Translations under genes and position numbers: made by a program | The notes under the pieces: generated by a model | Seen by the model: the letters and a program-made list of their open reading frames with translations, nothing else | Database searches by the model: none | What the model was told of the DNA's origin: nothing | Shown: positions 1 to 64,000 of the stretch, one piece after another | Numbering within the stretch: position 1 is the first letter of the stretch | Layout of the letters: the number at the start of each line of letters is the position of its first letter | Origin: an uncultured Desulfobacter sp. | GTDB taxonomy: Bacteria; Desulfobacterota; Desulfobacteria; Desulfobacterales; Desulfobacteraceae | Direction of reading: 5' to 3' | NCBI GenBank assembly: GCA_963665095.1 | Contig: OY762069.1 | Span: 1,184,001-1,248,000, forward strand | Length of the DNA stretch: 64,000 nucleotides

Positions 1-1734
1 TTCTACCAGATTATCGCCGCAAAAGGGGATAATGCAGTTTTAGGAAAACACAATGCTTTGGAAGGCACCCAGTGGATCGTGCGAACCATTTACACCGATG
101 TTTCAGGCAAGCGTACCCAGAGCTGGTCTTTCCTTGACAGTCGAAAACAACTTTTGAATGCACGAATAGAAGCGGCGCCTGAATACGATCCCAGGAAACG
201 TCCCTGGTATGGGGCCGCTGTATCTTCCGGCAAAGCCGTCCTCTCGGATGTTTATATGTTCAACTCGCTGCAAAAACCCGGTATCACGGCATCCCATGCC
301 CTGATGAAAGGTCCAGGCGTGGTAGGTGTTGATATGACATTATCCGATTTAAGTCAGTTTGTATCTGATCAGGAGATGTCGGAGAATAACGTTGTGTGTA
401 TTTTTGACAACAAAAATCGCATTATTGCCTTGCCAAATACGTTTAAAGGTGTGCCGTTGCTCAGTGATGTTTCCAAGGTTCCGTCCGACGCGGTTCAATC
501 CCTGTTTGACGATTAAAAGAAAAGCGACTTTTACGCTGTCAGCCGTAAACTGCTTCAGGACGGCCCTGAATTCAGCATCGGAATAGCAGCACCAAAGTCC
601 GATTTCACCCACACCTATCGCGATATGCAGCAAAAAATTTTCTTCATCATCCTTGCCAGCCTGGTTGTCTTTGTTCCTTTAATGTTTTTCTTCAGCCAGC
701 GTCTTGCCAGGCGGGTCAAATATCTGGCACAGGATGCAAAAAAAATCAAAAACAGGGATTTCAGCCATCCTGAAAGAGATAAAACAAAAATTATTGAGCT
801 CTGGGTTCTTGAGCAGAGCTTTTACGATATGCGTGATGCGCTATTTGCCGCAGAGCAGCTGCGTCTGAAACAGCTTAAAGAACATAACGAGATGGAACAA
901 TATATCCAGGAATTTCAGGCATCCATGGAAACTGTTCTCCAGGGACTGGACAGTGCGGACAGCGCTATGAAAGAGACATCGTTGGAAATGCAGACCATTG
1001 CCCAGCATACCAAACAGAAATCATCTTCTGTATCCACCTCTTTTGAAGTCACTTCCAGCAATGTTGAAACAGTGGCAGGTGCGGCTGAGAAATTGTCCAA
1101 CTCAATAGCTGAAATTGCAGCCCAGGTATCGGAAGCAACCGAATCTACAACAAAAGCCGTGAACGGTGCCAATGACACATCGGAAAAAATCCGTATCCTG
1201 GAAGACAATGTGTCCCAGATTACCCGGCAGGTTTACATGATTAATGACATCGCAGAGCAAACCAATATACTGGCGCTGAATGCAACAGTGGAAGCGGCAC
1301 GTGCCGGCGAGGCCGGAAAGGGTTTCGCCGTTGTTGCAGGTGAGGTCAAAACACTTGCCAGCCAGACTTCCCAGGCCACTGAAGAAATTTCCAGGCAGAT
1401 CGACACCATTCAAACCTCAACAAATGCATCGGTGCAGGCCATTAGTGGCGTTTCCAGCACCATTGAAGAGGTGCAGGCCATTTCCTCGGCCATTGCCACG
1501 GCCATGGAGCACCAGCGTACTACCACGGCTGAAATCGCCAGAAATGCAGAGCAGGCTGCATCAGAGACCCAGAATGTCTCAACGGAAATCCAGCATCTTC
1601 AGGAAACCGCAGAGCGGTCTGAAACTGCATCAAATGAGATAGATACGGCTGCCCGTAACCTTTCCTCCCTGGGTGAGACGCTGCGGAATACCTTGGTAAA
1701 GTTTCTTTCCCAGGTAAATGCCTCACAGGATTAA
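1..1734 (+). pseudogene. Methyl-accepting chemotaxis protein (Cache sensor-TM-HAMP-MCP signal), 5' end outside window, interrupted by in-frame TAA at 514-516
   Basis: ORFs 58..516 (Cache motif YDPRKRPWY) and 625..1734 (TM, then [34 protein letters not shown]) share a frame. That frame is open from base 1 and has a single stop at 514-516. Confidence 0.85.
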
Positions 1735-2363
1735 TCTGTATCGAAAAATTTCTTCCCCTTACAGAACAGATATTGGTGAATAACAATATTGTTGCCATTC
1801 ATGGTTTGGCTTTCCATTGTTTTTTCCTTCAGCATTTTCCATTGGGACAGCAACCGGTTAAAATGGCCTGGGCTGTGATGGCGAAAAATGGCATTCCCGG
1901 AAGAAAAACAGCCAAAAATATCAAGTTGTTTCTGTTCATACCGTTTCTGGTAATTTGGATTGTCCCCTGTTTCATAATCGCTGATATAAAGACAGGTTCC
2001 CTCATGGGAGAGGGAATCAATCAATTCAGCCAGCTCTTCCTGTTCTTTTTCGGAGGGACAGGAGGTAAAAACGGCAAAACAGAATATCAGGCCAAAGGAT
2101 TTTTTCATAAGCAAGGCAGGGTCATTTACATAGTGCGCCCCTGGATTTTCACCTAAAGCCCGATCTAGCAGGACGGCACTGGGGTCATAGCTGAAAATGT
2201 CTGAAAAGCCGGCATTTAATAGCACAGGAGTCAGGCGACCATAGCCGCATCCCAGATCAAGAACAGGTTTCTGCCTGTCAACGCCTGCGATCCACCTTAA
2301 ACAGACAGGATGCGTAAATGTTTTTCCAGCCCCTTCATTATTCCAGTACTCTGTATTTTTCAT
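1731..2363 (-). CDS. Class I SAM-dependent methyltransferase
   Basis: Motif [15 protein letters not shown] post-motif region. Confidence 0.85.
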
Positions 2364-2413
2364 ATTGCGCCTTCGTAACCGGTCAGAATCAAAAGGTTCA
2401 GGATGGGCACCGA

Positions 2414-3526
2414 TTAACAGGTATACATTTCAATCCGGTTCCGTCCTGCGCTTTTCGCTTTATACAAGGCCTTGTCTGCCTGGGACAGAATCAGGTCAAC
2501 GTCCTTATTTTCCGGATTAACGGCGGTAATCCCGATGCTCACCGTGACGGCCTGGCCGGTTCCCGGGTGCAGGATGGCTGCATGCTTAAGATTCTCCTGA
2601 ATCTGTTCTGCAATATTTACCGCGCCGTTCATGTCAGTATATCCCAGAACAACAAGGAACTCCTCTCCACCGTATCTGAAGACCCAGTCTGTATTTCGAC
2701 AGACTGATTCTTTCAGAATAGAGGAAACGCTTTTCAGGCACTGATCTCCCTGAAGATGGCCGCCGGTATCGTTAAATGATTTAAAATAGTCTATGTCTAT
2801 CATCAACACACAAAAGGGGCGGGATGTCCGGTTATACACACTGATAAACCTTGCGATTTCATCCCTCATATGGCTTCGGTTATACAGTCCGGTCAGGCTG
2901 TCGGTCATTGACAGCTTTTCAAGCATTATCCGGCGCTTCTGATTGTCAGACCGCTCTTTCTCATAGGCTTTTTCAAATGTGGTCAAAAGCAGGGCCGCAA
3001 AAGCCAGCACCACAGGGACATTAATAATCCAGTCCAGCAACTGCTGCCCAGGGCTCATTGTCTTGAACAAAGAGGGATGACAATAAAAAAGCCAGATCAG
3101 ACAAAGGGCCAGAAAGATCTGGCACAGATTCAAAAAAATACGCTCCCGTCCCGAAGTCAGCGTATTGACCATAATCAGAGCCAGAAAGGAATAAGTAATA
3201 CTTGGTGACACCAGTCCGGAACTGGCCAGCCAGCCCACCGGCAAAATAATCAGCGAAAGAAAATAGATCCCGATGCGGTACAATACAATGGCAGAAAGTG
3301 TATTTCTCACACCCATCACGATCAGTGCCGAATTAAACAGTGCAACAAAAATCCATTTATAATTATAGGAAGCGTTTAATCCTGACAGGATATTGGTCAT
3401 CACCGTAAAAAGTGACATGCCTGTCAAAAAAATCATGTAATAGAAAAAGATTTTATGTTTGACATCTTTTGTATTGGTAAACCAGGTTTTCAGTTGTTCT
3501 AAATGGTCAATGATCATATTCGACAT
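2414..3526 (-). CDS. Membrane-bound diguanylate cyclase (GGDEF)
   Basis: About 5-6 N-terminal TMs; TDSLTGLYNR, DIDYFK, RNTD I-site, RYGGEEF. Confidence 0.92.
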   Translation of the reverse strand: MSNMIIDHLEQLKTWFTNTKDVKHKIFFYYMIFLTGMSLFTVMTNILSGLNASYNYKWIFVALFNSALIVMGVRNTLSAIVLYRIGIYFLSLIILPVGWLASSGLVSPSITYSFLALIMVNTLTSGRERIFLNLCQIFLALCLIWLFYCHPSLFKTMSPGQQLLDWIINVPVVLAFAALLLTTFEKAYEKERSDNQKRRIMLEKLSMTDSLTGLYNRSHMRDEIARFISVYNRTSRPFCVLMIDIDYFKSFNDTGGHLQGDQCLKSVSSILKESVCRNTDWVFRYGGEEFLVVLGYTDMNGAVNIAEQIQENLKHAAILHPGTGQAVTVSIGITAVNPENKDVDLILSQADKALYKAKSAGRNRIEMYTC

Positions 3527-3634
3527 GTCACCTGTGAGTTTATAATATTTTCAAGTGCTGCAATATATACTATTGGGCAAAGGCATGTTTCAATGATATA
3601 TATCGTTTTTTGATTGTAACAGGAAATTATCCGC

Positions 3635-4549
3635 ATGCTCCCGTTTTTTAAACAGGCACTGAAAAACACCTCCCTTCCGGACAAGGCAGCCCCCTTGCTG
3701 ATGATGGGAGCCGCGCTGCTTTTCACCATAATGTCAACCATTGTAAAATTGATGCCCCAGGGATATACAGCCTGGCACTTAGGCTTTGTCAGATTCATGG
3801 GCGGCCTGGTAATACTGGTCTCTTACTCCCTTTCAAGGAAAGAGAATCCGTTTAAAGGCAATAACATTCCACTGCTGATCATCAGAGGCTTTACCGGAAC
3901 CATCGCCTTTCTGGCGGCCATTACAGCCATCCGGGCACTGCCGCTGTCAACCGCCTGTGTGCTTTTTTATGCCTACCCTGTATTTGCAGCCCTTTTTGGT
4001 GTATTTCTTTATAGGGAGCATATCTCACCAGCCCAGCTTGCCTGTATTGTCATCATGATCCTGGGCGTGATCATATTATATAAGTTTGGCTTTACCGGCA
4101 GCGCCTATGGTCTGATTGTATCTGTGATAGCATCCGTCTTTGCGGGGTTGACCGCCACCCTGATCCGGGCACTAAAAATATACAACGGGGTAGCTGTCAT
4201 ATATTTATACTTCTGTGCCACAGGTGCCGCTGTGACACTGATCCCCTGTCTCATGAATCCGATTATCCCGGGCACGGTGCTTGAGTGGGCCATGCTGGCA
4301 GCCATTGCCCTGTTGTCCCTGGCAGCCCAGCTTATGATGAATTACGGGTTCCACTTCTGTGCGGGATTTGAAGGCGGGGTATACATGTCAACGGAAACTG
4401 TGTTTACTGCCGTAATCGGCATCTGTTTTCTCAATGATCCCGCCTCCTGGAATTTCTGGACCGGCGGCCTTCTGATTCTTGGATCGGGCCTGGCTTTAAA
4501 CCGTATCTCCCAGCAACATCTAAAAACAGATAAAGGACATACGCCATGA
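3635..4549 (+). CDS. DMT/EamA family transporter
   Basis: 304 aa, about 10 TMs, duplicated EamA pattern. Confidence 0.85.
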   Translation: MLPFFKQALKNTSLPDKAAPLLMMGAALLFTIMSTIVKLMPQGYTAWHLGFVRFMGGLVILVSYSLSRKENPFKGNNIPLLIIRGFTGTIAFLAAITAIRALPLSTACVLFYAYPVFAALFGVFLYREHISPAQLACIVIMILGVIILYKFGFTGSAYGLIVSVIASVFAGLTATLIRALKIYNGVAVIYLYFCATGAAVTLIPCLMNPIIPGTVLEWAMLAAIALLSLAAQLMMNYGFHFCAGFEGGVYMSTETVFTAVIGICFLNDPASWNFWTGGLLILGSGLALNRISQQHLKTDKGHTP

Positions 4550-4896
4550 TCACATCATATACCTTCGGACAGATGGCCATTGGCCCGGATATTTACACCG
4601 CCGATCTGATTATTTGCCCGGACAGAGAAATCCTGCCCAACTGGCGCAGAAAACAGGGCCATATACTGGAACTTGCGGATTTAACATCTCTACTGAAAAA
4701 AAAGCCGGAAGTGATCATTGCCGGCACAGGCGTCAATGACCGCATGAGGATGGCACCCGGTCTGAGTCGTACGCTTTCCAATATATGCATTGAGCTTCAG
4801 CCCCTGGCAACGGACAAGGCGGTGGCGTTGTTTAACACCATGATTGTAAAGACCCCGGACAAGGCTGTCAGTGCCTGTTTTCACCTGACATGCTGA
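4546..4896 (+). CDS. Mth938-like domain protein
   Basis: ITSYTFGQM, WRRKQGH, PEVIIAGTG, C-terminal FHLTC; ATGA overlap with the upstream gene. Confidence 0.85.
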   Translation: MITSYTFGQMAIGPDIYTADLIICPDREILPNWRRKQGHILELADLTSLLKKKPEVIIAGTGVNDRMRMAPGLSRTLSNICIELQPLATDKAVALFNTMIVKTPDKAVSACFHLTC

Positions 4897-4933
4897 TCCC
4901 GGGCTCAAATAAGTATCAGGGCATCTAAGACAT

Positions 4934-5470
4934 ATGTCTTTTGAAAATCCCAATCAAGATCGGTTCCGTTTCTGCCCGGCATGTGGCATCCAGCGCCTTG
5001 AACCCGACGGCATAAAATCCTTCAGGTGCCGGCAGTGTGGTTTTAATTTCTTTATCAACTGTGCTGCCGCTGCCATGGCTATCATTTTAGATGATCAGGA
5101 CAGGATTTTAGTTACCTTGCGGGCAAGGGATCCCGGGAAAGGTACTCTGGATCTTCCCGGAGGATTTGCCGAACCAGGGGAGAGCATCATTCAAAGCCTT
5201 GTCAGGGAAGTCAAAGAAGAGCTCAATCTGGACATTTTCGATCTACAGTTTTTCTGTTCATCTGCAAATACCTATTCTTATCATTCGGTGGTATATCCAG
5301 TTACAGACATGGCCTTTACCTGCAGCGTCAACGATTTTTCTCATATTGCCCCCATGGACGATGTGGCGGCATTTCAATTCATTCCGGTCCGTGACCTTGA
5401 TACCCGGAAATTTGGCATGGGATCAGCCCGAAAGGTGCTTGAACGGTTCAAAGAGACCCATCTGTCCTGA
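4934..5470 (+). CDS. NUDIX hydrolase with N-terminal Zn ribbon
   Basis: CPACG/CRQCG ribbon; Nudix box GGFAEPGESIIQSLVREVKEELNL. Confidence 0.9.
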   Translation: MSFENPNQDRFRFCPACGIQRLEPDGIKSFRCRQCGFNFFINCAAAAMAIILDDQDRILVTLRARDPGKGTLDLPGGFAEPGESIIQSLVREVKEELNLDIFDLQFFCSSANTYSYHSVVYPVTDMAFTCSVNDFSHIAPMDDVAAFQFIPVRDLDTRKFGMGSARKVLERFKETHLS

Positions 5471-5573
5471 CAATATTATCATTGGATTAGAAAAATATAA
5501 AAAACTGACAGCTGTAAAGAGAGGAAAAGCGAACCATATTGCTAATTAAGCCGATTTGTGGTTTAAACTTGAC

Positions 5574-7724
5574 ATGAAAAAAAGATATTATCGTTCCGGG
5601 AAAAAAAATTCCGAAACCAGAACCTCCCGTCCTACACACTACCCTGAACTGACCCCCGGGGCAGACAAGACATTAAAAAAAATTTTCAGCCGGATCGGTG
5701 TTCCTGAAAAAACCCCGTTCGCCCCGGATCCCTTCCAGCTAGAAGCGCTTGAAGCTATTAATGTGTCAGACTGCCTTGTCACAGCCCCCACAGGTGCCGG
5801 CAAAACCTGGATTGCCGAACAGGCTACCAGTAGCGTGCTTGAGAACAATGGAAAGGTCTGGTATGCCACCCCGCTTAAAGCGTTGACCAACTCTATCCAT
5901 GCCGGTTTTTCAAAAATATTCGGCAAGGAAAGGGTGGGTATTCTCACCGGGGACATCAAGGAGAATACCAGCGCTGCCATTATTATCGGCACCACTGAAA
6001 TTTTGCGCAACCAGCTCTATGATGCCATGTACACAGGCAAAGACCTGAACTGTGATCTGATTATTCTGGATGAGGCCCACTATTTAGGGGATGCTGAGCG
6101 CGGTGTGGTCTGGGAAGAGATCATGATCTATCTGCCGGTGCGCATTCCTTTGCTGCTGCTATCCGCCACCATTGGAAATCCGGACCAGATTGCAGGCTGG
6201 CTGACCGCCATCCGGGGCAAGGCATGCAAAGTGGTGGAAAACTATAACCGGCCGGTGCCTCTCTTTCCTTTATTTTTCCATCCGTCAGGGACCTTATACC
6301 CGTTACTTGAAAAACCGGATAAAAACCGGCAGCGGACACGCCTTCACAAAAAAGTATATGAATTCAACCAGTCCCACAAAAAACCGATGCTGGCGCCCAC
6401 CGGCAAACTGCCAAGGTTTGCAGATATCCTCAAGGTCATGGCCCATTTTGACCTGTTGCCGGCCATATTTTTTCTGAAATCCCGGGCTGAATGTGACCAG
6501 GCTGTAAAATTATGCGACAGCAGCCTGATCAGCAAATCACCTGAAAGAAAACAGGCCCTGATGGACCGGCTGGTGCAGCTCACAAGTAACAATCCCCATC
6601 TGTCAGCCCATCCCCAGCGCCAGTACCTGGAAGAAACCGCTACTGCAGCCCATCACTCCGGCCATCTGCCTGCCTGGAAGGTGGTGGTGGAAACCCTGAT
6701 GGCTGAAGGGCTGCTGGACGCCATGTTTGCCACCTCCACGGTGGCTGCCGGCGTTAATTTCCCGGCACGGTCCGTGGTGATCCTCAATTCAGACCGGTTT
6801 AACGGCAAGGATTTTTTATCCCTCACCCCCAGCGAATTTCAGCAGATGGCCGGCCGGGCCGGTCGAAGGGGTATGGACAACATCGGATTTGCCACAGTAC
6901 TGCCAGGTAAATACATGGATGTCTCCCTGGTGGGTAAGCTGGTCAGTGCCCCGCCCCTGAACGTGGAATCCCAGATCAGAATTGATTTTTCCATGGTGCT
7001 CAACCTGTTGCTCTCCCACACCCCGGAACAGGTGCGTACGCTTCTGGAGCACTCCTTTGCCTCCTATCTGATTGCTACGGGTTCGGACACCGGAAAAAGC
7101 GGGAGAAAAGCCAGAAAAAAATTCGGCAATGACCTGGAATATCTGTGGCTCGATTTTACAGAGCACATGGACTTTTTAATCCAGGAGGGCTTTGTCACCC
7201 CGGAAGGCGCAACGCCCTGTGCCTTGACAGATGACGGCATATGGGCATCCAAGCTACGTATTGACTCGCCGCTGCTGGTGGCCCAGGGGTTGAGAGACAG
7301 CCTGTTGCCGGAAAGAGATCCGGCCCTTCTGGCGGCCATGATGGCATCCTTTGTCAATGAAAAGGAGTTCAAGGATGATATGCTGTTTCAGGCAGCACTG
7401 TCCAAACGGCTTAAGGATGCGTTCCTGAATCTGCGAAGAGGCCTTAAGCCCTTTGCCATTCAAATGCTCAAGTCCGGTTTTGCCGCTCCCAACCTCTTTA
7501 TCCAGCCGGCTTTTCTGGTCTATTCCTGGGCCCATGATGCCCCCTGGGATGAACTGATGCGCAAATCCGATTTTGCAGAAGGGGATTTTGCCCGCCTGAT
7601 TCTAAGAACAGCTGAAAATCTGCGCCAGATGACCCATCTGGATCAGGATTTCCCTGAGATTGCCCGGACTGCGAAAGAGGCCATTGATATGATACTTAAA
7701 GAGCCTGTGGCCACAGAATTTTAA
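5574..7724 (+). CDS. Ski2/HelY-like DEAH-box helicase
   Basis: APTGAGKT, DEAH, LSAT, QMAGRAGRRGMD, DSHCT-like C-terminus (EGDFARLI); ATG 5574 preferred over TTG 5556. Confidence 0.9.
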   Translation: MKKRYYRSGKKNSETRTSRPTHYPELTPGADKTLKKIFSRIGVPEKTPFAPDPFQLEALEAINVSDCLVTAPTGAGKTWIAEQATSSVLENNGKVWYATPLKALTNSIHAGFSKIFGKERVGILTGDIKENTSAAIIIGTTEILRNQLYDAMYTGKDLNCDLIILDEAHYLGDAERGVVWEEIMIYLPVRIPLLLLSATIGNPDQIAGWLTAIRGKACKVVENYNRPVPLFPLFFHPSGTLYPLLEKPDKNRQRTRLHKKVYEFNQSHKKPMLAPTGKLPRFADILKVMAHFDLLPAIFFLKSRAECDQAVKLCDSSLISKSPERKQALMDRLVQLTSNNPHLSAHPQRQYLEETATAAHHSGHLPAWKVVVETLMAEGLLDAMFATSTVAAGVNFPARSVVILNSDRFNGKDFLSLTPSEFQQMAGRAGRRGMDNIGFATVLPGKYMDVSLVGKLVSAPPLNVESQIRIDFSMVLNLLLSHTPEQVRTLLEHSFASYLIATGSDTGKSGRKARKKFGNDLEYLWLDFTEHMDFLIQEGFVTPEGATPCALTDDGIWASKLRIDSPLLVAQGLRDSLLPERDPALLAAMMASFVNEKEFKDDMLFQAALSKRLKDAFLNLRRGLKPFAIQMLKSGFAAPNLFIQPAFLVYSWAHDAPWDELMRKSDFAEGDFARLILRTAENLRQMTHLDQDFPEIARTAKEAIDMILKEPVATEF

Positions 7725-7744
7725 CTATAAAGGAGAAACTATAA

Positions 7745-8128
7745 ATGACACCTGTTATTGCAAAAAATGCCCCGGCTGCTGTGGGGCCCTATTCCCATGC
7801 TGTTACTCACAACGGGATGGTCTACTGTTCAGGCCAGATATCCTTAGATCCCGGCACCGGCCAGATGGTGGGGACATCCATTGAGGAACAGACCCGGCAG
7901 GTCATGGCCAACCTTGACACCGTGCTCAAAGCGTGCGGGTCAGGCCTTACATCCATTGTAAAAACAACGGTATTCCTGGCCTCCATGGCGGATTTTATTG
8001 CCATGAACCAGGTGTACGAAGCAGCGCTTGAGGGCCATAAACCAGCCCGGTCTGCCTTTGAGGTGGGCCGCCTTCCCAAGGATGCCCTGGTGGAAATCGA
8101 GTGCATCGCTGTCCAGGACAACGCATAA
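7745..8128 (+). CDS. ridA: RidA/YjgF family reactive intermediate deaminase
   Basis: [41 protein letters not shown]. Confidence 0.9.
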
Positions 8129-8144
8129 GAACAAAGGAGCCTCC

Positions 8145-9827
<1,683 letters not shown>

Positions 9828-9857
9828 ATAAGATTAAAACACATTTAAGTGTCATAC

Positions 9858-9895
9858 TCCCGGCAGGGACAAGAAAGCCCTGCCGGGACTTTTTT
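9858..9895 (+). terminator. Rho-independent terminator after ettA
   Basis: TCCCGGCAGGG...CCCTGCCGGGA stem followed by a T tract. Confidence 0.75.
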
Positions 9896-9907
9896 AATGG
9901 AACGATT

Positions 9908-10810
9908 ATGCCTGATATCAGGAAAAAACATCTGACCGCTCACACCCGGGGACTGTTTCTGATTCATGGGGCTGTATTTCTGTTCGGTTTTGCCGGACTT
10001 TTTGCCAAATTTCTGGACTGCAGCTCCTTGTGGCTGGTTTTTGGCCGGACGGTTTTTGCAAGCCTTACCCTGGTGGTCTGGGCCATGGCAGGCAGTCGTG
10101 TCAGCCTTGGGGTAAAAAATGCAAAGGATCTTTTTTTCTTCGTTCTCCAGGGAATTTTACTGGCCATTCACTGGCTCACCTTTTTCACATCCATTCAGGT
10201 TTCTTCCGTGGCAATCGGGCTTGTCACCTTCTCAAGCTTTCCCTTATTTGTGACCTTTATGGAGCCACTTTTTTTCAAGGAACCCTTTAAACAGGCAGAC
10301 CTGCTGACTGCGGCAGCTGTATTTGGGGGTATCGTACTGGTGGTTCCGGATATGGATCTGAACAATCAGGTAACCCTGGGAAGTATTTACGGTCTGTTAT
10401 CCGGTTTTACCTTTGCAGTCTTAGGTCTTGTAAACCGAAGAAACGCCAGAAACTGCCACCCCATCTGTGCAGCCTTTTATCAGAATCTGTTTGCCGCACT
10501 CTGCCTTGTGTTTCCTGTGGCGTTTACCTCTGCGGTGCTTCCTTCCATCGGGGATATTGTACTGCTTGGGGTCCTCGGCGTTGTGTTTACCGCGCTGGCC
10601 CACGGATGCTTTATCAGCGGGCTGACCATAATCCGGGTGCAGACAGCATCTGTGATTGCAGGCATGGAGCCTGTTTACGGAATTGTATTCGCCTTTATTC
10701 TGCTTAAAGAAGTTCCGAGCCTCTCCACACTTGCCGGCGGGGCTTTGATCATTGGCGCCGTGCTCTGTGCAGGAATTTTCAGCAAAATAAAAAGCAACCC
10801 GCCTGCTTAA
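9908..10810 (+). CDS. DMT/EamA family transporter
   Basis: About 10 TMs; LAIHWLTFF, MEPVYGIVFA. Confidence 0.88.
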   Translation: MPDIRKKHLTAHTRGLFLIHGAVFLFGFAGLFAKFLDCSSLWLVFGRTVFASLTLVVWAMAGSRVSLGVKNAKDLFFFVLQGILLAIHWLTFFTSIQVSSVAIGLVTFSSFPLFVTFMEPLFFKEPFKQADLLTAAAVFGGIVLVVPDMDLNNQVTLGSIYGLLSGFTFAVLGLVNRRNARNCHPICAAFYQNLFAALCLVFPVAFTSAVLPSIGDIVLLGVLGVVFTALAHGCFISGLTIIRVQTASVIAGMEPVYGIVFAFILLKEVPSLSTLAGGALIIGAVLCAGIFSKIKSNPPA

Positions 10811-10813
10811 TTC

Positions 10814-10851
10814 AAAAAACCCGGGACGACTTCTTCAATCGTCACCGGGTT
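10814..10851 (-). terminator. Probable terminator between convergent EamA and flaG genes
   Basis: AACCCGG GACGA...TCGTC A CCGGGTT stem with an A6 run (U tract on the minus strand). Confidence 0.6.
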
Positions 10852-10950
10852 AAAATCTATATAAAAACGTTAAATGAAATTTATAATAAATTCATTAATC
10901 AGGATGTACTAAATGGGCATCTACCAGTCGATTTTTTATTCCAGACCTGC

Positions 10951-11319
10951 CTAAACATTCTGGTCAAATAAAAATCCGGCAAGATCACTCATTTTGTCCT
11001 GCAGAGCAAGCATCTCGTCTGATGGAAACTGGCGAATCAGTTCTTCCGATTCCTTGTCAAAAATTTTGACAACAATCTCATTATTCTCTTCGTGAACTGA
11101 AAAGCTTAACTTGGTCTGAATGGTTTCGCTCATTTCCTGAAAAGATTCCACCATTTCCCTGACCTCTTCGGTACTCATCTGCTGGTCGCTGGCTGAACTG
11201 GCGGTCTCCTGAACTTCCTTTGTTTCTGCTTTTTCCACACTCTGAAGCTTATCAACAGAAATCAAAGGTGTTCTTTCCTGGACATCCTGTACGCTTTGTA
11301 AAGTTGCCGTCATGCTCAT
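10951..11319 (-). CDS. flaG: Flagellar protein FlaG
   Basis: LSFSVHEENNEIVVKIFDKESEELIRQFPSDEML...GFLFD motif. Confidence 0.9.
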   Translation of the reverse strand: MSMTATLQSVQDVQERTPLISVDKLQSVEKAETKEVQETASSASDQQMSTEEVREMVESFQEMSETIQTKLSFSVHEENNEIVVKIFDKESEELIRQFPSDEMLALQDKMSDLAGFLFDQNV

Positions 11320-11395
11320 CTTCTCTCTCCCGTCTTAAAAAACTGCCGCATGAAAAGGCAGGCATTTTCTTTATTAAATAAAATCCTTACAATAC

Positions 11396-11422
11396 ATTTC
11401 GGCTAAAACGGCAAATTCTTTA
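11396..11422 (-). promoter_or_regulatory. Sigma28 (FliA) promoter of flaG
   Basis: Minus strand TAAA-N15-GCCGAAAT versus consensus TAAA-N15-GCCGATAA. Confidence 0.75.
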
Positions 11423-11808
11423 GAAATAATTGAAAAATTCGCTTACACTTTTTAACACAGCAATAAAAATAAAGGCAAGGTATGACTGATAAGTTGCATA
11501 TTTGAAACCTGAATCAATTGATATGTCAGGAAAGGATATTGCATAATTGCGGATGGTATTAAACAACACGCATCCGTTTTTAAGAACGGCCCCGGACACT
11601 AAAAATTAATAACACCCTAATTTTAAAATATTAAACCATGACTCCATAGCCCATTCATACTCTATTTACAAAAATAATTCACCCAAATCACATACAGGTT
11701 TCAGGGTTGCAGTCATGCATTCATTAAACAGAAACCCAAGGGATGAATAGTTTGCAAAAACGCGCCTGATATGGTTTAACTATGGTCAAATTTTTTAAGG
11801 ACTCGGAT

Positions 11809-13152
11809 ATGAATAATGAGACCTGCGTAAATGCGCTGACCAATGACACCACAAAAATTATTCTGGACTCCATTTCAGACGGTGTATTTACCATTGATTA
11901 TAACTGGGAAATCACCTCTTTTAACAGAGCGGCCGAAGAGATCACCGGTATCAGCCGAAGGGATGCCATAGGCCGTCACTGCTGGGATGTTTTTCGCTCC
12001 AACATGTGTGAACAGGGATGTGCCCTGAAAAAAACCATGGAAGAGGGAAAACCCTTTGTGTCCAGTTCAGGCTATATCATCAACAACCATCAGAAAAAGA
12101 TTCCCATCACCGCATCCACCTCCCTGCTCATAGATAAAGACGAAAATGTGCTGGGCGGGGTTGAAATTTTCCGGGACCATTCTGTGGAGGAAGCCCTTCG
12201 AAAAGAAATTTCCGGAGGCGTTCAGGTCGGAGATATGGTGAGTAACTCCAGCGCCATGAAAAATATTTTCAACATCCTTCCCCAAATTTCCGAAAGCGAT
12301 TCATCTGTCCTGATTGAAGGGGAGACCGGTACGGGAAAAGAACTGATGGCAAAGGCCATCCACAACACTAGTTTTAGAAAGGACCACCCGTTTATTGCCG
12401 TCAACTGCGGGGCATTACCTGACACATTGCTGGAATCGGAACTATTCGGATATAAAAAAGGCGCCTTTACCCATGCTGTGAAAGATAAGCCAGGACATTT
12501 TGCCCTGGCCGAAAAGGGCACCATCTTTCTGGATGAAATTGCCGATACCAGCCCTGCATTCCAGGTCAGACTGCTCAGGGTGCTTCAGGAACATGAGTAT
12601 ACCCCTTTAGGGGGCATTGCCAAAGAGCGGGCCAATGTAAGAATCATTGCTGCGACCAATAAAAATCTGACAACCATGGTGGAAAGCAATGAGTTTCGTC
12701 AGGACCTTTATTACCGCATCAATGTCATCCGAATATCCCTGCCCCCTTTACGTCAGCGCATGGAAGACATTCCATACCTGGTGGATACCTTTATTTCCAG
12801 GCTGAATCTGCGCCAGAACAAACAGATTCAGGATGTGGCACCCAATGTGCTTGCCGCATTTATGGCACATGATTTTCCGGGCAACATCAGGGAGCTTGAA
12901 AATATTATAGAACATGCATTTGTGCTGTGCAGCAAGGGTGTCATTACCTTGGAACATCTGCCCCCGGCATTCGCCGCAGCAGCCGGCACCAGCCCTGATG
13001 CTGACACAGACCCGGTCACTGCTGCCCAGATTAAAATGATCACCGATGCCCTGAATCGAAACAACAATAACAGAAATGCCGCTGCCAGGGACTTAGGCAT
13101 ACATAAGAGCACCTTGTTCAGGCGGATAAAAAAGCTTGGACTCCAGCTGTAA
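11809..13152 (+). CDS. PAS-domain sigma54-dependent Fis family activator
   Basis: PAS with Cys residues, GETGTGKE, ESELFG, GAFTHA, FPGNIRELEN, Fis HTH; alternative start 11782. Confidence 0.92.
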   Translation: MNNETCVNALTNDTTKIILDSISDGVFTIDYNWEITSFNRAAEEITGISRRDAIGRHCWDVFRSNMCEQGCALKKTMEEGKPFVSSSGYIINNHQKKIPITASTSLLIDKDENVLGGVEIFRDHSVEEALRKEISGGVQVGDMVSNSSAMKNIFNILPQISESDSSVLIEGETGTGKELMAKAIHNTSFRKDHPFIAVNCGALPDTLLESELFGYKKGAFTHAVKDKPGHFALAEKGTIFLDEIADTSPAFQVRLLRVLQEHEYTPLGGIAKERANVRIIAATNKNLTTMVESNEFRQDLYYRINVIRISLPPLRQRMEDIPYLVDTFISRLNLRQNKQIQDVAPNVLAAFMAHDFPGNIRELENIIEHAFVLCSKGVITLEHLPPAFAAAAGTSPDADTDPVTAAQIKMITDALNRNNNNRNAAARDLGIHKSTLFRRIKKLGLQL

Positions 13153-13297
13153 TACAATTACTCATGCAACTCCAGTACACGAAGAGGTCTCATTTTTGCA
13201 ACAACCCAAAGCAGACAAAACCGGCCCGGACACCTGTGCTTCAGGCAGACGATCATCCCAGAAAGGCTTTTCAGCCACGGAATTTAAATGTCTGTGC

Positions 13298-13313
13298 CGG
13301 CACAGGCCTTGCA
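13298..13313 (+). promoter_or_regulatory. Sigma54 -24/-12 promoter
   Basis: CGGCAC-AGGCC-TTGCA, with GG-N10-GC, 100 bp upstream of 13413. Confidence 0.8.
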
Positions 13314-13412
13314 TTTTGTTCATTAAAACCATTATGGAAAGGAACTGTTATCTATTAACAAGCTTGAAAAACCAGGCAAAGCAGGTATTAACAGTTTCAG
13401 GAGGAGACGATC

Positions 13413-13772
13413 ATGAAAATTGCGATCACTACATGGGGCAATCGGGTTTCTCCGGTATTTGATGCGGCCAGAACCCTATTAATAGCAAATATTGAGAATA
13501 ACGGTGTTGATAATAGAAAATATGAATCCTTTCAGCCAGATGACATTCCTGGCCTTGCAGCACTTTTAAACCGGGAACAAGTGACAACCCTTGTCTGCGG
13601 TGCCATCTCTGAAAATCCTGCTGACAGAATTGTTGAAAATAAAATCCGCCTGTTTTCTTTTGTGACCGGAAACACCATGGATGTTCTTAACTGCCTGGCC
13701 CGGAACAATGGCATTGAACCGGATTTTATGATGCCCGGATGCAGAGAAGTTCAGGACAACACTCTGTCCTGA
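13413..13772 (+). CDS. NifB/NifX family (dinitrogenase FeMo-cofactor domain) protein
   Basis: MKIAI..WGNRVSPVFD, LVCGAIS, MMPGC; RBS AGGAGG. Confidence 0.85.
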   Translation: MKIAITTWGNRVSPVFDAARTLLIANIENNGVDNRKYESFQPDDIPGLAALLNREQVTTLVCGAISENPADRIVENKIRLFSFVTGNTMDVLNCLARNNGIEPDFMMPGCREVQDNTLS

Positions 13773-13825
13773 GCCTCCTTCCGGGTTACAAAAAAGGCAT
13801 ATTTCCACAAACCACCCGCCACCAT

Positions 13826-14698
13826 TTATTTCCTGCGCATCATACCCATATATATGGCAACCAGCACCACCCCTACCCCTGTCCACCCCATAAAACCGGT
13901 CTCGCGGTTAAAAAATATCACATCCCAGACAAAGGATAATGCGGGCTGAAGCAGCAGAATCAGACCGGCTCTGGACGTGTCCACCCGGGGGAGATAATGG
14001 GAAATAATGACCCAGGCCAGCCCCTGGGATAAAAGCCCTAAACCTGCCAGAGATAAAAAAGAGGCAAGGGTTGGAATGACAAAACTGTGACCGGTCACAA
14101 GGGCTACTGCCCCCACAACACCTGAGCAGACCCCAGTCATAACCACCTGGTACAGGAACATCGGCCCCTCTTTGCTTGTGTTTACGTACCGCATCAATAG
14201 AAGAAAACCACTATAGCTTAAAGCAGTAACCACCCCCAGACCCAGGCCGATCAGATATTGGGGCGTTAACCGGGCCTTATCCAGACCAATAATCATATAC
14301 AAACCACACATGGCCAGAACCAGAGCCATAACGTAGGTGATGCCAAGTTTTTCCCTGAACAGCAGGGCGCCTGCCAAGGCCAGAATAAATACCTGCATAT
14401 TTCCCAGAATGGTGGCAAGCCCGGGCCCTACATATTCAATGCAAAAATGCCAGCTGATCAGATCTGCGGCAAAAAAAAGGCCACAGCCGGCTGCCAAGAG
14501 GCAGGGTCGCAAGGTTGCCTGGTTAAATTCTTTTCTGATACCACAGGGCACAGCCACGAAAAGACATCCGAAAAAAACACGGTAAAAAGCGGATATCATG
14601 GGGTTCACCTGGGACAGCATCACAAAAACACTTGAGAAACTGATGATCACAGCTCCCAGGAAAATACCGGATGCCGGGCGGGTACAGCGTATATTCAT
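13826..14698 (-). CDS. DMT/EamA family transporter
   Basis: About 10 TMs; SAFYR, FFAADLISWH, LLLQP. Confidence 0.88.
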   Translation of the reverse strand: MNIRCTRPASGIFLGAVIISFSSVFVMLSQVNPMISAFYRVFFGCLFVAVPCGIRKEFNQATLRPCLLAAGCGLFFAADLISWHFCIEYVGPGLATILGNMQVFILALAGALLFREKLGITYVMALVLAMCGLYMIIGLDKARLTPQYLIGLGLGVVTALSYSGFLLLMRYVNTSKEGPMFLYQVVMTGVCSGVVGAVALVTGHSFVIPTLASFLSLAGLGLLSQGLAWVIISHYLPRVDTSRAGLILLLQPALSFVWDVIFFNRETGFMGWTGVGVVLVAIYMGMMRRK

Positions 14699-14880
14699 GA
14701 AAATTTAATCTCCTTTATGGTATCACAGGCTAATAGAGTGTGGACATGTCCAGGTCAAGAAAAAAAACTCTTTTTCCAAAGTCATTTACACATGCAGCTG
14801 TTTGGGGTATGGGAAAAATCAGTTCCACAGGATATGAATCAGGTAATAAAAAAAACAAAAGCCCGTAACAAGGACAAGGT

Positions 14881-15453
14881 ATGCTCGCAGATCTGATTAA
14901 AAAACACCGGGAATTGCACACACGAAACATCAGCCTGACCACAGTCCCCCACGACAATGACTTTGTTGTTGTGCATGGTGAGCTTAGGGATGAACGTTAT
15001 GTTCCAATCATTGACATTTTTGGGGCGGAGATACCACCCGGCACGATTCACCATATTACAGCCACCCTTTTAATAGCCCAGAATCCATTGCGGATCATCC
15101 AGGCAGAAGCAGCTATGCCCATTGTACCCACGGGTCTTTGCCCCGGCACATTAGAGCATGTGTCCGGCCTTACCGGCCTTAACATTGCCCATGGTTTCTC
15201 CCAGAAGATAAGATCTATTATCGGGGGCAGTGACGGATGTGCCCATCTATGCACACTGCTCACCACCATGGGCACCGAAATTGTCCATGGGGCAATGACC
15301 TGGAAACGACATCTTGACAAAATTCAGGAACACCTGGCTCCGCTGCCTCAGGAAAGCCCGGACCTGCTTGTGGATTCCTGCCGGATTTGGAAAAAAGATG
15401 GTTCAAGGCATAAAGCCCTGCTTGAAGCCATGGAAAAACGCGGCGTATCCTGA
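14881..15453 (+). CDS. DUF2889-like protein
   Basis: LHTRNI, GELRDER, C..., GGSDGCAHL, DSCRIW pattern. Confidence 0.75.
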   Translation: MLADLIKKHRELHTRNISLTTVPHDNDFVVVHGELRDERYVPIIDIFGAEIPPGTIHHITATLLIAQNPLRIIQAEAAMPIVPTGLCPGTLEHVSGLTGLNIAHGFSQKIRSIIGGSDGCAHLCTLLTTMGTEIVHGAMTWKRHLDKIQEHLAPLPQESPDLLVDSCRIWKKDGSRHKALLEAMEKRGVS

Positions 15454-15506
15454 CACTGCCGGTTCGGACAGTTTAAGAGTTCAAAATGCACAGGGTTGCC
15501 ATTCAA

Positions 15507-15833
15507 TCAGGGTATCCATAAATATCTGTCCAGATCAATACAGCCGGATCCAGACAAATAAACCCCTTCAGATTCAAGCATTGCCCTTTGCAGTTCATAC
15601 CCTCTGCCCTCGGGCAGACTGATACGTCCGGAGGCACTGACCACCCGGTGCCAGGGCAGTTCATATTTTTCCGACATGGCGTGCAGAACGCGTGCAACCT
15701 GACGGGCGGCCTGCGGATTCCCGGCCAGGGCTGCCACCCTGCCGTAAGAAAGGATCTTTCCCGGCGGGATCGTCTGAATCACATCAATAATTTGCTGGGT
15801 AAAAGCATGCATAATAACTTGACACTTTGCCAT
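15507..15833 (-). CDS. MGMT-family alkyltransferase-like (ATL) DNA-binding protein
   Basis: IPPGKILSYGRVA and LPWHRVV (W in place of the catalytic C); start may be 15812. Confidence 0.88.
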   Translation of the reverse strand: MAKCQVIMHAFTQQIIDVIQTIPPGKILSYGRVAALAGNPQAARQVARVLHAMSEKYELPWHRVVSASGRISLPEGRGYELQRAMLESEGVYLSGSGCIDLDRYLWIP

Positions 15834-15923
15834 GAACCTGTTGAGATTTCAACTATCCGGTTGGTTCTACCTGTATTGTCCAAACCTGCCGCAGGTGCTT
15901 GATATGTAAAAAACGGTGCGTTA

Positions 15924-17909
15924 TTGGTGATAAAAAATAAAATTATAAGTTATTTGTTTTATTTCAGTCGGTTCTTTACCGGGAATAATAGAAACGATGG
16001 ACATGGCTCTATTTTTTTTTCTCCCGGCATCCTGATGGTGTTAGTCTGCGTATTAAGCCTGCTTCCTGCCAGTGGCAGGACAGCAAATCCGCCGGCAGCG
16101 GTGAAAGGCAAAATGGACCTGACACAATGGAATTTCAGTACCCAGGGCAATGTCCGTTTAAAGGGAGAGTGGGAGTTCTACTGGCATCAACTGCTTACCC
16201 CCGATAATTTCAAAAAAATAAGTACACCGACAGATACGCGCTTCATACAAGTTCCCCGATTCTGGAATGGCATGGTGGTGGATGGGAATCCATTGACAGG
16301 TCAGGGATATGCGACACTCAGGCTTTGCGTGAATATCAGTCCGGGAACAAAAAAACTGGCGATCCGTCTTGAAGACCAGGCTACTGCCTACCGGTTGTGG
16401 ATAAATGGCCAGTGCATGCCCGGAAACGGGGTCGTGGCCAAAGGCCCTGAAACATCCAGGCCCCAGTACCTGTTACACCTTTCCAGCATTCATATCCCCT
16501 CAAACACGATTGAAATTATTTTGCAGGTCTCCAACTACGCTTTGAACCTGGGCGGCCCATACCGAGCCATTTTGCTGGGGAGTGAAGAAAAAATCCAGCG
16601 CTACCAGAACCTGTTGTGGGCATTTGATCTGATTCCTTTAGGTATGCTGCTTTCCATTGGACTGTATCATATGGCATTTTTCCTTTTGCGGAAAAAAGAG
16701 CGGTATCTGTTTTATTTTGGATCCACCTGCCTGCTGCTTGCCATCCGGATTTTCTTCTGGGGAACCCGGGGAAAATTCATCACCGTCATGTTTCCCCTTA
16801 TTCCATGGGAAATAGCACATAAATGCGACCTGCTGACCTGGTATCCGGTGGTCCCGCTGCTGCTGATGTTTTTTGCCGAACTTTTTCCTGAAGAAAGAAC
16901 GGTTAAAGCGCTTCGTTTTACCCAGGTCACCGCGGTTCTTGCCATTCTGACAGTGATAATTTTCCCGGCCAGAATTTCAAACCTCACCCTGGTACCCTAT
17001 GAAATTTTTGCCATACTCAATATTGCCTTTGTACTGCATATTTTAATTCCTGCCGTCATGAATAAAAGGAAGGACGCCCTTCTTTTTCTATCAGGCGTAT
17101 TGATCTTTTTTGCCAGTGCAATCAACGAAATTCTTGCATTGAAACTGAATAAGAAAAATAAAGCTCTGTCACGCTCCATCCAGCGTCTCCGGTACTCCTA
17201 CCGTGCCCTTAAAGATAATATCATCCTGAAAGCTGCCCTGGAAACCCAGAAGCAGCGGGAAGAAAAAGTCCGCCTGAAAGTGGAAAAGGAAGCCCTGGAA
17301 AAATTTCGCTATCAATTAAATCCCCATTTTCTGTTCAATGCCCTGGCATCCATCCGCGGTGCCGTAAGTGTGGATGCAGACGTGGCAAGGGATATGGTGA
17401 CCCGCCTGTCCGAATATTGCCGTTTGACACTGGACCAGGGCAAAAAAGAGTCCGTAACCATCCGTGAAAGCATTGAGATCAATAAATTGTACCTGGAAAT
17501 GGAGGGGCTTCGCCTGGGGGATTATTTAACGGTTTCCATCAGCGCCCCCTCCGATATCCTGAACAGGAAAATTCCCACCAACCTGCTCCAGCCTTTGGTG
17601 GAAAATGCAGTTAAATACGGCCGCCTGACCTCCCCGGATGCGCTTTCGGTCCGGGTTATTTTTAAAGATGGTTCAAAGGGCCGGATTCTTTTGGAAGTGG
17701 CAAACACAGGGGCCTGGATGGACCCGGACAGTCCAGATCATCCGGATACCACCGGGATCGGACTTGAAAATATACAGCAGCAGCTGAGCCGGCTCTATCC
17801 GGACGACCATTGTTTCTCCACCCGGGAAGAGAACGGCTGGGTCAAGGTATTTATAGGGATGCCCACAAGCATGGCATCTGTTTTTCAGCAGCGGAAGGAA
17901 GGGGTATGA
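15924..17909 (+). CDS. 7TM-DISM-type LytS family sensor histidine kinase (seventh TM apparently missing)
   Basis: LKGEWEFYW periplasmic domain, TM bundle, YQLNPHFLFNAL, LQPLVENAVKYG, TGIGLENI. Confidence 0.85.
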   Translation: MVIKNKIISYLFYFSRFFTGNNRNDGHGSIFFSPGILMVLVCVLSLLPASGRTANPPAAVKGKMDLTQWNFSTQGNVRLKGEWEFYWHQLLTPDNFKKISTPTDTRFIQVPRFWNGMVVDGNPLTGQGYATLRLCVNISPGTKKLAIRLEDQATAYRLWINGQCMPGNGVVAKGPETSRPQYLLHLSSIHIPSNTIEIILQVSNYALNLGGPYRAILLGSEEKIQRYQNLLWAFDLIPLGMLLSIGLYHMAFFLLRKKERYLFYFGSTCLLLAIRIFFWGTRGKFITVMFPLIPWEIAHKCDLLTWYPVVPLLLMFFAELFPEERTVKALRFTQVTAVLAILTVIIFPARISNLTLVPYEIFAILNIAFVLHILIPAVMNKRKDALLFLSGVLIFFASAINEILALKLNKKNKALSRSIQRLRYSYRALKDNIILKAALETQKQREEKVRLKVEKEALEKFRYQLNPHFLFNALASIRGAVSVDADVARDMVTRLSEYCRLTLDQGKKESVTIRESIEINKLYLEMEGLRLGDYLTVSISAPSDILNRKIPTNLLQPLVENAVKYGRLTSPDALSVRVIFKDGSKGRILLEVANTGAWMDPDSPDHPDTTGIGLENIQQQLSRLYPDDHCFSTREENGWVKVFIGMPTSMASVFQQRKEGV

Positions 17910-18679
17910 AAGCTGTAATTATTGATGATGAGCGCTTTGTCCGGGAAGATTTAAAAAGAATGCTTGATAAACATCCTGATATCGAAATCATTGGGGAGGC
18001 AGGCACAGTACCAGCGGCTCGAACCCTTCTTAAAGCATCTGAACCTGACGTTGTTTTTCTGGATATCCAGCTTGTTGGCGGTTCCGGATTTGACCTTGTT
18101 GAGGTAATTCCCCTTTATTCAAACATCATATTTTTTACGGCCCACGATGAATTCGCGGTCCGGGCATTTGACGTCAATGCGCTGGACTATCTTTTAAAGC
18201 CCGTTGATGAAACAAGGCTTAGCACCGCCATTGACCGTTTGAGGCGCACCGGGATAAAATAGCCCATTAGACCTGCTGCAAAAAAAGCCTTTCTGGAAAA
18301 AGACAAAATTCTGATCCAGTCTGACAGGCAACAGCGTTTTATTCATGTCAGGGATATTATGGTGGTGGTATCCATTGGAGGGAATTATACCAGGGTGCAT
18401 TTGACTGACAACAGCAGGCCGACTGTGCGCAGGACAATGAAAGAGTGGGCTGACATGTTACCCGGAGACCTGTTTTTTCAAATCCATCGATCCAGCATCA
18501 TTAATCTTAATTTTCTTGAATCTGTCGACCAGAATGACGGCAAGACCATGAAAGTCCGGATGATCGGTATGAAAAAAGCCCTTCTGGTAAGCCGACGGTC
18601 CTCCCCGAGTTTAAAAAAATGTATAAATAAAATAAACGGGAAAAATAATCCCGGCATTTTCCGCCGGATACCGATGTAA
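17906..18679 (+). pseudogene. LytTR family response regulator interrupted by in-frame TAG at 18260-18262
   Basis: REC (DDE, FLDIQL, DYLLKP) and LytTR (GNYT, FFQIHRSSIIN, VSRR) domains lie in one frame with one intervening stop. Confidence 0.85.
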
Positions 18680-18695
18680 TATGGATTCAGTTTTT
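18629..18695 (+). repeat. Imperfect direct repeat, copy 1 (3' end of the LytTR gene)
   Basis: 58/67 identical to 20409..20475 by manual ungapped alignment. Confidence 0.85.
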
Positions 18696-18749
18696 TATTC
18701 TTTCATCATGATACATGGGGTATCCGATCAAAAGGATACTGATTCAGAC

Positions 18750-19970
18750 TCATTCCAATGCGGCCTGCTCAATTATTTGAATTGTGTTTGCCAGTGATTG
18801 TTCGGTTTGAATGGAACGTGAAACTGCTTTCGTCCTCATTTGTATATCAGCGTTAGATAAACAAAAAGTTAGAGCTTGAATTAGGGTTTTGGGACTTATT
18901 CTGGATCGCCAAATAGGCTTTGCTCCCAATCCTGATATAAAAATTCTATGTCCGTGATAATACTGGTCCAAGATATGTGGGACTATAATCTGGGGCCTTC
19001 CGGACCGTGTTGCAGCTGCTGTTGTTCCAGCACCACCATGATGAATGATTGCCGCTGTTCGGGGAAACAGGTATTCATGGGGATAATTTTTTATAAAAAA
19101 TACATCTTTTGAATATGATACATCATTTGATTCCGGCCAAAGTTGTGAAATGATGAATCTTTTGTCTAAGAGTCTGGCTACTTTGACAAAAAGGGGGATA
19201 TGCCTGGCCTGATCCTTTGGTGGCATACTGCCGAATCCGGCATAAATTGGAGGAGAATCCGAAATCAGGAAATCTTCAAGTTCAGGATAATCAGGTTTGG
19301 GCATATGAAGGTGCATATACCCGGTCTGGATAGGTTTCAGGGGAACATCAGCCGGGATTTCAGCAACCTGGGGATCACAGGCAACAATAGGATTGTGTCC
19401 CAGTACATGAAGCCACAAGTTACTTAAAGGTTTTAATTTAAATTGTTTCCGGTATCGATTTACAAGGCGTTCTGTATTAAAACGATCACCCAATGAGGCC
19501 AGTTGCCATGATAGACGGTTGCACCACCCAGGCAAAGTCTGGGTTTTGAAAACTGGAAACGGATGAAAGGAAGAAGGAAATAATTGCGGTGTAAATGCTA
19601 CATACCGATATTGAAGATCCAAGGCCTCTGCAATCGAGGAAAGCGCAAACATCAAAGAAGAGCCAACTACCAGATCTGCTCCTTTTATTATATCAGGCAG
19701 CATTTCGAACTGGGTACGGATTTCATTGCGCACATAATTTACAAATTTTACCGCGCTGGGGATACTGAGCGCAGTATCAATGGAATCCAGAAATTGGGTG
19801 ACATCGCAACCAAGCCCCTGATAAGGGCAACCTAGTTCCTTTGCCCATTCCATTCTTTCTGGAGGCCCGACAAGTAAAACCTCGTGGCCTTTTTTTCTTA
19901 ATCCAAGTGTCAGGGCGACCATTGGCTGAACATCCCCCCGAGTCCCTGAAGTACCAAGTACGATTTTCAT
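18750..19970 (-). CDS. GT-B glycosyltransferase, family 1 (sterol/glycopeptide GT-like)
   Basis: GTRGDVQP, GFGSM, HHGGAGTT, PHILDQYY; visibly AT-richer than flanking genes. Confidence 0.9.
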   Translation of the reverse strand: MKIVLGTSGTRGDVQPMVALTLGLRKKGHEVLLVGPPERMEWAKELGCPYQGLGCDVTQFLDSIDTALSIPSAVKFVNYVRNEIRTQFEMLPDIIKGADLVVGSSLMFALSSIAEALDLQYRYVAFTPQLFPSSFHPFPVFKTQTLPGWCNRLSWQLASLGDRFNTERLVNRYRKQFKLKPLSNLWLHVLGHNPIVACDPQVAEIPADVPLKPIQTGYMHLHMPKPDYPELEDFLISDSPPIYAGFGSMPPKDQARHIPLFVKVARLLDKRFIISQLWPESNDVSYSKDVFFIKNYPHEYLFPRTAAIIHHGGAGTTAAATRSGRPQIIVPHILDQYYHGHRIFISGLGAKPIWRSRISPKTLIQALTFCLSNADIQMRTKAVSRSIQTEQSLANTIQIIEQAALE

Positions 19971-20026
19971 TTTTATTATTTTATAGGGTTATAATTTGCT
20001 GTTTTTTGGAGCATATCCTTGTAACC

Positions 20027-20252
20027 ATGATGGTTGAAATATATGCCGACCGGGTGGAGATCTCAAGCCCGGGCCTTCCCATTATTCCTGTTGAACGGTT
20101 TATTGACGGGTATCAGTCGCGTAACGGGCAGCTTGCAGACCTGATGTGGCGCTTTGGGATTTGTGAAAAAAAATTCCGGGATTGACCGTGTCATTGAAAG
20201 AGCAGATCTGCTTCAACTGCCGGCACCTGATTTTTTAAGTGAATACAAATAA
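20027..20252 (+). pseudogene. Fragment of HATPase_c_4 (RecG C-terminal-like) domain protein, frameshifted
   Basis: VEIYADRVEISSPGLP..SRN.QLADLM.RFGICEKK, then after a frameshift GIDRVIE...LPAPDF; no N-terminal domain. Confidence 0.7.
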
Positions 20253-20357
20253 TGGGCACTGATATGGATAACATATTGATTTTAAGTGTTTTTAAAAAAT
20301 AGCCGACGAGTACAGCCAGCCGCCCTATAATATGGATGTCGGTATCCCGGAACAGTC

Positions 20358-20400
20358 CAGCGTAGAAACCCTGGTCCTCAGGACCAGGGTTTCTACGCTG
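20358..20400. repeat. 43-bp near-perfect palindrome
   Basis: CAGCGTAGAAACCCTGGTCCT-C-AGGACCAGGGTTTCTACGCTG, 21-bp perfect arms. Confidence 0.95.
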
Positions 20401-20408
20401 AAATAAAG

Positions 20409-20475
20409 AAAATACACGGAATAAATAATCCTGGCATTTTCCACCGGGTACCGATGTAACATGGGTTAAGTTTTT
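20409..20475 (+). repeat. Imperfect direct repeat, copy 2
   Basis: 58/67 identical to 18629..18695. Confidence 0.85.
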
Positions 20476-20594
20476 ATGTTTTTAGAGAGAGTTAAAAAGC
20501 ACTTTTCTGTCAGTTCAGTCCTGAACCCGACACCCTGTATGAACAATATCTTTTCTGGTGCCAGGCAATCATACCCGGCATGCCCACCGGCTAT

Positions 20595-20700
20595 TTACTC
20601 CTGGCCTGAAAAAAAACGGACAGTGTTGTCAACCAGCATGGTGTTGATTTGTTCATCTGTTATGGCCACTTTTTTAACTCAGGTACAATATCTTTTCAAT
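20595..20700 (-). pseudogene. 3' remnant of phosphotriesterase-family gene
   Basis: Manual translation KDIVPELK/KVAITDEQINTMLVDNTVRFFSGQE* with a frameshift in an A6 tract; resembles the PTE-family C-terminal motif. Confidence 0.55.
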
Positions 20701-20794
20701 TTTTTTGGCCGTTGGCGGGATTTCCGGTAAGGTAGGTTTAAAATCAGCTTAAAATCAGAATTTTTAAATTTGTTTCAAGGCAGATTAATACCGT

Positions 20795-22060
20795 TTATTT
20801 TCCCATCCATGGCGGCAGCAGTATCTGGCCTGTTGCAATGCGTTTGGGATAAACCACCACCCGTTTGCCCGCCTGCCACTGGAGAATGGAGCCCACAGCC
20901 CCCTTTTCAGGATCATCAGCCGGGATTACCTGGTGGGACTGGGGATTAAATCTGAGCCGGCCATAGACGCCCATGAGGTCCATGGTCTCCAGGGCCTGAA
21001 TTACTTTGTCCGTATCAAGGGTCCCTGCCCTTTCAACGGCATCCTTGAGCGCATAAACCGCCATATAAGAGGAAGATGCGCCAAAACACTCGGGTGGCAC
21101 ACCCCATTTTTGTTCATAGGCATGGTAAAATTTCATGGTCCACGCAGTGGCGTTTGAAGGGGCATTACCGGCATTCACCACATTGCACAGGGTATACTCG
21201 CCCTTGCCGTCTGTGGTCTTCCAGAATCCAGGCTCTTCTGCAGCCGCCAGTGTGGAACCAAAAGGCAGGGCCGGAATCTTAAGATCATACCATTGACTGA
21301 GCAAAAGGGCACTTTCGGGCATGTCCATCCAGATGTTGATGATCTGGGCACCTGTCGATATGGCCTGGAGCAGGGCCGTGGAAAAATCCGTGGTGCCGGC
21401 AGGAAAAATCCGGGTGCCTGTCACCATAAACCCTTTGCTGCCCACTGCCTTTTCCATCACCTTGGCAGCCCCCCTGGCATGCGACACGTCCTGGGCAATA
21501 ATAAATACTTTTGACAGGCCGTATCTGGTTTTAAGATCGGCAAAAGCGGCCATGATCTCTCTTATGAGATTAACCGCCTCTCCGTGAATTCTGAAACAAT
21601 ACTTGAATCTGTCATAGTTGGATTTCACCTTTTTATGGTACTTGGGAGTAAGGACCCCGGAGGACACAATGGAAATTTTTTTGTATTTTGAAAAAATGTC
21701 CATGACTGACAGGGCTGCTTCAGACCGGTTTGGACCGCCCACGATGAAATCCGCATTTTTGTTAACAATGAGACTCTCCACAGCCATACGAACATTATGG
21801 AGCGGGACGCCCGGTTTTAGATCCCGGGTATCAACCACCTCTGCAGAAAAGAGGCGTTTTTCACCGCCCACAGACACCCCGCCAGCATCATTGATTTCAT
21901 CAACAGCCAGCTGAATGCCGCGCTGGGCACCCCGGCCGTAAAGATACGCTGTGGATAAAGGCACCCCTATCACAATGGGTTCAGCAGCCCTGAGAGTTTC
22001 AGTAAAAAAAACGGCCGGCAGAATAAAAAGAAAAACCGCGCACAGCCTGATACGGTTCAT
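20795..22060 (-). CDS. ABC transporter substrate-binding protein (LivJ/HAAT family), stand-alone
   Basis: Signal peptide, AVDEINDAGGV, TTDFSTAL, AVERAGTLDTDKVIQALE; RBS AAGGAG before ATG 22060. Confidence 0.88.
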   Translation of the reverse strand: MNRIRLCAVFLFILPAVFFTETLRAAEPIVIGVPLSTAYLYGRGAQRGIQLAVDEINDAGGVSVGGEKRLFSAEVVDTRDLKPGVPLHNVRMAVESLIVNKNADFIVGGPNRSEAALSVMDIFSKYKKISIVSSGVLTPKYHKKVKSNYDRFKYCFRIHGEAVNLIREIMAAFADLKTRYGLSKVFIIAQDVSHARGAAKVMEKAVGSKGFMVTGTRIFPAGTTDFSTALLQAISTGAQIINIWMDMPESALLLSQWYDLKIPALPFGSTLAAAEEPGFWKTTDGKGEYTLCNVVNAGNAPSNATAWTMKFYHAYEQKWGVPPECFGASSSYMAVYALKDAVERAGTLDTDKVIQALETMDLMGVYGRLRFNPQSHQVIPADDPEKGAVGSILQWQAGKRVVVYPKRIATGQILLPPWMGK

Positions 22061-22155
22061 GCTTATCTCCTTATAGTGAGGATGACGTGTTGAGGCGTGG
22101 TGACTTAAAATCAGAATATAAATGTAAATGGTTCTTTTACTTGTTAACAATTCCC

Positions 22156-23358
22156 CTACCCTTTAACAACACCTAAAGGATAAAATTTATGTAAAGGGGT
22201 AATCAGATCAAGTTGTGCGTCAACCACTTCATCGATGTTTTTATAGGCCTGGGGCGCTTCTCCAAGATCATACATCCCCTTGGTTTTGCCTCTTTTTACC
22301 TTGGACCACCGGTCATATACGATCCCCTGCATGGCCATGTCGCACGCGTCAGGGGTCAGACTGCGGGATGCCTGCATACGCCCCAGAACCCGTCCGGCCC
22401 CATGGGAGCAGGACATGAAAGACTCGGGATTTCCCAGCCCCTCTACAAGATAAGAGGGGGTTCCCATGGAGCCGGGAATGATGCCGATCTGGCCTTTTCC
22501 GGCCGAAGTGGCACCTTTTCTGTGGACCCAGGCATTGACCCCGAAATGGCTTTCAAGGGATGCGTAGTTGTGATGGATGTTTACCTCACCTGAGAACAGC
22601 ACATCCGGGAAAACCTCTGTTACCGCCTGTTTGAACCGGCTCATAATTCTTTTACGGTTTTCAGCCGCATAAGCCAGGGCAAAGTTCATATCCTTGATAT
22701 ACATCTGCCCTTCTGACGTGTCTGTGGGCAGAAATGCCAGATCCTTTCCTGGCGTGTCTGTCTGCCATTTTTCGTTTAAGCCCACCGCCATCTGATTATA
22801 GTAGCGGGCAATTATATTCCCAAGATGCCTTGATCCTGAATGGATCATCAGCCAGACATGGTCATCGTCTCCGGCCTGAATTTCAATGAAATGGTTTCCT
22901 CCGCCAAGAGTGCCTAAATTTTTGGGGGCAAGTGCCCTGACATGGGAGGAGAACCATCCGCGTTTTGCATAGGCATCAATATCGTCAAGTCCTTCCCAGG
23001 CCTGAGCCTGTTTATGCGCCATTCCCTCTCCGCAGGGTACAATTTTTTTAACCAGTTCAACAATCTTCCTGATTTTTCCTTGGCTTGCATTCGCCACTGG
23101 CACAGTAGTTCTCACCGATCCCATCCCGCACCCGATATCAACACCGACTGCATTGGGGATCACAGCATCCCTGGTCGCAATTACCCCTCCAATGGGCATG
23201 CCGTATCCTACATGGCAGTCCGGCATCAGGGCCACATGGTGAAACACCACCGGATGCACTGCCAGATCTTCAGCCTGTTTGAAAGCGTCATTTTCAAGAT
23301 TCCGGCACCAGGATTTAATCGGCACTTTATAGTGATCTTCTTTTTTTATCCATTCCAT
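22156..23358 (-). CDS. rtcB: RtcB family RNA ligase
   Basis: MPDCHVGYGMPIG, VGVDIGCG, GTLGGGNHFIE, HSGSR, HRKGAT, SCSHGAGR, EAPQAYK, C-terminal VVKG. Confidence 0.95.
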   Translation of the reverse strand: MEWIKKEDHYKVPIKSWCRNLENDAFKQAEDLAVHPVVFHHVALMPDCHVGYGMPIGGVIATRDAVIPNAVGVDIGCGMGSVRTTVPVANASQGKIRKIVELVKKIVPCGEGMAHKQAQAWEGLDDIDAYAKRGWFSSHVRALAPKNLGTLGGGNHFIEIQAGDDDHVWLMIHSGSRHLGNIIARYYNQMAVGLNEKWQTDTPGKDLAFLPTDTSEGQMYIKDMNFALAYAAENRKRIMSRFKQAVTEVFPDVLFSGEVNIHHNYASLESHFGVNAWVHRKGATSAGKGQIGIIPGSMGTPSYLVEGLGNPESFMSCSHGAGRVLGRMQASRSLTPDACDMAMQGIVYDRWSKVKRGKTKGMYDLGEAPQAYKNIDEVVDAQLDLITPLHKFYPLGVVKG

Positions 23359-23751
23359 CTCTTATCTCCTGTGCCTGGTCCCGAACCAACGCGTTGTGGA
23401 TGCTGAAATACAGCCCTTTTAATGCCCGGAGCAATGATTTAAGACCGTTAAATAAATATTTGTCAACATATGGAATTCAATGGCGCTATAGTCACTCTTT
23501 TTTTTGTAGGTTGGCTCACCTACAAGCCATGAATGAATCTGCCTAGAGAGTACCACAAAATCTACTTACATAAAAATTAAGACTTCAACCGATTGGTAGA
23601 ATATTGTCAGCCTGATAACTGTATAAACGATATTTTTCTATATTCGGACCGTTCCTGCAAGTTTTGCCTGTATGGGGAGGCGGGAACAAAAGGCAGGACA
23701 AAAGCGGCCTTAAAGAAAAAATGTGTAATCAATTAAATTCGGAGGGGACAA

Positions 23752-25509
23752 ATGACGTTGCAAAGCTTTTACAAAGAGGTGATGGCACTCAACAAGATCC
23801 AGGACATGGCTAAACGTGAGATAGAAGCGCAAACGTTTTTTAAAAAACTCAATTCAGCTGAACTGCCCAAAACTTTCAACTGGGCCCAGGAGATCTTTGA
23901 AGATATCCATGTCAAAGAACGTGGAGACCAGCTTGCACTGATCTGGGCGGATCTGCACACAGATGAGGAAGCGCAGTATACCTACACCGAGCTTGCTCAA
24001 AATGGAAACCGCATGCTCAATTTTCTGCGAAAAAAAGGGGTGGGAAAAGGCGACAACCTCTACATGCTGACCCCCATTGTCCCAGAAACCTGGTTTGCTT
24101 CCTTTGCCGGCCTCAAAGGAGGCCTTGTCACCGTTCCCACCGCCACCACCATGACGGAACGTGAAATTCAGTTCCGGTTTGAAGCGTATCCGCCGGATGT
24201 CATCATTGCCCATGAGAGCCTCACCACCCTGGTGGACGATGCCCTGGCCAAGGCCGGATGCACGCCTAAGGCCAAAGTGATCCTGGGCCAGAAAGAGGGC
24301 TGGACCTCCTATACTCAGATTGCAGAGGAATCACCGGAAGCGGCACCTGAGACCATTAACAGCGAAGACGTTCTGTTCTGCTTTTTCACATCCGGTACCA
24401 CAGGGCTTCCCAAACGGGTGGGTCACTCTGCGGTATCCTATCCCCTGGGCCATTTATCAACGTCAGTGGCCATCGGGCTTGAGCCCGGGAACATTCACCA
24501 CAATTTAAGTGCGCCTGGATGGGCCAAATGGGCGTGGAGCAGCTTTTTCGCACCCTTGAACGTGGGCGCCACAGCCACAGGTTTTAATTTCACCGCACTG
24601 GACATTAAAAAATACATCAGCCTGGTGGCAAAGTATAAAGTCAACTCCTTTTGTGCACCGCCCACTGCCTGGCGTGCCTTTGTGGGCCTTGATCTGTCAA
24701 AATATGATCTTTCCGCCATGAAGTACTCTTTAAGCGCCGGCGAACCCCTGAACCCGGAAGTCATTGATCAGTGGCGGGAGTCCACAGGCACGGAGATCCG
24801 CGATATCTACGGACAGACCGAATCCACCTGCATGATCGGCAATCCGCCCTGGATGGAAGGCAAAATGCGCCTGGGCTCATTCGGATACCCGTCATTCATG
24901 TACGACATTATCCTGGCGGACGATGAAGGCAAAGAGGTCACAGAACCTGATGTCACCGGCCACATCGTGGTCCGGCTCTCCAACTGGCGGGCCATCGGCC
25001 TGTTCCAGGAATACATTGACAATGATGAGAAAACCAAAGAGGCGTTTAAGCATGGCCTCTATTTCACCGGAGATAAAGCCACCTTTGATAAGGATGGCTA
25101 CTGGTGGTTTGTGGGCCGGGCAGACGATGTCATCAAAACCAGTGACTACCGGGTTGGTCCCTTTGAGGTGGAAAGTACGCTCATTGAACACCCGGCCGTC
25201 ATGGAAACAGCTGTGGTTGGCGTGCCTGATCCAAAGCGTCACCAGCTGGTCAAGGCCTTTGTCATTCTGGTTCCAGGCCAGAAACCTTCAAAAGAGCTGG
25301 CCCTGGAATTGTTCCAGCACACCATTGAGGTGCTGGCCAAGTTTAAAATCCCCAGAATCATTGAATTTGTGGAAGAACTACCCAAGACCATCTCCGGAAA
25401 GATCCGGCGTATAGAACTTCGGGAAAATGAGGAGAGTAAAACCGAATCACAGACCACCGAATATTTCTATCATCAGTTTCCGGAATTAAGCTCCAAGAAA
25501 GGCAAATAG
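23752..25509 (+). CDS. AMP-forming acyl-CoA synthetase (short/medium chain)
   Basis: FTSGTTGLPK, YGQTES, GRADDVIK, LPKTISGKIRR; RBS GGAGG. Confidence 0.93.
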   Translation: MTLQSFYKEVMALNKIQDMAKREIEAQTFFKKLNSAELPKTFNWAQEIFEDIHVKERGDQLALIWADLHTDEEAQYTYTELAQNGNRMLNFLRKKGVGKGDNLYMLTPIVPETWFASFAGLKGGLVTVPTATTMTEREIQFRFEAYPPDVIIAHESLTTLVDDALAKAGCTPKAKVILGQKEGWTSYTQIAEESPEAAPETINSEDVLFCFFTSGTTGLPKRVGHSAVSYPLGHLSTSVAIGLEPGNIHHNLSAPGWAKWAWSSFFAPLNVGATATGFNFTALDIKKYISLVAKYKVNSFCAPPTAWRAFVGLDLSKYDLSAMKYSLSAGEPLNPEVIDQWRESTGTEIRDIYGQTESTCMIGNPPWMEGKMRLGSFGYPSFMYDIILADDEGKEVTEPDVTGHIVVRLSNWRAIGLFQEYIDNDEKTKEAFKHGLYFTGDKATFDKDGYWWFVGRADDVIKTSDYRVGPFEVESTLIEHPAVMETAVVGVPDPKRHQLVKAFVILVPGQKPSKELALELFQHTIEVLAKFKIPRIIEFVEELPKTISGKIRRIELRENEESKTESQTTEYFYHQFPELSSKKGK

Positions 25510-25523
25510 CCATACGCAAACAG

Positions 25524-25567
25524 AACCCGCGGGCAGCAGGCTGCAACATGCCTGCTGCCCGCGGGTT
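25524..25567. terminator. 18-bp inverted repeat between convergent genes
   Basis: AACCCGCGGGCAGCAGGC-N8-GCCTGCTGCCCGCGGGTT. Confidence 0.7.
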
Positions 25568-26279
25568 ATTTAATGTAACTGTCAATAATCTGCTGATACC
25601 GGCCGCAGGCTTTCAATTCTGACAACCCCCGGTTAAATGCATCCCTGATATGCGGATCATTAAAGATCACCTTATACGGCGTGGGGGGAAAAATTTCGTG
25701 AAAGGCAGGCAGGCGCCGGGTACTCACACCGGCAACTTTTTTCCGGTAATATTTAAAAATATTAATATCTGATACCACCACGTCAGTTCTGCCCGCATAT
25801 AACATCTTGACCTGCACGACCTGCTGATCGTGCTCTATGTAGTCTGAAAGCGATTCCATGGTCTTTTTATATTCCGGCCCCAGATACTTTGTCGCATTCT
25901 GAAACGCCACCACCCGTTTGCCGGCCAGGTCATCCAGACAATCAATAACGATATTTTGATCCTTCAGGGTGATGGCGTAATTCTGATAGGTGATGACCAC
26001 ATCGGAAAAATACCCTTTCACACCAGTGGACTCATTGACGGTGACAGCCCCGTCATATTTCTTATAGTCAACAATAACCCGGGCAAAAGGGACATATTTA
26101 AGTTCAAGGGAATATCCTTTTGCGCTCAGCGCCTCTTTTACGATATCGTGCTCCATACCGTTCCCGGTTTCATAAATGATATAAGGCGGTAAGGACAACC
26201 CTGCGACAAGCGTAACTTGCGTTGCCTGTGAAACAGATACTGAAATAAGCACGATTAATATGATTAGAAGTGGTTTCAT
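25566..26279 (-). CDS. Periplasmic substrate-binding protein, family 3
   Basis: Signal peptide, LPPY, VVAFQNA, GRTDVVVSD, FNRGL. Confidence 0.85.
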   Translation of the reverse strand: MKPLLIILIVLISVSVSQATQVTLVAGLSLPPYIIYETGNGMEHDIVKEALSAKGYSLELKYVPFARVIVDYKKYDGAVTVNESTGVKGYFSDVVITYQNYAITLKDQNIVIDCLDDLAGKRVVAFQNATKYLGPEYKKTMESLSDYIEHDQQVVQVKMLYAGRTDVVVSDINIFKYYRKKVAGVSTRRLPAFHEIFPPTPYKVIFNDPHIRDAFNRGLSELKACGRYQQIIDSYIK

Positions 26280-26646
26280 ACGTATTCCCTGTTCATTTTG
26301 GATCCGGAAAGGAAGTGCCTTTTATCTTGATTCATCATAATGGCTAATGGTTAAAGTATCAATACCGGATGATGCTATCATCGAAGAATGTTATCGCAAC
26401 CTGTGACACTGTGAATGACAATTTCTAACACAACGCACCAATATTTCCCATTGATTCAAGCCGATTTTTGGGATAGAAGATGTGTAATCCTTAATGCGGG
26501 CACGAAGCCTGTGATTCAGACAAATTTTATCTGGTATCAATCCATGAAGGCTACAATGGCGATGTTTAACTGTAAGGTGGCAACACCTTTTGTTTGATTT
26601 TTAAGAGCCTCTATCATCTTTAAGGAATTGAAGGAGAAAATCAGTT

Positions 26647-27426
26647 ATGAAAAAATTAATTATTGCATCAGGCTTCCTGTTTCTGGGAGTGATTCTTTGC
26701 GCAGCAACTGTTCAGGCCCATTACGGTATGGTGATTCCTTCGGACAATATGGTTATGGAGAATGATGACCGCACTGTTCATATCACCGCCTCTTTTTCCC
26801 ATCCCTTTGAAGGGGTAGGCATGGAGCTTGTCACACCCAAAGTATTTGCTGTTAAAGCCAACGGCAAAGTTCAGGATCTCTTAGGCACCCTTGCACAGAT
26901 AAAAGTGATGGGGCACACTGCCTGGAAAACCGATTACAAATTTACAAGGCCCGGCGTTTACATGTTCTATATGGAACCCAAACCCTATTGGGAACCTGCC
27001 GAAGACTGCTTTATCATTCATTTCACCAAAACTGTTGTCACAGCGTTTGGCGATGACGAGGGCTGGGATGAAGAAATTGGACTTAAAACTGAAATCGTGC
27101 CGCTTTCCAAGCCCTTTGCCCAGTACGCCGGCAACGTGTTCCAGGGAATTGTGAAACTGGACGGCCAGCCAGTCCCCTTTGCCGAGGTAGAGGTGGAATA
27201 TTATAATGAAGACGGGAAATCTGAAGCACCTACAGATTATATGGTTACCCAGACCATCAAGGCCGATGCCAACGGCATATTTACCTATGCCGCTCCCAAA
27301 GCCGGATGGTGGGGATTTGCCGCGCTGAATGAAGCAGATTTTACCCTGAAAATCGACGGTCAGGATAAGGGTGTTGAGCTTGGCGCTGTCATCTGGGTGT
27401 TATTCGAAGACTGGAAAACCAAATAG
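26647..27426 (+). CDS. DUF4198 family periplasmic component of Ni/Co uptake (NikK-like)
   Basis: Signal peptide then [30 protein letters not shown]; heads the ECF operon. Confidence 0.85.
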
Positions 27427-27541
27427 TGTCTGAACGGCTTGATAGGTTGCTTTAACAAATTGCAATCCTCTCATACTGAAAGTATGCGCCGGTTGCAATT
27501 TGTCCTACGCCCTGCAGCTGGGTACCTTTTCGTCCAAACAC
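27426..27541. repeat. MITE-like folded intergenic element
   Basis: Terminal IR GTGTCTGAACG/CGTCCAAACAC (9/11); nested internal IRs ACAAATTGCAA/TTGCAATTTGT and CATACT/AGTATG. Confidence 0.55.
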
Positions 27542-27629
27542 ACCACCCTGGAAAGTAAAATTTTTATTGTGCGCTAAGGGTCTGATGGAAATTTTCCTGT
27601 CAGGCCCTATGGCGAACTAAGAAGGTGTT

Positions 27630-28274
27630 ATGCATATTTCCGAAGGCATTCTTTCTGCGCCGGTTTTGGGTACCGGAATGGCGCTGGCAGTGGCCGGGAC
27701 CGCCATTGGTCTAAAAACCCTTAAAGAGGACAAAATTCCCCAGGCAGCCATTCTGTCTGCGGCATTTTTTGTGGCCTCCCTGATCCATGTGCCCATCGGG
27801 CCTTCGTCCACGCATCTGATCCTTAACGGCATCCTTGGCCTGATGCTTGGCTGGGCCGCTTTCCCTTGCATACTCATTGCCCTGCTGCTGCAGGGTGTGC
27901 TGTTTCAATTCGGAGGCATCACCACCTTAGGTGTTAATACAGTCAATGTTGCCCTGCCTGCGGTACTGTGTTACTACGTGTTTGCACGGTTTATCCACAG
28001 ACAGGGGGCTGCGGCCTTTATTGCCGCCTTTACCTGTGGATTTTTAAGTGTATTTCTAACTGCCATCCTTGTGGGCGTATCCCTCATGTTTACCCAGGAA
28101 AGCTTTCTTGAAGTGTCTGTGGCGGTTGTTGTGGCCCATATTCCAGTGATGATCATTGAAGGATTTGTGACAGGATTCTGCGTCAGCTTTCTTAAAAAAG
28201 TTCAGCCGGAACTTCTGCCCCAGTGGCATGGTGTAAAAGGGCATACTGTCAAAGAGTCAGGGACCGTTTCCTGA
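27630..28274 (+). CDS. cbiM: ECF Ni/Co transporter S component CbiM/NikM
   Basis: N-terminal MHISEG, FFVASLIHVP, GGITTLGVN. Confidence 0.93.
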   Translation: MHISEGILSAPVLGTGMALAVAGTAIGLKTLKEDKIPQAAILSAAFFVASLIHVPIGPSSTHLILNGILGLMLGWAAFPCILIALLLQGVLFQFGGITTLGVNTVNVALPAVLCYYVFARFIHRQGAAAFIAAFTCGFLSVFLTAILVGVSLMFTQESFLEVSVAVVVAHIPVMIIEGFVTGFCVSFLKKVQPELLPQWHGVKGHTVKESGTVS

Positions 28275-28316
28275 TATTTTATCTCCTTATCTCTTAATTT
28301 TAAATGGTTACCTATA

Positions 28317-28955
28317 ATGAGACGAAAATTATATTTATTGGTATTTTCATGCTGTATGATGCTTTGTCTTCTTTTCACCGGCACGGCCCTGGCTCACAAA
28401 GTCACAGTATTTGCCTGGGTGGAAGGCAATGTGATTTACGGGGAAAGCAAGTTCAGCGGTGGTAAAAAGGCCCGGAATGCGGACGTCATTGTCTGGGATG
28501 AAAGCGGCAGGGAGCTGATGCGGACCAAGACTGACGACAATGGGGAATTTTCATTTCCCGTACCCCAGAAAACCGCCATGCGTATTGAACTTCTTGCGGG
28601 CATGGGACACAAGGCGGACTGGACTATTCCCCTGGAAGATGTCAAGGACGTGGATATTGCAGAATCTGTGGCAAATGAGCCCCCCCCTTCGGCCTCAACA
28701 GATACGGCTGACCAGGAAAAAACACAGGCGGCAGTGCCCCGGGCATCTGTTCCTGCCGGCATAAACCAGGCCCAGCTTGAGGCTATTGTGGAGAAGGCCG
28801 TATCAAGCGCTTTAAGCAAAAAAATTTCCCCGCTGACAAAAATGGTGGCGGATCTGAAGCAGGATGGGCCCACCGTGAATGACATCATGGGCGGCATCGG
28901 CTACATTTTCGGACTGATGGGTGTGGCCATGTACTTTAAATCAAAAAAAAGATAA
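28317..28955 (+). CDS. NikL/CbiL-like accessory component
   Basis: Signal peptide + AHKVTVFAW, TDDNGEFSF, GMGH, C-terminal TM GGIGYIFGLMG. Confidence 0.8.
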   Translation: MRRKLYLLVFSCCMMLCLLFTGTALAHKVTVFAWVEGNVIYGESKFSGGKKARNADVIVWDESGRELMRTKTDDNGEFSFPVPQKTAMRIELLAGMGHKADWTIPLEDVKDVDIAESVANEPPPSASTDTADQEKTQAAVPRASVPAGINQAQLEAIVEKAVSSALSKKISPLTKMVADLKQDGPTVNDIMGGIGYIFGLMGVAMYFKSKKR

Positions 28956-28971
28956 AAACGGCCAGGGTATC

Positions 28972-29730
28972 ATGATTGAAGAGCCCTTTGCTGCAGGCAG
29001 TTCCTTTATCCACAGGCTTGATCCCCGGTGCCGGGTGATGGTGGCGACCCTTTTGTGCTTTGTGGTTGCCTTGAGCCAAAAGCTGCCCACGCTCTGGGCG
29101 GGCCTTGGACTGGCAATTCTTCTGGTGGTCCTGGCCTGGCTCAATCCCGGGCAGGTGATCCGGCGGATACTGGTTATCTGGACTTTTCTTTTGTTTTTAT
29201 GGGCCATTCTGCCCTTTACCTATAAGGGCGACGTGGTCTTTCAAATCGGCGGGTTCGGCATGACCCGGCAGGGTATTGATCTCTGCATTGCCATCAGCCT
29301 GAAGTCAAATACCATTCTCCTTGTTTTTATTGCGCTTGTCACCACCATGGATTTCAGCACCCTGGGATATGTGCTTAATTTTTTCCACATGCCGGAAAAG
29401 CTGGTCCATCTGCTGCTGTTAACCTACCGGTATATCTTTGTGATTGATCAGGAGTACCGGCGGCTGATCCGGGCAGCCCGGCTCAGAAGCTTTGAGCCGA
29501 AAACCAACCTGCACACCTACCAGACCTATGCCTATCTTTGCGGGATGCTCTTTGTTCGGGCCTCGGCAAGGGCCCAGCGCGTTTACAACGCCATGAAATG
29601 CCGGGGCTTTTCAGGCCGGTTTCACTGCCTGCGGGAATTCAGTCTGGACCGGACAGACATTGTCTGGACAGTCATCGCTCTTACAGCGGTAACAGGCCTG
29701 GTCATTATGGAGGTAACACCCATTCTATGA
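28972..29730 (+). CDS. cbiQ: ECF transmembrane component CbiQ/NikQ
   Basis: HRLDPR, TYRYIFV, RAQRVYNAMKCRGF. Confidence 0.92.
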   Translation: MIEEPFAAGSSFIHRLDPRCRVMVATLLCFVVALSQKLPTLWAGLGLAILLVVLAWLNPGQVIRRILVIWTFLLFLWAILPFTYKGDVVFQIGGFGMTRQGIDLCIAISLKSNTILLVFIALVTTMDFSTLGYVLNFFHMPEKLVHLLLLTYRYIFVIDQEYRRLIRAARLRSFEPKTNLHTYQTYAYLCGMLFVRASARAQRVYNAMKCRGFSGRFHCLREFSLDRTDIVWTVIALTAVTGLVIMEVTPIL

Positions 29731-30443
29731 TACAAAACACGTCAATACTGCACCTGGAAAACGTAAGCTTCAGCTACCCTGGACGCGGCCGGGTACTCAA
29801 TAATGTCTGCCTGACCGTCAATAGGGGGGACCGCATCGGCCTGGTCGGCCCCAACGGCAGCGGGAAAACCACATTGTTTCACATCATCATGGGTCTTTTA
29901 AAGCCCACCTCCGGCACCATTGAATTTTTCGGCGCCCCGGTTAAGACAGATAAGGATTTCAGGCAGGTTTACAAAAAAGTAGGATTGCTGTTCCAGGATT
30001 CCGATGACCAGCTTTTCAGCCCAACAGTGATAGAAGATGTGGCCTTTGGCCCGCTGAATCTGGGGAAATCAAAATCTGATGCAGGGAATATTGCAAGAAT
30101 GACCCTGGACCGGCTGGGCATTGGGGATTTTGCCCAGCGGATCACCCACAAGCTCTCGGGTGGGGAGAAGCGACTGGTGGCCCTGGCAGCCGTACTTTCC
30201 ATGAAACCGGAGCTGGTGCTGCTGGACGAACCCAGCACCGGTCTGGATGAAAAAACAAAAGAAATTCTGGTGGATGTGTTGAACCGTCTGGAACTATCCT
30301 ATATCCTGATCTCACATGAAAGTGATTTCATGTCCCGGATTGTGAACACCATATATACGATGGAGGATGGTACCCCCCAGAAGGACACTCATATCCATCA
30401 ATACAAACATACGCACCCAAACCCGATGCAACATCATGAGTAG
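29727..30443 (+). CDS. cbiO: ECF ATPase CbiO/NikO with His-rich tail
   Basis: GPNGSGKT, FQDSDDQLF, LSGGEKR; C-terminus THIHQYKHTHPNPMQHHE. Confidence 0.9.
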   Translation: MIQNTSILHLENVSFSYPGRGRVLNNVCLTVNRGDRIGLVGPNGSGKTTLFHIIMGLLKPTSGTIEFFGAPVKTDKDFRQVYKKVGLLFQDSDDQLFSPTVIEDVAFGPLNLGKSKSDAGNIARMTLDRLGIGDFAQRITHKLSGGEKRLVALAAVLSMKPELVLLDEPSTGLDEKTKEILVDVLNRLELSYILISHESDFMSRIVNTIYTMEDGTPQKDTHIHQYKHTHPNPMQHHE

Positions 30444-30446
30444 CCT

Positions 30447-31373
30447 ATGCATGACATAAATTTTTTTCACGAACATGAGCTCAAAGAGCATGACTTTTTA
30501 GGCTGCTGCAAGGACTGCCAGAGGAGCCTGGCCATTATTAAGCCATTAATTCTGGGCTTTGCCGATAATATCGGACACTACTCCTATGAGCAGCTTTCAG
30601 AACTTCCGCCCGAAGAGCTGTATCGGCTCTATCAACTCCTGGATGATCTCGCCCACATGGATGCAGGGCCGCATCTTGCCGGCATGCTGCTGGAGGAAAA
30701 AGAGATCCGAGAAGTACTGCTCCTGATCCGCTCATACTACACGGCTTTTTTCAGCATTCACGAACGGCACCTGGCAAAGGAGCTCTTGGCAAGCCCGGAT
30801 CCCTGGAAGCAGATTGAAACCTTTCCTTTGTATCCCCGGTACGAAGCCCTGGTGAAAAACCAGATTCAGGCCATGCATATATCCAGTGAAAAACGACTGG
30901 CGTTTTTAGGTTCCGGTCCCGTACCCCTGACCCTGATTCTTCTGAACCGCTTTTTTAATATTCCGTCGGTGGGTATTGACAGTGATGGAGAAACTGTAGC
31001 GATTTCCAGGAAAATCATTGGCCATCTGGGCCTTGAAAATGACATCGACATTGTCCAGGGAGATGATGCCACTCTCGGGGATCTGGCCTGGGATGTGGTC
31101 CTGGTGGCGGCTCTTGCCGAACCAAAGGCACGGATTTTCTCCCAGCTGCGCAACATCCTGGCCATACGGGGCCCGGCCCCGGTGGTGTTCCGCACCTATA
31201 CAGGTATGAGAGCAGTACTGTACAAGCCAGTTCAGCCTGAAGATATCAAAGGGTTTAAAATTGTCCAGGCGATTCAGCCCACAGGCCGGGTTAATAACAC
31301 CACGGTTTTCATGCAGCTCCAGGAAAACAAACCCCATAAATTCTTAAGCAAACCTGAATTCGATGACTCCTGA
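30447..31373 (+). CDS. Nicotianamine synthase-like protein 1
   Basis: FPLYPRYEALVKNQ, AFLGSGPVPLT, VLVAALAEPK, FRTYTGMRAVLY, VNNT. Confidence 0.82.
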   Translation: MHDINFFHEHELKEHDFLGCCKDCQRSLAIIKPLILGFADNIGHYSYEQLSELPPEELYRLYQLLDDLAHMDAGPHLAGMLLEEKEIREVLLLIRSYYTAFFSIHERHLAKELLASPDPWKQIETFPLYPRYEALVKNQIQAMHISSEKRLAFLGSGPVPLTLILLNRFFNIPSVGIDSDGETVAISRKIIGHLGLENDIDIVQGDDATLGDLAWDVVLVAALAEPKARIFSQLRNILAIRGPAPVVFRTYTGMRAVLYKPVQPEDIKGFKIVQAIQPTGRVNNTTVFMQLQENKPHKFLSKPEFDDS

Positions 31374-32184
31374 CCAGATCAAAAAAGAATTTCTTGAAAT
31401 CTATGACACCCTGGCCCCCATAACGGTCCAGGATGTTCTTGAGGGCAGGCACCAGGAGGCATACCCCTGTTTTGACCGGCTTGACCAGATGGCGGTCATA
31501 AATATGGACGACCATACAGCCGAACGTCTGCGCACCAATGCCGAACTCTTTCCGGTACTTGAGCATATCTCCCGGCTGAAACGGACCAACGGCCTTCGCC
31601 TGGAGATCCGCAATGCAAAAATCGTTATTAATTCAGCCACCCCCTGGGAAACCGTCAAACAGTTTGTGTACTACCCCAACTATCTGGAACTTGCCCGCAT
31701 GGAGTACACCGGCGGCCATCTTTCTCCCGGAGACAGGGTAGTTTTTTTAGGCTCCGGCCCCATGCCGCTGACCCTGATCTGCCTTTGCACCCGGTATAAC
31801 ATTATAGGCATCGGTATTGAACAGTTCAAAGAGTACGCCCAGTTATCACGCCAGCTGATCCAGGCCCTGGATCTGAGCAACAAAATCCAGATCATTCAAG
31901 GCAACCACTTCTGCCTTCCCCTGTCCGATCCCTGTAAGCTTATTATGATCGGCGCAGACGCCCTGCCCAAAGATGAAATATTTGCCCATCTGTCAGCCAG
32001 CCTTGAAGGCGGCACAGCGCTTTCCTACCGGATTTATGAAAAGGGGTTACGAAGGCTTCTGGATGTCCAGTCCGGTTTCACGCTTCCCCAAGGAATCAAA
32101 GAGGTGCGCCGCATCCGGCCGGAACCGCCAGTGAACAACACATCTGTGTTTGCGATAAAAGAGCGTTTCCCCAACAATTTATGA
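31363..32184 (+). CDS. Nicotianamine synthase-like protein 2
   Basis: FVYYPNYLELARMEY, VFLGSGPMPLT, YRIYEKGLRRLL, VNNT. Confidence 0.85.
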   Translation: MTPDQIKKEFLEIYDTLAPITVQDVLEGRHQEAYPCFDRLDQMAVINMDDHTAERLRTNAELFPVLEHISRLKRTNGLRLEIRNAKIVINSATPWETVKQFVYYPNYLELARMEYTGGHLSPGDRVVFLGSGPMPLTLICLCTRYNIIGIGIEQFKEYAQLSRQLIQALDLSNKIQIIQGNHFCLPLSDPCKLIMIGADALPKDEIFAHLSASLEGGTALSYRIYEKGLRRLLDVQSGFTLPQGIKEVRRIRPEPPVNNTSVFAIKERFPNNL

Positions 32185-32323
32185 GCGGTTTGAAAAACTT
32201 ATTCGGGCAACTATCTCATACCCTTTGCCTGATCTATGATTCTTGAACAGAGACAGGCCATGGATACGGGTAAAGCAGGCGTGTTTGGGTGGAATGGAAA
32301 TCAGAATACGGTCGTGATATTGC

Positions 32324-32374
32324 AAACAACCTTCCTTTCATAGCGTTGATCAGCTAATGAAAGGAAGGTTGTTT
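32324..32374. terminator. Bidirectional terminator between the ECF/NAS and qrc operons
   Basis: 18-bp arms AAACAACCTTCCTTTCAT / ATGAAAGGAAGGTTGTTT. Confidence 0.7.
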
Positions 32375-32484
32375 ATATTTAACTCACGGAACTGTCAAAC
32401 TTATTGATGACTCGACCCCCACCCCGACCTGAGGCATGGTACCCAGTAAAATTTAAAAAGACAGAACCTTAATCATCCTAAACT

Positions 32485-32643
32485 CTAATGGTGCGACTCA
32501 CCATCGTCATTTACGGTGTCATATGCCGCCTTGAGAATGCAGTAGGTCATTCCCGCACCCAGAATAGAGATGGCATACCAGAACCCGCCGAAAAAAATGG
32601 CATGGCCGATGTCCCAGGCCCATTCAAAACAAAAGGGAAACAT
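32485..32643 (-). CDS. 52-aa small membrane protein downstream of qrcD (below ORF-track cutoff)
   Basis: MFPFCFEWAWDIGHAIFFGGFWYAISILGAGMTYCILKAAYDTVNDDGESHH*; AGGAGG RBS, 12 bp after the qrcD stop, one TM. Confidence 0.8.
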   Translation of the reverse strand: MFPFCFEWAWDIGHAIFFGGFWYAISILGAGMTYCILKAAYDTVNDDGESHH

Positions 32644-32655
32644 AAGAAACCTCCT

Positions 32656-33915
32656 TTATCCGTTTTGAGCTGCCGTATCGGCAGGTTTGTTAAGTTCCAG
32701 CTCCTGGGGGAATACCGGCAGGTACCGGTATGCCACGGCGATCAGGATAATGCCGTAGGCCACAGGCAGAACCGTTGTGGCAATTTCCTGCCAGCTTGGG
32801 AAATACAATGCCCAGGTGTCAAAGGACATGACAGGTACAGCCATGATCTGGAGCACCATAACCCAGCGGTTCAGACATACACCGATAACACCCAGGGTAA
32901 TGGCAATCAGGCGTGTGGTTGGGTTTTCCCGGGTGCTTTTCATGATCAGCAGAAGCCCTGGGACCACACCGCACAGGATCACTTCGGTAATGAGAATCCA
33001 GTATCCGTAGAACCCGTTATTGCTGTAAAAGTGACTCAGCTTGAACCCCATGGAAGGTGCGGTTACATAGGCCCAGTAAATGGTGTCTATGATTTTGGCC
33101 ACAATGTAGGTAGTGATCATCCATCCGGATATTTTGGCCAGCAGGTGAACCGTTTTGTCTCCCACCAACTTTTTACCCGTAACTGCTTCAGTAATCCTGG
33201 TTACCAGCAGGGTAAAGCATGGACCAAAAGCCGCTGCAGACCAGGTAAACAAAAAGAACGTCCACGGCCAGATCAAAAGGCCCTCACGATAGGCAAAGGG
33301 TCTGCCGAACATAACGCCGGCCACACCACCCAGAGATCCCTGGTGGAAAAAGCTTAAAAAAGCACCTGTTGCGGCAAAGACAGCCATCACTTCGTGCATG
33401 TTGTGGGCCAGGTGATGAAAGAACGGCACCTTGTAAGCCTGGCGGTTTTCCAGGATATTGGGAATGAACTCAATGGTCAGCACTGCAAAGTAGCAGGATA
33501 GACAGAAGGCCACCTCGGTGAGCATGGAATGCACATTGGCATGCCAGAAGATGAACCACCCGCGCAAAGGCTGTCCAATATCAATGGCCAGAATCAGAAG
33601 GGCTGAGCTGTAGCAGATAAACCCAATGATAACGGCAAAGTTAATGATATTTTTCAGCTCATCAACCTTGAAAATATACTTTAAAAGGCCAGTAAAAAAT
33701 GCGCCGCCGCCTACGGCAATAACTGCCAGGTCAGCCCAGATCCACAGGGCAAACCCGTAATAATCGTTCATATTGGTCTGGTTCAGGCCTTTGAACCAGC
33801 AAAGGAACATGGCGATAACGCCCCAGAGAAGAACGACACCGACTATGCTGATCCCAATCATGAATTTCGGGAATGCACACCGTTTGGCGCCTTCGGGTAT
33901 TAATGCATCATCCAT
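32656..33915 (-). CDS. qrcD: Menaquinone reductase membrane subunit QrcD (NrfD family)
   Basis: WIWADLAVIAVGGGAFF, DIGQPLRGWF, HQGSLGG, PSWQE; operon context. Confidence 0.92.
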   Translation of the reverse strand: MDDALIPEGAKRCAFPKFMIGISIVGVVLLWGVIAMFLCWFKGLNQTNMNDYYGFALWIWADLAVIAVGGGAFFTGLLKYIFKVDELKNIINFAVIIGFICYSSALLILAIDIGQPLRGWFIFWHANVHSMLTEVAFCLSCYFAVLTIEFIPNILENRQAYKVPFFHHLAHNMHEVMAVFAATGAFLSFFHQGSLGGVAGVMFGRPFAYREGLLIWPWTFFLFTWSAAAFGPCFTLLVTRITEAVTGKKLVGDKTVHLLAKISGWMITTYIVAKIIDTIYWAYVTAPSMGFKLSHFYSNNGFYGYWILITEVILCGVVPGLLLIMKSTRENPTTRLIAITLGVIGVCLNRWVMVLQIMAVPVMSFDTWALYFPSWQEIATTVLPVAYGIILIAVAYRYLPVFPQELELNKPADTAAQNG

Positions 33916-33946
33916 ATCTAATTACTCCTAAATAGTTTTATGCAAG

Positions 33947-34804
33947 TTAACCATGGGATGAAGACGCCCCATGATGGGTTTTAACATTTTCCCACTCACC
34001 TTTAAGATAGTTGTCACCGGCTTTCCTAACCCATTCCCGGTCAGACATGTAATACACCTTGGTGTTGGTGCCAAGACGTTCAAGCAGCCTGAATACTTTG
34101 GGGTTTCTGGATTTGCCGACAACTTTGTGGTTCATGGGGTCCGGATGGGGATCTGGTTTGACAATCTGGTGCACCTTGTGGGCCGGATTATTCAAATCCC
34201 CGAATACAATGGCACCGGCCGGGCATGCGGTGGTGCACGCGGTCTGGTATTCCATCTCTTCTATTTCGCGTTCTTCAGCAATGGCTGCTTCACGGGCCAG
34301 CTGATATCTGTGGTAACAGAAGGAGCATTTCTCTACCACCCCGCGCATACGCGGAGAGACATTGGGACTGAGGTAATTTTCCATCCCTTCCGGCCATTTG
34401 GGATCCCACCAGTTGAAATACCGGGCATGATAAGGGCATGCCCCCATGCAGTACCGGCAGCCAAAGCAGCGGGTATAAATCTGGCTGACAATACCAGTGT
34501 CATAGCCATAGTCAGTTGCTGTTGCAGGACATACAGAGACGCATGGGGAGTGGCCATGGTCACCAATTCCGCCGCAGTGCTGGCAGGGTCTTGGCAGATA
34601 GACCACTTCGGTTTCAGGAAAAGATTTTCCGTTGGTCAGTTTGTACACCCGCATCCAGGTGATGCTGTCCTTTTTGTTGGATTCATCCTCCTTAAACGGA
34701 ACGTTATTTTCTGACATGCACGAGACCATGCAGGCACCACATCCCGTGCATTTGTCCAGATCAATGACCATTCCGAACTTATGGGCTTTTTTATTTTCTA
34801 TCAT
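33947..34804 (-). CDS. qrcC: Menaquinone reductase Fe-S subunit QrcC
   Basis: CTGCGAC, CQHC, CFGCRYC, EKCSFC. Confidence 0.92.
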   Translation of the reverse strand: MIENKKAHKFGMVIDLDKCTGCGACMVSCMSENNVPFKEDESNKKDSITWMRVYKLTNGKSFPETEVVYLPRPCQHCGGIGDHGHSPCVSVCPATATDYGYDTGIVSQIYTRCFGCRYCMGACPYHARYFNWWDPKWPEGMENYLSPNVSPRMRGVVEKCSFCYHRYQLAREAAIAEEREIEEMEYQTACTTACPAGAIVFGDLNNPAHKVHQIVKPDPHPDPMNHKVVGKSRNPKVFRLLERLGTNTKVYYMSDREWVRKAGDNYLKGEWENVKTHHGASSSHG

Positions 34805-34836
34805 CAGAACCTCTTAAAAAGATTTGGTAAACAGTT

Positions 34837-36951
34837 TTATGCCTTGGAAAGTGTTGCCTTGATTCCAAAGGCAGCATCCAGTCCTGAACCAGGCTCGATG
34901 ACCGGGCCGATCAGATCATTGACATTAACGCCCTTGCCCGCCACATAGGGATTGTTGCACTTGTGGCCAAGGCCTCTTGCCATGCCGATCACTCCCGGCT
35001 GAATACCTTCATTGAGGCCAATTTTCACCTTAGCCGTTCCCACTGCAGTTTTCAAAACAGCAAAGTCGCCATCCTTCAGAGACCCTGCAGAAGCGGGATT
35101 GATTTCCACAACAATGCTCTTGCCGGTGAGTACCCGGTCTGACACCGTTTTAATGGCAAAGGGAGAGGAGGCAGTGTCAGCCCCGGCCAGACGCATATTA
35201 TCCACAGGCACCAGGGTAAAATCCCCCTCACCCATGGGCTGGATGGCAGCAGGTCCGGAAGAGAGGAAGTTGAAATCCGTGGCAGGCATCCCCACCGGCG
35301 GTTTATCCTCAATGACAATATAGCCCTCTTCGGAAAGGGTGTCCCAGTTATCCTGGGCAGCTTCTTCCAGGCAGGCATCATAGGATTCCCACTCAAAACC
35401 GGCTGCAATACTGTCTCCCATGGCCTGGGCCAGAAGAATCAGGGCATCACCCGGATGTTTGGTATCAAACGCCGGTTTAACCATAGGACGGCATAAGCCC
35501 ACAACTGTTTTGGGAAGCCCTGCGCCGGAAGGCACATCTTCAAGACGTTCAAGGAAAATGGAAGCAGGCAGGATCACGTCGGACTGCAGGGCGGTTTCAT
35601 CCATGAATGAGGAAAAACTGACCTTGAAATCAATCTTTTCCATGGCTGCCTTGACCTTATCAGGCGCATGCAGGGTGTAGCAGGGATTGGCATTGTAAAT
35701 GAACAATGCAGAGAGCCCCTTTTCCTTTTCAAGCTTTTCAACCAGTTCACTGATGGAACCGGCAAGTTTTTCTTTAGCCGCCCCTGTTTCCGCGATCTCA
35801 TCCTGTTCAAGCTCGGGAAAGGAGAGATAGTCTGTGACAGGCATAACAAATGCACCGCCTTCCTTGTTCAACCGACCAGCCAAGGCGTTCAGGGTCTGAA
35901 CAGCAGCAAATTCGCGCAGGCTTTGTCCATAATCGCCCTTTCCTTTTCCGGGAACCGCCACTGGTGCTTTGGCCTTAACAAACTCCATGGCAAGCGCTTC
36001 TATATCAGCGGCCTTGACACCGGTAACCGCTTCCACCTTTTCCGGTGTGTAATTCTTGGTTACCATGGCATGAAATTTATTGATGCCGCCGGTAAGCCTT
36101 CCAGGAGCAATCTGGTTCTTTGAAAGCAGTACCGCGCACAGCCCTAAGGCCAGATCGGCTTCGGTTCCGGGTTTTACAACGATCCATTTATCTGCACTGT
36201 TCGCTGTATTGGAAAGCCGGTAATCGATCTGAACCAGTTTTGCGCCGCGCTCTTTTCGTGCGGCATGGGCCTGAATGCAGGCCACCGGAGACCCCCAGCC
36301 TTCAATGAGACCGGCACCGAAACTTAAAATAAAATCAGAATGGTCAAGATCAAAACCAAGTGTCCGGTCAGCACTGTGAAGAGAGGCTGCTGTCAGGGCC
36401 AGATTGGTTTCAAGGCTTGGCATGGCATAGGTGTTTGGCGAACCAAAAGCATCCATGAATCGTGAAAACAATTTTGCCACGGAACCACAGGTGGTACCGG
36501 TGATCAGGCCAAGACCTTCAGGTGTTCCGTTTTCACGTAAAGCCCCAAGCTTTCCTGTAACAAGGGCAATGGCCTCATCCCAGGAAATCGCCTCAAATCT
36601 GTTTCCGTTCTTTTTCATGGGTGATTTGACTCTGGCAGGGTCATAGAGATACTGCAGGCCGGAAATACCATGCAGACATGCACCGCCGTTGTTAATGGGA
36701 TATTCGTCAAGCCCTTCTATTTTTACGGGCCGTCCGTTAACTTTTCTGACGTTAATACCGCAGGCGCCTGGACACAGGCTGCATACGGAACGTTCATAGG
36801 TTATTTCACCGTCTTCAGGGACAGGGGTCCAGGGCCAGTTCTGGGTCCAGATGGAAGAGTCATCTGTCAGCTTGATGCCCACAGGAGAGAGCGCTACGCC
36901 AGCTGCCGCGCCAAGTCCCAATCCCAAGAAGCTTCGTCTGTCAATTTTCAT
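34837..36951 (-). CDS. qrcB: Menaquinone reductase molybdopterin-family-like subunit QrcB
   Basis: Tat motif DRRSFL, DDSSIWTQNW, CSLCPGAC. Confidence 0.92.
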   Translation of the reverse strand: MKIDRRSFLGLGLGAAAGVALSPVGIKLTDDSSIWTQNWPWTPVPEDGEITYERSVCSLCPGACGINVRKVNGRPVKIEGLDEYPINNGGACLHGISGLQYLYDPARVKSPMKKNGNRFEAISWDEAIALVTGKLGALRENGTPEGLGLITGTTCGSVAKLFSRFMDAFGSPNTYAMPSLETNLALTAASLHSADRTLGFDLDHSDFILSFGAGLIEGWGSPVACIQAHAARKERGAKLVQIDYRLSNTANSADKWIVVKPGTEADLALGLCAVLLSKNQIAPGRLTGGINKFHAMVTKNYTPEKVEAVTGVKAADIEALAMEFVKAKAPVAVPGKGKGDYGQSLREFAAVQTLNALAGRLNKEGGAFVMPVTDYLSFPELEQDEIAETGAAKEKLAGSISELVEKLEKEKGLSALFIYNANPCYTLHAPDKVKAAMEKIDFKVSFSSFMDETALQSDVILPASIFLERLEDVPSGAGLPKTVVGLCRPMVKPAFDTKHPGDALILLAQAMGDSIAAGFEWESYDACLEEAAQDNWDTLSEEGYIVIEDKPPVGMPATDFNFLSSGPAAIQPMGEGDFTLVPVDNMRLAGADTASSPFAIKTVSDRVLTGKSIVVEINPASAGSLKDGDFAVLKTAVGTAKVKIGLNEGIQPGVIGMARGLGHKCNNPYVAGKGVNVNDLIGPVIEPGSGLDAAFGIKATLSKA

Positions 36952-36995
36952 AAGTCATCCTTTATAAACTTTGAAATTTTTGTCCTTGAGGTATT

Positions 36996-37667
36996 TTACT
37001 TGTGGCACTGGAAGCAGTAACCCTTGTGACCCATTTTTTCCTGATGACATTCTGCGCAGTCATCCATCTTCATCCGATCCCAGGAGTTCTTTTTAATTCC
37101 CCAGATGCTTTTCCCCCAGATGTCCCGGCTGTAACCGGTGATTCTGTTTTCCTCATAGGGGCGTGAAGATGTGGATTCACCAATATGACCGTGGCAGGTT
37201 ACGCACGCCATGCCGCCACCCACTGTGTGGGCCGCATGGGAGAAAAATACGCAGTCCGGCTGTTTGGCATACACCAGCCATGGGACTTCCTTGCCCTGGG
37301 CCACATATTCCTCAATGAAAACCGCTTCATCATCAGTCTCACCCATGGGCTCGTCCGTATGGCACTCCATACAGGCAGCCAGGCCGGGAATGCCTGAAAA
37401 TGTGCCGTCATCTCTGAGGTAATGGCAGGTTTCACAATCACCTGTTTCTTCTGCATGAAGCTTGTGATCGAAGTTAAACGGCTGCTCTTTTTTTGAATAA
37501 AGCAATTTGGGAAACAGCAGCCAGCCCGACAGGAAGCATATCAGAAATGCCCCCATAAAAAAGATGACGCCAAGCCCTAAACCAGCGTCATCCTTTGGAC
37601 CGTTGTCGGTGCCATGGTGCGCACCACTCTCAGGACCATCATTTGCTTTGTTTTCTAGTTCGCTCAT
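36996..37667 (-). CDS. qrcA: Menaquinone reductase multiheme cytochrome c QrcA
   Basis: One TM and five CxxCH motifs (CETCH, CMECH, CVTCH, CAECH, CFQCH); QPDCVFFSHAAH. Confidence 0.92.
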   Translation of the reverse strand: MSELENKANDGPESGAHHGTDNGPKDDAGLGLGVIFFMGAFLICFLSGWLLFPKLLYSKKEQPFNFDHKLHAEETGDCETCHYLRDDGTFSGIPGLAACMECHTDEPMGETDDEAVFIEEYVAQGKEVPWLVYAKQPDCVFFSHAAHTVGGGMACVTCHGHIGESTSSRPYEENRITGYSRDIWGKSIWGIKKNSWDRMKMDDCAECHQEKMGHKGYCFQCHK

Positions 37668-38215
37668 GAAAACTCCATCAATGTTAAATTGTTGATGTTA
37701 CCATACCCTTAGCAGCCCCGGGGGTAAGCCCGCAGGCATATATATACTTTCCGCAGAACAGCAATACCATGCAGATTCTGCAATACGTCCGAGAAAACAT
37801 GAATCGCTCAATCTATATTAAGATATGGTTTTCTTGTCAAGACTATTTGGGAAAAGGCGTGTCACGGAAACCCTTGTCAAACAGCACGGTGATGCCCATA
37901 AACACCACTTTTTTTTAACAGGATCACTTTTATGCTTTCTTTTTTTATAAATATCTGATTTTAACAATTCAATATCTCGTGAAAAATTTTGTATTAGGAT
38001 GCATAAAGATTCAGGTTGGCTTCGATCTTTATGCTCCCAATTGACACAACATAAAAATTGAAAAGAAATTAAGAATATTTTCAGTCAGGGGCGGACTGTT
38101 TTTTCACATCCAGGATCATCGCACAGCAGAATGGGCGCCTTAAGTCAGCAGGTTATCGACTCAGTCATACTTAAACGGACAGGATTTATATATATAAATA
38201 CCAAGGAGGTATAGT

Positions 38216-38779
38216 ATGAAAAAATCTCTGGGAGCCGGTACCTTTTTCCCTGCAACACCTGTCGTATTAGTAGGAACTTACGACCATGCGGGCAAACCAA
38301 ACCTGATGACAGCCGCATGGACAGGTATCTGCTGCTCCAAACCGCCATGCATGAATGTATCTCTTCGAAAGGCCACCTATTCCTACAGCGGCCTCCAGCA
38401 GCGAAAGGCATTTACCCTTGGCGTCCCATCGGCATCGCAGGTAAAAGAAGCTGATTTTATGGGCATTGTCAGCGGCCGTGATACAGACAAGTTTGAAAAC
38501 GCAGGATTTACTGCGGTGAAAAGCGACGTGGTAGATGCCCCCTATGCCGCTCAGATTCCTTTTATTGTGGAATGCCGTCTGATCCAAAGCCTGGAACTTG
38601 GCCTGCACACCCTGTTTGTGGGAGAGATTATGGATGTAAAGGCCGAAGAATATATCATGAACGGCGACGGACGCCCGGATCTGTCCAAGCTGTCCCCGTT
38701 TGTTTATGACAGCATTCGAAAGGAGTACCATGGTGTAGGCCAGATACTAGGCCGGGCCTTCTCCGTCGGTCACCCTTAA
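38216..38779 (+). CDS. Flavin reductase family protein (flavoredoxin-like)
   Basis: MKKSLGA, PNLMTAAW, GIVSGRDTDKF, GLHTLFVGEI; RBS AGGAGG. Confidence 0.9.
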   Translation: MKKSLGAGTFFPATPVVLVGTYDHAGKPNLMTAAWTGICCSKPPCMNVSLRKATYSYSGLQQRKAFTLGVPSASQVKEADFMGIVSGRDTDKFENAGFTAVKSDVVDAPYAAQIPFIVECRLIQSLELGLHTLFVGEIMDVKAEEYIMNGDGRPDLSKLSPFVYDSIRKEYHGVGQILGRAFSVGHP

Positions 38780-38792
38780 GAAAACTGCACCA

Positions 38793-39626
38793 TTATGCGT
38801 AACTGTGCAGCCCGCTTAACAGATAGTTGACGCCGAAATAGGTGAACAACACACCTGCAAAACCGATAATGGACACAATGGCCAGATTTTTACCGTGCCA
38901 GCCGCGCATAAGCCGCAGGTGCAGAAAAATGGCATAGATGAACCAGGTGATTAAAGACCAGGTCTCCTTGGGATCCCATGACCAGTATTTACCCCAGGCA
39001 GAATTGGCCCAGACCGATCCTGTTATAATACCTATGGTCAGAAATAAAAACCCGAAAACAATCATCTGGTAGGTCAGCTCATCAATGGTATCCCAGTCCG
39101 GAAGCCTGGCAAACAGGGTCCGGGCTTCCGGATCTTTGGGTTTGATAAAATACATGAAGCTGAACCCGAAAGCCAGGGCAAACCCGGCATACCCCAGAAA
39201 ACAGGTAATAACATGGGCAATAAGCCAGTTGGATTTCAGTGCCGGAATCAAAGGGCTGATCTTTGAGGTAATGGACGGATCAAAAGACGCATAGGCAATG
39301 CCTAAAAATATCAGAGGAGAGACAAATACACCGATAATGCTCTCCTTGTATTTAACTTCAACAAACACGTACAGGACCGCAGCTGTCCAGGAAAAAAAGA
39401 CAAGGGATTCATACATATTTGAAAAAGGAGCATGGCCGTATCCGATACGGTATGACTCCACCCACCGCAGTATAATACCACAGGTATTGGCGGCAAGGCC
39501 GATGACAATCACCCAGAACCCAAACCGGGCAAGTACCTGTTTTTTGAATGAGAAAGAACCGATATAAAGCACAGATGCCAGGGCATAAATAAATGTTGCA
39601 GCTGATAATAACAGGGAGTGATTCAT
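38793..39626 (-). CDS. ccsB: System II cytochrome c biogenesis heme transporter CcsB/ResC
   Basis: WWD domain WANSAWGKYWSWDPKETW, PALKSNWLIAHV, GLHSYA. Confidence 0.93.
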   Translation of the reverse strand: MNHSLLLSAATFIYALASVLYIGSFSFKKQVLARFGFWVIVIGLAANTCGIILRWVESYRIGYGHAPFSNMYESLVFFSWTAAVLYVFVEVKYKESIIGVFVSPLIFLGIAYASFDPSITSKISPLIPALKSNWLIAHVITCFLGYAGFALAFGFSFMYFIKPKDPEARTLFARLPDWDTIDELTYQMIVFGFLFLTIGIITGSVWANSAWGKYWSWDPKETWSLITWFIYAIFLHLRLMRGWHGKNLAIVSIIGFAGVLFTYFGVNYLLSGLHSYA

Positions 39627-41026
39627 TTTCCTGAAATTTCCTTTAATTCTTTTGCAAGTTTTTTAACAATCAGATTGGTACTCTGGGCATTGCGGTTGGC
39701 CCGGCCTGCCACCCATCCCCGAGTGAGACCGTTCCCTGCCGGTTCAAGGACAATGCATACGGACTGGTGGGAAATAAAAAAAGTAACCCAGCAGCCAATG
39801 ATCATGAGGATAAATCCACCGTAAACAAAGGGAACGCCCGGGTCCTTTGTCACCTGAAGGCCGCTATAATATGCCTGTTCAAAGGATTTTACCTCTACGG
39901 CAAACCTGCCTTTGCGCATTTTGTCAAAGGTGGGGAACTGGGTTGGCAACGCCACCCGGGTACTGTTTTCTCCGGGCAGGTCAATCCGGCCGATAAACGC
40001 TTCCCCGAGATTATGCCCGTTAAAGGTATAACGGGGCAGAAAACCCTCAAAGGTAAAGGTGCCGGCACCCTGTGGCAGGGATATCATTCCGCCGTTTTTA
40101 ATGATCTTGCTGATGATATTTCCCGTTGTATTGTCTTTTATTTCAAACAGGGCTTCATCCGGGGTCGTTGTGCCGTAGGAGGCCAGAAAAACATTGATAC
40201 CTTTATACCGTAAGGGGTGGTTCACCCGGATATCCCGGGTCATGCTTTCCTGGTTACCCTCTAAAATGGTCAAACTGGACTTGAACTCATCGGGAGCACC
40301 GGTATCATAGAATTTCACCTGGAAGTCATTGCACCTTATGGCAAAGGGAAGTTTAATGGGCAGTTTGGAATAGACATCAAATACGGTGTCTGCCGCCGTT
40401 CCCTCGTCCAGACGCAGGTCCGCTTTAAAACCAAAGGCGGTACCGATCAAAGCCCCTGCCAAAAGCAGCAGCACACTGGCATGCACCACGTAAACGCCGA
40501 GGCGGGACCAGCGTCCCTTTTCCGCATAAAGAACAAGCCTGTCCCCGTTTCTATTTTCAATAACCTTTCCGGATCTGCGGGCAAGAAGCGTTTTGATCCT
40601 GCCTGCCATCGTATCAATGGACATGTCACAGTCAAAGGCTTGTCGGTTCTTTGCTTTTTCGAACCGCTGGGGATTGACGGATATGCTTTTGGGAAAAATG
40701 ATCTTCCAGGTGACAGAGAGCCTGTCCACAGAGCAGACAACAATATTGACGCACAGCACCACAATAAGCAGCAGATACCACCATGCCTGGTACATCCGGT
40801 CCAGATCCAGCACCTGGATCAGATTGGTCATGCCAGGCCCGTATAGCCTGATATAAGCATCAGAGCTTCCGTTCTGCAGGATTACAGTTCCGATAACAGA
40901 TGTTAAAGCCAGAAGCACCAGGGTATAAACGGTGAGTTTCACCGAGGCAAAAAACATCCAGATATGATCGGCAAAGCTGGTTTTAGATTTCAAATCACGT
41001 CTTTCTTTCTGGTTATACCGTATCAC
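39623..41026 (-). CDS. resB: Cytochrome c biogenesis protein ResB
   Basis: FFASVKL, YVVHAS, VNHPLRYKG, GLQVTKDPG. Confidence 0.92.
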   Translation of the reverse strand: MIRYNQKERRDLKSKTSFADHIWMFFASVKLTVYTLVLLALTSVIGTVILQNGSSDAYIRLYGPGMTNLIQVLDLDRMYQAWWYLLLIVVLCVNIVVCSVDRLSVTWKIIFPKSISVNPQRFEKAKNRQAFDCDMSIDTMAGRIKTLLARRSGKVIENRNGDRLVLYAEKGRWSRLGVYVVHASVLLLLAGALIGTAFGFKADLRLDEGTAADTVFDVYSKLPIKLPFAIRCNDFQVKFYDTGAPDEFKSSLTILEGNQESMTRDIRVNHPLRYKGINVFLASYGTTTPDEALFEIKDNTTGNIISKIIKNGGMISLPQGAGTFTFEGFLPRYTFNGHNLGEAFIGRIDLPGENSTRVALPTQFPTFDKMRKGRFAVEVKSFEQAYYSGLQVTKDPGVPFVYGGFILMIIGCWVTFFISHQSVCIVLEPAGNGLTRGWVAGRANRNAQSTNLIVKKLAKELKEISGK

Positions 41027-41081
41027 TACCTGCGGGGACCCTGACCTTGAAATCTACAGGACCCGTCCATATTCCGTGCAG

Positions 41082-42797
41082 TCAGACAGCCTGCCCCAAA
41101 GCAGCCAGAAGATTTGACCGGCGTGCCACCGGGGTATTAAGGGCCTGTCGGATCAAAGGCAGGCTGCCGAAAATAATCACTTTCTCACGGGACCGGGTGA
41201 TCCCTGTGTACAGCAACTGCCGGGTAACAACAGGTGAAATCTGTTCAGGGATGAGAATCAGTACGGTGTCAAACTCAGATCCCTGGCTTTTATGTATGGT
41301 CACGGCAAACGCCTGCTCACTGTCAGGCAGATCCACAGGTCTGAATGATCGGATCTCTTTTGTTTCCGATTCAAACCACGCGGTTGTCACACCGTCCTGC
41401 TCAAGCAGCACACAAGTGTCGCCATTAAACAGCAGGCGGTTGTAATCGTTGCGTCGTACCATCAAAAGCGTTTTAAAAATAGAGGCATTTATATCATTTC
41501 TACCCCGGGATCGTAATATGTTTTCACATAGATGATTAATTTGTAATGTTCCGCCAGGCCCTGAATTGTGTGCGCACAGCACGCGAAACCGGTCCACAGC
41601 ACTTAAAGCCTGCGCAACTGTTTTAGATGAAAAAAGCGGTGTATACCCGTTATAAATATATGATTCAAGGCGGCTCTGATATGGCTTTGGCCTGTCACTA
41701 TTCTCAAAAATGAGATCAGGAAATTCATTGCCTGTCAGGATATTTTCAACTGTATCAACATCACCGGCATTCACTGCATCGGCCAGCATTTCAATGCCGC
41801 TGTGCCCTGCGGATCTGAAATTAAAGGTTAAAAACACCCTGTTATCTTTGAGGCATTCGGCCTGGCAGAAGTCGGCAAACACACTGCCGGCCTGGACAGG
41901 AGACAACTGGTTCTTATCCCCCAGCATGACCACACGCGTATCCAGAGTAATTGCCTCCATCAGTCGCACCATCAGGGCCATGTCAATCATGGAGGCTTCA
42001 TCTATAATCACAAGATCTGCATCCAGGGGATGGCCTGCATTGTGAACAAATCCTGTTCCATTGTGTAAAGGTTTAAGTGCCCCATGAATGGTGACCCCGT
42101 TTTTCAGTCGGGATGCGGCCTTACCCGTGGGAGCCAGACACAACACTTTTACGGGCGGCAGCCCACACGCATCTGCCCATTGTGTCAGAATTTTTTGAAT
42201 AATATCTGTGACATATGTTTTCCCTGTTCCAGGGCCGCCGGAAATGATTGTAAACCCGGTGGACAATGCTTTTTTTACGGCCTGCTGCTGGTCATGGGTA
42301 TGCTGCAGCTTCTGGGATTTAAAAAAGGGGGCCAATCCGGCAGCAATAAATCCATCATCAGGACCTTGAATCTGCATGTCAACACGATTTCTAATAGTAC
42401 AGGCCAACCGGTTTTGAAAATCATAGTATCTGGTGAGATAGAGATTACCATCCTGATCAAGAATGAGCGGATAGTGACAAAACCAGGTATCGTCAATATT
42501 CCCTGGATTATGGTCTGCTTTTTTTCCCACCATGGTGCTTTCTGTAAGGGTATTGATCAACGTAGCAGCGTCAGGAAAATAAGCGACCACCCGGCCGTCA
42601 GATAACTGCAAAGGAGAACCGGCCGCCTTGACCGGATTGAAGCAGACGTGGCCTTCTGACAGAGCTCGCGACGTTGATGCAGCTAAGAGCATATCCAATG
42701 GCATGGTCTCTTTGAAGATACCTGCCATGGTGGTGGAAAAATAGTAATCCAGATGGGAAAAGAAGCCCAGCTCATGAAGGGTTTTAAAATCATCCAT
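41082..42797 (-). CDS. recD: Exodeoxyribonuclease V alpha subunit RecD
   Basis: LYLTRYY, SGGPGTGKT, IDEASM, LGDKNQL, NGDT, TIHKSQGSEF, LLYTGITR; start at MDDFK (ORF extends to 42881). Confidence 0.9.
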   Translation of the reverse strand: MDDFKTLHELGFFSHLDYYFSTTMAGIFKETMPLDMLLAASTSRALSEGHVCFNPVKAAGSPLQLSDGRVVAYFPDAATLINTLTESTMVGKKADHNPGNIDDTWFCHYPLILDQDGNLYLTRYYDFQNRLACTIRNRVDMQIQGPDDGFIAAGLAPFFKSQKLQHTHDQQQAVKKALSTGFTIISGGPGTGKTYVTDIIQKILTQWADACGLPPVKVLCLAPTGKAASRLKNGVTIHGALKPLHNGTGFVHNAGHPLDADLVIIDEASMIDMALMVRLMEAITLDTRVVMLGDKNQLSPVQAGSVFADFCQAECLKDNRVFLTFNFRSAGHSGIEMLADAVNAGDVDTVENILTGNEFPDLIFENSDRPKPYQSRLESYIYNGYTPLFSSKTVAQALSAVDRFRVLCAHNSGPGGTLQINHLCENILRSRGRNDINASIFKTLLMVRRNDYNRLLFNGDTCVLLEQDGVTTAWFESETKEIRSFRPVDLPDSEQAFAVTIHKSQGSEFDTVLILIPEQISPVVTRQLLYTGITRSREKVIIFGSLPLIRQALNTPVARRSNLLAALGQAV

Positions 42798-42936
42798 GGA
42801 AAAATTTTTCATGCCCTTTTTTACCAGCGATAGCAGAAAAAGAAAAGCCGGGGCGTCACGAATGAAAATATTATTGTTCACCGTACCGGGGGAAATAGAA
42901 CTGCGACCAGATCAGTTAGACGCAAAAATCTGTATA

Positions 42937-43905
42937 TCAGACCTGGTACAGATGGCAGGCCACCTGGTGGCCCGGTGCCACGTTCAGCAGCTTTGGAGGC
43001 GATTGCCGGCATATATCCATGACCCTGGGGCAGCGCGGGTGAAACCGGCATCCCCGGGGAGGAGAGATGGGGCTTGGCACATCACCCTCAAGCAGAATCC
43101 GGTTTGAATCCGCACTGGGATCCGGTTTGGGCACTGCAGACAAAAGTGCCTGGGTATAGGGATGTTTTGGATTTTCATACAGCCGGTCATAGGTGGTGAA
43201 TTCAGCGACCTGACCAATATACATTACCATAATCCGGTCGCAGATGTACTCCACCACAGCCAGATCATGGGAGATAATAATGTAGGAGAGATGAAATTCT
43301 TTCTGCAGATCCATGAGCAGGTTGATGATCTGGGCCTGGATAGAGACGTCCAGGGCGGAAACCGGTTCATCCCCGATGATCAGTTTAGGACTTAAGGCCA
43401 GTGCCCGGGCAATCCCGATTCTCTGACGCTGCCCCCCAGAAAATTCATGGGGATACCGCTGCCCCTGATCCGGGGAGAGTCCGACCTTTTCAAGAAGAAA
43501 TGCCACCCGCGCCCTGATCTCCTGTTCCGGATAGAGCTTGTGAATCCGCATGGGATCCCCCAGAATATGGTTCAAAGTCATCCTGGGGTTCAAAGAGGAG
43601 TAAGGATCCTGAAAAATAATCTGCATATTGCAGGTCAGGGCTTTTTTCTCCCTGTCATTCATCTGGTCCACATCGTGGCCCTCAAAGTAAACCTTGCCGC
43701 CGGTGGGCTGTTCAAGGCCCATAATCGCCATGCCGGTGGTGGTCTTGCCGCACCCGCTTTCTCCTACAATGCCTAAGGTTTCTCCTTTTTCAAGGCTTAA
43801 GGAGACACCGTCCACGGCATGGACATATCCAGCATTTCGGCTGAATACCCCTTTTTTGACCGGGAAATGGACTTCAAGATTTTCTACACGAAGCAAAGGT
43901 TCCAA
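42937..43905 (-). CDS. Peptide ABC transporter ATP-binding protein (DppF/OppF)
   Basis: GESGCGKT, YPHEFSGGQRQR, HPYT, CRFHPRC. Confidence 0.93.
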   Translation of the reverse strand: MEPLLRVENLEVHFPVKKGVFSRNAGYVHAVDGVSLSLEKGETLGIVGESGCGKTTTGMAIMGLEQPTGGKVYFEGHDVDQMNDREKKALTCNMQIIFQDPYSSLNPRMTLNHILGDPMRIHKLYPEQEIRARVAFLLEKVGLSPDQGQRYPHEFSGGQRQRIGIARALALSPKLIIGDEPVSALDVSIQAQIINLLMDLQKEFHLSYIIISHDLAVVEYICDRIMVMYIGQVAEFTTYDRLYENPKHPYTQALLSAVPKPDPSADSNRILLEGDVPSPISPPRGCRFHPRCPRVMDICRQSPPKLLNVAPGHQVACHLYQV

Positions 43906-43917
43906 TGGGTTTTTCCT

Positions 43918-44926
<1,009 letters not shown>

Positions 44927-44955
<29 letters not shown>

Positions 44956-46510
44956 TTATAGTCATCTCAACACCAATGGTATGCCAAATATCTGCCGGAA
45001 CGTTTGTCAGATCAGATGCAAACACAGTTAGATCGGCAAGGAATCCGGGCTTCAGCATTCCAAGCGTATCTTCTTTTCCAGCTGTGTAAGCAGCCTGCCT
45101 GGTATAGCCGGTCAGACTCTGTTCCAGGGTTAACCGCTGATCCGGGGTCCACCCGCCCTGGGGCAGTCCTTCCGGGGTCTGGCGCAGGACTGCTGCCTGA
45201 AGCCCGAGAAGCGGGTTAATAGGCTCGATTGGCGCATCCGTACCAAACTGCAGGGGAATACCTTTATCCAGAAGATTTTTCCAGGCATAGGCCCTGGTGC
45301 ATCTCTCCTGTCCCCAACGCCGCTGAGCCAGTTCCCAGTCTGAAGAGACAAATCTGGGCTGCACAGACCCTGTAATATCCAGCTCTTTGTATCTGTCAAG
45401 GTCTGACGGGGCATAAAGCTGAACATGTTCCACCTCATCCCTTGGGGAACCCGGGTATTGGGCTCTGCCGTGGGCAATGGCATCAAGGACGTTTGTGCCG
45501 GCCTTATCTCCAATGGCATGGACCGCCACACTGAACCCACGTTTATAGGCCTCACATACATAAAATTTGAGTTCGTCAGCATCCAGGCAATGCATACCGC
45601 TGTTGTAAGGTTCATCACTGTAAGGTTCATGCAGAAGGGCCGTACCTGCCCCTAAGGATCCGTCTGAAAACAACTTTAAGTGTCCGTGCCACAGATGATC
45701 AGATCCGGAAAGCCATGTCATGCCCTGTGCATCCGCTTCTTCCAGATCATAGTACTGCATGAGATGGTGAATTCTTAAGTTCAGCCTGCCGCTGTCATCC
45801 AGCTTGCGCAGCACGGTGTATTCTGCCAGGGACTCGCATGAATGAAGACCTGTGATACCGTTTGCAAGATATTCGTTCTGGGCATTTAATGCTGCAGTTT
45901 CCAGCTGATCATGGGTGTAGGGTGGAATGGCTTTGTCAATCAGATCTCGTGCTTCGTGAAGAAGCCCGGTAAGTTCTGCATCTGTGTCCCGTTCAAATCG
46001 CATACCGCCAGGAGCTGTAGACGCTTTTGTTATCCCGGCCGCTTCAAGTGCCTTTGAATTTACCCATTCGCTGTGCCCGCATACCCGTATCATCAAAAGT
46101 GGATTATCCGGGCTGAAAGAATCCAGATCATGCCGGGTGGGTTCCCGGCTTTCCGTCCACAGATGATGGTTCCACCCCCTGCCGATTACCCATTCACCAG
46201 GTGCCGCCTTTGACACAGCTTCCCGAATTTTTTTCTGGCAGGCCTCAAGGCTGTCAAGGCCAACCAGGTCCACCATCATCCGGCTTCGTCCGTATGAGAT
46301 GAAATGGCAGTGGGCATCCACAAGTCCGGGCGTCACAAGGCGACCCGGCAGATCCATTCCCTTTGCATGGGGTAAGACGGCCTTTACCTGTTCATTGCTG
46401 CCTAGGACAGCAATGCGCCCGTCCTTGACCCCCACGGCCTGGACCCAGGGCAGATCGGGCATGCCTGTGAAAACCGATGCTGAATATATGGCAAATTCTG
46501 AAGATGACAT
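44927..46510 (-). CDS. Amidohydrolase_3 (YtcJ-like) metallohydrolase
   Basis: [33 protein letters not shown]. Confidence 0.92.
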
Positions 46511-46545
46511 GAGGATTCCTTTAATATTTAAGTTGCACCTGTTAT

Positions 46546-47388
46546 TTAGTTTCTCCGGGTAAGTGTCTTGGGGTCTAAGAGATCTCGCAATCCGTCTCCG
46601 AGAAGATTAAGACCCAACACAGTAATAAAAATGGCAACGCCTGGAAAAATCGAAATCCAGGGGGCTGTGAACAGCTGTTCCCGGGCGGCAGACAGCATGG
46701 CCCCCCATGAAGGAATTGGCGGCTGTACCCCAAGTCCCAGAAAGGAAAGGGCTGCCTCCAGAAGAATGGCCCCTGCCACACCAAGGGTGGCAATGATGAG
46801 AATAGGTCCAATAATATTGGGAAGAATCTGGGTGAACATCAGCCGGATACGGCCGTAACCTAAAGCTTTTGCCGCTTTGACATAATCAAGATGCTTGGCG
46901 GAAAGGGCCTGAGAACGGGTAATCCGGCAGGAATAAGACCAGTTGGTAAATCCGAGAGCCAGAAATACATTAATAAGCCCGGGGCCTAACAGCGCCATGA
47001 CGGCAAGGGCAAATATCAAAGCAGGTATGGAGAGCATGATATTGGTCAACCCCACCACAAAATCATCCCACCAGCCACCGAAAAAACCGGCACTCAGCCC
47101 CAGACATACTCCGATAATAGTGTTCATGACCTGGCTGATCAGCCCCACAGCCAGAGAGATTCTGGCACCGTAAATAACCCGGGAAAGGATATCCCGGCCC
47201 TGGATGTCTGTCCCGAACCAGAATTGTTCAGACGGTGGTTCTTCTGACACCATGAGGTCCGCATCGTTAATGGGGTGGTAAGGGGCGAGAACCGGTGCAA
47301 AAACAGCCACAATAATAACAAACAGCGTAATGGCACCCCCTGCCACAAGGTTGGGCTGGGAAAGGATTTTAAATATCTTTTTTTTCAT
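46546..47388 (-). CDS. Peptide ABC permease (DppC)
   Basis: FGTDIQGRDILSR, EAALSFLGLG, NLLGDGLRD. Confidence 0.93.
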   Translation of the reverse strand: MKKKIFKILSQPNLVAGGAITLFVIIVAVFAPVLAPYHPINDADLMVSEEPPSEQFWFGTDIQGRDILSRVIYGARISLAVGLISQVMNTIIGVCLGLSAGFFGGWWDDFVVGLTNIMLSIPALIFALAVMALLGPGLINVFLALGFTNWSYSCRITRSQALSAKHLDYVKAAKALGYGRIRLMFTQILPNIIGPILIIATLGVAGAILLEAALSFLGLGVQPPIPSWGAMLSAAREQLFTAPWISIFPGVAIFITVLGLNLLGDGLRDLLDPKTLTRRN

Positions 47389-48329
47389 TTATATGCGGCT
47401 CTGATTCTTGGATCAATTGCCCCGTAGAGCAGATCCACCGTTAGGTTTACAAATAAAAAGGAGAGGATAATGACCAGGATACAACCCTGGGTGACAGGTA
47501 TGTCGCGCTGGAAAATGGAATCCACAAGTAAAGATCCAAGTCCCGGCCATGAATAGAGCTTTTCTACGATAACCGTGTTGGCGATCAGTTCTCCAAACTG
47601 GAGACTGGCTGTGGTTAAAATCAGAATCATGGCATTTCTTAAGACATGTTTCCGGTTGACTATCATTTCTGACAATCCTTTGGCCCTAGCTGTACGGATA
47701 TAATCCATGGATAGAATCTCAACCACTGCAGCCCGGGTGGTTCGTGCCAGCAGCCCGACATATCCAACGCCAAGGGTGCAGGCCGGCAGGATAAGGTTTT
47801 TAACAGACCCTTCTCCATAGCCAAGTGGCGGCAACCAGTGCAGCTTTACTGAGACGAGATACATCAGCAGCAGCCCCAGCCAGAATTGCGGGATGGATAC
47901 ACCTGAAACCGCCCCCATCATGGTGATGGTGTCGGGTATCCGGCCCTGGCGCAGGGCAGAATAAAACCCGAGCGGAATACCTAAAGCCAGGGCAATAATC
48001 ATAGCGGCAACGGCGAGCTTAAAGGTGGGCCACAGCCGCTCGCCAATCAATTGATTCACCGGTTCCTGACGCAGAAAAGATCTTCCCAGGTTCCCTTTGA
48101 CAAGGTCCCTGAGATATATGACGTATCGCTCCCATAAAGGTTTGTCCAGCCCCCACTCTTTTGTCATCTGGTCAATATATTCCTGTGTGATGGTCCCACT
48201 GTCCTGATCTCCGGCCGCCATGAGTGCGGCATTTCCGGGCAGGACATTGAGCAGGGCAAACATAATCAGGGTGATAGCCAGAATGGTGGGAATAAATTGC
48301 AGGACCCTGCGCAGGGCGTAAGCAAACAT
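47385..48329 (-). CDS. Peptide ABC permease (DppB)
   Basis: GLDKPL, DYIRTARAKG, DLLYGAIDPR. Confidence 0.93.
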   Translation of the reverse strand: MFAYALRRVLQFIPTILAITLIMFALLNVLPGNAALMAAGDQDSGTITQEYIDQMTKEWGLDKPLWERYVIYLRDLVKGNLGRSFLRQEPVNQLIGERLWPTFKLAVAAMIIALALGIPLGFYSALRQGRIPDTITMMGAVSGVSIPQFWLGLLLMYLVSVKLHWLPPLGYGEGSVKNLILPACTLGVGYVGLLARTTRAAVVEILSMDYIRTARAKGLSEMIVNRKHVLRNAMILILTTASLQFGELIANTVIVEKLYSWPGLGSLLVDSIFQRDIPVTQGCILVIILSFLFVNLTVDLLYGAIDPRIRAAYK

Positions 48330-48375
48330 TATCTTTCCTTCAAGAGGGTAGAACCTTAAGGTGGCTTTAATATCA

Positions 48376-48414
48376 AAAGGCAGCCGGGAAAGCCAATTAA
48401 ACTTTCCCGGCTGC
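48376..48414 (-). terminator. Intercistronic hairpin after the binding-protein gene
   Basis: GCAGCCGGGAAAG/CTTTCCCGGCTGC stem plus short U run on the minus strand. Confidence 0.65.
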
Positions 48415-48440
48415 TTGCAAATGAGCGAACTGTTAGTTAT

Positions 48441-50042
48441 TTATTTTGCCCTGGGAGAGCCTTCATCGACCCAGACATTGGTCAGATCCTGAAACATCAT
48501 TTCCGGAGCGACCTTTGACAGATTGTGAACCCAGGGCTGAAATGCCATAACAGCCTTGTTGTAGTTGAAAAACCACATGGGTGCATCGTCAGTTAAAATA
48601 CCGTCGGCTTTCATGAGCAGCTCGTTTTTCTTCTTGGTATCCCGTTCCTTGGACGCTGCATCAATGATTTTGTCAAATTCAGGGTTGTTGTATTTGACAT
48701 AGTTGCCGGAACCTACAGAGTTGGTGGAAATCCATCTTTGAAGGGCACCTAAAGGATCGGGACCTGAATCCAGGGACCAGATAAACATCTGGTATTTACC
48801 GTCACGGATGCGCTCATCCATAGTGGCCCCTTCCATCTGTTCAATCTTAATATCAATGTTGATTTTTTTCAGGAAAGGCATCATGGCTTCATAAATCCCG
48901 GTACCCCAGGATTTGTTGGAGGTGCCGATGGCATGCTCAATGGTAAATCCCTTTTCATAGCCGGCCTCTTTCATCAGTGCCTTGGCCTTGTCCAGGTTAT
49001 ATTCATATTTTTTCCCGTTGGGATTAAATGCCGGGGAAGTGGTTGGCAGATATCCCCTGCAGGGGAACGCCTTGTTTTTAAGAATTTTTTTAATAATCAG
49101 ATCAGCAGGCAGCGCATAGCAAATGGCCTGACGGACGCGTTTGTCTGAAAAAGGCTTAAAATCAGGGTTCATACCCACCAGGCGGGTGAACATTTCAGCG
49201 ACGTCAATCATATTTTTGGAAATCACCGGATCAGCCATGTACTCAGGATAGTTCACAGCGCCAACAATGGTGGCGTCCAGCTCTTTCGCTTTAAAGGCCA
49301 GATCCCTGGGAGCGGATTCAGGCATAATTTTATATACAACTTTGTCCAGGTAAGGTTTGCCTTCCATATAAAAGTCATCAAACTTTTCCAGGACAATTTC
49401 AGAGCCTTTGACCCATTTGGAAAATTTAAACGGACCGCATCCAACAGGGTTATTTTTAAACTGGTCTTCCTTGCCCACGACCTCTTCTTTGGGAAGAATC
49501 GCTGCAGAGGGCAGCCACAGGAAGTATTTAAGGTCCAAAGGATTTTCAAGGGTAATCTCTAAGGTCAGGTCATCAATTTTTTTCAATCCGCTGATGGCGG
49601 CAGCCTCACCTTTATTAACCGCCATGGCGCCCTGAATCACCTGAATCTGCTGAAAAGATGGAGAATCTGGCTTCATCGCTGCGCAGTAAGTATACGTCCA
49701 GATGATATCATCGGAAACCAGCTGCCTGCCGTTGTGAAATTTGATATTTGGAAGCAGTTTGAAGGTATAGGTCAGTCCGTCATCAGAAACCTTGACGCTT
49801 TGGGCCAGATCCAGAACGGGTTCACTTTTCTGGGCATCCCACCGGTAAAGACTGCGGTGAACATTCATGGAGACCAGAAAATCCTGGTACCGGCTTGTAG
49901 TATAGGGGTTTAAACCGGACAGGTCCCCCCCGTAGGGTGCCATAAAGTTCAAGGTACCGCCGCTTCTTTCAGCAAAAGCAGGTGCCTGCAGACTCAGCAC
50001 GGTCATGGCCACGACAGCAAACAACAATACGACTTTTTTCAT
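48441..50042 (-). CDS. Peptide ABC substrate-binding protein (family 5)
   Basis: Signal peptide, VSDDGLTYTFKL..KFHNG, PVGCGPFK, RVRQAI. Confidence 0.93.
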   Translation of the reverse strand: MKKVVLLFAVVAMTVLSLQAPAFAERSGGTLNFMAPYGGDLSGLNPYTTSRYQDFLVSMNVHRSLYRWDAQKSEPVLDLAQSVKVSDDGLTYTFKLLPNIKFHNGRQLVSDDIIWTYTYCAAMKPDSPSFQQIQVIQGAMAVNKGEAAAISGLKKIDDLTLEITLENPLDLKYFLWLPSAAILPKEEVVGKEDQFKNNPVGCGPFKFSKWVKGSEIVLEKFDDFYMEGKPYLDKVVYKIMPESAPRDLAFKAKELDATIVGAVNYPEYMADPVISKNMIDVAEMFTRLVGMNPDFKPFSDKRVRQAICYALPADLIIKKILKNKAFPCRGYLPTTSPAFNPNGKKYEYNLDKAKALMKEAGYEKGFTIEHAIGTSNKSWGTGIYEAMMPFLKKINIDIKIEQMEGATMDERIRDGKYQMFIWSLDSGPDPLGALQRWISTNSVGSGNYVKYNNPEFDKIIDAASKERDTKKKNELLMKADGILTDDAPMWFFNYNKAVMAFQPWVHNLSKVAPEMMFQDLTNVWVDEGSPRAK

Positions 50043-50166
50043 GATTACTCCTTAATTATTCGTTAATATTGCCTTGAATGCCCTCTAATGAATCAGAATA
50101 GTAATTATGTGTCAATACAAATATACGGACAAATTTGTTCACAAAACTGTAATTTCATGAAAACGA

Positions 50167-50946
50167 TCAATTCGCCAGACACGCCCGGGTCAATGCGGAA
50201 AACGGGGTAATGAACTGTGGATAGAGACCTGCCAATGTTTCCGGGTGCCATTGAATCCCCACAGCAAACCTGTGTATTGTGCTTTCCATGGCTTCAATAA
50301 TGCCGTCTTCTGACCGTGCACATACTTTGAATCCCGGAGCCGGCTCTTTGACGGCCTGGTGGTGAAAGGAGTTGACCCGGATCTGATCTTTATTGAACAG
50401 TCCATGCACCATGGAGCCCGGTTCAAAATTCACCCTGTGCCACAGGTAATGCATGGGCAGTCCTTCAGGGCAATGACCCTGTACATTTTTAACCTGGGCA
50501 GGCAGATGCTGGTACAGGGTTCCCCCAAAGGCCGCATTCATCAACTGCATTCCCCTGCAGATGGCCAGCACAGGCTTATTCAAATCCAGCACCGCCTTCA
50601 TCAGAGCCGTTTCCCAGTTGTCCCTTTCAGGCATCACCGAGTTAAGTTCAACAATTGGATTCTCACCATAAAACAGAGGGTGAACATCTTCAACCCCGCC
50701 TGTCATAACAAGGCCGTCCAGCAATGCGGCATACCGTGATGCATCAGCCACATCCGTACGCAACGGTACCACAACAGGCAACCCACCACCCATTTCAACA
50801 GATTGTACATAATCGTTGGGAGTGTCTACGCAGCGCAGAGAATCCCGCGTGGCCCATGAGGCCGTAACACCAATAACCGGTTTTTTTTCAGCCCGCGGTG
50901 CAGCACCGCCGGTTTTACCGGGCATCATATTATCAGATAAATTCAA
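50167..50946 (-). CDS. Gamma-glutamyl-gamma-aminobutyrate hydrolase family (peptidase C26)
   Basis: AICRGMQ, VNSFHHQAV, QWHPE. Confidence 0.92.
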   Translation of the reverse strand: MNLSDNMMPGKTGGAAPRAEKKPVIGVTASWATRDSLRCVDTPNDYVQSVEMGGGLPVVVPLRTDVADASRYAALLDGLVMTGGVEDVHPLFYGENPIVELNSVMPERDNWETALMKAVLDLNKPVLAICRGMQLMNAAFGGTLYQHLPAQVKNVQGHCPEGLPMHYLWHRVNFEPGSMVHGLFNKDQIRVNSFHHQAVKEPAPGFKVCARSEDGIIEAMESTIHRFAVGIQWHPETLAGLYPQFITPFSALTRACLAN

Positions 50947-50996
50947 CAGGTACCCTTTTCACTCCAAATTTTAATACATAACGAAGTTGGCAGGAT

Positions 50997-51278
50997 TCAG
51001 GCAATAATTCCATCGTTCGAATTATAGGGCGGTATATGTGGCCTGGCCAGCGTCCGGCGATCTATCCCCTTTCTTCGATCCTGCTCAAAAGAAAGTTCCA
51101 CAACAACGCCGTCCAGAACACTTTTCCGGCGCTCTTGTCCTTTCCGGCGGTCTTTGCCCTTCCGGTGTTTCTTTTTACTGCCCCTGCCGTCTTTATAAGT
51201 CTTGTGGTTTGCATCTTTTCTAAATCCAGGCGCGATTACCCTGCCGGCCACCGGTATAGTCTGATATCCGTTATCCAT
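50997..51278 (-). CDS. Small basic hypothetical protein with (D/E)RR repeats
   Basis: RBS GGAGG; DRRKGQERRK and DRRKGIDRR; sigma28 promoter upstream. Confidence 0.75.
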   Translation of the reverse strand: MDNGYQTIPVAGRVIAPGFRKDANHKTYKDGRGSKKKHRKGKDRRKGQERRKSVLDGVVVELSFEQDRRKGIDRRTLARPHIPPYNSNDGIIA

Positions 51279-51328
51279 AACAATACCTCCTGAAGCTTAA
51301 GAGCAATTCTTTTCTGCTCTTAATATAG

Positions 51329-51355
51329 ATATCGTCTATTGTTACAGATTCTTTA
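51329..51355 (-). promoter_or_regulatory. Sigma28 (FliA) promoter
   Basis: Minus strand TAAA-N15-GACGATAT; shares TAAAGAAT with the flaG promoter. Confidence 0.65.
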
Positions 51356-51444
51356 AATATTCTGTATGATCAGCCAGTTACAATCATTCATCAGAATAGT
51401 CGAAACTAACCGTAATACTCGACACGCCTGAAATTACAGTACTT

Positions 51445-51885
51445 TTATTTTTTACCTTCAACGTCCTCTATATAAGCATGAATTCTTAAAAACGGCACAA
51501 ACAGAGAATCGTTGGTTTCAAAGTGTTCAAGAAGCCAGCCACGCAGCTCCACAATCTCTTCAATGGGCAGACTGTTAACGTCTTCTGCGATTTCCCGGCG
51601 AAGACCTATGGCCTTTTTAATAAACTGACGGTGGGATTTTGAGTGGGTGTCAAGGTCCGGGTACTTTTTTTTGCCAAGCAGCTTTTCTTCCCTGGAAAAA
51701 AAGATTTTGCTGAAATCGTTGATTTCCGTAATTAAATTGGTAATGTCTTTTGCATCGGTTTTCTTTTTCTTCATCTCTATCAGGGTGTTAAACATATTGA
51801 GAAGCTGTTTTTTAAAATCGTCTATTTCAGGTACATCCACACCGTATTTGTCATCCCATTCAATGATGTCTGTCATGGGGTACAT
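51445..51885 (-). CDS. Bacteriohemerythrin-like protein with degenerate ligand set
   Basis: EWDDKYGVDVPEID, EE, YPDLDTHSKSH, WLLEHFETND; RBS AAGGAG. Confidence 0.85.
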   Translation of the reverse strand: MYPMTDIIEWDDKYGVDVPEIDDFKKQLLNMFNTLIEMKKKKTDAKDITNLITEINDFSKIFFSREEKLLGKKKYPDLDTHSKSHRQFIKKAIGLRREIAEDVNSLPIEEIVELRGWLLEHFETNDSLFVPFLRIHAYIEDVEGKK

Positions 51886-52078
51886 CTCCTTTGTTCTTTA
51901 TTTTATTTTTTTCCCAGCCACATGGTGGCCATAATACCTATGGATATGAGGATCGCCAGAATCACGGCAAAGGTAATACCGTGCCGGCCGAATTTGGGGT
52001 AAATCACGAAGGGAACCAGATATCCGTACAGGAATGAGTGCAAAAGCCCGATTCCCGCAACCCTTAGCACCACTCTTT

Positions 52079-53509
52079 TCACCCAAGGCGCTCCAGAAGG
52101 CGCTGATGAATATTCCCAAACCCGCCATTGGACATGATCAGAACAATATCTTTGGATTTCAGTTCAGGGGCAAGAAAATCAATAATCTGGTCAGGTTCCT
52201 GAAAATGCCGGGCCTGCCCTCCCCTTTTACAGATATCTTCGGTCAGGTGTTCGGGTGAAAACCGCTGGCTTTCAGGAATATTCTTTTTTACCCCGGGCGA
52301 ACAGATACACACCAGATCGGCCTGATCAAAACAGGCAGGATAGGTTTCCTGGAAAATACTGCGCATACTGGTGTTGGTTCTTGGTTCAAATACTGCCACA
52401 AGACGCCCTTCAGGGTAAAAGGGCTTGACAGCTGCAATGGTCTCCTTTACAGCGGTCGGGTGGTGGGCAAAATCATCCATCACAGTAATGCCTCTGACCT
52501 TTCCGCGTATTTCCTGGCGTCTGCGTACGCCGGAAAAAGTGGAAAGCCCCTTACCAATAATGTCAGTGTCAATTCCCATGCTGCGCGCTGCAGCCGTACA
52601 GGCTATGGCGTTGAGCAAGTTGTGCCGTCCGATTAGATCTGTTAGCACAGGTAGATCTGTCCGTGGACCTGTAAAGCGCGCAAGCGTATGTAACCGGCCG
52701 GTATCAGGGTCAGGCTCACGACTTATACCATGATCCGAAATCTGCCACAGGGCATCGTCTCCATAGGTTTCAGGAACCACCCCGGCCCGTTCAAGCACAT
52801 TCATCAGGGTTTGATTCTCACCGCAGGCAATGATGCGGCTGTTCTTTTTTATTTTAACTGCCAACGCTTCAAAAGCCCTGCAAATATGACTGAGGTCGTC
52901 AAAGATATCAGCATGATCAAATTCAATTCCCGTCATAATGGTGATGGCAGGATCATAGTGCATGAACTTCGGGCCCTTATCAAAAAAGGCCGTGTCATAC
53001 TCATCTCCTTCAATGACCATATATTGCCCGGTACCGATTTTAAAAGAAGAGTTAAAATCCTTTAAAATGCCGCCGATCATGAACGAAGGGGACATGCCGG
53101 CCGTTTCAAGCAGATGGGCCATAATGGCAGATGTCGTAGTTTTCCCATGGGTACCGGTCACAAGAATTATCTTTTTGCCCCTGGCAACAAATCGGTTCAC
53201 GGCCTGGGGCATGGACATGTAGGAAAGGCCTCTTTCCATTACAGCCACTGCCTCAGGGTTTTCCCGGGTCACCGCATTTCCGATAATTACAAGATCCGGA
53301 ACGGCTTTCGGGTCCTGGCTGATATTTGCCGGGTCAAAGCCTTCGAACAGTTCAATTCCGTTTTCTTTAAGGAAATCACTCATGGGCGGATATACATTGC
53401 GGTCAGATCCGGTAACCGTATACCCTTGTTCTTTTAAAATACAGGCCAGAGTCCCCATGCCGGTGCCGCAGGCGGCAACCAGATGAATACGTTTAATTGA
53501 GTCTGTCAT
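52079..53509 (-). CDS. mpl: Murein peptide ligase Mpl (MurC-like)
   Basis: CGTGMG, GTHGKTTT, EGDEYDTAFFDKGPKF, DDFAHHPTA, FEPRTNT, MSNGGFG. Confidence 0.9.
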   Translation of the reverse strand: MTDSIKRIHLVAACGTGMGTLACILKEQGYTVTGSDRNVYPPMSDFLKENGIELFEGFDPANISQDPKAVPDLVIIGNAVTRENPEAVAVMERGLSYMSMPQAVNRFVARGKKIILVTGTHGKTTTSAIMAHLLETAGMSPSFMIGGILKDFNSSFKIGTGQYMVIEGDEYDTAFFDKGPKFMHYDPAITIMTGIEFDHADIFDDLSHICRAFEALAVKIKKNSRIIACGENQTLMNVLERAGVVPETYGDDALWQISDHGISREPDPDTGRLHTLARFTGPRTDLPVLTDLIGRHNLLNAIACTAAARSMGIDTDIIGKGLSTFSGVRRRQEIRGKVRGITVMDDFAHHPTAVKETIAAVKPFYPEGRLVAVFEPRTNTSMRSIFQETYPACFDQADLVCICSPGVKKNIPESQRFSPEHLTEDICKRGGQARHFQEPDQIIDFLAPELKSKDIVLIMSNGGFGNIHQRLLERLG

Positions 53510-54795
53510 TAAATTTCTGCCATGACCTGCCTTGCAGCATTTAACGTCGCTTGGATATCATCATCCGTATGGGCTGCAGATATGAAACAGGCCTCAAACT
53601 GGGATGGGGCAAGGTAAATTCCCTTTGAAAGCATGCCCCGGTAGAACCGTGCAAACCGGTCCAGATCACAGGTCTTGGCATCTTCAAAATTACGGACTGT
53701 ACGGTCCGTAAAAAAGAAACCGGCCATGGATCCAAAATGGTCGGCTGTAAAAGGAATACCCGCATCATCAGCAGCTGCTTTCAGCCCATTTACAAGCATA
53801 TCCGCCCGCCGGTCCATATCAGCATAAAGTGTATCATCCTTAAGTGCGGTCAACGTTGCAACTCCGGCGGCCATGGCCAGGGGATTGCCGGAAAGGGTGC
53901 CGGCCTGATACACATTACCCACAGGGGCAATCTGCTCCATGATGTTACGCTTACCGCCATAGGCCCCCACAGGCAGCCCGCCACCAATCACCTTGCCGAA
54001 ACAGGTCAGGTCCGGCTCAATATTAAAAAGGCCCTGGGCACAGGCCATCCCCCCTACCCTGAAGCCTGTCATCACCTCATCAAATATAAGCAGGGCACCA
54101 TGGTTAGCAGTCTCTCTGCGAAGGACCCGTAAAAAATCAGGCAGGGGGGCAACCATACCCATATTTCCCCCGACAGGCTCAAGGATGACACAGGCTATTT
54201 TATCTCCTTTTTCAGCCATAAGCCGTTCAACACCGTCAATATCATTGTAAGGCAGAGACAGAGTATTACGGATCACGTCAGCGGGAACGCCGGGGCTTCC
54301 GGGAATACCAAGGGTTGCAACACCGGAACCGGCCGCCACCAGAAGCGTATCTGCATGGCCATGATAGCAGCCGTCAAATTTTACAATAAGATCACGACCT
54401 GTATATCCCCTGGCCAGCCGGATGGCGCTCATGGTGGCCTCGGTGCCTGAATTGACCATTCTTAACATATCCACTGAGGCCACAGCATCGACAACCAGCC
54501 CGGCAAGTTCGTTTTCAAGGGGGTTGGGGGCACCAAAACTGGTACCAGATTCAAGCACTGACTTTAACGCCTCAATCACAGATCTCGGCCGATGCCCGAG
54601 AATAAGCGGTCCCCAGGAAAGCACATAATCAACGTATGAGTTGCCGTCGGCGTCAAACAGCCTGGACCCCTCTCCTTTTGTGACAAAAACAGGTTCTCCG
54701 CCCACTGCACCGCAGGCCCGCACAGGAGAGTTGACCCCGCCCGGAATTAATGTTTTTGCCAATTTAAATAAAGCTGCTGAGTTTGCCCGCTCCAT
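53509..54795 (-). CDS. hemL: Glutamate-1-semialdehyde 2,1-aminomutase
   Basis: PGGVNSPVRA, NSGTEATMSA, GKVIGGGLPVGA, YQAGTLSGNP. Confidence 0.97.
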   Translation of the reverse strand: MERANSAALFKLAKTLIPGGVNSPVRACGAVGGEPVFVTKGEGSRLFDADGNSYVDYVLSWGPLILGHRPRSVIEALKSVLESGTSFGAPNPLENELAGLVVDAVASVDMLRMVNSGTEATMSAIRLARGYTGRDLIVKFDGCYHGHADTLLVAAGSGVATLGIPGSPGVPADVIRNTLSLPYNDIDGVERLMAEKGDKIACVILEPVGGNMGMVAPLPDFLRVLRRETANHGALLIFDEVMTGFRVGGMACAQGLFNIEPDLTCFGKVIGGGLPVGAYGGKRNIMEQIAPVGNVYQAGTLSGNPLAMAAGVATLTALKDDTLYADMDRRADMLVNGLKAAADDAGIPFTADHFGSMAGFFFTDRTVRNFEDAKTCDLDRFARFYRGMLSKGIYLAPSQFEACFISAAHTDDDIQATLNAARQVMAEI

Positions 54796-54929
54796 ATTAT
54801 CTACCCCTTGTTTTATCTGGCTTTTAAAATTTGGATCACTTCTTTAAAATCTTTGTAATATATCAAATTAGCCTCAAAAGGGTCAACTGCTTTGGTTTTA
54901 TAAAAACCAATATCAATGTAAAAAACCCA

Positions 54930-54958
54930 TTGACAAGGGCCTCAACCGCTGATATTTT
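54930..54958 (+). promoter_or_regulatory. Sigma70 promoter of tRNA-Lys
   Basis: TTGACA-N17-TATTTT. Confidence 0.6.
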
Positions 54959-54975
54959 TCCCAAGTTAATTTTTC

Positions 54976-55051
54976 GGGCCATTAGCTCAATTGGTAGAGC
55001 AACTGACTCTTAATCAGTAGGTCCAAGGTTCGATCCCTTGATGGCCCACCA
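54976..55051 (+). tRNA. tRNA-Lys (anticodon CTT)
   Basis: GGGCCAT/ATGGCCC acceptor stem, D arm AGCTCAATTGGTAGAGC, anticodon CTT at 55009-55011, GGTTCGATCC, encoded CCA. Confidence 0.97.
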
Positions 55052-55059
55052 CCGAAAAT

Positions 55060-55096
55060 AAAGCCGATCCGCTTCAAATAAGCATTTCGGCTTTTT
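55060..55096 (+). terminator. Terminator-like hairpin after the tRNA
   Basis: AAAGCCGA...TCGGCTTT followed by further Ts. Confidence 0.55.
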
Positions 55097-55189
55097 ACTT
55101 TCCTGGACCGTATCCCGGCATAAATCGGCATATCCGGACCGATTTACAACACGTTGTTGTAACTCTTGTTGTAAAAAATTTGCCGAAAT

Positions 55190-58100
55190 TTATGTCCTGG
55201 CACGCTCTCTTTTACTGGGCCGAAATGCCATTTTAATTCTATTCTTAATTGTCCTTTCCGTGATCAGGGGAACAACATCATCCAGCCTGTTGCTTTTTAC
55301 CCTGGCATTAAATCTCTGGATATCCATAATGATATCCCGCCATTCAGACGGATCCTTTTTTGAAACAGGCAGAGCATGATAATGAATAATCCGACTATAG
55401 AGCATACGCTTTCTTTCTGTATACTGGCGCTTCAGGGTTGTTTCGTTCCACTGGATCTCTCTGGGCTTTGCAATCTTGGTTGGATTCATGCCGGCAGCCC
55501 GCATGAGCCCGGTTCCCAGATCCCCTTTGATCTGCTCATTACCAAAGAAAACAGGGTCACCGGCCCTTGTTGTCACACCCTTGGTGGCTTCCCGATAAGC
55601 CTTTGCCACATTACCCATGGCAAGCGGAGTAATTTTTTCAATCCCTTTCAGGTAATCACCATGGGTGATATTCTCTGCGCCCTGGTAGATATTGCGCATC
55701 ATCCCGCCGATTGGGCCAAGTGCGTCCAGGGGTTCTTCAAAATCCGGCAGGCCTGGTGCAAGGGAACCTTTCAAAGAGACGCCGGCCAGGCCCGGCAGTC
55801 CGTAGCGGGCAATATCCTCGCCCGTTTCCCCGAATAATTGTTCTGCAAGTTGATATATTTTTTCTTCCGGGTCATCCTCTCTCATGGCTTTGAAAATCAA
55901 TTTTACAGCCGGCAAAAGAATGGAGCTTGCGGCGCCACCGAAAACCATGGGGGAGAGCATCATATATGCGGCTGCCCCGGCCTGCTTCCGGCCGATCATA
56001 TAAGACAATGTGGTAAAGTAATTGTGAATGAAGGTTTGAAAAATATACATGGCCGAAGCGGCCCGCAGCCCCCGGCCCTTTCTCAGTAACGCCGGCTGAT
56101 TTTCAACACCATAAATCCCATGAGCACGGTCTGACACTTTTTTTGCTTTCATCAGGGCTTCTTCTTTGTTCATTCCAGGATTTTCAGCAATGATACCTTT
56201 ATATGCAGCCAGGATGGTCACCCCGCGGTTAAATTCTTCCGTAATTTTGAACGGTGTCATCAATAATTCAACCGCCCTCCCATACTTCTGGGCCGGGCCG
56301 GATTTAAGGGCGTTAACGGTCTCCATATTCAGCTGGGCCGCAACCCATCCCCTGGAGAAGATATCCTCAAGGACGGCACGATCCGCCTTTGAAACCACCC
56401 CTTTGCCCGTAACAAAGGAAGCATATGTTTTCCCAGCCTTTACAACATGCTGGACAGTCCGCTGCAAAGGGATCCCGCCATAGGCATCCATTGCCGCCGG
56501 CACCGTGGTCCCCAGGGCAGTTAGGTTGATTGCAGCAGAAGACAGGCGCCCTCCTAAAAACCAGACAGATGCAAGGCCCTTGAGAGTGTTAATCACCCGG
56601 TCCCCGGCCTCATCATTCTTGAGGACGTTTTCAACGGCGTTCACAACATCGGTATAAGCCCGTTTCTGCCGTTTAGGGTCAATCATGTGGGTTTGGATGT
56701 ATTCACGGTATTCACGGTGAATGTTGCCTCTTAACCGGGCAATTTCCTGATGGGCATCTGCAGCTTGCTTATCATCTTTCCACTTCCGAATTTTTTCTTT
56801 TTCCCTGAACAGGGTACCGATCCTGAAAAGACGGTCTTGTCTGGATTTTTCAGATTCGGTCTTCACCCCTGCCCGTTCCCGTTGCAGTTGTTTTATTTCC
56901 CGGTCAATTTCGGCAATTCTTTCCTCTTCGGTCCTGGAATTCCTCTGAAGGTTTTTTAAATGATCTTCTGCAGCTGTCAGGGTCTCATAGTCCTTGTGCT
57001 GTTTCTGCCATTCATCCCAGGAGTAGTGCTGGCCAGTAATGGCTTTTGATGTATTCAAGGCAACCTGCTGTTTTGCAAAACCGCCGGCTGCTGAATTCAC
57101 TGCCTGGGCAATGGCCTTCAGCGGATCCGTCTCGTATCCAATCGGGACATCTTTTCCCACGGCATCAGACCGGGATATCATCCGTGCCCGGCTGCCCCTT
57201 GCACGCAATGTGTCAGCCAGTTGATTGACCAGGCTCTGGGCAATTTCAAAGGAGACATCGGTTTCCTGACCCCTGGCAGCATAAAGAGCATTGGTCACAA
57301 TTTCTTCTATATCTTTCGGGGCATTTTCAAACCAGTACCCAGGGGACCATGAATTCCCGCTGCGCCCTTTATCAGAATACTCACGGCCGCCAAGTTTCTC
57401 CAAGACCGATGCAGACCATTCATAGACACCGCCATTAGGCATGTAATAGCTGTCACCTCTCCACCTGCCTCTTAACCCAAGGTCTGCAAGATTTCGGGTC
57501 TTCACATCCATTTTGGTTTCGGATAAGGCTTGGTTCACCATGGCTTGGGTGGACAGGATGTTCTTGATATTTTGGTAAACATCTTCCGACATGCTACCGA
57601 CTTTTTTCACTTCGACCTCATACCCCAGGGCTTTCATTTTGCCGGCAAGGAAATCAGCCGTTTTTTTAAAGTCACGGTACTCAATGACATCGTGCTCCCC
57701 GTCTTTTTTTGAATATACCCGCCAATCGCCATTGGACCGTTGCCTGGGGAAATAATAGGAGGAGCGTTCGCCCATCTTGGCCAAAGCCACCTTCAAATCA
57801 ATCCTGACTTCGCCTGATTTTGTCCGGATCACGACGTCAGGAAGGGTCAGCCCCCGGGCCTCATATTCTTTAATGATGGATTCCCAGGACTCTGCATAGA
57901 AGTCATGCAGGTTGGCTGTCATGTTCCTGAATGCCCTCAGTGCATCGCGGCCTGCCGGGTTATCATACTCATCAACTTCATAATTTATGGACCAGGTCCT
58001 GGCTTCGGCTTTGGATCGAAACCCGGATTTCAAAAGCTTACGCTTCCCTGTTCTCTCATCCTTGGCGGAATAGACTTTCCACTCTCCTGGTTCGCCCTCC

Positions 58101-61100
58101 ATAACCAGGTTCCCGATCTGGTAAATATCTCGATCAACCAGATACTCTTTAAGTTCGGAGTATGTGGCTTTATCATGCTTCTGCAAATCCTCAATCGTGC
58201 CAATCATGGATTCTTCGCCATTTTTAAACAGCTCGTTTTCTTTTTGGAATTTCCATTCCGGCCGCTTCAGCAACTCTTCAAATGCCAGCTTCAAAGCAGG
58301 GATCTTTTCAGAGTAATGGGACATCAGACCCAGGACATTTTCAACAACACCGATATCCTCTTTATAGTCCGGGCCCATGTTCTTTCTGTTTTCCAAGACG
58401 CCTTTAAGCCCGGCTGCAATCTGGCTGTACGTTTTCTTTTTTTCACCTTCAGTTGGTGTGAGGATGTCCTGAGACGTTTGGTAAAGGGCCTCGTCGGAAT
58501 CTAAAGCTCTCATCCCGTTTACGTTCGGTGCAGGCAGCTGGTTGGTGTCACGCATACTGATCAACCGGCCGAAGGGGTTTGTTGTTATGATGTCATTCAC
58601 GCTTATGCCCTGAGTAGTTAGGCCTTCCGCCAGGCGTTCGTACAATTTATTTCGGTTCGTGTTGGCAAAGGTCTGCATGTTAATAACTGCCTGGACAGCA
58701 TTGACTCCTGAGGCCTTGGTCAAGATATCCCTGGCGGCCTCCCGGATTGTTTCTCCCTTTTTAAAAGGGATGAACACCACTTCTCTGTGCCCTTCATCCG
58801 TCAATAGGATTCCGTCCTGCTCTCCTTCGAACCGCTCCATTGCCGCCCATGCGTCCTTAATGCTGATCGGATTTTGCGGCTCCCTGGAAAGAATACGCCT
58901 TTCACTGACAGGAACTGTGCTTTTGGCTGGCAGTTGTTTTATTTTTTGAGCACCACCGACATGGTATTCATCGAACTCCAAGTATCTGCCGTCAGAGATA
59001 ACCAAACCATTGACGTTGATTCCGGCAAGCCTAAGGCCTAAACGGAGATCTCGCATAATGAGGCGGTCCTCGTCCGACGGTGCCAAATTTCCTGAAATGT
59101 GATTGTGAACCAGATAGGCTGCATGTGCAGATTTATTTTCCAGCAGATGCCCTGACAGTTGGTTGATATGAGCATCTGCCTTTCCGGACGATCCTTTGGA
59201 GAATTTATGGACCTCTAATACTTTTCCCGCTTTATCTGCTGTGAGGAGATAGACTTCTTCTTGAGCTGCTTCAGAAAGGCCAGATAGCATTTGTGCCGCA
59301 TCGGACACGTTGCGAACGGTTCTCCTTGGCACTCGGAGTTCTCCGGTTTCTCGCATTCCGATTCGTGCAAATCTGGGAACAGGTGTTTGTGTCTGTGTTC
59401 CACTTTTAACAACCCCTTTGGATAGATCTTTGTCGAGATCAATTATTTCAATAGAATCGTTGGCTTGATCTGGCTTCCGTTCGAAAGCTTTCCCAGATTC
59501 AATTTCCTTGGCCAATTTTCGTGAAGATGATTTCCCAATATACCGAAGCCCGTCCAGGAAATCCATAATCTTCTGGATAATCCTGTTGAAAACGGATTTA
59601 TCGCGGTACGCCTCCCGGTCTGCAATTATCTGGGCCAGGGTGTTGGCCCGGTCCTCTTCAGGCGTATTCAGGAGTTCATATCGATATTTATTCTCCTTAA
59701 TCAGTTTCGACCTGTGGACATCCAGGGAGAGTTCTTCGCTGCGGGTGACAATACCAAGATCCGTTAGCAGATGATACACCTCATGGGTAAGGGTCTGGCC
59801 GTCAGCAAGGTTCTGGTTCAGGGTAATGATTTGGTTCTTATATTTCCCCAGGATGACACCGCCTTCATCCATCCGGCCGATTTCCATGGCATACCGGATA
59901 TCATTGCCGCCAATGTGCTCAACGGCTTTTATCCGGCAGCCCTGGCCGTTTTTAAACCGCACTGATATGGATCCGTCAGGTGACAGGTTGACGAACTGTC
60001 CCTTGAAAAAATTTTGGATATCTTTCAAGGAAATCCCTTGGCCGAGCCTGGTGTCAATCTGGAACTTTTTCTTGACGGAATCAGATTTTGATTTTATATT
60101 AGATCCTGAGGGGTCACCCCCTCTTAAAGGCTCGCCCCCCGCGGCTTCTATCCGCGGTAAATTGCGAGCCTTTTTTATTTTCAACAACAAATCCGTGTCG
60201 TGATTGATGTTGTAATAAAAGTTGCCGTGCCTATCTTCCCCGATTGTTACCCCTGCTTGGTAAAGATTGTCCCCTATTTGAACATTTGCTGAGATATGAT
60301 GATAACGATAAACGTCCTTTTTTTTGCTTGAGAATTGACCGGGTTCGATAGCCCCATGTTTGATAATGTCAGGGATAGCCGGGATCAATTTGGCCTTAAT
60401 GGGATCACTTTTTAATCCGCGCTTAGTTTTGTCCCATCCGGTGCCTGTGATTCGGACAGGTCCCAATCCTTCCCGGACAACAGTCTTGACCTTTCTCTGC
60501 AGTTCTTCTCGAAAATATTTTTTTGCGGACTGGAAAAGCTCTTCCGGTGTCGCCCCTTTAATTTCTTCTCCAGAGAGTACGGCAACTGGTTTGGATTTCA
60601 AGTCATCGGATGTGGAATAAACAGCTTCTCCAGAATTTATATAAGCAATTTCTTTGACATCCGATTCATTTAAAATGATTTCCTTAAACTGACCGTTGAT
60701 ATTCGCAACCATTACAGGAGAGTGTTTATTAAGATCCCGCAAGCTTCGGGCCAACTCTATAAAAAATTCTGTTCTTTCGGTTTTACTGCCATCCTTGTTG
60801 TAAGGGATAAAGACTGTGGCGTTGGTTTGATCCATGGCTTCAAGGACTTCAGCGGCCACTTCCCGCTTTGATGTACCGGGAAGAAACTCCAGATACCCGA
60901 CTTCGTTCAACTGATTATCAGCAAGGATAAACCCGGACTCTTTGTCTTTTAAGACCTGGCTAACTGTATCTGGCGTGACCTTCACCCCTCGCTTTGAAGC
61001 TTTAAAGACCCGCTCCTTAACGGGGATAGAAACGCTTTTCTCTCCATCTAAAACAGAGTTATCCTGTGACAATGGACCAAACGCGTCAAACTTCCCCCAA

Positions 61101-62836
61101 ACGGGTTTATTGGATTGATCCCTGCCTATGATAAGATTTGAGGTCTCGATATCGCGAAGCTTGAGTGCGTCACCAATACGCCTTACAAGAGGAGTATCTG
61201 CATTGGCGGAAGGGGCAGTGCTGCCAGCCGGGTGGTTATGGACAAAATACACCTTCTGGATGCCTTTATTCGAAAAAATTTTGCCAACTAACTCCCCAGG
61301 CGCAACCGTGGCGCTGCTTATCCCGCCTTTTGAATAGGCGTGAACCTCAACAACTTGGTTTTTATCATCAACCGCTACGGTATAAGCGGTTTCATGAGGA
61401 GAATGTGCCAGATGGGATAAAAGAGAGGCGGCATCTTCATCAGAAGAAACGTTTAATCCACGATGCTGAATATTGCCTGTAGTTCTGACGCCAGTTCTGC
61501 TCTTTGCTGCCAGTCGTTTGGAGAAACCTTTTCCAGCTGCTGTCTGACCCGCTCCGCCTGTTTCTCCCTTTGGCTGTGAAAGAACCTTTCCGGACTCGGA
61601 TAGGTGGAACAGCTCAAGGTTGTCTTTTTCTGCTTTGTTCTCATTGGAAAACCCCTTTTTGGATTCTTCAATTATATCTTTTTTTTGTGTTTTTTCAAGG
61701 GTCTCTTGGTTATCTTTATCGGTTTTTTCTTCGAAATCATCTATTTTCACCGTGCTGTTTTTTGCCGAATCCGAATTTTTATTTGCTTTCCCCTTCAATG
61801 GAATCTGATGCATCTTTCCGTCCCGGGTTGAAACTGTCAGGGTATCAAACGTAATTTCCTTTCCAGCAAATCTTTTATCCCCAATATATTTTTTACCCTG
61901 GCCAGGCTTCACATAGGCAATGGTGGCATGTGGAGAGTAATCATAAGTTTGATCTGCAGGCAGAGAGATATCCGCTTCTTTCTCAATTTTTTTATTCAGG
62001 GCACGAAGTGCAGGGCTATCCACATCAACCTTGACCACGTCAAATTTATCATCTTCAAAGATGGAGACATCGCTCATTTTGACAGTGATAGGGGGGTGGG
62101 CTTCAATGATTTTGGCAATGTCGGACGGATCATTTGTTTTCAGGCCATATTTAACGGTAATGTGGGGAGCATCCTCCCGGCCGTACGAATCGTCCTGCGG
62201 ATCCGTGTAAAGGTCTTCATCAGGAATTTTTGAAGCAAAAGTCCGGATCTCTTCGGACTCTTTTGCCGGGAAATCAACCTGGGTGCTTGAATGATCGTGA
62301 ACAAATCCACCTGCTTTATCTTCAACCCCTTCCGTCGGAGCATCCTTTGTCTCAGTTGTTAAGGAATCCTTTACAACTGGCTCTTTTTTTTCTGAAGAGA
62401 TTTTGTCAACGGTTTTGTCGTTTTCTTTAACCGGGCTTAGGCCTTTATTATCAATGGTCTCAAGAGAACCTTCCGCTGTTTTGTCGGTCCTTTTGTCACT
62501 TTTATTTTCTTCCGAGCCTGGTACAAATTCGGTTTTTCCGGATTTCTGGGAGGAAGAAGGAATCTCCGTGTCAAGTTCTGTACCGGCAATATCAGATGCA
62601 AACCGGCCGGCATCAGCATCTGACATCGGGGGAGGTTCATATGCCGGTGGTTGTTCCTGCATGCCGGGAGCATCAGTCTGGGCCTGCTGATTCTGTGCAC
62701 CCTGCGGCTGCACAATCCCCCATGCAAGGATTTTAACAACACCCACAGCCACACCCGTGAACAGGCACAGCAAAGCAAAGATAAATATGGATATTCCCGC
62801 GATCTTTCCGATTTTCCACCAGTTCAAATTCTTCAA
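55190..62836 (-). CDS. Large polyvalent phage protein (2H phosphoesterase, 2x RadC-like JAB, LPD3-like, HExxH zincin, long helical C-terminus)
   Basis: PHITV/PHATI; HNHPAG...PS and HNHISG...PSDED; LTHEVYH; AGGAGG before the TTG start; 2548 uninterrupted codons. Confidence 0.85.
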   Translation of the reverse strand: MKNLNWWKIGKIAGISIFIFALLCLFTGVAVGVVKILAWGIVQPQGAQNQQAQTDAPGMQEQPPAYEPPPMSDADAGRFASDIAGTELDTEIPSSSQKSGKTEFVPGSEENKSDKRTDKTAEGSLETIDNKGLSPVKENDKTVDKISSEKKEPVVKDSLTTETKDAPTEGVEDKAGGFVHDHSSTQVDFPAKESEEIRTFASKIPDEDLYTDPQDDSYGREDAPHITVKYGLKTNDPSDIAKIIEAHPPITVKMSDVSIFEDDKFDVVKVDVDSPALRALNKKIEKEADISLPADQTYDYSPHATIAYVKPGQGKKYIGDKRFAGKEITFDTLTVSTRDGKMHQIPLKGKANKNSDSAKNSTVKIDDFEEKTDKDNQETLEKTQKKDIIEESKKGFSNENKAEKDNLELFHLSESGKVLSQPKGETGGAGQTAAGKGFSKRLAAKSRTGVRTTGNIQHRGLNVSSDEDAASLLSHLAHSPHETAYTVAVDDKNQVVEVHAYSKGGISSATVAPGELVGKIFSNKGIQKVYFVHNHPAGSTAPSANADTPLVRRIGDALKLRDIETSNLIIGRDQSNKPVWGKFDAFGPLSQDNSVLDGEKSVSIPVKERVFKASKRGVKVTPDTVSQVLKDKESGFILADNQLNEVGYLEFLPGTSKREVAAEVLEAMDQTNATVFIPYNKDGSKTERTEFFIELARSLRDLNKHSPVMVANINGQFKEIILNESDVKEIAYINSGEAVYSTSDDLKSKPVAVLSGEEIKGATPEELFQSAKKYFREELQRKVKTVVREGLGPVRITGTGWDKTKRGLKSDPIKAKLIPAIPDIIKHGAIEPGQFSSKKKDVYRYHHISANVQIGDNLYQAGVTIGEDRHGNFYYNINHDTDLLLKIKKARNLPRIEAAGGEPLRGGDPSGSNIKSKSDSVKKKFQIDTRLGQGISLKDIQNFFKGQFVNLSPDGSISVRFKNGQGCRIKAVEHIGGNDIRYAMEIGRMDEGGVILGKYKNQIITLNQNLADGQTLTHEVYHLLTDLGIVTRSEELSLDVHRSKLIKENKYRYELLNTPEEDRANTLAQIIADREAYRDKSVFNRIIQKIMDFLDGLRYIGKSSSRKLAKEIESGKAFERKPDQANDSIEIIDLDKDLSKGVVKSGTQTQTPVPRFARIGMRETGELRVPRRTVRNVSDAAQMLSGLSEAAQEEVYLLTADKAGKVLEVHKFSKGSSGKADAHINQLSGHLLENKSAHAAYLVHNHISGNLAPSDEDRLIMRDLRLGLRLAGINVNGLVISDGRYLEFDEYHVGGAQKIKQLPAKSTVPVSERRILSREPQNPISIKDAWAAMERFEGEQDGILLTDEGHREVVFIPFKKGETIREAARDILTKASGVNAVQAVINMQTFANTNRNKLYERLAEGLTTQGISVNDIITTNPFGRLISMRDTNQLPAPNVNGMRALDSDEALYQTSQDILTPTEGEKKKTYSQIAAGLKGVLENRKNMGPDYKEDIGVVENVLGLMSHYSEKIPALKLAFEELLKRPEWKFQKENELFKNGEESMIGTIEDLQKHDKATYSELKEYLVDRDIYQIGNLVMEGEPGEWKVYSAKDERTGKRKLLKSGFRSKAEARTWSINYEVDEYDNPAGRDALRAFRNMTANLHDFYAESWESIIKEYEARGLTLPDVVIRTKSGEVRIDLKVALAKMGERSSYYFPRQRSNGDWRVYSKKDGEHDVIEYRDFKKTADFLAGKMKALGYEVEVKKVGSMSEDVYQNIKNILSTQAMVNQALSETKMDVKTRNLADLGLRGRWRGDSYYMPNGGVYEWSASVLEKLGGREYSDKGRSGNSWSPGYWFENAPKDIEEIVTNALYAARGQETDVSFEIAQSLVNQLADTLRARGSRARMISRSDAVGKDVPIGYETDPLKAIAQAVNSAAGGFAKQQVALNTSKAITGQHYSWDEWQKQHKDYETLTAAEDHLKNLQRNSRTEEERIAEIDREIKQLQRERAGVKTESEKSRQDRLFRIGTLFREKEKIRKWKDDKQAADAHQEIARLRGNIHREYREYIQTHMIDPKRQKRAYTDVVNAVENVLKNDEAGDRVINTLKGLASVWFLGGRLSSAAINLTALGTTVPAAMDAYGGIPLQRTVQHVVKAGKTYASFVTGKGVVSKADRAVLEDIFSRGWVAAQLNMETVNALKSGPAQKYGRAVELLMTPFKITEEFNRGVTILAAYKGIIAENPGMNKEEALMKAKKVSDRAHGIYGVENQPALLRKGRGLRAASAMYIFQTFIHNYFTTLSYMIGRKQAGAAAYMMLSPMVFGGAASSILLPAVKLIFKAMREDDPEEKIYQLAEQLFGETGEDIARYGLPGLAGVSLKGSLAPGLPDFEEPLDALGPIGGMMRNIYQGAENITHGDYLKGIEKITPLAMGNVAKAYREATKGVTTRAGDPVFFGNEQIKGDLGTGLMRAAGMNPTKIAKPREIQWNETTLKRQYTERKRMLYSRIIHYHALPVSKKDPSEWRDIIMDIQRFNARVKSNRLDDVVPLITERTIKNRIKMAFRPSKRERART

Positions 62837-62845
62837 TCCTGCCTC

Positions 62846-63568
62846 CTAATCCTCCAAGTTAAAAGCCGAACCACCCTGGGTGGTTTCCAGCCAAGGGCGT
62901 TGGGTTAAAATTGTGTGAACCATCCCGCCCAGCAGCCCCACCACCGGGAAGTCCTCATACTTTCCGTTTTCAGCATCTTCCTGGCGGATGGCCTGGGCAT
63001 AGGATGAAAGATTCTGGTGACCGTTTACATCCAGATAGACGGGGCTCCGGAGCTGTGGATTCCGGGCCCGGAACAACTGCCGGATATACAGGGGGAAAGA
63101 ATGTTTCTCTCCGAAGTCAACCGGCGGCTTTATGTAAATTCCCTGGCCCTCACCGTGTTTTTCCTCAAGCTTAACGCTGGTTCTGGACACCAGGGGCTGA
63201 AACCGGTCAGGGTCTCCTATCCACCATGGCAGGATCCGGGAGTCCTTTCCAAAACCATACTTGACCCGCAGCCGAAGTAAGATCTGAAACAGCGCAAAGA
63301 CTTCTTTCTCTTCAGCGGCTTCCAATATCTTGAAAACAGGCAGCCCATTAACCATGACAATACCAATAACGATAACAATACCGGCAGATGAAACAGACGG
63401 ATAGGCGATCCCGCCAATGATATCGCTATACCGTTCAGCGGCTTCCATGTTCCAGAACACTGGATTTTTCAGGGTAAAATCCTGGCCGTAAACCGTGGCC
63501 CAGTCCTTCCGGGCCTGCTCGGTATGTTCCATATGGTGATCTTGTTCAACGCGGATGACACATTCCAT
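62846..63568 (-). CDS. Hypothetical phage protein
   Basis: 240-aa ORF coupled to the terminase by a TAATG overlap, ending 9 bp before the giant gene. Confidence 0.8.
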   Translation of the reverse strand: MECVIRVEQDHHMEHTEQARKDWATVYGQDFTLKNPVFWNMEAAERYSDIIGGIAYPSVSSAGIVIVIGIVMVNGLPVFKILEAAEEKEVFALFQILLRLRVKYGFGKDSRILPWWIGDPDRFQPLVSRTSVKLEEKHGEGQGIYIKPPVDFGEKHSFPLYIRQLFRARNPQLRSPVYLDVNGHQNLSSYAQAIRQEDAENGKYEDFPVVGLLGGMVHTILTQRPWLETTQGGSAFNLED

Positions 63569-64000
63569 TAGAACAGTCCTCCAAAGAAACCAGTCGGTGC
63601 AAAAGTGAGAATGACTGACTCCAGTTCATCCGGAGAATGCTGAAGAAGTTTTTTCATATCGGGCTTTCGCATGATCCGGACCTTGCCATCATCCGTGTTA
63701 TAAGTGGGAATAAGTGCCTGTTCAATAAGCCGTTCATCAGGTGGAAGCATAGCTGTATCATCAGTACGAAGCCATTCCCTGAATGCCCAGTAAAGCTGGT
63801 CCCGAAGAATGCCAAACTCACCCATTTCAGTCTTTTCTGTGGGTGAGTTGGCAACTTTTATTGAATGGGCAATGACTGCATCCTCAGCATCCATCATACC
63901 TTGAGCCACCCCGGCCCCGACGCCGGTACCGTCCACATTAGCATGGGTTAGATTACCGGTTTTTATGTAGTCGGCAGCCGCCTTTCTGGCTGTTACTGTG
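63568..64000 (-). CDS. Phage terminase large subunit, C-terminal nuclease domain (5' partial)
   Basis: NVDGTGVGAGV, LRDQLYW..REWL, K.DMKK..HSPD....LTFA; frame open to the window edge. Confidence 0.82.
   Translation of the reverse strand, partial: TVTARKAAADYIKTGNLTHANVDGTGVGAGVAQGMMDAEDAVIAHSIKVANSPTEKTEMGEFGILRDQLYWAFREWLRTDDTAMLPPDERLIEQALIPTYNTDDGKVRIMRKPDMKKLLQHSPDELESVILTFAPTGFFGGLF

Follow-up and report, generated by a model that had tools for sequence, protein, structure and literature searches.

Two nicotianamine synthase family genes at the end of a nickel/cobalt importer operon in an uncultured Desulfobacter sp.: a candidate metallophore pathway

Sulfate reducers and methanogens depend on nickel and cobalt enzymes, and sulfide makes both metals very poorly soluble. 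In a 64,000 nucleotide stretch of the genome of an uncultured Desulfobacter sp. (contig OY762069.1; referred to below as the window), genes for a predicted nickel/cobalt ECF importer are followed by two genes of the nicotianamine synthase (NAS) family, NAS1 and NAS2, which raises the question of what this pair makes and how its product relates to the import of these metals.

All seven genes of the operon are on the + strand. The first, nikK (26647–27426), encodes the periplasmic DUF4198 component of a Ni/Co ECF importer (PF10670, 213 bits) with a signal-peptide-like N-terminus, and a sequence search for solved relatives of NikK found none. The nikM gene (27630–28274) encodes an S component of the CbiM family that begins with MHISEG (PF01891, 207 bits; NF004905, 284.9 against a cut-off of 173), and nikL (28317–28955) a NikL-family Ni/Co ECF subunit (NF058648, 190.6 bits against a cut-off of 100). 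The product of nikQ (28972–29730) is the T component CbiQ (PF02361, 120.6 bits; TIGR02454, 136 against a cut-off of 111.8), and alignment of orthologues placed its start at the ATG at 28972 rather than at the listed GTG at 28921. The start of the ECF ATPase gene nikO (29727–30443; PF00005, 113 bits) was likewise set by orthologues, and overlaps the nikQ stop by 4 bp. All five components match family models, as in NikKMLQO or CbiMNQO ECF importers; the CbiM, NikL, CbiQ and DUF4198 components scored above the cut-offs, whereas the best NCBIfam matches of the ATPase were ECF/cobalt ATPase models, all below theirs. The model names indicate cobalt for CbiM and nickel/cobalt for NikL, and importers with K and L components are presumably nickel carriers.

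Direct reading of the sequence found a gap of 3 bp between nikO and NAS1 (30447–31373; 308 aa), and an overlap of 11 bp, ATGACTCCTGA, between NAS1 and NAS2 (31363–32184; 273 aa). The gene order and junctions given in the original prediction were confirmed by coordinates, sequence and family models. The terminator that it had placed after NAS2 is also supported, as a strong stem-loop (32324–32374, + strand; dG −32.2 kcal/mol, z −7.0, with 0 of 200 shuffles as good) was found 140 nt 3' of the NAS2 stop, although its U-tract is weak. A simple terminator scan did not pick up this hairpin, which is probably the end of the operon. The genome carries two PF03059 genes, NAS1 and NAS2, and one CbiM-family gene, nikM (a single profile match). 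As the only NAS pair is adjacent to the only CbiM-family gene, and this linkage recurs elsewhere, it is more than would be expected by chance.

The region upstream of nikK (26451–26646, + strand) includes promoter-like hexamers, TTGATT (26451–26456) and TAGAAG (26474–26479) separated by 17 nt, and a conserved 5' leader. When eight nikK upstream regions were aligned, an inverted repeat, GCGGGC-ACGAA-GCCTG (26496–26511), was invariant and a CCAYGAAGG box was seen; a terminator-like hairpin followed by a T-run is located further downstream (26574–26589). The GCGGGC-ACGAA-GCCTG pattern was found 5' of nikK in 11 loci, and in the Desulfobacter genome it has one exact site and two sites with one mismatch, both within coding sequence. 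RNAalifold supported only this first hairpin, and found no compensatory changes. No match to the NikR C-terminal domain was found in the genome.

Both NAS1 and NAS2 belong to the Pfam NAS family (PF03059, 100.9 and 92.6 bits, respectively; gathering cut-off 27.1), and both contain the predicted NAS signatures (FLGSGPVPLT/FLGSGPMPLT and VNNT). The two paralogues share 33% identity (E 5e-33). The closest characterised relative is the thermonicotianamine synthase of Methanothermobacter thermautotrophicus (MtNAS; 3FPE, 3FPG, 3O31), which was matched by NAS1 (3fpe, E 4.7e-44) and NAS2 (E 5.2e-29). An AlphaFold model of NAS1 (pLDDT 86.3) has the same fold and fits MtNAS best (3fpe, TM 0.79/0.91, rmsd 2.1 Å), then CntL (7c9m, TM 0.65/0.75); the match to ordinary methyltransferases was much poorer (TMq 0.45 or lower). 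No member of the NAS2 clade closely matched any solved structure in the searches made here. The catalytic Glu of MtNAS (E81) is the residue changed in the E81Q chain 3fpg, and its counterparts are E106 in NAS1 and E81 in NAS2. The Glu, the next Tyr and the glycine-rich SAM loop FxGxGPxP are invariant in alignments of 10, 31 and 31 sequences (A1, A5 and A6). Across 31 orthologues of NAS2, E81, Y107 and the loop are all invariant. The conserved Tyr is presumably catalytic.

In a phylogenetic tree, the family was divided into two deep clades, with NAS1 in clade A together with the MtNAS orthologue group and NAS2 in clade B. The MtNAS group, of which one member (L113) matched 3fpe with 289 bits (residues 1–265 to 1–263), forms its own subclade within clade A (SH-aLRT 99), and NAS1 is in the sister group. 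NAS1 also has a conserved His/Cys-rich N-terminal extension of roughly 26 residues, MHDINFFHEHELKEHDFLGCCKDC, that is missing from the MtNAS group and that may bind metal and could tune synthesis. Neither protein was accepted as an MtNAS orthologue, given the sister-subclade position and extension of NAS1 and the clade B position of NAS2, and assignment to CntL was rejected, as NF033601 scored only 34.8 and 24.9 bits and its cut-off is 350. At the level of sequence and, for NAS1, of predicted fold, the evidence places NAS1 and NAS2 within the NAS family proper, as archaeal-type members.

The original prediction has to be widened, as the pair is not confined to this operon or to sulfate reducers and is also present in methanogens and in many other loci. 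Of 50 bacterial loci that could be tested, 49 have NAS1 directly 5' of NAS2, as do both testable archaeal loci, and the unit was also found in Methanotrichaceae. In many loci the genes overlap by 4 bp or are separated by 2 to 12 bp, and two metagenomic proteins (588 and 595 aa) are natural NAS1-linker-NAS2 fusions that keep the gene order and retain the Glu and Tyr in both halves. The bacterial NAS1 and NAS2 subtrees have several sister pairs in common. NAS2 occurs without NAS1 in a few loci (L046 and L018), and archaea have single genes of each clade, including the MtNAS group. Judged from gene order and trees, NAS1-NAS2 is an ancient, co-inherited two-gene unit, found across Desulfobacterales and in some methanogens.

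The genetic context of the pair was examined in bacterial loci with 6 kb or more on each side (n=20), and at least two of NikK/M/L/Q were found within 7 kb in 10 of these and were absent in the other 10. Two other genomes (G009 and G021) carry the complete nikKMLQO-NAS1-NAS2 arrangement. Loci in Methanosarcinales include two NAS genes beside DUF4198, NikL-like, CbiM, CbiQ and ATPase genes. The association with a Ni/Co ECF importer noted in the original prediction is conserved. L046 and L075 have NicO-family permease genes close to the pair, and no functional theme is more frequent around it than Ni/Co transport. Genes for TonB-dependent receptors abut the pair in two loci (L039 and L053). In L061, the pair is followed by genes for an alanine dehydrogenase, an MTA-phosphorylase-like protein and an MTA/SAH-deaminase-like hydrolase. 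Methionine and homocysteine genes are also among the neighbours. In none of the loci examined was an exporter found next to the pair; three EamA genes are located 12–23 kb upstream within the window, unlinked to the pair.

A gene for a PLP enzyme of the D-threonine-aldolase family, with an alanine-racemase N-terminal fold, was found 3' of NAS2 in 30 of 40 testable bacterial loci and beside the pair in none of seven archaeal loci. In the Desulfobacter genome the orthologue is ~595 kb from the NAS pair, and shares 67% identity with the copy that follows NAS2 in G011. It is the first of eight genes on the same strand, followed by genes for a UbiE-type methyltransferase, a TonB-dependent receptor, an SBP_bac_5 binding protein, two ABC ATPases and two permeases. 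The ABC importer is of the NikABCDE type, and the best solved relatives of its binding protein are nickel-binding (3t66, 1.9e-53; E. coli NikA, about 1e-37). G003 has all eight genes in synteny (68–86% identity), and the methyltransferase gene recurs beside the pair in other loci (51–62% identity). Hence, for the system as a whole, the view that it includes no racemase-type enzyme and no ABC or TonB importer is not supported. In a set of 61 related genomes, five of the nine that are NAS-positive have a PLP orthologue, and the 52 that are NAS-negative have only one broken fragment among them; for the receptor orthologue the counts are five of nine and three of 52, respectively. The PLP gene is not obligatory, as no orthologue was found in G009 or G021 (the latter listed as 100% complete). 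The leader of the second locus was not detected by a profile built from the nikK leader; what ties the two loci of this genome together is gene neighbourhood in other genomes, not a common regulatory site.

MtNAS is a single enzyme that adds two aminobutyrate units to glutamate, and plant NAS is likewise one enzyme, joining three SAM-derived units. Here, there are two paralogues from two deep clades that travel together, and transporter and tailoring genes are present that were not described for MtNAS in the literature found. The plant and fungal enzymes belong to the same Pfam family and share the chemistry of SAM-derived aminobutyrate, but have no operon context, whereas the proteins of Desulfobacterales are archaeal in type. 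The Cnt systems (staphylopine, pseudopaline and yersinopine) likewise combine a NAS-family transferase with a NikA/Opp-type ABC importer, and pseudopaline has a TonB-dependent receptor as well, though here the importer and receptor genes adjoin the PLP enzyme and methyltransferase genes and not the NAS genes. Cnt systems consist of CntL and CntM, with or without CntK, importers (CntABCDF or CntO) and exporters (CntE or CntI). They have one NAS enzyme rather than two, and an opine dehydrogenase and DapF-type racemase in place of the D-threonine-aldolase-family enzyme and methyltransferase; the ECF importer in the same operon, the division of genes over two loci and the failure to find an exporter are further differences. 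CntM (PF10100) had no match in the genome, and this family was also matched in none of 14 control genomes. The metals of Cnt metallophores include nickel and cobalt (bioRxiv 10.1101/641969; PMC7438024). No description of NAS genes in an operon with an ECF importer was found in the literature searched.

The reading of the locus as a new nicotianamine-like pathway stands as the best one, and we give a probability of about 0.5 to a pathway in which two aminobutyrate transferases in turn build a Ni/Co metallophore of the nicotianamine type. NAS1 and NAS2 would act in sequence, each moving a 3-amino-3-carboxypropyl (aminobutyrate) group from SAM to an amino-acid acceptor, and the product would be a thermonicotianamine-like aminopolycarboxylate that serves Ni/Co acquisition. 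The PLP enzyme and methyltransferase may provide or modify the acceptor or product. The chelator would be released to bind nickel or cobalt in sulfidic water, the metal chelate could be recovered via the TonB-dependent receptor and NikA-type system, and NikKMLQO would import the ion.

The substrates of ECF and NicO transporters are ions rather than chelates, which would fit an intracellular ligand as well. The main rival, modelled on nicotianamine in plant cells, is that a thermonicotianamine-like ligand stays in the cytoplasm, where it takes the nickel or cobalt delivered by NikKMLQO and buffers it or hands it on to Ni/Co enzymes, the second locus being a separate nickel uptake system. Import of free ions, archaeal pairs that lie beside ECF genes without the PLP gene (0 of 7), the failure to find an exporter at the loci examined, the two genomes with nikKMLQO-NAS1-NAS2 and no PLP orthologue, and the His/Cys-rich N-terminus of NAS1, which would suit metal sensing in the cytoplasm, are all consistent with this. 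However, the PLP and methyltransferase genes travel with the receptor and NikA-type importer in this genome and G003, the same PLP gene is directly 3' of NAS2 in most other genomes, and in L039 and L053 the pair directly adjoins receptor genes. Three NAS-negative relatives also have receptor orthologues, a pattern common for shared secreted chelators. A purely cytoplasmic ligand is considered less likely than the metallophore, though a serious contender. Plant nicotianamine is an intracellular and long-distance metal ligand, as set out in PMC10248798.

Two other explanations appear far less probable. Strict adjacency, overlapping genes and natural fusions would be expected if NAS1 and NAS2 formed an obligate heteromer with one catalytic subunit and one scaffold or regulator, but the Glu, Tyr and SAM loop are invariant in both clades and in both halves of the fusions, single genes of each clade occur in archaea, including the active MtNAS group, and L046 and L018 have NAS2 without NAS1, making this arrangement improbable. 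It is just as doubtful that the pair makes no metal chelator and transfers aminobutyrate or methyl to something else, for instance a polyamine-like compound or the precursor of a cofactor, with the transporter genes nearby due only to shared regulation. Half of the well-flanked loci have no Ni/Co genes and the neighbours include methionine and homocysteine genes, which would favour this view, but Ni/Co transport is still the commonest theme around the pair, and methionine and MTA genes fit heavy use of SAM. Moreover, the characterised enzymes among the matches (MtNAS and CntL) all make building blocks of metal chelators, as do plant and fungal NAS (PMC10248798).

The wider form of the preferred reading, a metallophore made by sequential transfer, is that strict anaerobes living in sulfide (Desulfobacterales, Methanotrichaceae and Methanosarcinales) have an ancient, undescribed two-enzyme pathway for a nicotianamine-type Ni/Co chelator, to which bacteria bring their own PLP enzyme, methyltransferase, receptor and NikA-type importer; this is put forward tentatively, at somewhat less than even odds. 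A conserved NAS pair with Ni/Co importers is a concrete and testable candidate for the way in which sulfate reducers and methanogens acquire nickel and cobalt. If correct, this would take nicotianamine-like metallophores further than the CntL/CntM type and point to new chemistry, with two aminobutyrate transferases, a PLP enzyme of an aldolase/dehydratase family and a methyltransferase. The archaeal thermonicotianamine-type enzymes, of known structure and chemistry but with a physiology not described in the literature found, would also gain a biological role. A NAS-based nickelophore would then occur outside pathogens and plants, and would explain the supply of nickel and cobalt where sulfide precipitates both.

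The genes nikK, nikM, nikL, nikQ, nikO, NAS1 and NAS2 were found to form a putative seven-gene operon on the plus strand (26647–32184), in which Pfam and NCBIfam models identify nikK as a DUF4198 gene, nikM as CbiM, nikL as a member of the NikL family, nikQ as CbiQ and nikO as an ECF-type ABC ATPase. The starts of nikQ and nikO were moved to positions 28972 and 29727, respectively, using orthologue alignments. NAS1 (30447–31373) follows nikO after 3 bp and overlaps NAS2 (31363–32184) by 11 bp, and a plus-strand hairpin (32324–32374; dG -32.2 kcal/mol, z -7) is located 140 nt 3' of NAS2. The gene order, gap and overlap described in the original prediction are all present in the sequence, and the nicotianamine synthase (NAS) assignment was upheld by Pfam, as both products exceed the PF03059 cut-off of 27.1 bits (NAS1, 100.9; NAS2, 92.6). 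The two proteins share 33% identity and are the only PF03059 members encoded in the genome, which also has a single CbiM-family gene, the nikM of this operon.

Directly 3' of the operon on the opposite strand is a molybdopterin oxidoreductase set (32656–37667, minus strand) encoding an NrfD-like membrane subunit, a 4Fe-4S subunit, a catalytic subunit and a multihaem cytochrome c, and a similar set lies 5' of the NAS pair in three loci from the wider scan (L054, L060 and L052). Three genes of the EamA family, to which the pseudopaline exporter CntI belongs, are located 12–23 kb upstream (3635–4549 and 9908–10810, plus strand; 13826–14698, minus strand), and no link between these and the NAS genes was found. 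Also encoded is a large polyvalent protein of 2548 aa (55190–62836, minus strand), which has RadC-like JAB, LPD3 and 2'-5' RNA-ligase-like domains and is of the type found on mobile elements.

The closest solved structure for both products was MtNAS, the archaeal thermonicotianamine synthase (3fpe), with E values of 4.7e-44 for NAS1 and 5.2e-29 for NAS2. Matches to the opine-metallophore enzyme CntL were far weaker (3e-6 and 0.2), and both proteins fell far below the 350-bit cut-off of the CntL equivalog model (NAS1, 34.8; NAS2, 24.9). An AlphaFold model of NAS1 (pLDDT 86.3) superimposed on MtNAS with TM scores of 0.79/0.91 and an rmsd of 2.1 A, and on CntL with TM scores of ~0.65/0.75, with ordinary methyltransferases much poorer; thus, in the comparison with archaeal NAS and CntL that the original prediction had proposed, MtNAS was nearest and CntL next. 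The Glu mutated in the E81Q chain of MtNAS (3fpg) aligns with a Glu in NAS1 and in NAS2, and the orthologue alignments show no variation at this residue, at a Tyr 26 residues further on or in the FxGxGPxP loop. A reading of either paralogue as a dead copy was rejected, as the catalytic residues are kept in both.

In bacterial NAS1 orthologues the N-terminus is extended by a conserved stretch, MHDIN[FY]xHxHELxxHDFxGCCKDC, of which the archaeal NAS1 orthologues retain just GCCxDC, whereas the MtNAS group is without a His/Cys extension. In the NAS1 studied here the motif covers residues 1–24 (30447–30520), and H2, H8, H10, H15, C20, C21 and C24 are nearly invariant among bacterial NAS1 and are also found in natural NAS1-NAS2 fusions. 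The motif is probably a metal site, and residues 1–20 are of low confidence in the AlphaFold model. A prediction of the NAS1-NAS2 complex run with alignments scored 0.01 (mark 0.32), a value that weighs neither for nor against binding.

PF03059 matches were present in 9 of 61 related genomes, and the two genes were adjacent in eight of these. In a wider scan, limited to a single genome for each species, 65 loci were recovered, most of them from Desulfobacterales (Desulfobacter, Desulfospira, Desulfobacterium, Desulfonema, Desulfosarcina, Desulfobacula and NaphS2) and seven from Methanotrichaceae, Methanocrinis and Methanosarcinales. NAS1 lies immediately 5' of NAS2 in 49 of the 50 bacterial loci and both archaeal loci where this could be tested. 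Two adjoining NAS genes were also found in all four archaeal genomes searched (G061–G064), and 25 of 251 sampled genomes from the same archaeal phylum matched NAS, with single genes as well as adjacent sets.

A tree of 64 NAS sequences (quick IQ-TREE run, midpoint root, no outgroup) split into two deep clades, each with an SH-aLRT value of 100. Clade A comprises bacterial NAS1, NAS1-like genes of Methanotrichaceae and the MtNAS orthologue group, and clade B comprises bacterial NAS2 and many archaeal genes, including the two found in tandem at the Methanosarcinales-type loci L069–L072. Bacterial NAS1 and bacterial NAS2 are each monophyletic in this tree, and their subtrees have sister pairs in common (L054 with L079, L056 with L064, and the window with L020/L021), indicating that the pair has been inherited together. 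Two metagenomic proteins of 588 and 595 aa were found to be NAS1-linker-NAS2 fusions in which the gene order is kept; these share 42% and 46% identity with the NAS proteins of the window and have the Glu and Tyr in both halves. The fusions argue for NAS1 and NAS2 being two active enzymes that act jointly, probably sequentially. Signs of decay were seen at a few loci: in one relative (G024; locus L018, 11362–12227) nikKMLQO is followed by NAS2 alone with a shortened N-terminus, and NAS1 is in two frames in L010 and L019, being split by a frameshift in one MAG.

Linkage of the NAS genes to Ni/Co ECF genes recurs in half of the well-flanked bacterial loci, as at least two of NikK, NikM, NikL and NikQ are encoded within 7 kb of the pair in 10 of the 20 loci with at least 6 kb of flank on both sides. 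Among the relatives, the nikKMLQO-NAS1-NAS2 arrangement is found in G003, G009 and G021, nikKML-NAS1-NAS2 in G035, and the NAS pair without nik genes in G011. At the Methanosarcinales loci the pair is adjoined by genes for a DUF4198 protein with a PGF-CTERM anchor, a NikL-like protein, CbiM, CbiQ and an ATPase, and L069–L072 (e.g. L070, coordinates 330–6491) look like the archaeal counterpart of the bacterial operon. NicO-family genes are close to the pair in L046 and L075. An orphan ECF-type ATPase gene, lacking neighbouring S or T component genes, is located just 5' of NAS1 in L029 (644–1408), L034 (6496–7260) and L038 (689–1564), and in L029 an IS66 transposase gene lies between the two. 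These ATPases are 58–64% identical to NikO and appear to be what remains of a nik operon.

A PLP enzyme combining the Ala_racemase_N and D-ser_dehydrat domains is encoded 3' of NAS2 in 30 of the 40 bacterial loci that could be tested and in none of seven archaeal loci. The best solved relatives of this enzyme are D-threonine aldolases (6.7e-33), D-3-hydroxyaspartate aldolase and D-threo-3-hydroxyaspartate dehydratase. A UbiE-type methyltransferase also recurs near the pair (51–62% identity among five loci). At a single locus (L061, coordinates 10962–14348), NAS1-NAS2 is followed by genes for an alanine dehydrogenase, an MTA-phosphorylase-like protein and an MTA/SAH-deaminase-like amidohydrolase, a set that suggests local salvage of the by-product MTA and is consistent with an MTA-releasing reaction.

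The original prediction held that a racemase-type enzyme and ABC or TonB importers were absent, but this fails at the level of the whole genome. An orthologue of the PLP gene, 67% identical to the copy 3' of NAS2 in G011, was found on the minus strand of the same contig (G000:C1, coordinates 618804–619958) at ~595 kb from the NAS genes. On the same strand it is followed, after 336 bp, by tightly packed genes for a methyltransferase, a TonB-dependent receptor, an SBP_bac_5 binding protein, two ABC ATPases and two permeases. The best solved relatives of the binding protein are nickel-binding (3t66, 1.9e-53; Escherichia coli NikA, ~1e-37). The same eight genes occur in the same order in the related genome G003 (68–86% identity). 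The PLP orthologue is present in five of the nine NAS-positive relatives, and a broken fragment is its only trace among the 52 that are NAS-negative; the receptor orthologue is found in five of nine NAS-positive versus three of 52 NAS-negative relatives. CntM had no match in the genome, in a family search that was equally silent in control genomes.

The conserved nikK leader (26451–26646, plus strand) includes promoter-like hexamers, an inverted repeat, a CCAYGAAGG box and a terminator-like hairpin. The inverted repeat GCRGGC-AHGAA-GCCTG (26496–26511) is invariant and is kept in Desulfobacter- and Desulfospira-type loci, and the leader could be an operator or attenuator. As Rfam gave no credible match in the window (20000–40000) or in the second locus, the leader is not a known riboswitch of Rfam. 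A structured RNA was also rejected, as RNAalifold recovered a single invariant hairpin lacking compensatory pairs and covariation and the leader of the window folded no better than shuffles (z -0.65). NikR control was rejected because no NikR_C match was found in the genome.

A regulatory site common to both loci was similarly rejected, as an nhmmer profile of the nikK leaders matched the nikK site only (E 4.6e-27, or 6e-13 without the window row) and missed the leader of the second locus. The k-mers common to the two leaders were trivial, except for the CCACGAAGG box, and the regions upstream of the PLP gene in this genome and G003 had no clear conserved site. The genome carries four copies of an element, CCAYGAAGGY ... 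GTGGY followed by a T-run, that is a terminator with the conserved box as its 5' arm (G000:C1 near 618559, minus; 1946494, minus; 2808164, plus; 4448416, minus; loci L086, L124, L122 and L123). All four precede TonB-dependent receptor operons, the second locus among them, and the operon in L123 again combines a receptor, SBP_bac_5 protein and methyltransferase. The element may represent shared leader control of receptor genes. The nikK leader carries a related box, with no statistical link to the second-locus leader in the profile search.

The literature search returned no account of the NAS pair, its PLP or methyltransferase partners or the Ni/Co ECF linkage; a review outside that search, 'The ancient roots of nicotianamine', may bear on this. 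A term search of PMC7438024 and bioRxiv 10.1101/641969 gave no hits to Desulfo-, delta(proteobacteria) or archaea. In the part of PMC10248798 consulted, bacterial and archaeal NAS-like proteins are assigned to the short classes IV and V, and their gene neighbourhoods are not discussed.

The main rival explanation is that the NAS product is a Ni/Co buffer kept within the cell. An intracellular ligand would fit the importers, which are of the ion type, the archaeal loci that have no tailoring or uptake genes, the relatives that have no PLP gene, and the fact that no exporter was found. In the favoured reading the product would instead be a released metallophore drawing on the receptor and NikA-type importer of the second locus. 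With SAM as donor, NAS1 and NAS2 would each attach an aminobutyrate unit to an amino-acid acceptor, and the outcome would be a thermonicotianamine-like polycarboxylate. The PLP enzyme may provide or modify the acceptor, for which a beta-hydroxy-D-amino acid is an attractive candidate because the relatives of the enzyme are aldolases and dehydratases, and the methyltransferase may tailor the product. The compound would then be released, bind Ni or Co and re-enter by way of the receptor and NikA-type importer, with NikKMLQO importing the ion. The NAS1-NAS2 system, a co-inherited and sometimes fused pair of NAS-family proteins with conserved catalytic residues and with Ni/Co and uptake genes in its neighbourhoods, is read as a candidate nicotianamine-like metallophore system.

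Follow-up and report, generated by a model that had tools for sequence, protein, structure and literature searches.

What is a gene that joins a membrane-spanning segment to several candidate enzymes against host defences: a working protein, or what a deletion has left of one? Such a gene is found in the genome of an uncultured Desulfobacter sp. (assembly GCA_963665095.1, here G000), within the 64,000-nucleotide stretch that was analysed (contig OY762069.1, 1,184,001 to 1,248,000; the window). A sequence-only reading had described it as a polyvalent protein with a transmembrane start, of a class proposed to enter the cell with the DNA, and had suggested a multi-enzyme anti-defence protein, possibly self-processed by its zincin. 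With a probability of roughly 0.7, this copy is a non-injectable deletion relic in a headless prophage, while an intact form of ~3,000 aa in sibling phages is likely a packaged and injected multi-enzyme counter-defence protein.

The open reading frame

The ORF at 55190..62836 is genuine. It lies on the minus strand, encodes 2548 aa, starts at a TTG codon with a GGAGG ribosome site upstream, and its frame is open throughout 7.6 kb. The domain positions named from the letters alone agree with the Pfam matches (2H, RadC twice, LPD3) and with the conserved motifs. The assignment as a polyvalent protein also holds, as at least two unlike domains (2H, two RadC, LPD3 and tail-700) are found in one polypeptide. 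The protein is of the phage type, a known kind, of which this copy is damaged. With the phage-type polyvalent proteins described in the accessible text of Iyer 2017 (PMC5512222), it has in common a giant product of the late region, a metallopeptidase (MPTase) motif, the 2H, LPD3 and RadC domains, and mosaic domain exchange. Unlike them, it lacks the native ~460 N-terminal residues and has a foreign transmembrane start.

A deletion fusion of two phage genes

The nearest homologue, P0003 (3006 aa), aligns with the window protein from aa 45 to the end, with 8 differences in all outside two diverged blocks, and carries 462 additional N-terminal residues that are missing from the window protein. 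This native N-terminal region is conserved in four of the 14 full-length homologues tested, namely P0014 (70%), P0005 (48%), P0015 and P0007; a search for it in G000 gave no significant match (best E 0.21). The residues that stand in its place come from elsewhere. Window aa 2-46 match the start of a 166-aa membrane protein of phage L021 (42% over 45 aa, pairwise E 7e-8), the gene of which occupies the same place, directly behind a 240-aa gene.

The window ORF is the product of an in-frame deletion, which joins the start of the small membrane-protein gene (aa 1-47; 62696..62836, minus strand) to about codon 465 of a polyvalent gene of ~3,000 aa. The joint, at 62696..62711 on the same strand, falls within an imperfect repeat of ~16 bp at which both parent genes read Q-G-x. 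The frame was kept open across the joint because the repeat sits in the same frame in both parents. The transmembrane segment that had been noticed is present (one helix, aa ~15-33, hydropathy 2.6) but is foreign to the native protein, having been brought by the deletion from another gene. Likewise, the domains of the architecture that had been listed from N to C terminus are there, but they belong to a chimera. The joint is followed by an acidic low-complexity linker (aa 48-179; 62300..62695, minus strand), where P0003 has a 39-aa insertion.

Contigs from several public runs establish the joint. In X4 and X5, which come from one sample, it forms its own 58-nt unitig (depth 138 and 222, respectively) with two shallow branches (depth 3.8-6.9). 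One branch reads MQAMEDEAAA and matches P0003 immediately before the joint, with the polyvalent gene upstream; the other reads AYGGLLLVGV and extends the hydrophobic membrane protein. In run X1, from a separate study, one contig crosses the joint with zero differences, and in run X6 the polyvalent arm is found without the joint and with the 117-nt insertion of P0003. Public contigs therefore contain the joint as well as both intact arms.

The lost block is likely ~15 kb long, as indicated by an intact branch of 14,553 nt and by the matching L021 interval of 14.1 kb plus ~460 codons. The content of the sibling's intact block was read across from L021, whose terL and 240-aa genes show 68-73% DNA identity. 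The shallow intact form in X4 is probably a sibling and not the direct parent, because it appears to have a different cassette for the second JAB module (joint 58501-59489, depth 3.7). DNA of an intact parent or sibling was sought in viral and metagenome contigs and was not found with the queries used. The near identity to P0003 means that the deletion is recent, so the intact frame and motifs show no selection.

A prophage without a head

The chimeric gene belongs to a prophage of ~36 kb integrated in a tRNA-Lys(CTT) gene (54976..55051, plus strand, ARAGORN). The 57-bp attL core (55007..55063, plus strand) recurs 36.1 kb away as an exact copy at 91108-91164 on the window scale, past the window end, beside the integrase gene; the chimeric ORF ends 126 bp from the core. 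The element carries the integrase, a methylase, two toxin-antitoxin pairs, recombination and replication genes, terS, terL (3' part at 63568..64000, minus strand, continuing past the window end) and the 240-aa gene (62846..63568, minus strand). The chimeric ORF lies directly behind this last gene, so that the polyvalent gene sits here among phage late genes, behind terS/terL.

Portal, major capsid and tail PHROGs were matched by none of the 48 element ORFs scanned, a set selected by hand, while the genes of L021 do match portal, capsid and tail families. A tblastn search of G000 with the portal and capsid proteins of L021 gave no gene-length match. The proteins of L021 and L056 are 77% (terL) and 79% (240-aa gene) identical to those of the element, and in these phages the order is 240-aa gene, 166-aa membrane-protein gene, portal, capsid, head-closure and virion genes, and then the giant gene, which lies 14.1 kb further on and ends the portal-capsid block. 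The position of the 240-aa gene between terL and the portal block was seen more widely: among 26 terL-related loci, several of them near-duplicates and not all independent, it is present in 10, with a portal gene behind it in nine; the tenth locus stops 715 bp later.

As the element has no head genes, this copy is likely a relic. Its entry into a cell with phage DNA, as had been proposed, is unlikely for a prophage without a portal or capsid gene. Mass spectrometry of induced particles had been suggested as a check; the element's own particles are likely absent upon induction, and such an analysis would probably find none of them. Upstream of the chimeric ORF, 4 promoter-like sites were counted against 6.0 expected by chance.

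Other features of the element and its surroundings were observed. The toxin-antitoxin pairs (L002:1805-3030) are RelE-like/HTH and HicA/HicB-like, and may help to retain a defective prophage. An IS of 3,541 bp (G000:C1:1262587-1266127, L001/L002) lies in the early region of the prophage and has 12 other near-identical copies in the genome. A record of 32,586 nt in X1 has the exact size of an attR-core-attL circle broken at this IS (8,980 nt before 55007); it is possibly the excised circle, or else a graph artefact. A second prophage lies ~6 kb to the right of the first (G000:C1:~1281000-1318500, L002-L004), with integrase, terminase, portal, capsid and contractile-tail-like genes among its ORFs as judged by eye. 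ARAGORN also reported tRNA-Pyl and tRNA-Sec genes in the genome (G000:C1:900717-900790 and 5485637-5485734).

The 2H phosphodiesterase domain

The first of the enzymatic domains (aa 180-350; 61787..62299, minus strand) is matched by Pfam as 2H at aa 213-311 (E 1e-9). Its two motifs, H225-x-T227 and H303-x-T305, are conserved at 95-100% in 20 aligned rows. When a profile of ten 2H sequences was compared with the PDB, 9q2g came first (E 8e-6) and the cellular 2H protein 2d4g next (2e-4), and the Acb1 structure 7t26 was matched weakly (E 0.06). The entry 9q2g is phage 2H PDE-9, which is reported to cleave 3'3'-cGAMP; viral 2H groups that were inactive on the tested panel are reported in the accessible text of the same work (10.1101/2025.08.21.671373).

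Acb1 and the phage 2H phosphodiesterases (PMC9117128; 10.1101/2025.08.21.671373; 9q2g, 7t26) share with the window domain, as far as their accessible descriptions go, the 2H fold and the two HxT motifs. In contrast to the free-standing Acb1, the window domain is embedded in a virion-type giant protein and falls below the Pfam Acb1 threshold. The window protein gave no match to this family (PF23474) at E<=1; homologue P0135 passes the cut-off (28.6 vs 27), and P0091 and P0098 stay below it. Six matches to the 2H domain were found among annotated phage records, every one of them in a large genome. Judged from these comparisons, the window 2H domain may work like Acb1, though it is not filed as such. 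Against this reading stands the cellular protein 2d4g, which scores almost equal to 9q2g.

Two JAB modules with a second, likely metal-less repeat

Pfam finds RadC twice in the window protein (E 2e-32), in JAB module 1 (aa ~447-746; 60599..61498) and JAB module 2 (aa ~1152-1455; 58472..59383), both on the minus strand. Of 147 aligned rows, 144 have the RadC-type JAB metal site, E/HxH/S/D, and both window modules are among them. Module 2 was folded, and module 1 is assigned by alignment alone. In the model of module 2 (pLDDT 92), the first half superposes on RadC 2qlc with Z 15.3 and rmsd 2.6 over 121 aligned residues, and RadC was the only match of profile A2 in the PDB. The second half shows the same order of helices and strands as the first but without the metal ligands. 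For this repeat, a profile-profile comparison gave a probability of 65% (E 6e-5, 93 columns), and the structural matches of the second half reached only Z ~4. The second half of each module is likely a dead JAB-like repeat. The modules share the E, HxH, S and D metal site with the RadC family (2qlc) and differ from it by this added domain, which the accessible text of Iyer 2017 (PMC5512222) does not mention. Predicted structures of four viral proteins in BFVD match the whole two-domain unit with TM 0.74-0.78, three of them labelled uncultured Caudovirales.

The module is widespread. A search with it returned 975 proteins at E<=0.001, and among the best 149 of these (the window's own left out), 117 are of at least 1,500 aa. 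Within those 117 giants, the C-terminal profile was found in 21, the MPTase profile in 20 and the 2H profile in 4; 2H and RadC occur together in at least 4 other giant proteins. In homologues, RadC is accompanied by InPase, LPD38 and DdrB-ParB. Annotated phage records gave no match to the JAB module. At the genome level, 94 of 101 genomes were matched, nearly all by short RadC-region matches; few have polyvalent homologues and none a near-identical one. A lone fragment of ~110 codons like aa 1082-1193 (L060:11279-11527, G035) lies beside mobile-element-like ORFs and is likely another remnant. The combination of domains had been considered possibly new. In a domain-architecture comparison, P0003 turned out to carry the same enzyme set, being one of 32 non-self matches with the same Pfam set as the window protein.

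Section 33 of Iyer 2017 (PMC5512222) confines RadC to proteins of conjugative elements, though section 16 mentions prophages too. In the window protein, RadC lies beside the 2H domain that is listed as 'phage-only' in the accessible text of that survey, and RadC is common in phage-type giant proteins, contrary to the 'conjugative only' list of section 33. The biochemical role of RadC is described there as still disputed. In the literature, no paper was found that joins RadC/JAB with phage anti-defence, and for RadC, polyvalent proteins and prophages, Iyer 2017 alone was on the topic, as judged by listing.

Module 2 also differs between close relatives. Most 100-aa blocks of P0003 and the window protein are 97-100% identical, as against 46-47% in module 2 and 73-86% in the surroundings of LPD3; module 2 is 80% identical to that of P0014. 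Module 2 is a cassette exchanged between sibling phages.

LPD3, the putative metallopeptidase and the C-terminal region

Pfam LPD3 (PF18798) matches aa 767-875 (60212..60538, minus strand) with E 7e-16 and 59 bits against a cut-off of 27. It is followed by an MPTase-type metallopeptidase domain (aa ~930-1120; 59477..60049, minus strand), for which the fold assignment is tentative. Its motif is well kept: across 35 aligned rows H1018, E1019 and H1022 do not vary, and the conservation of E1061 is 97%. In a model of LPD3 and MPTase together (pLDDT 67), the motif residues lie on successive helices behind a strand. In the fold comparison, the putative metal-dependent hydrolase 3dl1 scored Z 6.2 (76 residues aligned, rmsd 2.8), level with the first row, an unrelated entry at Z 6.6. 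For LPD3, rows of BECR-fold RNases scored Z 3.6-4.2, in a part of the model where confidence is low. Foldseek returned nothing for this model at E<=0.001, the zincin part had no match in the domain libraries, and no stand-alone relatives of it were found in 308 candidates. A shared short motif at the module ends was considered as an MPTase cleavage site and was set aside as weak: it occurs in 16 of 147 downstream flanks, against a background of 6%, and in 4 of 147 upstream flanks.

The conserved C-terminal region (aa 1460-2548; 55193..58459, minus strand), of ~1,100 aa, is 55-77% identical across 8 homologues of differing cargo. It includes NCBIfam tail-700/PLxRFG (NF032893) at aa 2055-2533 (123 vs 100 bits cut-off), its neighbours in the Atlas are clusters of viral proteins, among which LPD39 occurs in some, and it is likely a virion or ejection part. 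A comparable case is gp47 of phage phi24B, a polyvalent protein detected in virions, for which a role in ejection has been proposed; gp47 has LPD1, LPD5, LPD38 and MuF-C, and is likened to the window protein by its description in the accessible text (10.64898/2026.04.10.717836). A phage ejection protein that inhibits CBASS has also been reported (10.1101/2025.07.23.666291, accessible text).

Host CRISPR and CBASS loci

The type I-G operon of the host is complete, with the cas operon at 2109592-2120469 and the array at 2120674-2124447 (G000:C1). When 202 spacers were compared with 14 targets, the two best were neighbours, the 7th and 8th from the cas end of this array (G000:C1:2121156-2121265). 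Both fit a single site in the capsid gene of L021 (29/36 and 28/36), whereas the spacer ranked after them reaches 25/33. Both spacers encode QRFIGQLVTNHR, with mutual differences at third positions only; the L021 capsid has QRYIGQLVTNHR at this site, and five more distant capsids differ there. By sequence, the adjacent spacers are synonymous variants of one protospacer that resembles the capsid gene, a gene of the lost block. The retained prophage reached at best 23/34 with any of the 202 spacers, which is background level, and self-targeting of it was not found. The spacers and the two-spacer pattern were absent, as searched, from 160 further genomes of the family and from viral and metagenome contigs.

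Loss of large segments between short homologous stretches has been described as a way to escape type I self-targeting (PMC6990116, accessible text). Like such CRISPR-escape deletions and cryptic prophages, the present locus has undergone a large deletion at a repeat that is short and imperfect, and the host carries spacers that resemble a gene from the lost block; in contrast to them, the capsid protospacer is here deduced from the relative L021 and not from the parent. The prophage deletion may have been triggered by self-targeting of the host's type I-G CRISPR, at odds well short of even.

In run X6, an 84-nt contig with repeat-like flanks shares 33 nt exactly with the 240-aa gene (window 63010-63042), and its depth is similar to that of host-like DNA that ends at the tRNA. 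It is likely that this contig comes from a related strain and contains a CRISPR spacer directed at the phage.

Two further defence loci were seen in the genome. One is a CBASS locus (G000:C1:1845097-1849367, L061) with a phospholipase and a cGAS-like cyclase, the gene of the latter apparently split by an IS4 transposase. The other is a type III-like CRISPR locus between two arrays (G000:C1:2284811-2304098, L062), with RAMP genes, two TIGR02221 genes and a Cas10-like gene that is short (506 aa) and matches Cas10 weakly. Both are plausible targets of the intact protein.

Proposed mechanism and alternative explanations

Going by what is established for the family, the intact protein would be made late, packed into the head and ejected along with the DNA. 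Its conserved N- and C-terminal regions may serve as the delivery chassis and the middle cassettes as the cargo. At entry, the 2H domain would break down the alarm signals of CBASS or type III CRISPR, which are cyclic or 2'-5' oligonucleotides; the JAB modules would have nucleic acids or nucleotides as substrates, their second repeat serving as a platform for binding, and the metallopeptidase may release domains. The multi-enzyme anti-defence role that had been assigned to the window protein is plausible for the intact form, as the 2H profile finds first in the PDB a phage enzyme reported to cleave cGAMP, but the window copy is a fusion left by a deletion. In the lysogen it would be silent and, on induction, read from the ribosome site of the small gene, giving a single-pass membrane protein with its enzymes away from their cytoplasmic targets. 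The N-in topology presumed here is suggested by the charge distribution only, since three lysines precede the helix. A relic in this sense is the most likely reading of the window copy, at about the same 0.7, although the open 7.6-kb frame and the ribosome site fit a working gene equally well as a recent deletion.

The element might instead be a helper-dependent parasite, whose own terminase fills the capsids of the intact sibling, with the truncated protein as a passenger or as a means of interfering with the helper. The integrase, both att sites, the replication genes, terS and terL all remain, the X1 contig of 32,586 nt has the exact size of the circle broken at the IS, and the intact sibling co-occurs in X4/X5. 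However, the circle may stem from graph simplification at a repeat, the IS lies in the early region, the intact form is shallow where seen, and no satellite-type interference genes were recognised in the element. A parasite of this kind is unlikely.

Slightly less probable is a working fusion, kept by the host as a membrane-anchored multi-enzyme that protects the lysogen from incoming elements or modulates them. Section 32 of Iyer 2017 (PMC5512222) suggests that hosts may capture polyvalent proteins; the open frame, the ribosome site and all catalytic motifs are kept, and the joined form, seen in two studies, makes up the deep path of X4/X5. These points lose force as the deletion is recent by its near identity to P0003, so that intactness is no sign of selection, and as the in-frame repeat in both parents accounts for the kept frame. 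The gene is still at the end of the terminase operon, its promoter signal is not above chance, and with the N terminus likely inside, the enzymes would come to lie outside the cytoplasm.

The intact protein could also act mainly in DNA ejection and host takeover, its cassettes processing RNA ends or phage DNA and not defence signals. The accessible text of Iyer 2017 (PMC5512222) offers an RNase role for the 2H domains of polyvalent proteins (section 20) and a nucleic-acid role for RadC, and the C-terminal chassis is conserved across homologues with differing cargo. Yet the turnover of cassettes between near-identical siblings fits an arms race, the 2H clade is nearest to Acb1-like structures with one homologue above the Pfam Acb1 cut-off, and loci for CBASS and for a type III-like CRISPR system are found in the host; this explanation appears as improbable as the working fusion. 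An assembly error, for which one could cite that the joint falls in a short, imperfect repeat and that public data contain each arm unjoined, was rejected as hardly credible, given the joint's own unitig of depth 138 and 222, the second-study contig that spans it unchanged, and a repeat too short to join 31-letter words alone.

What the locus means for polyvalent proteins

What the sequences show is the fusion with its joint, both unbroken arms, the lack of head genes and the preserved catalytic motifs. The locus carries a caution: a striking 'membrane-anchored multi-enzyme' architecture can arise as a fresh deletion product in a dead prophage. Should the capsid-like spacers prove to fit the lost block, the locus would also document, in nature, how a prophage was carved by type I-G self-targeting.

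The intact form, for which counter-defence is deduced from its domains, pairs an Acb1-like 2H domain with a chassis that is likely ejected, and signal degradation could come before phage gene expression. Its JAB cassette is widespread, cleanly bounded, well-folding and swapped by sibling phages. It is conceivable, though rather doubtful, that the RadC-type JAB with its dead repeat, in more than 100 giant proteins, represents an undescribed class of injected counter-defence enzyme, which together with the Acb1-like 2H domain would disarm nucleotide-signal immunity at entry. If this is true, RadC-type JAB domains would gain their first testable role.
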